Shown piece by piece: positions 1 through 27,213 of a stretch of 27,213 nt of DNA. Below the pieces are notes generated by a model that did no database searches, had not been told where the DNA came from, and saw only the letters and a program-made list of their open reading frames with translations. Position 1 is the stretch's first letter. Each line of letters opens with the position of its first letter. The DNA is taken from assembly GCA_045594165.1 (NCBI GenBank), contig JAZNXZ010000026.1, positions 1-27,213 of the forward strand, given 5' to 3'. A program made the translations under genes and the position numbers. The stretch is from Candidatus Scatosoma sp. (lineage in GTDB: Bacteria; Bacillota; Clostridia; Christensenellales; Borkfalkiaceae).

Positions 1-443
1 TCGGGCTTTTCAAAGCCTACTTCTTCGCTTTCTACGGGGTTGATAATGTGTTTTTTAATCGCAACGAGCTGTTCGTCCGTTACCCCTTTCGCCATGTAAA
101 TTTTAGCGCATTTTACAAGGGGACGCGCTTTTCTTGTGAGCAGCTGTACGCATTGCGCCGCGCTGTCTGCGCGCTGGTCGTATTGCCCCGTCAAATAGCT
201 GACCGCAAACGCCTTATAGCCTGCGGGAATTTCCAAATTTTCAAGATATACGTCGTCTACGGGCGGTTCGGAGAATACGGACGGAATCGCCGCGTTCAAT
301 TCTTCTTCGCTAAGCCCCTCCACGTCGTAACGGAGCACCAAACGGAAATCTTCCGTCTTGATATTAAGGAGCGTTTTAATATCCGACGCCTCTTTTCTTG
401 CCTGTACGTTGTCTTTCTTTTCCACAAAAATTCTGTAAATCAT
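1..443 (-). CDS. purL: Phosphoribosylformylglycinamidine synthase (large clostridial-type PurL), N-terminal 147 aa; truncated by the window edge
   Basis: Not in the ORF track. Manual translation from ATG at 443: MIYRIFVEKKDNVQARKEASDIK...LVLRYDVEGL...SEPPVDDVY...YLTGQYDQRADSAAQCVQLL...IINPVESEEV. AAGGAG RBS overlaps the end of purD; follows purD. Confidence 0.9.
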   Translation of the reverse strand, partial: MIYRIFVEKKDNVQARKEASDIKTLLNIKTEDFRLVLRYDVEGLSEEELNAAIPSVFSEPPVDDVYLENLEIPAGYKAFAVSYLTGQYDQRADSAAQCVQLLTRKARPLVKCAKIYMAKGVTDEQLVAIKKHIINPVESEEVGFEKP

Positions 444-450
444 ATCTCTC

Positions 451-1725
451 TTACTCCTTTGCAACGTCTCTGTATTTAATGCCGATATCCTTGCGGTAGT
501 ACATACCGTCAAAGTGGATTTTTTCGGCGTTTGCATACACCTTTTGACGAGCCTCTTCCACGTCTGCGCCTTTGGCTACGACGCCGAGCACTCTGCCGCC
601 GCTCGTAACCACTTTGCCGTCTTTCATTGCCGTACCCGCGTGGTAAACGGTAACGTCTTTATCCAAATCGCCAAAGGTGATTTCTTTGCCTTTTTCATAG
701 TGTTCGGGATAACCGCCGCTGGCGAGTACCAAGCACACGCACGCGCCGTCCTCCCATTCGATATTGATTTCGTCCAAACGCCCGTCCACGACCGCCTCGA
801 AAATGTCCATGATATCGGTTTTGAGCATGGGCAAAATCACCTGCGTTTCGGGATCGCCAAACCGAGCGTTGTACTCGATTACTTTCATGCCATCTTTCGT
901 TTTCATCAACCCGAAATACAGCACGCCCTTAAAGGTACGCCCCTCGGCGTTCATTGCCGCGACGGTAGGAATCATGATTTTTTCCATTACCTCTTTCGCC
1001 GTCTTTTCGCCGTAGAACGGCGCGGGAGAAAACGTGCCCATACCGCCCGTGTTCAAGCCCTCGTCGTTGTCTTTCGCGCGTTTATGGTCGCAGCTGGTAA
1101 TCATGGGCTTAATCGTCTTGCCGTCGGTAAACGCAAGCGCGGAAACTTCCGGACCGATTAAAAATTCTTCCACGACAACCTTGTTGCCTGCCGTGCCGAA
1201 TTTTTGGTCAAGCATCATTTCTTTCAACCCGTCCTGCGCCTCTTCGCGCGTCATACAAATCAAAACGCCTTTACCAAGCGCCAACCCGTCCGCTTTCAAA
1301 ACCACGGGAATATCGCAGGTTTCTACGTATTTTTTCGCGCTTTCGTAATCGGAAAACGTTTCGTATTTCGCCGTCGGGATATTGTATTTTTTCATCAGCT
1401 CTTTCGAGAACGCTTTGCTAGCCTCGATAATCGCCGCGTTTTTGTTAGGACCAAACGCGCGGTGACCGCGGCTCTGCAATTCGTCCACGAGCCCAAGCGC
1501 CAAAGGATCGTCGGGGGCAACTACCGTAAAGTCGATATCCCCTTTTTGGTCTACCCAATCGCCGACCGCCTTTATATCGCAATAATCGACGTTGACGAGT
1601 TCTGCTATTTCCGCAATCCCTGCGTTGCCTTTCATTGCATAGATTTTATTTACTTTCGGCGATTTTTTCAGAGCCGCAATAATAGCGTGTTCTCTACCGC
1701 CGTTTCCAATAACCAAAACATTCAT
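451..1725 (-). CDS. purD: Phosphoribosylamine-glycine ligase
   Basis: VLVIGNGGREHA, KADGLALGKGV, GLNTGGMG, EYNARFGDPETQ, GGRVL motifs; pur operon context. Confidence 0.98.
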   Translation of the reverse strand: MNVLVIGNGGREHAIIAALKKSPKVNKIYAMKGNAGIAEIAELVNVDYCDIKAVGDWVDQKGDIDFTVVAPDDPLALGLVDELQSRGHRAFGPNKNAAIIEASKAFSKELMKKYNIPTAKYETFSDYESAKKYVETCDIPVVLKADGLALGKGVLICMTREEAQDGLKEMMLDQKFGTAGNKVVVEEFLIGPEVSALAFTDGKTIKPMITSCDHKRAKDNDEGLNTGGMGTFSPAPFYGEKTAKEVMEKIMIPTVAAMNAEGRTFKGVLYFGLMKTKDGMKVIEYNARFGDPETQVILPMLKTDIMDIFEAVVDGRLDEINIEWEDGACVCLVLASGGYPEHYEKGKEITFGDLDKDVTVYHAGTAMKDGKVVTSGGRVLGVVAKGADVEEARQKVYANAEKIHFDGMYYRKDIGIKYRDVAKE

Positions 1726-1746
1726 GATTCGTTCTCCGTGCTGTTT

Positions 1747-2361
1747 TTAATGGATGCGTACCGTCCGTCCGCATTTTTCAACTTTTCCCTCGCAGAGCAA
1801 TTTTACGCACTCAGGGAGCATGATATGCTCTTCTTTTAATATGCGCGCCTGCAAGCTTTCGGGCGTGTCGTCCGCCATAACGGGTACGCTGCGTTGCATA
1901 ATAATTGCCCCGCCGTCCACGTCCGCCTCAACGAAATGCACCGTCGCGCCGCTGAGTTTTACACCGTATTCGATTGCCGCTTTGTGCACGCGCAAGCCGT
2001 AATAACCCATACCGCAAAAAGAGGGAATCAACGACGGATGAATATTGATAATTGCATTTTCAAATTCCTTGATAAAGCTTGCAGGAACGACCAACAGCCA
2101 ACCTGCAAGGACGATATACTCCACGCCCGCCCCTTTCAAAGTCTTTGCTACGTCCGCGTAAAACTCGTCTTTGTTTGCATACTTTTCCTTATCGTACACA
2201 AAGGGCGTTATGCCGTGCTTTTTTGCACGCTCTATCGCACCGATATCGGGCTTGGACGCCACCAAATATTCAATTTTGCAAAACTGCTCGCGCTCGTTGG
2301 CGTCGATAATCGATTGAAAATCCGTGCCGCCTCCAGACGCAAATACCGCTATTTTTTTCAT
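1747..2361 (-). CDS. purN: Phosphoribosylglycinamide formyltransferase
   Basis: IAVFASGGGTDFQ, INIHPSLIP, GATVHFV..DVDGGAII motifs. Confidence 0.97.
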   Translation of the reverse strand: MKKIAVFASGGGTDFQSIIDANEREQFCKIEYLVASKPDIGAIERAKKHGITPFVYDKEKYANKDEFYADVAKTLKGAGVEYIVLAGWLLVVPASFIKEFENAIINIHPSLIPSFCGMGYYGLRVHKAAIEYGVKLSGATVHFVEADVDGGAIIMQRSVPVMADDTPESLQARILKEEHIMLPECVKLLCEGKVEKCGRTVRIH

Positions 2362-2364
2362 AGT

Positions 2365-3393
2365 TTATTTCAGAATTACTTTCTTGTCGCCAGCAACCGC
2401 TTTACCGATTACCACTACGTCTTCGCCCGTTTCTTTAAGCGACGCCATCGCCGCGTCCACGTCCTTAGAGTCAACGCATACAATCATACCGATACCCATA
2501 TTGAAGGTGTTATAAATCTGTTCGTCGGTGATGCCTGCGCGCTTTTGCATTACTTTGAATACGGGGGGCACGTCGTAGGAATTTTTATCAATTTCCGCCG
2601 AAACGTTTTCGGGTAAAATTCTGGGAATATTTTCAATAAAGCCACCGCCCGTGATGTGCGCGATACCCTTCACCTGCACCTTTTCAATGAGCGTCAAGAT
2701 GCTCTTTACGTAAATACGTGTGGGTTTGAGCAGAACTTCCGCAGCCGTTGCGCCGAGTTCTTCGTCGTATGCCTCCAAAGCCGCTTTGTCGCTGTCGCCG
2801 AACAATTTACGAACGAGCGAATAGCCGTTAGAGTGTACGCCCGTAGATTTCAAACCGATTAAAACGTCGCCAGGTTTGATATCCTTACCGTTGATAACTT
2901 TTTTCTTATCTACGATACCAACCGCAAAACCTGCAAGGTCGTATTCGCCGTCGGGATAGAAACCGGGCATTTCCGCCGTTTCACCACCGATAAGCGCACA
3001 GCCCGCTTGACGGCAACCGTCTGCGATACCCTTAACCACGTCCGCTTCTGCCTCGGGGTACAATCTACCGCATGCGTAATAGTCAAGGAAGAACAAAGGT
3101 TTTGCGCCCTGACATACGATATCGTTTACACACATAGCCACCGCGTCGATACCAATCGTGTCGTGTTTTTCAAGCAAGAAAGCATATTTCAGTTTCGTGC
3201 CTACGCCGTCCGTACCCGCAACCAAAACGGGTTCTTCCATCTTTTCGCCTGCAATCGAATAGAAACCGCCAAACGAACCCAAATCCCCGATTACGTTGTT
3301 ATCGTACGTGGATTTTACGTGTTTTTTCATCAATTCTACCGCTTTGTAACCTCTGGTTACGTCAACGCCACTGTCCTTGTAAGAAATTGCCAT
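2365..3393 (-). CDS. purM: Phosphoribosylformylglycinamidine cyclo-ligase (AIR synthetase)
   Basis: [47 protein letters not shown] motifs. Confidence 0.98.
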
Positions 3394-3411
3394 ATTTATC
3401 GTTCTCCAATT

Positions 3412-4824
3412 TTATTTTTTACTTTCAGAAATTTTATAATCGTATTTACTTTCGCCGCTGCTCGTCGGGATTTCCGTGGGATACTTACCGTCGAAACACG
3501 CCGCGCAATAGCCCTTGCATTTGCCGCTTTCCGCCAACTTGAACACGTCCTCTACCGACAGGAAACCAACCGAATCCGCCCCAAAGATACGCGCCATTTC
3601 TTCCGTCGTATGATTGCACGCAATCAATACGTCGCGGGATGCGATATCCGTACCGTAATAGCAAGGATTTAAGAACTGCGGCGCGGACGAGCGCACGTGG
3701 ATTTCCGTTGCGCCTGCGTCGCGCAACAATTTTACGACTCTTGCCATCGTCGTTCCGCGGACGATAGAGTCGTCTACCAAGACTACGCGTTTGCCTTTCA
3801 CCGTTTCAACGACGGGGTTCAGCTTGATACGTACCTTGTCCTCACGAACGTTTTGACCAGGGTCGATAAACGTTCTGCCGATATATTTATTTTTAATCAA
3901 GCCCAAACCGTAAGGAATACCCGATTCTTCCGCGTAGCCGATTGCCGCGTCGATACCCGAGTCAGGCGCGCCGATAACGACGTCCGCCTCTACCCCGCAC
4001 GTTCTCGCCAAGAACATACCCGCGCGCTTTCTAGCAAGGTGTACCGAACAATCCGCAATTACCGAGTCGGGACGGGCGGTATAGAGATATTCGAACACGC
4101 AAAGGCGTTCGGGCTTTTGCCCGCAGTTATCTTTTATCGTGCGCATACCATCTTTTGTGAACACAAGGATTTCGCCCGGCTCTAAATCGCGGACGTGCGC
4201 CGCGCCGACCGAAGTGAGTGCGCACGTTTCGCTAGCGATAATATATTCGCCGTCGGCACGCTTGCCATAACAAATGGGATGCACGCCGTTTTCGTCGCGA
4301 GCCGCAATCAGTTTCTGCGGCGACATAACCAACAACGAATATCCGCCTTTCAAACGCTTCATAGCTTTGCAAACCGCCTCTTCAATGGAAGAAGACGTGA
4401 TACGTTCTTTGATGATGACCGCCGAAATGATTTCCGCGTCGTTGCCCGTATGGAAAATCGAGCCCTGCATTTCCATTTCTTCTTTCAGTTCCGCGCTGTT
4501 GACGAGTTTGCCGTCAATGGCAATCGCCATCCTACCTTTGCTGTGATTGACAACGATAGGTTCGGCATTGATGCGGTCTTTCGTAGCCGACGTACCGTAA
4601 CGCACGTTACCGACTGCAATTTGACCTAAGCCCAAGCCTTTCATAACCGAGGGTACGAACACGTCGTTGACCAAGCCTGAATCTTTATACGTATGGAAAA
4701 CCCCGTCGTCGTTGACTACGATACCGCAAGAGGCTTGCCCGCGGTGTTGCAAAGCGTATAATCCGTAGTATACACTAGACGCAACGTCTTCCGTTTTCGT
4801 TCCAAAAATCCCAAATACTGCCAT
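3412..4824 (-). CDS. purF: Amidophosphoribosyltransferase with a degenerate glutaminase domain (no Cys1)
   Basis: LQHRGQ, PRPP loop VDDSIVRGTT, Fe-S cysteines (CVFEY, PCYYG, CAAC). N-terminus reads MAVFGIFG instead of CGVFGI. GGAG RBS upstream. Confidence 0.93.
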   Translation of the reverse strand: MAVFGIFGTKTEDVASSVYYGLYALQHRGQASCGIVVNDDGVFHTYKDSGLVNDVFVPSVMKGLGLGQIAVGNVRYGTSATKDRINAEPIVVNHSKGRMAIAIDGKLVNSAELKEEMEMQGSIFHTGNDAEIISAVIIKERITSSSIEEAVCKAMKRLKGGYSLLVMSPQKLIAARDENGVHPICYGKRADGEYIIASETCALTSVGAAHVRDLEPGEILVFTKDGMRTIKDNCGQKPERLCVFEYLYTARPDSVIADCSVHLARKRAGMFLARTCGVEADVVIGAPDSGIDAAIGYAEESGIPYGLGLIKNKYIGRTFIDPGQNVREDKVRIKLNPVVETVKGKRVVLVDDSIVRGTTMARVVKLLRDAGATEIHVRSSAPQFLNPCYYGTDIASRDVLIACNHTTEEMARIFGADSVGFLSVEDVFKLAESGKCKGYCAACFDGKYPTEIPTSSGESKYDYKISESKK

Positions 4825-4847
4825 AGAATTTCTCCGTTATTTCTTCA

Positions 4848-5336
4848 TTAAAGTAATGCCTGCAAAGCAGCGTCGTCTGCATTGATTTTATCTTTCATTG
4901 CTTTCTTATAATCGTCAAGCTGCGCAGCGATTTCAGGGTACTTAATCCCAAGAATTTGGAGCGCAAGCAAGCCTGCGTTTTCACCGCCGTTGACGCCCAC
5001 CGTCGCCACGGGAATCCCCGAGGGCATCTGCACGATAGACAGCAAACTGTCCAAACCGCCCATCATATCCGTCTTTACCGGCAACCCGATAACCGGGAGA
5101 GTGGTCAGCGCCGCAATAACGCCGCCAAGGTGTGCCGCCTTACCTGCCGCGCAAATCAACACTTCGATTCCACGTTCTTTTGCCGTCGCAGCAAACTCGT
5201 GCGCCTCGTCCGGAGTACGGTGCGCGGAAATTACACGAACTTCCGTTTCCACACCGAATTTTTTCAGCACGGAAACCGCAGGTTTTACCACGTCAAAGTC
5301 CGATTTACTGCCCATCAAAATACCGACTTTACTCAT
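4848..5336 (-). CDS. purE: N5-CAIR mutase / AIR carboxylase catalytic subunit
   Basis: ILMGSKSD, SAHRTP, AGKAAHLGG, SIVQMPSGIPVATV motifs. Start moved from 5351 to ATG 5336, which has a GAGGAG RBS. Confidence 0.97.
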   Translation of the reverse strand: MSKVGILMGSKSDFDVVKPAVSVLKKFGVETEVRVISAHRTPDEAHEFAATAKERGIEVLICAAGKAAHLGGVIAALTTLPVIGLPVKTDMMGGLDSLLSIVQMPSGIPVATVGVNGGENAGLLALQILGIKYPEIAAQLDDYKKAMKDKINADDAALQALL

Positions 5337-5365
5337 AACAATTCTCCTCACTAAATGTAATTAAT

Positions 5366-5400
5366 AAATCAAAATGGAGCGCAATTTTTATTGCACTCCA
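5366..5400 (-). terminator. Intrinsic terminator / putative attenuator in the pur operon leader
   Basis: Minus strand TGGAGTGCAAT-AAAA-ATTGCGCTCCA (11-bp stem, one G-U) followed by TTTTGATTT, ~30 nt upstream of the purE start. Confidence 0.75.
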
Positions 5401-5537
5401 CCCATTATATCGTTATTTTTGCGCGAAAAAACGCCATTTATGCCTACCGAAATAAGCCCGCATCTTCCCAGCTGGATTCTGCGTGCGGAAAACGTCTTAT
5501 AGCCCTTTTGTTTTCCCCATACTTCGATAATCTGCAT
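5388..5537 (-). CDS. Possible 49-aa leader peptide (MQIIEVWGKQKGYKTFSARRIQLGRCGLISVGINGVFSRKNNDIMGGVQ)
   Basis: Manual translation. AAGGA lies 7 nt before the ATG and the stop codon falls at the terminator loop. No homology recognised; could be a chance ORF. Confidence 0.3.
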   Translation of the reverse strand: MQIIEVWGKQKGYKTFSARRIQLGRCGLISVGINGVFSRKNNDIMGGVQ

Positions 5538-5636
5538 ACCGTAGTCCTTCTTCTTTCGCCGTTAAATTTTTTCCCGTTTTCCCCTAATTTGCATTATCCG
5601 CGTCCTCGCCGTCCAATACAAATTGCATACAAAAAT

Positions 5637-5665
5637 ATTATACAGCAATTTGCCGCGCAAGTCAA
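5637..5665 (-). promoter_or_regulatory. Sigma-A promoter of the pur operon
   Basis: TTGACT-17 bp-TATAAT on the minus strand. Confidence 0.8.
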
Positions 5666-5743
5666 GTATTTGATGGAAGTTTTCCGCGACCAAATTATAG
5701 ATTATATACTTTTCTATCTTTTTAATACTTTCCCTAAAAGCAC

Positions 5744-6253
5744 TTAAAAGGTGCGCGCGCCAAGAATATGCAAACAGCGCAAACGGGCAAACGAATAGTT
5801 CGTCAAAGGACGGTTGAACGCGTCATAGGTATGCGCAGCCAAAAGCGGCACGCCGTCTAAAAAGCCGACCACAACGGGCGTATGGTAGAAATCCCCCGTT
5901 TCCCTGCCCAGCTGTACAAAATCACCAATCTCTAAACCTTCCATCCCAACCTCGATAGCAAACGGTCCAGCGCCGTTGCCTATCCCCGCTGACGTATCGT
6001 TGTTACCCACCAAAAAGCGGTAAAAATATTCCACGCCCGTCCACGCAGCCGCACGGTCGCTTGCCGCGCGATAAAACCAACCCAGATCGGGCGTGTAATT
6101 CATTACGCCGCAGCCTGCAAACAAACATTGCGACGCAAAATTCGTACAATCGCCGCCGATTACGTCAAAATTGTAGTAGGCAGGATTTCGCGAAAATGCC
6201 CATTTTCTAGCATAATCCAACGCCGCTTGGCGATTATAAGGTATTTTTCTCAT
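5744..6253 (-). CDS. Putative amidase domain protein (Amidase_6-like), 169 aa
   Basis: YNRQAALDYARKWA..RNPAY...GGDCTNFASQCL, GDFVQL, YHTPVV, AAHT pattern. Start moved to ATG 6253 because the longer frame overlaps the upstream gene and terminator. Confidence 0.8.
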   Translation of the reverse strand: MRKIPYNRQAALDYARKWAFSRNPAYYNFDVIGGDCTNFASQCLFAGCGVMNYTPDLGWFYRAASDRAAAWTGVEYFYRFLVGNNDTSAGIGNGAGPFAIEVGMEGLEIGDFVQLGRETGDFYHTPVVVGFLDGVPLLAAHTYDAFNRPLTNYSFARLRCLHILGARTF

Positions 6254-6301
6254 ATTCCTATTGTATGCATGTTCAGATGCGGAACGTGCGATTTTTTCGA
6301 C

Positions 6302-6334
6302 AAAAACAGCTCTGCGTATATGCCGCAGAGCCGT
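6302..6334 (-). terminator. Intrinsic terminator after the Gfo/Idh/MocA gene
   Basis: Minus strand ACGGCTCTGCG-loop-CGCAGAGCTGT followed by TTTT. Confidence 0.75.
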
Positions 6335-6350
6335 TCCTTGTTTTATGCAA

Positions 6351-7535
6351 TTACTTCTTTTCCGAGCCAAAGGTATTACCCATGTCTGCGGCTACCGTTT
6401 CCACTACGTCTTTTTTGCGAGACGTAGCACGGCGTTTGTTAAGTTCAGCAAGGTATTCGTCCTCGTTGACAGGCAACGTGATCTCTTCGCCGTTTCTCCA
6501 ACCCGAGAGTTCCATTGCGTTCATAAGTTCCACGCCGTTGAAACCGTCTTGACCGTCTACGAACAATTCTTCCAAGCCCAATAACGTGTTGGCAAAGTTG
6601 TTGATAATGCCTGCGTGTTGAGGGTTTTTGCCGTCCGTTTCCACCTCGATAATTTCCATTTTCGGCATCGCAAAGCCGTTATCCGCAGAATAGCTATGTT
6701 CCTGCGCATCCGTTTCGTTTTTATACCAAACAAGTTTATTGTTTTCGCAAAGGAGTTTTCCTTTCGTCCCCGAAATTTCCAAACGGTTGGTACCGGGAGC
6801 TTCGCCCGTCGTTGTGATAAATACGCCCGTAGCGCCGTTTTCATAGGTCAAGAACGCCGTTACTTCGTCCTCCACCTCAATATCGTGCCATCTGCCGTAT
6901 TGACAGAATCCGCGTACCGTCTTGGGCATCTGTCCTACAACCCATTGAATCAGGTCTATTTGGTGCGGGCTTTGGTTAATCAAAACGCCACCGCCTTCGC
7001 CGTCCCACGTCGCGCGCCAGCTACCGTTGTCGTAATAATTTTGCGTTCTGTACCAGTTGGTAATAATCCAAGTGATACGCTGCAAATTACCGATACCGCC
7101 CTCAGCAATGATTTCGCGCATTTTGCGGTATACGCAGTTGGTACGCTGATTGAACATCATACCGAATTTGGTGTCACATTTTGCTGCAAGTTCATTCATT
7201 TCACGAACTTCTTTCGTGTATACGCCTGCGGGTTTTTCACAGATGACGGGCATGCCGTTCTTCAAGCAATATTTTACGATTTCCGTATGTGAATAGTGCG
7301 GCGTTTCCACCAAAACTGCGTCGCAAATACCGCTTTGTACCATTTCCTTATAATCGTGGAAATACACGATACTGTCGTCTTTCAATTTTTCTTTAATTGC
7401 GGCAATTTTTACGTCGCTGATATCGCAAATCGCCGAAACGACGCCGTTTTCAATTTCGCCTGCTGCAAACAGACTATTTGCATAATACGTACCTTGGTTG
7501 CCCACACCTACAATACCAAATCTAATCTTTTTCAT
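6351..7535 (-). CDS. Gfo/Idh/MocA family NAD-dependent oxidoreductase
   Basis: Rossmann GIVGVGNQG, ETPHYSH, CEKP, GGGVLINQSPHQID motifs. Confidence 0.92.
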   Translation of the reverse strand: MKKIRFGIVGVGNQGTYYANSLFAAGEIENGVVSAICDISDVKIAAIKEKLKDDSIVYFHDYKEMVQSGICDAVLVETPHYSHTEIVKYCLKNGMPVICEKPAGVYTKEVREMNELAAKCDTKFGMMFNQRTNCVYRKMREIIAEGGIGNLQRITWIITNWYRTQNYYDNGSWRATWDGEGGGVLINQSPHQIDLIQWVVGQMPKTVRGFCQYGRWHDIEVEDEVTAFLTYENGATGVFITTTGEAPGTNRLEISGTKGKLLCENNKLVWYKNETDAQEHSYSADNGFAMPKMEIIEVETDGKNPQHAGIINNFANTLLGLEELFVDGQDGFNGVELMNAMELSGWRNGEEITLPVNEDEYLAELNKRRATSRKKDVVETVAADMGNTFGSEKK

Positions 7536-7557
7536 TGTTTTTTACCCCTTTACGTCC

Positions 7558-8412
7558 TTATTTTACAAATTCGTCGCCGACTTCTTCAAAGCCTGCGTCT
7601 TTTAATAACCCTTTGAGTGCCGCCACCGCCGCGTCAAACGCCTCGTCTGCGGTACGGAATTCAAACTCGTGTTTCATAACCGTCTTGTCAATCAGAGAAT
7701 ACCCCTCGAAAATCGAAAGATGAGGTTCAAGCGTAAACGTCTTATCTGACGTAATCGTTTTCAAAATATCGCCGATCTTGCCGTCGCCAACGCCTGCAGG
7801 TACAAGCGAACCGCTCTCTACGATAACGTCCTTGACGTGATAATAATCGATTTTACCTGCAAAAATACGTTGCGTATCCTCTGCTTTTTCGCCGCATTGC
7901 AAGTAGTTTGCAGGATCGTAAATATGGTACAGACCAGGCACGTTTTCCATGATATCCACGACACGTGCCGCCACGTCGCCGTAAATATCCTTTTCGTTTT
8001 CGTGGTACAAGCCCACGTTGTATTCCTTGGCGATCGCTACCATCTTTTTAAGACGGCTGATTACTTCGTCGCGTTTATCATACGCCTGAAAAAAGCTGAA
8101 CATACGGATTTTATCCGTGCCGAGCGCGTTTGCGATTTCGCAAGTATGGCGCAAAATTTCTTCCGTCTTTTCAAACGGGTCGTCAATGTGCGATTTACCG
8201 ATAGGCGAACCGATTGACCATACCGCCAAGCCGTTGTCCGCCAAGGTTTGACGAATCTCTTTTGCCTCTTCCACCGTCAGCGTCGTAACGTTTTTACCGT
8301 TGACCGTACGCATTTCCATATAGGGTACGTTGTTGCGCTTTAACGCCGCAATCTGTCCGTCCAACGCGCTGGACGCCTCGTCGCTGAATGCACAAAGTTT
8401 TACTTTAATCAT
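7558..8412 (-). CDS. Sugar phosphate isomerase/epimerase (xylose isomerase-like TIM barrel)
   Basis: SIGSPIGK, HENE, YDPANY, HVKD..G.GDG, TLEPH metal-binding pattern. Confidence 0.88.
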   Translation of the reverse strand: MIKVKLCAFSDEASSALDGQIAALKRNNVPYMEMRTVNGKNVTTLTVEEAKEIRQTLADNGLAVWSIGSPIGKSHIDDPFEKTEEILRHTCEIANALGTDKIRMFSFFQAYDKRDEVISRLKKMVAIAKEYNVGLYHENEKDIYGDVAARVVDIMENVPGLYHIYDPANYLQCGEKAEDTQRIFAGKIDYYHVKDVIVESGSLVPAGVGDGKIGDILKTITSDKTFTLEPHLSIFEGYSLIDKTVMKHEFEFRTADEAFDAAVAALKGLLKDAGFEEVGDEFVK

Positions 8413-8425
8413 ACTTATTCTCCTA

Positions 8426-9991
8426 TTAAATACCGTAATTATTAAATCTTTCTTCGTAAAGATAATATTTTTCAGACAAACGGTTTAAGAGCATCACGGG
8501 GATCACCTCTACGTGATGTCTGCCGTATTCTTCCACCATAATCAAAATGCGGTTGTGTGCCGAAATCTTTTCAGGCGCGGTAAGCACAATGTCTACCGCC
8601 TCCGAGTTGTACGTATTTTCGCTAATGCACCACCACTGCGGAACGAACACGTCAAATTCTTCCGCGCTTGCCGACCAACCGTCGGGCAACAGCAACGAAA
8701 CCTTGACGTTGTGCGATTGTTGACCGAACGCTTTCAAACGGTTTTGGAACATAATGGAAATACGTTTTTCTTCCCCTGCCTTGGCATACGGGCCGTCGTG
8801 AACGGTCACGAGGGCGTACGTCGCGCCGCAATTTTTAACAATCGTGTTCGGATTTTTTAACGTTAAGACGGAAACCGCCATTTCTTCCGATTCTTCGCTC
8901 TGTCCGTAAGGCAATGCAAAATATTCGATATCGCTATCCGTAAATTCGCTGTCTTCGCCGTAAACGAATTCGGGTACCTTTGCAAAGTGCCCTTTCATCT
9001 GATAGGTAACCATGGGCGCAAGTTTTACGACCTTTTCCGTCAAATTCGTGCACGTGCCAACAAACGGGAATGCCGCACCTTGGGTGATACTGCACGTCAC
9101 GATTTTATCGCCGATATATTCTTCCCAATCCTTAGGAATACCTGCCGTGCCGTACATGATACCCAGTACCGAGCCGACCGTACCTGCCGTACAATCGGTA
9201 TCGTCGCCGCAATTCACAGCCAAAAGCATGGATTTTTTGAAATCGCCTTCGCCGTACAAAAGACCGAGCGTCGCATAACCCACGTTGGAGGGCGCGCAGA
9301 ACCAACCGTCGCCGATGTCTTCATTTTCCTTGAAAATCGCGTCGCAAGCGTCCGTTGCAGGCACGCCTTTGTCGTAGCAATCCAAAATCAAACGTACGGT
9401 GCGCGCCATACGGCAATCGTACGGGATTTTTGCCAAACCGATTTCGATAAGCTTGCGCAAATCGCTAACCACGAACGCCGCGCTTTCCAACGCCGCAACG
9501 AACATAGCGGCATACGTACCCTCGCCGTTGCCGTGGTCAACCTTGGCGTCCTCAATAGCGTATCTTACCGCCATGTCGGGCTGTGCAGGGAAAAGCGTCG
9601 CCCAAATTTCCGTACGGATCCAAGCGCCGTTAGAATGTTTTAATCTGTCGTTGTTGACCGTTTCACCCGAAAGCGGAGGCACAATACCGATTTGCATGTT
9701 TTTAAGCGCAACCGAGTATTCGCCTGCGTACATGGTAATATAGGAAAGCCAATAATCACCCAAAACGTCCGCCGTGAGGTGTTTGGGACCTTCCATTTCC
9801 ATCGCGTGCAACCAAACGAGCTGTAAATCCAAATCATCGTTGGGGAGCGGCTCGCCCTTTTCGGTTACAAAACCCGTAATGTTCAATTTTTTGCGTACGC
9901 CCTCGAAAGGACCGCCCAACGTGCCGCCGATATTTTTACCGATCCAGCAAGCACGAACTTTGTCTTTGTAAACGTCGTAATTGAGTTTCAT
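8426..9991 (-). CDS. ADP-ribosylglycohydrolase family protein with a C-terminal extension, 521 aa
   Basis: GKNIGGTLG, PNDDLDLQL, SNGAWIR, NCGDDTDCTAGTVG motifs. Start moved to ATG 9991 (AAAGGTGG RBS). Confidence 0.88.
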   Translation of the reverse strand: MKLNYDVYKDKVRACWIGKNIGGTLGGPFEGVRKKLNITGFVTEKGEPLPNDDLDLQLVWLHAMEMEGPKHLTADVLGDYWLSYITMYAGEYSVALKNMQIGIVPPLSGETVNNDRLKHSNGAWIRTEIWATLFPAQPDMAVRYAIEDAKVDHGNGEGTYAAMFVAALESAAFVVSDLRKLIEIGLAKIPYDCRMARTVRLILDCYDKGVPATDACDAIFKENEDIGDGWFCAPSNVGYATLGLLYGEGDFKKSMLLAVNCGDDTDCTAGTVGSVLGIMYGTAGIPKDWEEYIGDKIVTCSITQGAAFPFVGTCTNLTEKVVKLAPMVTYQMKGHFAKVPEFVYGEDSEFTDSDIEYFALPYGQSEESEEMAVSVLTLKNPNTIVKNCGATYALVTVHDGPYAKAGEEKRISIMFQNRLKAFGQQSHNVKVSLLLPDGWSASAEEFDVFVPQWWCISENTYNSEAVDIVLTAPEKISAHNRILIMVEEYGRHHVEVIPVMLLNRLSEKYYLYEERFNNYGI

Positions 9992-10050
9992 AAAACCACC
10001 TTTCACTAAATATTGAAAACGGATTTTTGCCATATTTTCCGTTCTACGAT

Positions 10051-10079
10051 ATTATAACACACAAAATCGGTTTTGTAAA
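10051..10079 (-). promoter_or_regulatory. Sigma-A promoter of the ARH-isomerase-oxidoreductase operon
   Basis: TTTACA-17 bp-TATAAT with extended -10 TG. The palindrome ACAAAA-N4-TTTTGT (10061-10076) overlaps the spacer and -35. Confidence 0.7.
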
Positions 10080-10122
10080 TACTTTCAGGAAAATTTCTCG
10101 CGCTAATTTTAAGGAATTATAG

Positions 10123-10166
10123 AAAAACAAAAGGGTTGAGCATGATTGCCCAACCCCTTGTTTTTT
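10123..10166 (-). terminator. Intrinsic terminator after the giant gene
   Basis: Minus strand AAGGGGTTGGGCA-ATCA-TGCTCAACCCTTT followed by TGTTTTT. Confidence 0.85.
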
Positions 10167-10203
10167 ACCTAAAAACCGATGTTATTCAGTTTTTCATTTT
10201 GCC

Positions 10204-13200
10204 TTACGCTGCGTCGTTACCGCTGGAAGGATTTGCCCAGTAAACGTTAATTACTTCAGGATTATCATTTTGTGCTGCCAAACCTACGCCGAACGCCGTT
10301 GCGCCTTCACCGTACCATCTCAATTCGTAAACGGTATTTGCCACGAAGCTGGTTGCCTGCGTGCCGTCCATGTTGTATGCAACTACGTTAAGGCCCGTAG
10401 GGCAACCGTTTGCATTACCGTCGGAAAGGAGGTAACCACCACCGCCTTGGTTTACGCCGTCGATATAATACCAGCAGAAGAAGATGTAGGAGCTGTAACC
10501 CGTAATATCTCTGGATACTGCAAACTGAATGCTTGCGTAGTCGTCTTCTGCGTTCTTATAAATCATGGTCTTTTGATTTTCCATGCTAAGACCGAGAACA
10601 CTACCTGCGCTCCACATACTCGTACGAGCGTCTTGCGTTGCCGTGAATACCGTCGTGCCTGCTTCGAAACCGAGTTCGGTTACGTCGCCTGCATACTTGG
10701 AAGTCACACACTTGGTCGTATTTTCGAACTGTACCATCGTAGCGTCCTGCGTATAGGTGATACCCGTAGGCCATTCGGTAAGAGCCGTCGTGCCATCATC
10801 CGAGTAACCAATTACGTTAACGCTTGCAGCCTTGATGGAAACGTTGTCGTATACGATATTTTCGCCCGTATGTTGGTAACCTAATGCAACATTCAACGCA
10901 ATACCCGTTGCCTCAACTTCAACGTTCGTAAACGTGCTTACGTTAGCCGTCTGGAAACGGTTAGAGAACAACGCAACGTTCTTCCAGTCTTTGTGTTCCA
11001 TTTGGTCGATAACAACCTTAACGTTGGAAACGGTAATGTTATCCGCCCAGTGAGCAAAGAGCCCGAAGTATTGACCCCAGTTTTGGTTATTGTTATAACC
11101 CTGACCGCAGCTAGAACCGTGATATCTAACGCCTGCGAAGGTTACGTTCTTAACCGTTGCGCGATACATACCGCCGAAGATACCGCCTTCGGAAACGATT
11201 ACGTTGTTAACAATATGACCGAGACCGTCGACCGTACCACGGAAGTAGGACTTGTATTGAGTGTAACCTGCTGCGAAATAAATGCCCGAAGCGTCGATAT
11301 CGTTAGCAATTACGTAGTAACCTTCTACGTCGTTGCCTGCAACGTCAGAGTTACCTTGACCTTGCTTAACGCCGTCAACCGTTCTACCACCTACACCGAG
11401 AGCCTGCAATTCTTGCGCAGTCTTAATAATAGCGTCTGCACCGATTGCTTTCAGGTAATAAGTATCGTTTTCATGGGTGTATACGACAACGTCGTATTCG
11501 GTACCGACAGCAAAGTCTGCGTCGTACATACCGGTATTGCCGTCAAGACTGCCAACGGTGTCGCTGTAAATGAGCGTACCATCGACATAGATATATTTTA
11601 CCGTACCGTTGATATCATCGGGCAAGGTATACGAACCCGTTGCCGGCAAGAGGATGATATATTCATCCGATTCGTATGCGTTACCGTAGGTGATATCGCC
11701 GAAGTTCAAGATTGCAGAGCTTTCTGCACTAGTATCAAACGTACTTACCGCAATTGCCGACGTGTCGCCGTTGAGGAATACACGCAAGGTGTATACCGTA
11801 TTCGCTGCGAGCGAAGCAACATCAGCACCCTGTGCATCGAGAATGTAAGCCTTTCTTTCCGATGCGCCGTTTGCAGGCGTACAGCCAGCTGCGTTAACGG
11901 TGTAGTTACCAGTAAGAATGCTTGCATTCGTACCGTATGCCCATACGCAGAGCGAGTAAACCGTACGGTCGCCCGTGAACGAGAATTCTACGTCTACGTA
12001 GTCGTACTTAACGTTGCCGTATAAGCCGACGCGGTTGCCCCAAGCGTCGCCCGCAAGCGATACCTGCGTAACAGTCGAACCTGCGTCGAAGCCGAGCGCC
12101 GTTACGTCGCCTTCATACTTAGGAAGAAGAGCACCCGTTGCACTGGTATATACGTCGTTCTGTACGTCGAAGTTGCCCCATCTTGCGCTGGAAATGTAGT
12201 AGGTTTGTGCCGTACCCGTACCGAAGTGCAAGAATTTCAGCGTTTCGCCTTCTGCAAAGCATACGCGAATCGTATAGAACGTATTTGCCTCAAAACCGCT
12301 AGTGTACTGCGCTGCAAAGGTGTTGCCGTTTGCATCCCATACGTGTACGCTTCTGATTACGCTGTTGGTAGGATTCATCTGCGCACCGTAGATACCAAAG
12401 CTACCTTGCGTACCGCTACCGTTGGAAGGCCATGCCGTAAACGCACTTACTTTCACGGTAGGATATACGTCGAATTCTACGTAATCGAAATTATCCGAAT
12501 CTGCAGGGATAAGGATTCTATCCGTCCAAAGGTTGGTATTTACGATTTCGTAAACCGCATCGCTTGCCTTGAAGCCCATCGACGTCGTATCGCCGGTGTA
12601 TGCCGTCAATTCTACGTTGCTGGTGTTTTGAATTGCAACACCCGTAACGTCAGGAACCTTAACGGTTGCCGACATAACGTAGGTATCGCCATCCGTAATA
12701 ACGGTCATAACTTTACCTGCGCCAGCCGTCAATTCAACGTCGATTGCAACGTCTTTGCCGTTGAGGCTGCCGGTGGTGCTGCTGTAAACAACAGCACCGT
12801 CAACCATAATTGCTTTTACCGTACCTTCGATTGCATCAGGCAACGTGAACGTGCCGTCTTCAACCGAGATTTCTACTGTTTCATTAACTTCGACTTCGTT
12901 ACCGAAGGTAATGTCACCGAAGTTCAAGATTGCCGAGCTTTCTGCACTGGTATCGAACGTACTTACTGCAAGCGTAGACGCGTCGCCGTTGAGATATACA
13001 CGCATGATGTATACCGTATTCGCCGCATACGCATTTACCGTATTGCCGTTCGTATCGAATACCTGAATCGTTCTTGCCGATGCGTTGTTTGCAGGTACGC
13101 CGCCCGTAGGAGTAACGGTGTAGTTACCGGTAAGAATGCTTGCGTCCGTGCCGTATGCCCATACGCAGAGCGAGTAAACCGTACGGTCACCCGTGAACGA

Positions 13201-16200
13201 CCATTCAACGTCTACGTAGTCGTACTTAATGCTAGTGTTGATACCAATACGTTCATTCCAAGCATCTGCAATCGTTACCTGCGTAACCGTCGAACCAGCG
13301 TCGAAGCCAAGTGCCGTTACGTCGCCTTCGTACTTAGGAAGAAGAGCACCCGTTGCATTGGTGTATACGTCGTTTTCTACGTCGCACGTACCCCATCTTG
13401 CAGCCGTTACGTAATACGTCTGCGCTGCGTTAGGTCCGAAGTGAACGTATTTCACCGTTTCGCCTTCAACGAAGCAGATACGAACCGTGTAGAACGTGTT
13501 TGCCGCGAAACCGCCAGTATACTGCGCTGCAAAGGTGTTGCCGTTTGCATCCCATACCTGAACGTTTCTTGCCAAACCGTCGGAGGTGTTCATCTGCGAG
13601 CCGTAAATGGTCATACTGCCTTGCGTGTTGCTACCATTGGAAGGCCAAGCAGTGAAGACCGTTGCCACAGTCGTGTAAATGTCGAATTCTACGTAATCGT
13701 AGTTATCCGAATCTGCAGGGAAGAGAATTCTATTGTCCCAAGTACTAGACGATACTACTTCGAAGATAGGCGTGCCGTCTGCGAAGCCGAATGCCGTTTC
13801 GTCGCCTGTGTACTGCGTCAATTTAGCATAGCTCGTATCCAAAGGCTGGTTAGGAATAATCGCATGTGCAACCGTTTCAAACGTTACGCCGTCAGGGAAG
13901 CTTTCCATCAAAGCCGCCGTGTTCTGAACGCCGTCAGCATACGAGTCAGCCGTGTAACCGATTGCCAAGTAGCTTGCCGCCTTGATTACAACGTCTTCGT
14001 ATACGTTGCCAGTATTGTGGTGAGTACCAAGCAAGGTCTTCAAATCCATGTAGCTTGCGTCTACCATAATGTTACGGAACGTCGCTGCACCGGAAGCACC
14101 GCTATTTACAAGCAAGCCGTCTCTCTTATACGTCCATACGCCAGCAGGAGCTTTTGCCAAGCTGATTTCGATATCTTCAATCGTCGTGTTAGGAGCCACA
14201 TACGCCAAGATAGATGCGTAGCCACCAGTTTCGCTCGATACCGTATTAGGAACCGAATCCAAGAGTTGTGCGTCAACCAAGATAAGGTTTCTGATCGTTG
14301 CACCGTTTGCCGTACCGAAGATACCACCGTCCGAAACGCGCATGTTGATAAGCTGATGTCCGTTACCGTCGAATACGCCACGGAACTCGTACGAGCCTGC
14401 CACACCGAACGTACCGGACGCCTTAGCATAACCTGCCGTGATTACGTCGGAGTAGTCGTCTGCATGTTCAAACGTGATATCGTTTGCAAGTACGTAGTAA
14501 CCATTAGCGGAGTCGGTTGCCGTCGTACTGTTGCGGCCTCTACCGATAAGTTTGAGGTCTTCCGCCGTCTTGATGTACGTGATTACGTTAACGTTGGTGA
14601 AGCTGATTGCCGTTGCACCAGACGAGAGGTTAACCGTCGTCGTCGTCGCGTTGATTGCCATTGCGTCAATCGTAACCGTTAACTGACCAGCCGTTTCAAC
14701 CGTAAATTCGGTTTCTTCCATACCTGCTACGGTCATCGTCCATACGCTACCTTCCGTGAAGGCTGCGTCTTCAAACGTAATCTGATGGTTAACGTCGTTT
14801 TCGTATGCAGTTTCAATTTCTGCAAAGACTGTCAAATCGCCAATTTCCGTGGTACCGAAGTATACTGCGTTGTCTACTACCGACCAAGGTTCACCCATAG
14901 CCGTTACGTTATCCGCGGATACTTCGCTCCACAACGTGTAGCTATAGCAGGTTGCCGAAGCGTTGTTCTTAACTGCTACGATATTGGATGCGCCTGTTAT
15001 AATTGCGTGTGCATTTTCAATCGTGCCGTTGTTATTGTACGTTATCGCTGCAATCGTGTTGTCAATCAACGTAACGCCTTCTGTTACGATTACGTCAACC
15101 ATTACGTTGCGTACCGTACCAACGTTTTCTTGTGCAACGAAGCCCGTGAAGAGGTAATCATTGTATTCTCTACCAGCATGCGAATCGTTAACTTTTACTT
15201 TAGCATATACGTTTTCAACCGTACCGTTGTTGGTGTATACGATACCACGCTTGCTACCGCCCGATATGAGCGTAAAGGAGTTAAGATCGAAACCGATGTT
15301 TTCAACCGTACCGTTGTTGACGTAGATGAATGCAGGATTCATTACGCTGACACCATTAATCCAGTTGTTCGTTACCGTTTCACCCTCAATATTGGTAATC
15401 GAGTCGTGGTGAATATACGTATTTTTAATTACGTGGCCTTGACCATCGAGAATACCGTAGAATACTGCGATACCTTTCAAGGATGCACCGCTCATATCCA
15501 AATCAGACGTGAGAACGTAATGACCATAAAGGTTGGATTGAAGAATCGACTGCAATGCGTTTACGTTAGCAACGTTTGTGCTGTTGAGTTCAATTACATT
15601 TTGTACGATGTTGATAGGCAAGCTAATCTTCGTCGTACCTGCCGTAAGCGTGAGCGTCTTAACGCCACCGTCTTTTGCCGTGAACGCTGCCAAAGGCATA
15701 GCCCACGAAGACGAGTCAATCGTGCCTTCGTAAATAACCGTGTCAACGTATTTAACAGTTACGGTCTTGCCTTCGAGATAGCTGTAAACTTCGCTGAGGT
15801 CAACCGTCGCCGTATCAGCAATTACAACCGACGTACCAGCTAAGGTATGACCAAAGTTTACGTCTACTGCGTTCGCCTCGATTTCAACCAAACCGTCGTA
15901 AACTTCGTAGTTGCCGAACGTCATAACGTTTGCATCCGTTACGTTCCAAGGCGTAGCCCACGATCTTACGTTAGCGCCGTGCGTTGCGTCGTCAAGCAAG
16001 TTGTTCGCTTTTACAAACGCCGCTGCATTATCGTAGTCGCCGCTTGACGTGTTGGTGTTGCAGTTTCTAAATACGCGTACGATTTCCGTCGAATCGTTGT
16101 TATCCAACAGGATTGTGTCGTTCACTTCAACGCCCAATACGTAGAAGCCGTCCGTTTTCGTGTATGCAAGATTCGAAATCTTAGCGTACGTCAAGTCTGC

Positions 16201-19200
16201 AAACGAAACAGCCGATACGTCTACGATGATGTTATTCATTACAGAATAACCGCCCGCATTCGTATTGGTATTCGTCATGAATACCTGCGTTTCCGTACCG
16301 CTAACACCGCTTTCCATCGAAACAACCTGTACGTAGATGTTTTCGTACGTACCGCTACCACGGTTTGCAATGAGCGACGTCTGCGTGCCAATCTTCGCAC
16401 CCGTAAACGCTACGTCTTTAATCGTACCGCCACCCATCGTAATGATGAACGCGTTGTATTGACCGCTGGTTTCCATGCCCTTAATTGCATGGCCGTTACC
16501 GTCGAATACGCCCTTAAAGCCTGCGTTTTTACCTGCGCCCCAATCTTCCCAGATTGCGCCTTCGGTGTCAGCAGGTACGTCTACACCCGCCGTCAACAAC
16601 TGATAAAGCGTACCCTTACCGCCTGCGTACTTCGCGATAGGCGTCCAAACTTTGTTGTATTCGATATCGTTGCCGAGTGCGAAGTAACCGGAAAGAACTG
16701 CATTCTTCTGCAATTCGATTACTAAGCCAGCCGCTACCGAGTTGTCTGCTGCAACGGATTGCCATTGATCAAGTTCGTCTGCACTGTCGATGATCATCGT
16801 GTAAACGTTTGCGTTTACCGTGTATATCGTATTCGCCGTTTCAATCAAGAGCGCCTTGTTTTCGCCAAGGTGCGCCATCTTGACAGGTCTGCTTGCCATC
16901 GCAAATTCGCCAGCAGTTGCCGAGCTACCGCTGAATACTGTCAAATCTTCAACTGCTGCGTCGGAAGATTCGATCTTAATCGAGAGGATATCACCCGAGA
17001 TACCGTTGATACCGCTAAGGTCAAGCGTGTCGGTGATTGCCTCAATCGTTACCGTACCTGCAAGCGCGGTATGCGCTTTACCTACGGTAAACGTCATTTC
17101 TTGTACATAACCTTCGTTGGAGGTTACTACTACCGTGAACTGCGTGCCGATTGCAACGCTAGAAGCTACGCTAACCGTAGCATCGCTAACCGTTACGCCG
17201 TCTACCGTTTCTGCCAAATCATACGTGTACGTCAAAGCGTCATAACTACTGCTTACCGTCACGTCGAACGATTTGCCAATTTCCACTTCCGTCTTCGTGT
17301 TGGTAATCGTGAACGGATGCTGGAACGTAATGCCGTCAGGGAATTCGCCAAGCATTGCCGCCGTATTCGCGCCGTTGGCGGTATACGAGTCACCCGTGTA
17401 ACCGATTGCAAAGTAACCATCTGCAATAATCGTTACGTTTTCGTATACGTTGTCTTCACTATGAGTGATACCCAAGATGTTATCAATCGTCAAACCGGTT
17501 GCATCAATCGTAATGTTACGGAAAGTAGCAGCACCCTCAGAACCGGTAACGATGAGCATACCCATTCTCTGCCAAGAATATTCGCTGGGAACAGATGCTA
17601 CGGTGATGTTGATATTTTCAAACGTAGAGTTGGGAGCCCAGTGACCAAGCAAGGCAATGTAACTACCGTTGTTGTAGGTTGTTCCCGATGCAGGAAGACC
17701 GTTTCTGATATATTCTACGTTGGTGAAGTTTACGTTCTTAACGATTGCGCCGTCCATTGCGCCGAAGATACCGCCGTCTGCTACGCGGATACCGTCGATG
17801 GTATAACCGTTACCGTCGAACGTACCCTTAAATCTGTTGCTAACGCCAACACTGTTAACGTAATCATGAGGATAACCTGCCATAACTACGTCGCTCATGT
17901 CGTCTGCATGTTCGATCGTGATGTTGTTTGCAAGCATGTAGTAGCCGGTCTTGTCGCCCTCATTTGCGTTAACCAAACCACCTACGCCGATTTTCTTGAG
18001 ATCGTCAAGCGTTTCAATGTATTCGATTTGATCACATACGGCTGCAGTGAGCGTGTATTCGTACATTTCGTTTGCAATGATCAAATCTTGGCTAGGTGTG
18101 TTTGCAAGAGCTGCAACTTCCGTGCTGTCGCAGGTGATTACGCCGTCGGTAATGCTACCTACGCCCGTTGCTGCATTGTAAAGCACAACGCCGTTCATCT
18201 TCACATATTCAATTTCGCCGGTAATTGCGGTGGGAACATTAAACGTACCTACCGTCTTTTCAATAATTACGCTTTCGTCGAGCGTTTGTTTCCACTTCGC
18301 TACCTTAAAGGTACGCGTATCTACATAGCTGCCGTTGTCCGCTACTACCGTGAAGGTCGTGTTGGGCAATACGCTGTCTGCTACCGATACAACGTCACCG
18401 TTTTCACCGCCGAGCGTTACGCCCTCTGGTGCGTTTGGAATGGTGAACGTAACCGTACCCGATTCGTTATTCGTCGTGAGGGTAAGCGAGTCGCCGCCTG
18501 CGATTTCCGTTTCCGTATTCGTGAAACCGAATGCGCTGATAATCGTTACGCCTGCGGGTTTCACGCTGCTAGGCGATTGCTTGCTGCCATCGCTGTAGCT
18601 GTAGATGATACCTGCGTTCTGTTGCGAAACCTTCATAAGGAGGGTTACGTTATCACAGGTAAGCGCACCTGCATCCACGTTAGAACCGAAGATACAAGGA
18701 ATCGTGTTTTCAACGCGCGTCGTTGCATTTGCAACGTTGAGCGTTACGTTTCTGTAAATCAATCTGTTATGCGTGCCGTTTGCAATCAACAAACCGGTAT
18801 GGAAGTAGGAGGTATCGTGGTCTTCAATATCCGTGATACGGGTAAATTGAGCCGAAACGTTTTCAATCGTCGTGTTACCTCTTGCTGCGTTTGCAAACAA
18901 CGCGCCGTAGTTCCAACCTGCCGTTGCCGACAATTCGATTTCTACGCCCGTGAAGTTTACGTCTTTAATCGTTGCATTCTTCAAGCCACCGAAGATACCG
19001 CTGTCGCCTGCGATAAGGTTCGAAATCGTGTAACCGTTACCGTCGAACGTACCGATGAAGTTGGAGTTGCCATAGCTATGACCAGGCGTGAAGAGTTTGC
19101 CTGCGCAATCAATATCGTTTACAAGGAGGTAGTAACCTGCGATATCGTTGCCTACTGCTAGCGAATTGTCAGCCCCTACGCCGAGCGCCGCGAGCTGTGC

Positions 19201-22200
19201 AGCCGTCTTGATTACAGACGTTACACATACTACGTCAAATACAATGCTTTCACCGGTTTCGGTGTTTTGACAAACAACTGTCTTCTGCGCGCCTGCTGCC
19301 ATAGCGCCTACTTTAACGTTAATCTTACCGTTGCTGTAAGCGGTCATGGCCGTAGAAACGCCGTCTACCGTTACCGTATAGGACGCACCCTTAACGATGC
19401 CTTCGCTATACAACCAAGCGTCCATTTGGCCGTTGATAACGTATTGTCTCTTTGCAACCTTCGTATAATTCGTGAGAACACCCGTAGGCCACAAACCGTC
19501 CGTATTTTCTGCGTTAACCGCTACGTTTGCGAAAGAGGATGCAGACGTCGTACCGAATACGGTCGTCGCCGTCGTGGTATTTTCGCCGTTTACCGAAACC
19601 GTTACGTTGTCGATCGTCGAATTCGCCGTCGATGCCGCCAAAACCGAACCCGTAACCGTTACGTTCGTGAAGTTAACGTCCTTAACCGTTGCGTTGCTGA
19701 GCGCGCCGAAAATACCGTTTGCGCCAGCCGTGAAGTTAGATACGGTCTTGTGGTTACCGTCCAACGTGCCGCTGAACGAGCTGTTCGAAATCGTTGCACC
19801 GTCGCAGTCGATATCGTTTGCAAGTACGTAATAACCGCTGCCGCTGATAGCGTTCAAGCCGCTAACGTTCGTGATATAACCGCTGATTGCCAAAACGTCC
19901 ATAAATTTAACGTTTGCAGTCGTCGAGTTAAGTTCTACAATATAGGTCGCGCCCGCGCTAAGCGTTGCGTTAATCGTTGCCGCGCCGTCCGTTACCGTGA
20001 CGCTGTTTACCGTAGGCTTGTCGCTAGCGTCGTTAGCGTTTACAACTTTCGCCGTATACGTGCCAGCCGTCAATGCGTTGTCGTTGAGCGTGAAGCTGCT
20101 GCCAGCAACAACCGTCTGTTTGTCGTTAACCGTCGTCGAGGTTACGCTAGCAAGAATGCTTTCGATACCGCCAACAAACGTCGTCGCGTGCTTGGTTGCG
20201 TTCGTCGTATTTCTAATGGGACGACCTTCACCGTAGCTGTTAATATTCCAATGACTAACGATTTCAAGGAATTCCGCACCATACTGTCTTACATACGCAG
20301 GCGCATTGAACGTTGCCGTAGCGTAGTGACGCGTGGTACCACTGTCGTCCTCGTGTACTTCGTTTTCACCATGTACGTACATAAGCAAGTACAACGGCGT
20401 CGCTTTTTCAAGCTTGATATTCCAGTAATACGTATCGTAGTTAGGATCGTTGGGATCAAGGGCAGCAAGTGCCTGATCGATAAGATCTGCCCAATTTTTC
20501 AACGTATCTTCAGACATAGCCGTCGAATTCAATACGTCGTCGTGCCAAATGGACGGATCGTTACTGCTTACCGAGGGATCATATTCTTTCGTGGTTTTGA
20601 AATCATTCAAGTTTGCCCAAGCAAGCCATGCATCATAGTACGCCTGCATCTTTTCGCTGCCTGCGCCGTATGCACCATTGAAGTAGTCTTCAATCCAACC
20701 GTTCCAAGTGTCATCGGTAGGCTCTGCATCCCACGTCAATTTACCCATGATGTATTCTTTCAAACGGGTAAAGTTCACCTGCGAACCCATCATTTGGTTG
20801 AACATATGGTTTACGCCGTTATCAACAGCAACGCCGTAGTTTGCGCGGAGTGCGTTAAGAGAGTTATAAGGCACGAAGAACTGCGTTACCATGCCATAGT
20901 AACCCCACCAAAGAATGTCCATTTCACCGCTACAATAGGTAGTGTTAAGCGTATTGAACCCTTGCAAGTTTGTCAAGATGTTGTCGTTAACCAAGGAAGA
21001 CGTATCGGTTACGGGCACCGTATAGTCACCTGCCGTTTCTGCAAACCAAAGCTCGATATGCTTACCGTATTTTCCCAACTCAGTTGCATAATTAGCCGCA
21101 CCCGTAGGAGCAGGGTTGGTCATGTGATAGAAGAGCGACGAAATCTTGAACGTATCTTTACGTGCGTCGCCAGCAGTATTCAATGCCGAATAAACGTCTG
21201 CCGCTACGTCCAAAAGGAACTTCAACAAGTTATCAGAAGGATTGCCTGCCGCCGAACACGTATCGCATTCACACCAAACTCTGTGGTCCATGTGCGAGAA
21301 GCCAAGACGGGTAAGCTCGGGATATTCCTCCAATCTTGCAAGCATTTCGTTTACAACGACCGCCTTCATGCTCGCATAAGCCGTGCTATTGCCGTGTGCG
21401 GTATAGCAAAGTTCCGCAGGAAGATATTCGGGCGAGGACACCAACGTCTTGGAAACCACGTTGCCAAATTCATTGTATACAACGTCCGAATACGTTGCAA
21501 ACGGGTCGATTGCGCCATTGTTTACCGCATCGTCATGATACGGGTTTTCAATCGTTCTGTAAACCTCATTTTTGAATAATGAACCCAACGTTACCGTTGC
21601 GTACCATTGTTCATTGGTACCTTCTGTCGGATCATAGTCATTATTAGTACGGCTTTCCTCTTTGAAAGTGGTCGTTCTTAACAAATCGTCTACGACCAAT
21701 ACGGAGTTGTGCGCAACACCCATGTGGTATGCCGCTACTTGCACGTAATCCGTATTATTGATACCCAAGGGAATCATGCCGTCCGTATACGATTCTGCAC
21801 CGTATCCGTCTACTGCATTACCTTGCAATCTATTATAAGTAATGTCGCGCACGAAAGACTCGTCGCTGAAAATGATTTCTACGTCATTATCAACCATGTA
21901 CGTATCTTCCATCAGATATTCGTAACCAACGTGTCTGGAAAGGAATTCTTGTACGCCGTACAAAATCGCCTTGCCTTTCACGCCGCGGAAGTATGCGTTG
22001 CCCGTCGTTTCGTCAACAATCAACTGCGACGCCGTTTCCGCCGTAACCGACCACCCTTCTACTGCAACCGCCTCCGTCGTTTCACCGATAGAGATGTATT
22101 TATCAGAGCCGCTTACCGACGTTACGATCGGCAATTCCATGCCCGTTGCTTCCGCCAAAACTTTTTGCATAAGTTCTGCAGCTTCTCTTTCGATTTCCGC

Positions 22201-23247
22201 ATTATCCGAGCTTTCGTTGATATAAATCTTATAATCGGAGTTCGCGACATAATGCGTCGTGGAAACGATTTGTTCAACTGTATCTTTGGTAATGGTTGCC
22301 TGCGGGAATTCTCTAACTGCAGACGCACCAGTTGTCACCTCAACCGACGCCGTAATAACAGATTCGCCTTCTGCCTTTGCAGTAAGGGTGCTGCCGCTAA
22401 CGCCAATGACATCCGTGTTATCCGAGTCGTACGTGATATTGAAATCGTAGCCCCAGCCTTCCAATTTCTCTTTCGCCGTGTCAGAAACCGCCATGCCACC
22501 AATCTTGAGCACAGCCATCTTGTCGGACGAAGCGTCCAGCGAGTTTTCAATAAACGCCGTACCCGAATTATTGTTCTGCATAAACGAAACCATACCCGCT
22601 TCATTGAATACGAGTTCTACTTTCGTTTTGTTAACGACGTCTTGAATCAGGTCGGTAACGGTACCTTTGGGATCGAGATATTCCATCATTGCAACGTAAC
22701 CGATACTTCTGGTCGCGCTGTTTTCGGTGTAATAATACGTCGTATTACCCTCGCCGTCTGTAACCTTTACGTAGCTGCGCGCAACGATTGGACGGTTATA
22801 ATACTCGTCCGAAAGATTGTTGTACGTACCGTCTTGGTTTTTCGAACCCGTCAAAACGCTCGTCCACATCGTTTGTTCTTGATCCTGCCATTTCGCTACA
22901 GGAACGTCCAAAACTCTGTCCGTTTCATGCGTGAGCGTCTGCGAACCAAGATAGTCGGCAGGAATCATGAGCGTACCGTAACTAACGTCGTTCGTTTCAT
23001 CCCAGCCTGTAACCGTTGCTTTCGTATCACTGTCCAGAGTCGTATGGAAACGAATACCGTTAGGATTCGAGTTTCTTACCGACGCCGAATCCTCAATAGA
23101 AAACCCTTCCATCGTGCTGTACGTGGTTACAGCATCTGCTCCTGCCACTTCATGCTCAGATTGCATGAATGCCATTCCACCGACGACACAAGAAGCCGAT
23201 GCGCAAAGTGCCAAAGAAATAATCGCTTTTCTAATACTCTTTTTCAT
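10204..23247 (-). CDS. Giant secreted multidomain protein (~4347 aa): signal peptide, N-terminal domain of unknown function, Ig-like domain, DUF4838-like putative glycosidase, seven beta-helix-like modules, CBM-like beta-sandwich repeats
   Basis: Uninterrupted 13-kb ORF. AAGGAGGAG RBS before ATG 23247. Signal peptide MKKSIRKAIISLALCASASCVVGGMAF...AGA. WCECDTC motif at 21256-21276. Seven GYYxLxNDI...FxGxxDGNG motifs. Confidence 0.9.
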   Translation of the reverse strand: MKKSIRKAIISLALCASASCVVGGMAFMQSEHEVAGADAVTTYSTMEGFSIEDSASVRNSNPNGIRFHTTLDSDTKATVTGWDETNDVSYGTLMIPADYLGSQTLTHETDRVLDVPVAKWQDQEQTMWTSVLTGSKNQDGTYNNLSDEYYNRPIVARSYVKVTDGEGNTTYYYTENSATRSIGYVAMMEYLDPKGTVTDLIQDVVNKTKVELVFNEAGMVSFMQNNNSGTAFIENSLDASSDKMAVLKIGGMAVSDTAKEKLEGWGYDFNITYDSDNTDVIGVSGSTLTAKAEGESVITASVEVTTGASAVREFPQATITKDTVEQIVSTTHYVANSDYKIYINESSDNAEIEREAAELMQKVLAEATGMELPIVTSVSGSDKYISIGETTEAVAVEGWSVTAETASQLIVDETTGNAYFRGVKGKAILYGVQEFLSRHVGYEYLMEDTYMVDNDVEIIFSDESFVRDITYNRLQGNAVDGYGAESYTDGMIPLGINNTDYVQVAAYHMGVAHNSVLVVDDLLRTTTFKEESRTNNDYDPTEGTNEQWYATVTLGSLFKNEVYRTIENPYHDDAVNNGAIDPFATYSDVVYNEFGNVVSKTLVSSPEYLPAELCYTAHGNSTAYASMKAVVVNEMLARLEEYPELTRLGFSHMDHRVWCECDTCSAAGNPSDNLLKFLLDVAADVYSALNTAGDARKDTFKISSLFYHMTNPAPTGAANYATELGKYGKHIELWFAETAGDYTVPVTDTSSLVNDNILTNLQGFNTLNTTYCSGEMDILWWGYYGMVTQFFVPYNSLNALRANYGVAVDNGVNHMFNQMMGSQVNFTRLKEYIMGKLTWDAEPTDDTWNGWIEDYFNGAYGAGSEKMQAYYDAWLAWANLNDFKTTKEYDPSVSSNDPSIWHDDVLNSTAMSEDTLKNWADLIDQALAALDPNDPNYDTYYWNIKLEKATPLYLLMYVHGENEVHEDDSGTTRHYATATFNAPAYVRQYGAEFLEIVSHWNINSYGEGRPIRNTTNATKHATTFVGGIESILASVTSTTVNDKQTVVAGSSFTLNDNALTAGTYTAKVVNANDASDKPTVNSVTVTDGAATINATLSAGATYIVELNSTTANVKFMDVLAISGYITNVSGLNAISGSGYYVLANDIDCDGATISNSSFSGTLDGNHKTVSNFTAGANGIFGALSNATVKDVNFTNVTVTGSVLAASTANSTIDNVTVSVNGENTTTATTVFGTTSASSFANVAVNAENTDGLWPTGVLTNYTKVAKRQYVINGQMDAWLYSEGIVKGASYTVTVDGVSTAMTAYSNGKINVKVGAMAAGAQKTVVCQNTETGESIVFDVVCVTSVIKTAAQLAALGVGADNSLAVGNDIAGYYLLVNDIDCAGKLFTPGHSYGNSNFIGTFDGNGYTISNLIAGDSGIFGGLKNATIKDVNFTGVEIELSATAGWNYGALFANAARGNTTIENVSAQFTRITDIEDHDTSYFHTGLLIANGTHNRLIYRNVTLNVANATTRVENTIPCIFGSNVDAGALTCDNVTLLMKVSQQNAGIIYSYSDGSKQSPSSVKPAGVTIISAFGFTNTETEIAGGDSLTLTTNNESGTVTFTIPNAPEGVTLGGENGDVVSVADSVLPNTTFTVVADNGSYVDTRTFKVAKWKQTLDESVIIEKTVGTFNVPTAITGEIEYVKMNGVVLYNAATGVGSITDGVITCDSTEVAALANTPSQDLIIANEMYEYTLTAAVCDQIEYIETLDDLKKIGVGGLVNANEGDKTGYYMLANNITIEHADDMSDVVMAGYPHDYVNSVGVSNRFKGTFDGNGYTIDGIRVADGGIFGAMDGAIVKNVNFTNVEYIRNGLPASGTTYNNGSYIALLGHWAPNSTFENINITVASVPSEYSWQRMGMLIVTGSEGAATFRNITIDATGLTIDNILGITHSEDNVYENVTIIADGYFAIGYTGDSYTANGANTAAMLGEFPDGITFQHPFTITNTKTEVEIGKSFDVTVSSSYDALTYTYDLAETVDGVTVSDATVSVASSVAIGTQFTVVVTSNEGYVQEMTFTVGKAHTALAGTVTIEAITDTLDLSGINGISGDILSIKIESSDAAVEDLTVFSGSSATAGEFAMASRPVKMAHLGENKALLIETANTIYTVNANVYTMIIDSADELDQWQSVAADNSVAAGLVIELQKNAVLSGYFALGNDIEYNKVWTPIAKYAGGKGTLYQLLTAGVDVPADTEGAIWEDWGAGKNAGFKGVFDGNGHAIKGMETSGQYNAFIITMGGGTIKDVAFTGAKIGTQTSLIANRGSGTYENIYVQVVSMESGVSGTETQVFMTNTNTNAGGYSVMNNIIVDVSAVSFADLTYAKISNLAYTKTDGFYVLGVEVNDTILLDNNDSTEIVRVFRNCNTNTSSGDYDNAAAFVKANNLLDDATHGANVRSWATPWNVTDANVMTFGNYEVYDGLVEIEANAVDVNFGHTLAGTSVVIADTATVDLSEVYSYLEGKTVTVKYVDTVIYEGTIDSSSWAMPLAAFTAKDGGVKTLTLTAGTTKISLPINIVQNVIELNSTNVANVNALQSILQSNLYGHYVLTSDLDMSGASLKGIAVFYGILDGQGHVIKNTYIHHDSITNIEGETVTNNWINGVSVMNPAFIYVNNGTVENIGFDLNSFTLISGGSKRGIVYTNNGTVENVYAKVKVNDSHAGREYNDYLFTGFVAQENVGTVRNVMVDVIVTEGVTLIDNTIAAITYNNNGTIENAHAIITGASNIVAVKNNASATCYSYTLWSEVSADNVTAMGEPWSVVDNAVYFGTTEIGDLTVFAEIETAYENDVNHQITFEDAAFTEGSVWTMTVAGMEETEFTVETAGQLTVTIDAMAINATTTTVNLSSGATAISFTNVNVITYIKTAEDLKLIGRGRNSTTATDSANGYYVLANDITFEHADDYSDVITAGYAKASGTFGVAGSYEFRGVFDGNGHQLINMRVSDGGIFGTANGATIRNLILVDAQLLDSVPNTVSSETGGYASILAYVAPNTTIEDIEISLAKAPAGVWTYKRDGLLVNSGASGAATFRNIMVDASYMDLKTLLGTHHNTGNVYEDVVIKAASYLAIGYTADSYADGVQNTAALMESFPDGVTFETVAHAIIPNQPLDTSYAKLTQYTGDETAFGFADGTPIFEVVSSSTWDNRILFPADSDNYDYVEFDIYTTVATVFTAWPSNGSNTQGSMTIYGSQMNTSDGLARNVQVWDANGNTFAAQYTGGFAANTFYTVRICFVEGETVKYVHFGPNAAQTYYVTAARWGTCDVENDVYTNATGALLPKYEGDVTALGFDAGSTVTQVTIADAWNERIGINTSIKYDYVDVEWSFTGDRTVYSLCVWAYGTDASILTGNYTVTPTGGVPANNASARTIQVFDTNGNTVNAYAANTVYIMRVYLNGDASTLAVSTFDTSAESSAILNFGDITFGNEVEVNETVEISVEDGTFTLPDAIEGTVKAIMVDGAVVYSSTTGSLNGKDVAIDVELTAGAGKVMTVITDGDTYVMSATVKVPDVTGVAIQNTSNVELTAYTGDTTSMGFKASDAVYEIVNTNLWTDRILIPADSDNFDYVEFDVYPTVKVSAFTAWPSNGSGTQGSFGIYGAQMNPTNSVIRSVHVWDANGNTFAAQYTSGFEANTFYTIRVCFAEGETLKFLHFGTGTAQTYYISSARWGNFDVQNDVYTSATGALLPKYEGDVTALGFDAGSTVTQVSLAGDAWGNRVGLYGNVKYDYVDVEFSFTGDRTVYSLCVWAYGTNASILTGNYTVNAAGCTPANGASERKAYILDAQGADVASLAANTVYTLRVFLNGDTSAIAVSTFDTSAESSAILNFGDITYGNAYESDEYIILLPATGSYTLPDDINGTVKYIYVDGTLIYSDTVGSLDGNTGMYDADFAVGTEYDVVVYTHENDTYYLKAIGADAIIKTAQELQALGVGGRTVDGVKQGQGNSDVAGNDVEGYYVIANDIDASGIYFAAGYTQYKSYFRGTVDGLGHIVNNVIVSEGGIFGGMYRATVKNVTFAGVRYHGSSCGQGYNNNQNWGQYFGLFAHWADNITVSNVKVVIDQMEHKDWKNVALFSNRFQTANVSTFTNVEVEATGIALNVALGYQHTGENIVYDNVSIKAASVNVIGYSDDGTTALTEWPTGITYTQDATMVQFENTTKCVTSKYAGDVTELGFEAGTTVFTATQDARTSMWSAGSVLGLSMENQKTMIYKNAEDDYASIQFAVSRDITGYSSYIFFCWYYIDGVNQGGGGYLLSDGNANGCPTGLNVVAYNMDGTQATSFVANTVYELRWYGEGATAFGVGLAAQNDNPEVINVYWANPSSGNDAA
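11440..12621 (-). repeat. Intragenic tandem duplication, copy 2; boundaries approximate
   Basis: ATGALLPKYEGDVTALGFDAGSTVTQV and FTGDRTVYSLCVWAYGT are shared exactly with copy 1. Confidence 0.9.
12650..13836 (-). repeat. Intragenic tandem duplication, copy 1 (two beta-sandwich modules plus linker domain); boundaries approximate
   Basis: Matches copy 2 at a 1215-nt offset, e.g. an identical 38-nt tract at 13520-13557 vs 12305-12342. Confidence 0.9.
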
Positions 23248-23260
23248 CCTTTTCTCCTCC

Positions 23261-23371
23261 TTAATCGTCCCAAACTTCGCCACCGTAGTTGTCGTTATCC
23301 GATAACGTCACAATGTCGTCTTGCTCGAACATGACCACCAACAGCTTAAGCTCTTCGTAGTTTTTCATCAT
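23261..23371 (-). CDS. Small acidic peptide, 36 aa (MMKNYEELKLLVVMFEQDDIVTLSDNDNYGGEVWDD)
   Basis: Not in the ORF track. Strong AGGAGG RBS 6 nt before the ATG. Its stop TAA overlaps the AAGGAGG RBS of the giant gene. Confidence 0.75.
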   Translation of the reverse strand: MMKNYEELKLLVVMFEQDDIVTLSDNDNYGGEVWDD

Positions 23372-23420
23372 AAATACCTCCTATTCTGATGAATGCCTGT
23401 GTTGTGCTATATTTTTTTAT

Positions 23421-23475
23421 TTTTGCCAAATTGATACTTTTGCAGTTTTGCAAAATTGACGTTTTGCATTTTGTC
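23421..23475. promoter_or_regulatory. Cluster of TTTTGCA repeats, putative regulator binding sites
   Basis: TTTTGCA at 23438, 23446 and 23462, with variants at 23421 and 23469. Inverted repeat TGCAAAA-N6-TTTTGCA at 23449-23468. Confidence 0.45.
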
Positions 23476-23571
23476 ACAACGCGTCGCAAGAGTGCGCCCT
23501 CGTCTTTATATAACGCGCACGTATGCGTGTAGAGTGCCAAAATACAATATTTCACAATACTGCTACCATAT

Positions 23572-23600
23572 ATTAAACCATATCTTGGGGTATTTGTCAA
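23572..23600 (-). promoter_or_regulatory. Sigma-A promoter upstream of the small ORF and giant gene
   Basis: TTGACA-17 bp-TTTAAT with extended -10 TG. Confidence 0.7.
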
Positions 23601-23651
23601 TACTTAAAAATTGCAAATACATGCTCAAAAATATCATCTTTTCTTTTTTGC

Positions 23652-23695
23652 AAAAAAATAAAACGGTTACCTCGTAATTCGAAAAATAACCGTTT
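23652..23695 (-). terminator. Probable terminator of the AraC gene
   Basis: AAACGGTTA...TAACCGTTT inverted repeat followed on the minus strand by TATTTTTTT. Confidence 0.55.
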
Positions 23696-23716
23696 ATAAT
23701 ATAAAAACTGATGATA

Positions 23717-24538
23717 TCAATGCTTGTATTTTAACCGATACGCATAGGGAGAATCTTGATATTTTTCCTTGAATTGCTTAATAAAATACGCTGACGATTC
23801 GTAGCCCAACATTTCCGCGATTTCATTGACGGAATCCTCCCCATATAAAAGATATTCCCTCGCCCTTTTTAAGCGCAACTCTCTGCGGTACTGTATGGGC
23901 GACATCCCCATACACCGTTTGAATATTTTTCGGAAATACACTTCGCTGATGTGGCACATCTTCGCCAGGCTCTCCACCGTCGTGTTTTCCTGAAAACGCT
24001 CTGTGAGATATTCTACGCCCTTTTGTATCCAACCGAAATGTTTGCTGTTCGATTTCCCCAACTGTTCCAGTACCCCCAGCTCGCTGATTAACGTATACAA
24101 AACGCAATCGTATTTCACGGGCAACTGCGGCACGGACAAAGAAACCTGTTTGACATCGTTAAACAGTAATTCAAAAACTTTATTTTTGGGGAAATGCAAT
24201 ACATCGCAGGAAAACTCAATATTTTCCCCATTTTCGTCAAACAACGAAAAGTGCACGCCTATCGTTTCCGTTTTTTCTTCCTCCACGTCCAAAAAACGGA
24301 TATCGTATTCGCTACCTCTGGGCGTATAGACAAGATCCCCTTGTTGCACCTTAATTTGGTCCCCATTTTTGTTGGTATACACCGCACCTCCGCGAAGATA
24401 CAGTAAAAACAGATGCTCCTTTTTAGGCGTCCCAAAACAATCCCAGGTTTTATCGTGTTTCCAAACCTGCTTCAATACGCTCATAAATTTTACGGTATAC
24501 TGCGTTTGATAAAAATCAGAAATCTTTTGACAAACCAT
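23717..24538 (-). CDS. AraC family transcriptional regulator
   Basis: N-terminal cupin-like domain; C-terminal LAKMCHISEVYFRKIFK...GMSP...SVNEIAEMLGYESSAYFIKQFK. ATG 24538 has a GGAG RBS; starts at 24550/24553 are possible. Confidence 0.92.
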   Translation of the reverse strand: MVCQKISDFYQTQYTVKFMSVLKQVWKHDKTWDCFGTPKKEHLFLLYLRGGAVYTNKNGDQIKVQQGDLVYTPRGSEYDIRFLDVEEEKTETIGVHFSLFDENGENIEFSCDVLHFPKNKVFELLFNDVKQVSLSVPQLPVKYDCVLYTLISELGVLEQLGKSNSKHFGWIQKGVEYLTERFQENTTVESLAKMCHISEVYFRKIFKRCMGMSPIQYRRELRLKRAREYLLYGEDSVNEIAEMLGYESSAYFIKQFKEKYQDSPYAYRLKYKH

Positions 24539-24554
24539 AACTTTCTCCATCAAA

Positions 24555-24583
24555 AGTATAACACCTTACGAGCATAAAGTCAA
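24555..24583 (-). promoter_or_regulatory. Sigma-A promoter of the AraC gene
   Basis: TTGACT-17 bp-TATACT with extended -10 TG. Confidence 0.7.
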
Positions 24584-24763
24584 GTTTTGTTTCTAAAATT
24601 ATATTTTAATATCAATTTTATCTTACAAAATGCAAAGCGAAGTATTATAATTAAATCACAAAAGCAGCGGCGGATAAAAATTTTGTTATTACGCATTAAG
24701 CATTATCGTTTGTTTGTAAGGCATTTTGACAATTTGACGGCATACATGTCGCAATGAACACAA

Positions 24764-24793
24764 AAAAAGCACAGGATAAAGCCTGTGCTTTTT
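24764..24793. terminator. Bidirectional-type terminator hairpin downstream of the SHOCT gene
   Basis: AAAAAGCACAGG-ATAAAG-CCTGTGCTTTTT, perfect 12-bp arms. Confidence 0.8.
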
Positions 24794-24833
24794 GCTATCG
24801 TTTAAGTAAATTTCGTCGAAGTGTTTTTCAAGA

Positions 24834-25550
24834 TTAAAGCCCCAAAATTTGCTTTTTCTTTATTTCATATTCTTCTTGCGTAATAATTCCGCTATCCAAA
24901 AACGATTTCAGTTTTTTCAGGTCGTCAAGCTCGTCTTTTTCAGCTTTTTCTTGAACCACTTTCACTTCGGTATCTTTTTGCCGTTTATTGAGAAGTTGCG
25001 TTAATACGTTACCAATATCTTGAGCGTTTTCAATCATAAAGAATTTGGTGATACCCGATGATGTTGTAACACTGATTACAGACATTATTTTAGAGGTAGC
25101 GTATGCCGATACCATATGCATAGGCAGGGTAACCTCTTTCCCAAAAAATGTTTTTCCTTTTACGTTCGTTTCTGTAATCAACAATTCACTTCTCGTGTAA
25201 CCAAAATACAAAATGGTAGAAATTATCCCCAATCCTATAAAAATAAAGACGAAGATAGTTACAACCAAAACACGCGGTCCACCATCCCAAAAAGGAGTGT
25301 TAAAATAATAAGAACCAAAACTTGTTAATCCCCAATCCGCCAACAATTCTTCATAACTAGAATATCTGTATTCATATCGCTCATAGAAATATTTTGCATG
25401 CTCAAGCGCACCTTTATAGTCTTCTGAAAGATATGATATTTGCACCATTAAAAAAAGTAGTGCAATCATAAACTGACAGAATATCACTCCCAATAACACC
25501 CATTTCCATTTTTTGTCAAAGTTGCTTTTAATTAAAATCTTTTCATTCAT
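24834..25550 (-). CDS. Membrane protein with a C-terminal SHOCT domain, 238 aa
   Basis: Two hydrophobic segments; C-terminus DELDDLKKLKSFLDSGIITQEEYEIKKKQILGL. GGAGG RBS before ATG 25550. Confidence 0.82.
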   Translation of the reverse strand: MNEKILIKSNFDKKWKWVLLGVIFCQFMIALLFLMVQISYLSEDYKGALEHAKYFYERYEYRYSSYEELLADWGLTSFGSYYFNTPFWDGGPRVLVVTIFVFIFIGLGIISTILYFGYTRSELLITETNVKGKTFFGKEVTLPMHMVSAYATSKIMSVISVTTSSGITKFFMIENAQDIGNVLTQLLNKRQKDTEVKVVQEKAEKDELDDLKKLKSFLDSGIITQEEYEIKKKQILGL

Positions 25551-25583
25551 AGATTTTCCTCCAAAAAATTTGTTGATATGATT

Positions 25584-25612
25584 ATTATACGGAACATTTT
25601 GTTCCATGTCAA
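25584..25612 (-). promoter_or_regulatory. Consensus sigma-A promoter of the SHOCT gene
   Basis: TTGACA-17 bp-TATAAT. Confidence 0.85.
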
Positions 25613-25634
25613 GTATTTTGGAACATTTTGTTCT
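25591..25634. promoter_or_regulatory. Two palindromic operators GGAACA-TTT-TGTTC(C/T)
   Basis: Copies at 25591-25605 and 25620-25634, 29 nt apart, between the divergent SHOCT and XRE genes. Confidence 0.7.
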
Positions 25635-25645
25635 AAAATAATAGT

Positions 25646-25855
25646 ATGAAAAATCAATTTTCGGAACAATTAAATAGCTTGAGGATTGAAAACAACCTTT
25701 CCCGTATTCAGCTCGCGGAAAAACTGAACGTTTCCGTACGACTGATTTCGTATTGGGAAAACGGACAGCGAGAATGCGATTTTAATATGCTTATAAAAAT
25801 TGCCGACCTCTTCTCTGTCAGCGTTGATTATTTGCTGGGAAGAAAAGAATATTAA
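25646..25855 (+). CDS. XRE/Cro-CI family helix-turn-helix regulator, 69 aa
   Basis: LRIENNLSRIQLAEKLNVSVRLISYWENGQRECDFNMLIKIADLFSVSVDYLLGR is a typical HTH_3 pattern. Confidence 0.92.
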   Translation: MKNQFSEQLNSLRIENNLSRIQLAEKLNVSVRLISYWENGQRECDFNMLIKIADLFSVSVDYLLGRKEY

Positions 25856-25859
25856 AGCA

Positions 25860-26016
25860 CCCGTGGGGACTTTCGTTACACTCAAAAAACGCAAAGCTTT
25901 CCCATAAGGAGTAAAGCGACGGAAAAGCGAGCCCCTCGCGCGAACCCTATGGGTTCGCTTTTACCCGTAACGGGCACAGCAAAAAAGCACAGGACAATTC
26001 CTGCGCTTTTTTGCTG
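25860..26016. repeat. Hairpin-rich dispersed repeat, copy A
   Basis: CCCGTGGGGACTTTCGTTACACTCAAA...GCGAACCC-TAT-GGGTTCGC...CGGGCACAGCAAAAAAGCACAGG-N6-CCTGCGCTTTTTTGCTG; aligns by eye with 27094-27213. Confidence 0.75.
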
Positions 26017-26045
26017 GTGAGCCTTAACCAACCTAAATCGAATAT

Positions 26046-26819
26046 TTATAGGTAGAACACGTCTTTATCATTACAAAAATATACATTTTGAAAAATGGTC
26101 TTACAACGTTGCAAAACGCCGTCGAAATCATTTAGAATTTTTCTTCCGTGATGCAAAAAATACAACGTTTTCACCGAATATTGCTTTTCAACGATATAGT
26201 TGCAAATATCTTCCGCGGTATGATGCCCCGTTTCGATAAAGAGCGCGTCGCAGCCTTCTTTTAAGAAATCCGATAAATCGTCAACCGATTGAATATCACC
26301 CGAATAAACAATCTTTTTATTTTCTGCCGTGATACGAAAAGAAAAAGATTGCCAGCCGTCGTTCGTTTTTTCTAAATGACGATTATGTTTTGCCTCCACT
26401 TCAATAGTTTCGTTTTTGAGTAAAACCGAATCGGTAATTTTATGAAAAAGCGTATGATACTCGGTTTTATAATTTCCTTCCGTGTGTTTGAGAACGGAAA
26501 GAGTGCCGTTAAACGTTTCTTCGTTGGGTAAATATACCGTAACGTCGCCAAAATAAGGCAGCGTATTGCTTTGCGTGGACAGTTTCCGTATATTCCACAG
26601 CAAATTTCCCAATCCACCAACGTGATCCATGTGCGGATGAGAAATAAAAATATCGGATACCGCAAGCAAATCGATCCCCATTAAATATGCGGTATAAGAG
26701 CAATTGTCGCCTGCGTCAAACCAATACACCCGACTGTTTATGGTTATTGAAAACGCAGTATGGTGTCTACCTTCAAACGGCAATGTCCCCGAACAGCTTC
26801 CAAAAATCGATATTTTCAT
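26046..26819 (-). CDS. MBL-fold metallo-hydrolase (RNase Z/BN-like)
   Basis: IFGSCSG, WFDAG, ISHPHMDHVGG (HxHxDH), YSGD, later His motifs. ATG 26819 is preceded by AGGGA. Confidence 0.85.
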   Translation of the reverse strand: MKISIFGSCSGTLPFEGRHHTAFSITINSRVYWFDAGDNCSYTAYLMGIDLLAVSDIFISHPHMDHVGGLGNLLWNIRKLSTQSNTLPYFGDVTVYLPNEETFNGTLSVLKHTEGNYKTEYHTLFHKITDSVLLKNETIEVEAKHNRHLEKTNDGWQSFSFRITAENKKIVYSGDIQSVDDLSDFLKEGCDALFIETGHHTAEDICNYIVEKQYSVKTLYFLHHGRKILNDFDGVLQRCKTIFQNVYFCNDKDVFYL

Positions 26820-26858
26820 AAACAATTCCCTTTTTTTGTATCTATCTTATTTTTGTTT

Positions 26859-26887
26859 ATTATAACATAGAGATATTGAAAATGCAA
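26859..26887 (-). promoter_or_regulatory. Sigma-A promoter of the MBL hydrolase gene
   Basis: TTGCAT-17 bp-TATAAT with extended -10 TG. Confidence 0.7.
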
Positions 26888-26948
26888 GTGAAAATGTTTT
26901 TTATCGATTGACCTTTTCTAAAAATGGCACTATGGCGTGCGCTTGAAT

Positions 26949-27213
26949 TGTACGGGTAAAAATTGAAAAAAGTGATCCGTACGGGTATCTCCGATACTCC
27001 GCAAGCGGAGACGTCTCGGAGAGCGTCGGCGATAAATCGCCTCGCGCGAACCGTAGAACCAAGTCAATTCGTACGGGCGTAAGCAAAAAGATGACCCGTA
27101 CGGGGGCTTTCGCTTACGCTCAAAGAAAATCAAAGATTTTCCGAACCGTGGGTTCGCCCCAAATCGTACGGGCGACAGCAAAAACGCACACCATTGAAGG
27201 TGTGCGTTTTTGC
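26949..27213. repeat. Hairpin-rich dispersed repeat, copy B (extended)
   Basis: Five GTACGGG motifs and short hairpins CTCCGC-AA-GCGGAG, GGCGAT-AA-ATCGCC, CGAACC-GTG-GGTTCG. Terminal 15-bp inverted repeat GCAAAAACGCACACC-N6-GGTGTGCGTTTTTGC. Confidence 0.75.

What the first reader, a model, noticed from the sequence alone, without database searches (positions are those of the whole stretch)
3412..4848. PurF with a dismantled glutaminase site: possible ammonia-only entry into purine synthesis
Seen: the gene starts ATG GCA GTA TTT GGG (MAVFG) where PurF has CGVFG. An in-frame stop lies 5 codons upstream, so no Cys can be supplied. The glutamine-site motifs are also changed: GHVRY to GNVRY, QP to EP, HNGN to IDGK, SDTE to NDAE. 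The PRPP loop and Fe-S cysteines are intact. Established: Cys1 is the Ntn nucleophile, and Cys1 mutants of PurF lose glutamine-dependent but keep NH3-dependent activity. Inference: several coordinated changes point to relaxed selection on glutaminase function in a still-used enzyme, which would suit an ammonium-rich habitat. An in-frame mini-ORF ATG AAG AAA TAA at 4848-4837 may be a relic of a propeptide start.
Basis: partly seen in the sequence, partly recalled or inferred. Interest (0 to 1): 0.7.

Follow-up and report, generated by a model that had tools for sequence, protein, structure and literature searches.

The report
Cysteine-less PurF, probably ammonia-fed
The only gene for the first purine-synthesis enzyme in this animal-gut bacterium has lost the cysteine that takes nitrogen from glutamine. 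The gene is still strongly conserved, so the enzyme most likely uses free ammonia, and two other enzymes in the same lineage have lost their glutamine-splitting parts in the same way.

Summary
purF (3412-4824, minus strand) starts M-A-V-F-G. The initiator Met sits where Cys1 should be, and no Cys can be supplied from upstream. Four independent gut-metagenome assemblies and 136 distinct relatives share this start.

The Cys-less proteins form one clade (support 100/100) nested among Cys-bearing Clostridia PurFs. It is the only purF in 22 genomes that are at least 90% complete, and it sits in a purE-F-M-N-D-L operon.

This is not decay. dN/dS is 0.03-0.14 in the former glutaminase half. The changes at universally conserved sites (G2A, E31A, H73N, Q88E, N104D, F249T) are themselves fixed in the clade. 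N-to-D and Q-to-E also recur in other Cys-less PurF lineages.

The same lineage has CarA with the catalytic Cys changed to Gly, a GuaA without its glutaminase domain, and no CTP synthase. Its Cys-PurF relatives keep all three.

Best reading (0.7): an obligately ammonia-dependent phosphoribosylamine synthase. No enzyme assay exists. The mini-ORF is a strain-specific insertion, not a propeptide relic.

This scan has noted Cys-less PurFs before on other DNA, probably including this clade. The only published parallel I found is the untested crenarchaeal PurF'.

The parts
3412..4824 (-). purF coding sequence (470 aa plus stop): a Cys-less amidophosphoribosyltransferase homologue
   Evidence: TIGR01134 scores 460.5 bits against a cut-off of 350. 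E = 9e-126 to B. subtilis PurF 1ao0. The AlphaFold model has pLDDT 88.5 and TM 0.88-0.91 to 1ao0.
4819..4824 (-). Start codon ATG at the Cys1 position, followed by GCA (Ala2 in place of Gly2)
   Evidence: M1 and A2 are invariant in 136 clade sequences, against C in 137/137 and G in 131/137 Cys-type PurFs.
4832..4835 (-). GGAG ribosome-binding site, 7 nt upstream of the ATG
   Evidence: A GGAG at a similar distance is present in relatives.
4837..4848 (-). Mini-ORF ATGAAGAAATAA in the purE-purF spacer: a strain-specific insertion with no function inferred
   Evidence: Absent from L051, L053 and L054 (91-94% identical proteins). Five substitutions at 4840-4847 in run X5.
4120..4824 (-). Former Ntn glutaminase domain (residues 1-235): retained, remodelled and under purifying selection
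   Evidence: PF13537 and PF13522 match. dN/dS is 0.03-0.14. The N/C amino-acid divergence ratio is 1.75, against about 1.0 in Cys-type PurFs.
4732..4734 (-). Ala31, replacing the conserved Glu/Asp after LQHRGQ
   Evidence: A in 136/136 clade sequences, against E119 and D11 of 137 Cys-type PurFs.
4597..4608 (-). N73-V-R75-Y76: His to Asn is fixed, while Arg and Tyr of the glutamine loop are retained
4558..4563 (-). E88-P89: the Gln of the QP motif is changed to Glu and fixed
   Evidence: E in 136/136, against Q in 135/137. The same change occurs in 3 other Cys-less lineages.
4507..4518 (-). I103-D104-G105-K106, replacing H-N-G-N (the oxyanion-hole Asn is now Asp)
   Evidence: D in 135/136, against N in 136/137. 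Position 103 is variable (L/I/M/H/F). K in 126/136. N-to-D also occurs in 8 of 15 other Cys-less representatives.
4432..4443 (-). N128-D129-A130-E131, replacing S-D-T-E; Asp129 and Glu131 are retained
4078..4080 (-). Thr249, replacing the conserved Phe of the Y-x-Y-F-(A/S)-R-P-D-S motif
   Evidence: T in 136/136, against F in 127/137.
3748..3789 (-). PRPP-binding loop RVVLVDDSIVRGTT (residues 346-359), intact
3496..3507 (-). C440-A-A-C443, two of the four [4Fe-4S] ligands (the others are C242 at 4099-4101 and C388 at 3661-3663)
   Evidence: All four fall in Cys columns that are invariant or nearly so in Cys-type PurFs.
4848..5351 (-). purE, the upstream operon neighbour
   Evidence: TIGR01162 scores 207.6 bits.
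2365..3393 (-). purM
   Evidence: TIGR00878 scores 443.9 bits.
1747..2361 (-). purN
   Evidence: TIGR00639 scores 196 bits.
451..1725 (-). purD, which consumes phosphoribosylamine
   Evidence: TIGR00877 scores 528.4 bits.
3..443 (-). 5' part of the single-chain purL (runs off the window)
   Evidence: TIGR01857 matches. The full-length 1233-aa orthologue in L051 keeps the glutaminase motif GICNGFQ.

Best explanation
This is the lineage's working PurF, converted into an obligately ammonia-dependent PRPP aminotransferase. The PRTase half still binds PRPP and makes phosphoribosylamine for the adjacent PurD. The former Ntn glutaminase half can no longer hydrolyse glutamine, for three reasons. It has no nucleophile: the start codon sits on the Cys1 position, and after Met removal the chain probably begins at Ala2. 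The oxyanion-hole Asn is Asp. The Glu/Asp and His that support glutamine use are gone.

The domain is kept under selection. Inferred reasons are that it holds the Fe-S cluster and the fold together, and that it forms the entrance and wall of the internal ammonia channel, through which free NH3/NH4+ now reaches PRPP.

Shown: the sequence state, its fixation, sole-copy status, operon context, purifying selection, and the parallel losses in CarA and GuaA. Inferred: the catalytic activity, the nitrogen source, and the route of ammonia.
For: Sequence and family:
- M1/A2 replace C1/G2, and an in-frame stop lies upstream.
- TIGR01134 scores above its cut-off.
- The fold model matches 1ao0 at TM 0.88-0.91.
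- The PRPP loop and Fe-S ligands are intact.

Real and inherited:
- Four independent assemblies agree at the start.
- 136 distinct sequences share the state.
- They form a single clade (100/100) nested among Cys-type PurFs of the same group.

Sole copy:
- There is one purF in this MAG.
- In a 121-genome sample, about 90 species carry only this type, including 22 genomes at least 90% complete.

Pathway:
- The operon is purE-F-M-N-D-L here and in relatives.
- purH and purC were found in four near-complete genomes, and purB above its cut-off in three of them.

Selection:
- dN/dS is 0.03-0.14 in the N domain and 0.03-0.06 in the C domain.
- Six universally conserved sites are fixed to new residues, and none became variable.

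Lineage context:
- All 14 Cys-less genomes checked have CarA with Cys changed to Gly and the His lost. All 12 Cys-type CarA copies (from 11 Cys-PurF genomes plus a contig of the mixed bin G035) keep both residues.
- GuaA is about 330 aa without the GATase domain in Cys-less genomes, and full length in Cys-type genomes.
- GDH and a type III GlnA are present, and no Amt was found.

Habitat:
- The DNA is found in animal gut metagenomes from several studies, and a close relative comes from a ruminant-gut MAG.

Literature:
- E. coli PurF Cys1 mutants lose glutamine-dependent activity but keep ammonia-dependent activity, as summarised in PMC3261824.
Against: No biochemical data exist for any natural Cys-less PurF. 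The ammonia activity is inferred from mutants of other species.

Residues that bind the alpha-carboxylate and alpha-amino groups of glutamine in canonical enzymes (Arg75, Thr78, Asp129; their roles are recalled, not tested here) are retained. Tyr76 is also retained. So the pocket may still bind an amino-acid-like ligand.

The organism has not abandoned glutamine amidotransfer in general. PurL and HisH keep their catalytic Cys, and so does GlmS where it is present in the clade.

This genome is a 72%-complete MAG, so absences in it rest on more complete relatives.

No measurement of ammonia in the habitat is available.
Confidence: 0.7

Rival explanations
1. The enzyme is still glutamine-dependent by another route. 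Either an unlinked glutaminase delivers NH3 to it, or the remodelled pocket (new carboxylates E88 and D104, with R75, T78 and D129 retained) hydrolyses glutamine or another amide without a Cys nucleophile.
For: The glutamine-binding Arg75, Thr78 and Asp129 are retained, and so is Tyr76. The N domain is under strong purifying selection. The new residues are fixed and partly convergent. Glutamine is still made, because a type III GlnA is present.
Against: No glutaminase-like gene lies in or beside the operon, here or in relatives. The only class I GATase-domain proteins in the genomes checked are HisH and a Cys-less CarA. The same lineage removed the glutaminase function from CarA and GuaA, which argues for a general switch to ammonia. 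I know of no precedent for carboxylate-driven glutamine hydrolysis in an Ntn fold (recollection).
Confidence: 0.1
2. The protein is a pseudoenzyme or a repurposed protein, for example a regulator, a scaffold for PurD, or a different PRPP-dependent reaction. Phosphoribosylamine would then come from another route or from salvage.
For: Cys-less PurF-like paralogues do coexist with canonical PurF elsewhere. G023 carries both. Crenarchaeal PurF' also sits beside a canonical PurF. Spontaneous and side-pathway PRA formation is documented (PMC7668255).
Against: Here it is the sole copy, and it sits in the purF slot of a conserved operon. The PRPP loop, the catalytic PRTase half and the Fe-S ligands are intact, with C-domain dN/dS of 0.03-0.06. 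The rest of the de novo pathway is maintained, which would be pointless without a first step.
Confidence: 0.1
3. The gene is in neutral decay on its way to loss, in a reduced-genome organism that salvages purines.
For: Genomes of the clade are small, mostly 1.2-1.7 Mb (some up to about 2.6 Mb). They have also lost PyrG, and some have lost GlmS. The N domain evolves about 1.75 times faster than the C domain.
Against: The reading frame is intact in about 90 species and 136 distinct sequences, with dN/dS well below 1 in both halves and no conserved site gone variable.
Confidence: 0.03
4. The Cys codon was lost through an assembly error or a wrong start call.
For: PurF start sites have been mis-called in archaeal genomes (PMC3261824).
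Against: An in-frame stop lies 5 codons upstream with no Cys codon between it and the start. Four independent assemblies agree. The upstream sequence varies among relatives while M-A-V-[FL]-G is invariant, often with a stop 1-2 codons upstream.
Confidence: 0.01

Closest known systems
Bacillus subtilis-type [4Fe-4S] glutamine PRPP amidotransferase (PurF, EC 2.4.2.14; PDB 1ao0, 1gph; TIGR01134)
   Same: It has the same two-domain fold (TM 0.88-0.91) and 45% identity. The PRPP loop, the four Fe-S cysteines and the place in the pur operon are the same.
   Different: It has no propeptide and no Cys1. Gly2 is Ala, the oxyanion-hole Asn is Asp, and the H, Q and E/D residues of the glutamine site are replaced. 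The known glutaminase chemistry is therefore impossible.
Engineered Cys1 mutants of E. coli and B. subtilis PurF (Zalkin laboratory work, as summarised in PMC3261824)
   Same: These mutants lack the nucleophile, and are reported to retain NH3-dependent PRA synthesis. This is the functional model for the present protein.
   Different: They are single laboratory substitutions in an otherwise intact glutamine site. Here the state is natural and fixed in a species-rich clade, and it comes with at least five further fixed changes.
Crenarchaeal PurF' (Brown et al. 2011, PMC3261824)
   Same: It is a natural PurF homologue lacking the N-terminal Cys (Ala or Val instead). It lies near purine genes and was hypothesised to be ammonia-dependent, but this was never tested.
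   Different: PurF' is a second copy beside a canonical PurF in each genome. Here the Cys-less protein is the only PurF. It is bacterial and arose recently from within Cys-bearing Clostridia PurFs. No archaeal PurF' sequence was included in my tree.
Other Cys-less bacterial PurF homologues
   Same: They lack Cys1, with Ser, Gly or nothing at that position. They keep the PRPP loop and mostly keep the Fe-S ligands. Eight of the 15 also have N-to-D at the oxyanion position, and three have Q-to-E.
   Different: They lie on separate long branches, not in this clade. At least one (G023) is a paralogue beside a canonical PurF.
Ammonia-dependent carbamoyl-phosphate synthetase I of mitochondria (PDB 5dot, 6uel)
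   Same: It shows the same evolutionary logic: a glutaminase-type domain is retained in an enzyme annotated as ammonia-dependent. It matches this genome's own Cys-less CarA. That its catalytic Cys is lost is recalled, not tested here.
   Different: It is a different enzyme with a class I GATase fold. It is an analogy only.

Membership tests
PurF / amidophosphoribosyltransferase (TIGR01134, homology family) | Whole-protein HMM score above the curated cut-off | tested here: met
   460.5 bits against a cut-off of 350, with model positions 2-432 matched.
PurF / amidophosphoribosyltransferase (TIGR01134, homology family) | N-terminal class II (Ntn) GATase fold plus C-terminal type I PRTase fold | tested here: met
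   PF13537, PF13522 and PF00156 match. The model has pLDDT 88.5 and TM 0.88-0.91 to 1ao0 and 1gph.
PurF / amidophosphoribosyltransferase (TIGR01134, homology family) | PRPP-binding loop (DDSIVRGTT) | tested here: met
   Residues 351-359 are conserved here and in all clade members.
PurF / amidophosphoribosyltransferase (TIGR01134, homology family) | Four Cys ligands of the [4Fe-4S] cluster (B. subtilis type) | tested here: met
   C242, C388, C440 and C443 are aligned and invariant.
PurF / amidophosphoribosyltransferase (TIGR01134, homology family) | Genomic place among de novo purine genes | tested here: met
   The order is purE-purF-purM-purN-purD-purL.
Glutamine-hydrolysing amidotransferase, class II (functional class, EC 2.4.2.14) | N-terminal nucleophile Cys1 with a free alpha-amino group | tested here: not met
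   The initiator Met is at the Cys1 position, Ala2 follows, and an in-frame stop lies upstream. The role of the nucleophile is described in PMC9140057.
Glutamine-hydrolysing amidotransferase, class II (functional class, EC 2.4.2.14) | Oxyanion-hole Asn-Gly | tested here: not met
   Asn is replaced by Asp104 (135/136 in the clade, against N in 136/137 Cys-type PurFs). Gly105 is kept.
Glutamine-hydrolysing amidotransferase, class II (functional class, EC 2.4.2.14) | Supporting residues for glutamine use (acidic residue after HRGQ; His before Asn-Gly) | tested here: not met
   E/D is replaced by Ala31 (136/136). His is replaced by Ile103 here, and this position varies within the clade. That these are the residues implicated by mutagenesis is recalled, not tested.
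Glutamine-hydrolysing amidotransferase, class II (functional class, EC 2.4.2.14) | Glutamine-dependent activity | not testable with these tools
   This needs an enzyme assay.
Crenarchaeal PurF' (Brown et al. 2011) | Lacks the N-terminal Cys | tested here: met
Crenarchaeal PurF' (Brown et al. 2011) | Second copy that coexists with a canonical PurF | tested here: not met
   It is the sole purF in G000 and in 22 clade genomes at least 90% complete.
Crenarchaeal PurF' (Brown et al. 2011) | Membership of the PurF' sequence cluster | not tested
   No archaeal PurF' sequences were fetched. The clade is nested in bacterial Cys-type PurFs, which makes common descent with PurF' unlikely.

The most novel reading that the evidence does not exclude
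The dead glutamine pocket has been rebuilt into an ammonium-capture site. After Cys1 was lost, selection fixed two amide-to-carboxylate changes in the pocket: the oxyanion-hole Asn became Asp104, and the Gln of the QP motif became Glu88. Selection also altered a conserved aromatic residue (F249T). On this reading the enzyme recruits NH4+, deprotonates it, and passes NH3 down the pre-existing channel to PRPP.

The same N-to-D and Q-to-E changes in independent Cys-less PurF lineages would then be convergent adaptation. Asn104 persists in one early-branching member (G007), so N-to-D may have arisen twice within this clade. The lineage as a whole, with Cys-less CarA, GATase-less GuaA and no PyrG, would be a natural case of nucleotide synthesis rewired from glutamine to free ammonia.
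Probability: 0.3. Interest if true: 0.75.

Novelty: new variant of a known kind. Interest (0 to 1): 0.6.

Why it matters
PurF is a textbook glutamine amidotransferase, and its ammonia-dependent activity is usually treated as a laboratory curiosity of Cys1 mutants. Here a species-rich clade of herbivore and animal-gut Clostridia relies on a naturally Cys-less PurF as its only first step of purine synthesis. The same clade has disabled or deleted the glutaminase parts of carbamoyl-phosphate synthase and GMP synthase.

If the activity is confirmed, three things follow:
- Glutamine-independent nucleotide synthesis would be a real ecological strategy in ammonia-rich guts.
- Genome-scale metabolic models and automatic annotations that label these genes "glutamine-hydrolysing" would need correcting.
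- The clade is recent and has well-sampled Cys-bearing sisters, so it shows which residues change when an ammonia channel enzyme switches from internal to external ammonia.

Tried and rejected
- **Assembly or start-site error:** rejected.
- **Second, Cys-bearing purF:** none in G000. None in 22 clade genomes at least 90% complete. G090 carries both types, but its Cys-type copy lies on a 4.4-kb contig together with a full-length GuaA, so this looks like a mixed bin. G035 (6% contamination) likewise has two CarA types.
- **Mini-ORF as a propeptide relic:** rejected.
- **Excess of stem-branch substitutions in the N domain:** not significant, 15/112 against 14/134, Fisher p = 0.55. The signal lies at universally conserved sites, not in overall counts.
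- **Expression:** no RNA holder was listed among the sequencing runs. This says nothing about expression.
- **Riboswitch in the leader:** the Rfam scan of 4800-6400 found nothing.
- **Literature:** six full-text searches found no description of a bacterial Cys-less PurF serving as the sole PurF. Only the crenarchaeal PurF' hypothesis turned up. The library lacks most subscription papers, so this is not proof that none exists.
- **Spatial clustering of the fixed substitutions:** could not be measured, because the model's coordinates are not exposed to scripts.
- **General abandonment of glutamine amidotransfer:** rejected. PurL, HisH and (where present) GlmS keep their catalytic Cys.
- **Amt loss as a trait specific to the Cys-less clade:** rejected. 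Amt is also missing from 10 of the 11 Cys-type relatives, and G004 has only fragments.
Full report
**1. The observation**

The minus-strand ORF 3412-4824 encodes 470 residues and starts M-A-V-F-G. The same frame upstream reads M-K-K-stop-R-R-N-S. An in-frame stop therefore lies five codons before the Met, with no Cys codon in between. A GGAG at 4832-4835 sits 7 nt before the ATG.

The protein scores 460.5 bits on the purF equivalog TIGR01134 (cut-off 350). It aligns end to end with B. subtilis PurF at E = 9e-126. In that alignment Met1 lies on Cys1 and Ala2 lies on Gly2.

- GHVRY reads GNVRY.
- QP reads EP.
- AHNGN reads AIDGK.
- SDTE reads NDAE.

One further change was not listed: the acidic residue after LQHRGQ is Ala31. 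The PRPP loop and the four Fe-S cysteines are intact.

An AlphaFold model built on a 44-sequence alignment has mean pLDDT 88.5. It superposes on 1ao0 and 1gph with TM 0.88-0.91. The only low-confidence internal stretches are 78-80 and 316-323. From recollection, these correspond to the mobile glutamine loop and the PRTase loop of canonical PurF.

**2. Not an artefact**

Contigs from four public gut-metagenome runs in four studies cover the start region and show no difference at 4819-4824. All 121 nearest 90%-identity clusters (79-100% identical) begin MAV[FL]G.

Across species the DNA upstream of the ATG varies freely, often with a stop one or two codons before it. The five-residue start is invariant.

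**3. A single, recent, species-rich origin**

I built a maximum-likelihood tree of 66 PurFs. The Cys-less (MA) sequences form one clade with 100/100 support on a stem of 0.34 substitutions per site. The clade is nested among Cys-bearing PurFs with propeptides (...EECGVFG) from the same taxonomic group. The nearest of these are 62-64% identical.

I also scanned an evenly drawn sample of 121 species genomes of the genus:
- About 90 carry only the MA type (445-472 bits).
- About 15 carry the Cys type (505-532 bits).
- 22 MA-type genomes are at least 90% complete, and none has a second purF above the cut-off.

The window's own MAG (72% complete) has one purF.

**4. Context**

The gene lies in the operon purE-purF-purM-purN-purD-purL, both here and in relatives. 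Four near-complete clade genomes have purH and a purC homologue (over the cut-off in one), and three of them have purB above the cut-off. The de novo pathway is therefore maintained, and this is its only candidate first enzyme.

**5. Selection**

Pairwise Nei-Gojobori dN/dS is 0.03-0.14 in the former glutaminase half (residues 2-235) and 0.03-0.06 in the PRTase half. At equal C-domain divergence, the N half accumulates about 1.75 times as many amino-acid changes as the C half in the MA clade. In Cys-type PurFs the ratio is about 1.0. Constraint on the N half is loosened but remains strong.

I compared 136 MA sequences with 137 Cys-type sequences, looking at columns at least 90% conserved in the Cys type:
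- Six columns are fixed to a different residue in the MA clade: C1M, G2A, H73N, Q88E, N104D and F249T.
- No column has become variable.
- E31A and N106K are also essentially fixed.
- Arg28-Gly29, Arg75-Tyr76, Thr78, Gly105, Asp129 and Glu131 are retained.

This is the signature of a new constrained state, not of drift.

The clade has two subclades. The window's subclade has also lost His103 and gained Lys106. The other subclade keeps His103, and its earliest branch (G007) still has Asn104.

**6. Convergence**

Among the 150 nearest 50%-identity representatives, 15 others lack Cys1, with Ser, Gly or a shortened N-terminus instead. They sit on separate long branches. Eight of them have Asp at the oxyanion Asn position, and three have Glu at the QP Gln. 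In Cys-type sequences the figures are 0/137 for Asp and 0/137 for Glu.

At least two origins are independent: the MA clade and at least one other lineage. I could not resolve how many more there are.

**7. A lineage-wide pattern**

I compared the Cys-less genomes with their Cys-type relatives in the same genus.

| Feature | Cys-less PurF genomes | Cys-type PurF genomes |
|---|---|---|
| CarA catalytic residues | Cys changed to Gly, His changed to variable residues, in 14 of 14 checked | GICLGHQ and HPE kept in all 12 copies (11 genomes plus a contig of the mixed bin G035) |
| GuaA | About 330 aa, matching only positions ~190-512 of the 512-position model | Full length |
| PyrG (CTP synthase) | Not found in 14 of 14 genomes at least 93% complete | Present in 11 of 11 |

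In a few Cys-less genomes, residual similarity to GuaA runs upstream through stop codons.

The glutaminase loss is selective, and nitrogen metabolism looks like this:
- The only other class I GATase-domain protein in the genomes checked is HisH, which keeps its Cys.
- PurL keeps GICNGFQ.
- GlmS is missing from four genomes at least 95% complete that do have a NagB-like gene. In seven other clade genomes GlmS is present with MCGIVG.
- GDH and a type III glutamine synthetase are present.
- No intact Amt transporter was found in any of 26 genomes of either type; G004 has only fragments.

**8. Habitat**

The stretch is held by animal gut metagenome runs from several studies. A 92%-identical protein comes from a MAG of a ruminant gastrointestinal data set, and another from a JGI metagenome. 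That such habitats are rich in ammonia is general knowledge and was not measured here.

**9. Mechanism**

The starting points are established. Class II amidotransferases hydrolyse glutamine with the N-terminal Cys, whose free alpha-amine acts as the base (PMC9140057). E. coli PurF with Cys1 replaced loses glutamine-dependent activity but keeps ammonia-dependent activity, as summarised in PMC3261824.

I infer the following:
- Met1 is removed, because Ala is in the second position, so the chain starts at the Gly2-equivalent Ala.
- Glutamine cannot be hydrolysed.
- Free ammonia enters through the vacated pocket and the interdomain channel to attack PRPP.
- PurD takes the phosphoribosylamine.

The loss of the propeptide fits this reading. 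In canonical B. subtilis-type enzymes, propeptide removal depends on Cys1 (recollection).

The fixed amide-to-acid changes (N104D, Q88E) suggest an ammonium-recruiting pocket. This is the most novel reading, and I put it at about 0.3.

**10. The mini-ORF**

ATGAAGAAATAA (4837-4848) arises from an insertion of about 9 nt in the purE-purF spacer. It is absent from relatives at 91-94% protein identity, and it differs at five positions in one run. It is not a propeptide relic.

**11. Comparison with what is known**

By descent this is a PurF. By function it fails the defining features of a glutamine-hydrolysing amidotransferase.

The nearest published parallel I found is the crenarchaeal PurF'. 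That is a Cys-less second copy beside a canonical PurF, proposed but never tested as ammonia-dependent. The differences here are that the protein is the sole copy, it is bacterial, it was recently derived, and CarA and GuaA lost their glutaminase parts alongside it.

Six full-text searches found no description of such bacterial enzymes.

This scan has noted Cys-less PurFs on other DNA many times (49 notes). One of those notes probably concerns this same herbivore-gut Clostridia clade. These are unchecked AI notes. I re-tested their claims on this genome rather than relying on them.

**12. Verdict**

Ammonia-only PurF is the best reading. "Relaxed selection" needs correcting to "remodelled and constrained". 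The mini-ORF idea is rejected.
- Confidence in ammonia-dependent PRA synthesis is 0.7.
- Novelty: a new variant of a known kind.
- Interest: 0.6.

Noticed in passing
G000 contig C105 (locus L063:386-1465:+), with orthologues L068-L080: The carbamoyl-phosphate synthase small subunit CarA has its catalytic Cys replaced by Gly (GIGLGHQ) and its catalytic His replaced by variable residues. This holds in all 14 Cys-less-PurF genomes checked. All 12 Cys-type CarA copies (11 Cys-PurF genomes plus a contig of the mixed bin G035) keep GICLGHQ and HPE.
   Followed up: yes
G000 contig C145 (locus L064:111-1112:-); genus scan: GMP synthase GuaA is only 333 aa and lacks the whole glutaminase domain (model positions about 190-512 matched). 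No separate GuaA glutaminase subunit was found, and the only small GATase is HisH. In G054, G056, G051, G016 and G112 the match extends upstream through stop codons, which may be relics of the deleted domain.
   Followed up: partly
Whole genomes G000, G086, G016, G094, G076, G001, G089, G120, G099, G088, G055, G117, G113, G131, G132: No CTP synthase (PyrG, TIGR00337) was found in 14 Cys-less-PurF genomes at least 93% complete, nor in G000. All 11 Cys-PurF relatives have it. How these organisms make CTP is unexplained.
   Followed up: partly
Whole genomes G086, G016, G094, G076 (at least 95% complete) and G000: No GlmS was found, but a NagB-like glucosamine-6-phosphate deaminase is present. This could be ammonia-dependent GlcN6P synthesis running in reverse. 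Other clade genomes do have GlmS with an intact MCGIVG start. No intact Amt ammonium transporter was found in any of 26 genomes of either PurF type (G004 has only fragments).
   Followed up: partly
window 10204-23283 (-): A single 4359-aa open reading frame lies here. The homologous gene in relative L051 carries a DUF4838 hit. It looks like a giant, probably secreted, glycan-related protein next to the pur region.
   Followed up: no
window 6351-10033 (-): Three genes lie upstream of the pur operon: an ADP-ribosylglycohydrolase-family protein (535 aa), an AP_endonuc_2/TIM-barrel protein (by Pfam of the orthologue in L051), and a Gfo/Idh/MocA oxidoreductase. The same order is conserved in relatives L051 and L053.
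   Followed up: no
window 4800-6400: No Rfam family matches the long leader upstream of purE at E up to 1. No known purine, ZTP or PRPP riboswitch is recognisable there.
   Followed up: partly
G023 contig C4 (locus L025) and contig C1 (locus L067): A genome of another family in the same order carries a Cys-less PurF paralogue (K-P-V-F-G at the Cys1 position, with N-to-D and Q-to-E) together with a canonical propeptide-bearing PurF (EECGVFG).
   Followed up: partly
window 3517-3519 (residue Cys436): The Cys-less clade has an extra invariant Cys (C436, 136/136) four residues before the C440-x-x-C443 Fe-S ligands. Most Cys-type PurFs have a gap or other residues at this position.
   Followed up: no
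G063:C2, G068:C72, G110:C1, G081:C15, G043:C5: Weak PurF-like frames of about 480-510 aa (158-176 bits, model positions about 74-422) occur in several genomes of the genus. They are probably a different, divergent PurF-like paralogue family.
   Followed up: no

Follow-up and report, generated by a model that had tools for sequence, protein, structure and literature searches.

The window analysed here, a stretch of 27,213 nucleotides from Candidatus Scatosoma sp., carries on its minus strand a small gene directly followed by a giant one. The small gene (23261–23371, minus strand) consists of 36 codons and a TAA stop, is preceded by an AGGAGG ribosome-binding site (23377–23382, minus strand) with a 5-nt spacer to its ATG at 23371, and translates to exactly MMKNYEELKLLVVMFEQDDIVTLSDNDNYGGEVWDD. 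Its TAA (23261–23263) forms the start of AAGGAGGAG (23254–23262, minus strand), the overlapping ribosome-binding site of the next gene, whose ATG comes next at 23247. This second gene (10204–23247, minus strand) encodes a secreted protein of 4347 residues with a signal-peptide-like N-terminus, in which Pfam recognizes only DUF4838 and Peptidase_M26_N regions. All signals named in the preliminary description, including the stop codon built into the following ribosome-binding site, can be read directly on the minus strand, and their arrangement suggests translational coupling from the peptide gene to the giant gene.

The 36-residue frame is almost certainly a real gene. A profile made from the peptides of other genomes only, with no row from the own genome, was run against the 30,805 stop-to-stop frames of that genome and matched the frame at E = 3.4e-8, which is far beyond chance. 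The same profile scored a paralogue on contig C123 at 6.5e-10 and one on C27 at 7e-4; that on C136 gave a weaker match (0.19, or 1.7e-6 when the full profile was used). The genome thus has four copies in all (C26, C123, C136 and C27). Furthermore, the exact 36-residue sequence occurs in a protein collection as a called gene product without a name. The family to which the peptide belongs is very large and unnamed: a profile search at E ≤ 1e-3 yielded 7144 clusters at 50% identity, nearly all of 32–65 residues. The homologue search across the genome and its relatives that had been proposed earlier has in this way recovered both paralogues and distant members, and the MKKxYxxPxxE...DIxTxS peptides invoked in the preliminary description are indeed a family, with the window's peptide as a member.

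As previously claimed, the build is bipartite and resembles a RiPP precursor. Behind a shared leader with the consensus MKKxYxx(P)-hydrophobic-F-xxx-D[IV][IV]xxS, family members have an acidic tail that varies and often contains Trp. In the window's copy, the leader comprises residues 1–24 (23300–23371, minus strand), with Tyr5 of the YxxP-type motif, a hydrophobic β-strand-like stretch and DDIVTLS, and the tail, or core, comprises residues 25–36, DNDNYGGEVWDD (23264–23299, minus strand). In our peptide alignment (A2), Tyr5 and Ser24 (codon 23300–23302) are conserved in at least 90% of the rows, and Asp19 is invariant. A precursor of similar design, LppA, is known from the linear polyphosphorylated peptide (LPP) pathway, whose gene set lppA-K-B-S-D-N was described from Paenibacillus alginolyticus and further Bacilli (Popov et al., Nat Commun 2026, PMC13381572); in LppA, Tyr-16 and Pro-13 lie in the leader, the cut falls after Thr-1 and Ser3 of the core is polyphosphorylated. 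By analogy with LppA, the near-invariant Ser24 is a putative phosphate acceptor and the leader would be cut a few residues before it; the Tyr-to-Ser spacing is 19 residues in the window's copy versus 18 in published LPP precursors. YEEL replaces YxxP in the window's copy, and loss of the Pro is common in the genus; a change of Pro-13 to Ala in LppA weakened RRE binding (PMC13381572).

The genes beside which the peptides lie encode a common domain. This partner domain, here called NDOM, occupies approximately residues 40–209 of the giant protein (22621–23130, minus strand), as delimited by an alignment (A3) and an AF2 model. The model is a β-sandwich with a mean pLDDT of 70 over the 221-residue fragment, with blocks at 72–91 over residues 1–150 and down to 60–63 over residues 151–170, and the alignment displays the motifs SVR, GIRF, YGTLxxP, ARSY and RSxGYVA. 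NDOM has no Pfam family and no PDB match in a fold search, and neither its sequence nor its fold could be related to cohesin, dockerin, SLH or pilins. Its position varies, being N-terminal, C-terminal or interior in diverse secreted enzymes. In five genomes, the genes of 28 of 29 NDOM proteins are flanked immediately upstream or downstream by a peptide gene (4/4 in the own genome, 9/9 in G005, 6/6 in G078, 7/7 in G098 and 2/3 in G068), and each adjoining peptide has its own, different tail. The precursor genes are scattered, 2–15 per genome, each next to a large secreted NDOM protein, and many copies stand downstream, not upstream, of the partner gene. Trp-containing acidic tails were found in 22 of 26 copies adjoining the partner domain and in 0 of 6 precursors adjoining an enzyme cassette (see below). 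Across genomes, 32 have both NDOM and peptide, 5 NDOM only, 9 peptide only and 55 neither; an NDOM match is hence absent from 9 of the 41 peptide-positive genomes. The association with large secreted proteins postulated in the preliminary description is borne out by these counts, while the AraC gene that it had included is no conserved part of the peptide and giant-protein unit, being nearby in two of four loci of the own genome and in 3 of 20 larger related loci.

That no modifying enzyme lies nearby, as had been stated, holds within the 27-kb window; the rest of the genome does encode such enzymes, contig C27 carrying a kinase, a PqqD-type protein, a peptidase and an exporter. The HprK-like kinase (K; 243 residues, 7355–8086), with the P-loop GRSGIGKST, has ScmC as its best NCBIfam match (4e-8; HprK 3e-3), and its AF2 model (pLDDT 94) finds HprK/P as best PDB folds (E 3e-6, probability 1.00). 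The PqqD-type RRE protein (B; 87 residues, 8099–8362; PF05402 at 61.6 bits) matches best a lasso-type PqqD chaperone in NCBIfam, and ScmD weakly. Among RRE structures it matches TbiB1, a lasso RRE, at 4e-6, and 9x90_B and 9x8z_B, which we take to be the PqqD chains of the LPP paper, at E = 0.003 and 0.025; it is no nearer to these presumed LPP chains than to the lasso RRE. By eye, its Asn33 and Asp72 fall on positions conserved according to PMC13381572. The SipW-like serine peptidase (S; 160 residues, 8364–8846) matches archaeal-type signal peptidase I (TIGR02228) at E 3e-5 with 23.8 bits, under the cut-off of 51.85, and shows by eye Ser29 in GVSMLP, His67 and Asp82 versus S29/H68/D93 of LppS. 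The exporter (D; 8824–10542) has ABC_membrane and ABC_tran regions and MsbA-related best NCBIfam matches, and the fourth family peptide of the genome follows it directly.

These genes form the lppK-B-S-D set in the same order (PMC13381572), with the HprK-like kinase (LppK), the discrete PqqD-type RRE and the MsbA-like exporter (LppD) of that pathway all present. The earlier proposal of an undescribed system has to be revised accordingly, since this type of pathway has been described as the LPP pathway (Popov et al. 2026, PMC13381572). A precursor inside the cluster, a further feature of that pathway, is absent for the window's copy, which lies on a contig different from that of the cassette, and one of the four copies, that on C27, adjoins it. 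NTP_transf_5 (PF14907, LppN-like) was not found in the own, 72%-complete genome; PF14907 is present elsewhere in genomes G005, G078 and G068 and inside the cassettes of loci L143 and L148.

Relatives link the peptide to this cassette. In a set of 101 genomes from the same bacterial family, 38 had both peptide and kinase, 3 the peptide only (G013, G022 and G089), 7 the kinase only and 53 neither, counts that are phylogenetically non-independent; presence and absence agree within genera g6, g12, g14 and g21 too. On independent metagenome contigs, family peptides lie in full cassettes of the orders peptide-peptide-K-B-S-D-NTP_transf_5 and D-N-K-peptide-GT8-B-S, with 36% identity of the K and S encoded there to their counterparts in the own genome; in the first of the two, the homologue of the C27 kinase carries PF27840 (ScmC). 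The peptide precedes K in G020 and G040 and PqqD in G013; a precursor was found inside 0 of 54 related K-B-S-D loci. Altogether, we consider it likely that the window's peptide is a substrate of the C27 cassette.

Prediction of a complex with the giant protein's N-terminal domain, an approach named in the preliminary description, placed the tail on NDOM with ipSAE values of 0.84, 0.84 and 0.82 in three runs, versus 0.08 for the best of three controls. These values express model confidence for one predicted peptide-NDOM pair; in the tool's calibration, 58 of 80 solved complexes attained the ipSAE mark, as did 2 of 110 mismatched pairs, counts that are only rough here because our own alignments were used. 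At least 89% of the contacts are common to the runs, with a partner pLDDT of about 51. On the peptide side, the predicted interface is confined to tail residues 25–34, the leader making no contact; on the domain side it covers fragment residues 19–110, i.e. residues 58–149 of the giant protein, including the conserved Arg58 and Arg66. As NDOM has no solved relative, recall of a known complex is an unlikely reason for this pass. Whether the core binds NDOM as modelled we regard as evenly balanced.

We thus lean, by a small degree, towards an LPP-type RiPP precursor whose modifying enzymes have a single locus in the genome, on C27, whose own genes are scattered, and whose core docks on NDOM. The stand-alone PqqD-type protein would bind the N-terminal leader through the Tyr5 motif and the hydrophobic strand, the HprK-like kinase would phosphorylate Ser24, the SipW-like serine peptidase would cut off the leader, and the MsbA-like ABC transporter would export the core, which is short, acidic and Trp-containing. 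Once outside, it may dock on NDOM, the domain next to the signal peptide in the co-translated giant protein, touching the conserved arginines; the surface protein might in this way be tethered, adapted or switched. Of these steps, phosphorylation, the place of cleavage, export and binding in vivo are ones that we infer.

Of the three roles suggested at the outset, a partner of the giant protein, a signalling peptide or a regulatory upstream ORF, the complex prediction favours a docking partner of the N-terminal domain. A peptide of the same LPP-type origin could also act alone, as a signal, antimicrobial or matrix component, with adjacency to NDOM genes reflecting co-regulation or joint duplication and no docking. 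Membership of the cassette is the same in both cases, and at least some family members work without NDOM, since the cassette-adjoining tails lack Trp (0/6) and nine peptide-positive genomes have no NDOM match. Yet co-regulation alone is hard to reconcile with 28 of 29 NDOM proteins having an adjoining peptide of their own, all with different tails, and the complex prediction selects the tail over the leader and touches the conserved arginines of NDOM; we deem action without docking rather unlikely for the window's copy. The tight translational coupling, the predicted contact with the first domain of the giant protein and the missing Pro of the recognition motif would also suit an unmodified, cassette-independent partner of that protein, for example a cytoplasmic pilot or chaperone acting before Sec export. 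Such a partner is improbable: the domain that it is predicted to meet is exported, yet the peptide lacks a signal peptide; in several genomes, members of the family are encoded within cassettes; peptide and kinase co-occur (38/3/7/53); and the most conserved part, the leader, has no predicted contact with NDOM.

A regulatory upstream ORF, the translation of which would control translation or transcription of the giant gene while the peptide itself is without role, is suggested by the stop codon embedded in the ribosome-binding site. This role fits poorly and is very improbable: the N-terminus is conserved and the stop-proximal part variable, a pattern reverse to that of arrest peptides; many copies follow the partner gene or belong to enzyme cassettes; and thousands of clusters share the same protein-level motif. 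A lasso peptide precursor, finally, is hardly credible despite a YxxP-like leader, a Thr/Ser near the leader end and a PqqD protein scoring best against lasso-type chaperones, as a search for the B2 protease family PF13471 in G000, G005, G078, G098 and G068 (four of them 93–100% complete) gave no match and a serine peptidase takes its place in the cassette. For these two reasons, the product of the C27 cassette is presumably linear.

The preferred reading, maturation by the cassette and docking of the core, concerns a pathway that abounds in uncultured gut Clostridia, its precursor clusters numbering in the thousands, and in which a single enzyme cassette would serve many scattered precursor genes. 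The predicted docking of the tail would give LPP-type peptides, the biological role of which was stated as unknown by the authors (PMC13381572), a testable role, and it may explain how giant surface proteins without any known anchor are held or controlled. It also draws attention to two families, one of peptides and one of domains, that Pfam and NCBIfam lack. More speculatively, matured and exported phosphopeptides of gut Clostridia might serve as specific adaptors, each giant protein having a dedicated β-sandwich receptor domain and an adjoining cognate RiPP core that tethers it via the modified Ser or switches it on. We hold this extension to be possible, though somewhat unlikely; if true, it would be the first RiPP targeting a domain of its producer's own secreted protein, and would fill two gaps, the function of LPP-type pathways and the anchor of the giant proteins.

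In comparison with known systems, cohesin-dockerin pairs, SLH domains and donor-strand complementation in pili resemble the present case in function only, a short segment being predicted against a β-sandwich domain; unlike in these, the segment that docks would have a gene of its own, be matured by enzymes and leave the cell through an ABC exporter instead of being part of a Sec-exported protein. To the SynChlorMet (SCM) cassette (ScmC/ScmD; TIGR04249/TIGR04248), the kinase-like protein is linked by ScmC as its best family match and the PqqD protein by a weak ScmD match, but the C27 cassette has no radical-SAM enzymes and the scores are far under the family cut-offs. Paeninodin-type phosphorylated lasso peptides share an RRE-bound [Y/W]xxP leader, an HprK-like kinase acting on Ser and an ABC exporter, and differ in the B2 cysteine protease, not found here in the PF13471 search of five genomes, in whose stead there is a serine peptidase. 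The closest likeness is to the LPP pathway, whose precursors have 35–200 residues, a conserved N-terminal leader with a YxxP-type RRE motif, a conserved Ser shortly after and a variable C-terminus, and undergo polyphosphorylation at the core Ser and RRE-dependent loss of the leader (PMC13381572). The system here has an HprK-like kinase, a discrete PqqD RRE, a putative archaeal-type signal-peptidase-like leader peptidase and an MsbA-like exporter in the same order, along with small peptides that resemble such precursors in a Tyr motif of the YxxP type, a conserved Ser close behind the leader and a hypervariable C-terminus; the cassettes of relatives also have NTP_transf_5. The hosts differ, being uncultured gut Clostridia (Candidatus Scatosoma and relatives) versus Bacilli, as do the leaders: F-xxx-D[IV][IV]xxS here, often with loss of the Pro, versus VLxHQxIxFETxxS, the consensus here having neither the HQ nor the FET of the published LPP logo and the Tyr-Ser distance being longer by one residue. 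Moreover, the cassette here is usually without an adjoining precursor, the 2–15 precursors being scattered, each beside an NDOM-type secreted protein. Scattered precursors paired with secreted β-sandwich proteins are not mentioned in the LPP paper (PMC13381572); the pathway type itself is known, and what is new is the pairing of scattered LPP-type precursors with NDOM secreted proteins.

The small gene between the AraC regulator and the giant protein gene is present as initially noted, and the overlap of its stop codon with the ribosome-binding site of the giant gene is confirmed. All of its elements lie on the minus strand: an AGGAGG ribosome-binding site (23377-23382, read from the sequence) precedes an ORF that begins with ATG at 23371, spans 23261-23371 in the ORF list and encodes MMKNYEELKLLVVMFEQDDIVTLSDNDNYGGEVWDD, while the TAA of this ORF opens AAGGAGGAG, the ribosome-binding site of the giant gene, likewise read from the sequence. 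The giant gene runs from 23247 down to 10204 on the minus strand; its 4347-residue product has a signal-peptide-like N-terminus, and DUF4838 and Peptidase_M26_N are the only Pfam regions detected in it. Pfam and NCBIfam searches with the peptide matched no family. The AraC-family regulator gene (23717-24553) lies upstream of the peptide gene. No consensus sites were detected when 23200-23760, which includes the gap between these two genes, was scanned for promoters and terminators. An 84-codon, TTG-started ORF (23346-23600, minus strand) overlaps the peptide start region in another frame; it shows no sign of belonging to a family and is probably spurious.

The peptide has three further relatives in its own assembly (1.37 Mb in 200 contigs, 72% complete, with the window as contig C26), each with its own ribosome-binding site and each encoded immediately ahead of a secreted-protein gene: a 47-aa copy (MFKKAYDTPSVYLVVFDVDDIVRTS...NWWEN) on contig C123 before a 1622-residue protein, a 43-aa copy on C136 before a 1410-residue protein and a copy of ~45 aa on C27 before a 501-residue protein. 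When 100 further members of the bacterial family were searched in all six frames with a profile, up to 15 small open frames of this type turned up per genome. In the alignment of 31 sequences, the signature begins with Met, Lys-Lys, Tyr (at least 90%), two residues and usually Pro, continues with an alternating hydrophobic stretch up to Phe, three residues, an invariant Asp and two branched hydrophobic residues, and ends with two residues and Ser (at least 90%). The tail that follows is variable, with many Asp, Gly and aromatic residues. Among 1.84 billion representative proteins, searched exhaustively with HMMER, 7144 clusters matched at E <= 1e-3, nearly always 32-65 residues long; a word-based homologue search with the 47-aa paralogue gave just 5 close matches. 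None of ten members looked up had a name, the ESM Atlas returned unnamed clusters only, and a full-text literature search with leader motif strings (e.g. DVITTS-type) returned nothing relevant. Since a profile built without any own-genome row recovers the window ORF at E = 3.4e-8 among 30,805 own-genome frames, the MKKxYxxPxxE...DIxTxS family named in the preliminary description was the right one.

Protein P0010 (380 aa) has a tandem repeat of ~53 residues containing YQHPDVLVTSQ, which gives it seven matches to the peptide profile; it may be a precursor with several cores or a repeat protein that is unrelated. In the 65-aa P0018, one leader-like unit (..YQTPKVEMLQFRENDVIDIP..) is followed in tandem by another (..YQTPMAEIIQFQENDIISIP), and each ends in IP where TS would be usual. 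In genome G070, two tandem family peptides with Pro/Phe-type tails (locus L008, 1501-1863) are followed by an alpha-L-fucosidase-like protein (by eye) without a signal peptide, an exception to the rule of secreted partners.

The proteins adjoining the peptides share a region of ~170 residues with the motifs (G)ASVR, G(I/L)RF, YG.L..P, ARAY and RS..YVA, which in the giant protein occupies residues ~40-209. Pfam holds no family for this partner domain. Its AF2 model is a beta-sandwich, with a mean pLDDT of 70 over the 221-residue fragment (72-91 by block for residues 1-150, down to 60-63 by residues 151-170), and a PDB fold search gave only generic Ig/FnIII-like matches, none at E <= 1e-3. Its place within the protein varies between N-terminal, internal and C-terminal; among AlphaFold DB clusters, secreted enzymes of diverse kinds carry it at the N-terminus or the extreme C-terminus. 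We counted in five genomes how often a family peptide gene lies immediately upstream or downstream of the gene for a domain-bearing protein. This was so for 4/4 domain proteins in the own genome, for 9/9 in G005 (100% complete), for 6/6 in G078, for 7/7 in G098 and for 2/3 in G068. Across 101 genomes, domain and peptide occur together in 32 and are both missing from 55, with the domain only in 5 and the peptide only in 9. The large secreted neighbours anticipated in the preliminary description are found in the own genome and in relatives; the AraC regulator, which it had counted as part of the same unit, is not a conserved neighbour of peptide-domain loci and was dropped.

In G005 and at several G098 loci, the domain is C-terminal and the peptide gene follows within ~100 nt, at times with an overlap of a few bases. 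At three G005 loci (L048, 6954-7091; L049, 3732-3860; L050, 3055-3198) the peptide gene lies at most ~100 nt after the gene for an upstream secreted protein whose partner domain is at or near its C-terminal end (in L050, residues 395-577 of 631). The peptide gene therefore keeps to that end of the partner gene where the domain is encoded. An identical 47-aa peptide of the C123 type precedes a 1622-aa protein in one sample (L150, 3004-8032) and a 564-aa protein in another (L151, 379-2233), so the length of the partner gene varies between strains or assemblies. A Trp flanked by acidic residues is present in 22/26 tails of domain-adjacent peptides, while Trp occurs in 0/6 distinct precursors adjoining cassettes only, a split that is approximate because it rests on a narrower domain profile, which missed several copies found with the profile of the domain alignment.

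A complex prediction with the giant protein's N-terminal domain had been suggested. For one pair, residues 40-260 of the giant protein and the whole 36-aa peptide, each with its family alignment, three runs gave ipSAE values of 0.84, 0.84 and 0.82, against 0.08 for the best of three controls. In the calibration of the prediction tool, which applies here only roughly because own alignments were used, the mark was reached by 58/80 solved complexes and 2/110 mismatched pairs. The runs have at least 89% of contacts in common, with a partner pLDDT of ~51. On the peptide side the predicted interface comprises residues 25-34, which lie in the variable tail immediately behind Ser24, and no leader residue takes part; on the domain side it comprises fragment residues 19-27, 52-60, 72-82, 89-97 and 103-110, among them the SVR and GIRF arginines, which are Arg58 and Arg66 in giant-protein numbering. 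Because the domain is without a solved relative, memory of a known complex is unlikely to lie behind the pass. The contact between tail and domain is thus predicted, with the model's confidence for this single pair.

The remark that no modifying enzyme is nearby is true of the window but not of the genome. Every genome tested has one stand-alone PqqD gene, which in the own genome lies in a tight gene row on C27. The row encodes a 243-aa P-loop protein (7355-8086; NCBIfam ScmC 4e-8, HprK weak), whose AF2 model (pLDDT 94) has HprK/P as best PDB folds (E 3e-6, probability 1.00); an 87-aa PqqD protein (8099-8362; 61.6 bits, top NCBIfam match a lasso-type PqqD chaperone); a 160-aa protein (8364-8846) with GVSMLP Ser29, His67 and Asp82, whose match to archaeal-type signal peptidase I (E 3e-5) falls short of the family cut-off; and an MsbA-like ABC exporter (8824-10542). 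PDB sequence searches with the kinase and with the peptidase gave nothing useful. After the exporter come the fourth family peptide (10753-10890) and the 501-aa secreted protein with a partner domain, the whole locus (L035) spanning 7355-12409. A cyclophilin gene (6796-7317) lies just upstream of the cassette, and a convergent AraC gene is found at 12459-13394. The row of kinase, PqqD, peptidase and exporter is kept in 54/71 loci retrieved from species-representative genomes, mostly gut MAGs, from animals and humans, that bear the name Candidatus Scatosoma or 'Clostridia bacterium'. None of the 54 has a precursor beside the row within the retrieved locus DNA; therefore one cassette serves scattered precursors.

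A gene set of this kind is known from the lpp cluster of the linear polyphosphorylated peptide (LPP) pathway, described in May 2026, in which LppA is the precursor, LppD the exporter and LppN an NTP transferase (PMC13381572). The HprK-like kinase LppK places several phosphates onto core Ser3, the RRE LppB binds the YxxP leader and the SipW-like leader peptidase LppS cuts after Thr-1 (PMC13381572). Several observations tie our peptides to such machinery. Cassettes with family peptides inside occur in unrelated assemblies: two metagenome contigs read peptide-peptide-ScmC-PqqD-147aa-ABC-NTP_transf_5 and two others ABC-NTP_transf_5-ScmC-peptide-GT8-PqqD-135aa, their kinase and peptidase being 36% identical to the C27 counterparts. 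The peptide directly precedes the kinase in G020 and G040, and PqqD in G013. Among 101 family genomes, peptide (E <= 1e-3) and kinase are both present in 38 and both missing from 53, with peptide only in 3 and kinase only in 7, counts to which no P value is attached because relatives are not independent; presence and absence agree within the mixed genera g6, g12, g14 and g21. A lasso peptide reading was rejected, as the lasso B2 protease was not found in five genomes. A radical-SAM pathway was also considered and set aside, its candidate being a lone SPASM protein on C88 that is unlinked to the cassette and missing from peptide-bearing g12 genomes. Altogether, cassette context, homology, co-occurrence and the lack of a B2 protease in those genomes support assigning the peptides to LPP-type machinery. 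A cassette variant with another gene order (L148, 606-6061) has a family-8 glycosyltransferase between precursor and PqqD, and the GETT/GETP repeat of its precursor tail hints at glycosylated products.

By analogy with LPP, the PqqD protein would bind the peptide leader, Ser24 would be phosphorylated, the leader would be cut off a few residues before Ser24 and the core exported. Adjacency and the complex model suggest that the exported core may then dock on the partner domain of its neighbour. Such docking could tether the protein to the envelope via the modified Ser; alternatively, it could complete a binding site or cap one, or act as a readout of secretion.

A full-text search on LPP found no description other than PMC13381572, with which the comparison is made. 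The C27 row matches the lpp cluster in both gene content and gene order. The own genome, which is 72% complete, yielded no LppN-like gene, and relatives carry one elsewhere; in G005, two NTP_transf_5 (LppN-like) genes stand in tandem (C39, 3516-5420), with a peptide-domain pair ~20 kb away and the cassette on another contig. The C27 RRE is not placed clearly inside the LPP clade. Published precursors have 35-200 aa, a conserved N-terminal YxxPxVLxHQxIxFETxxS and variable C-termini (PMC13381572). Unlike these, the window copy has YEEL rather than YxxP, a loss of Pro that is common in the genus, and the leader consensus of our family differs from the published logo. The preliminary interpretation is upheld in part. 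The new element is that each precursor is paired with one particular domain, carried by a large secreted protein. The system is a variant of a very recently described kind, with an undescribed, testable twist.
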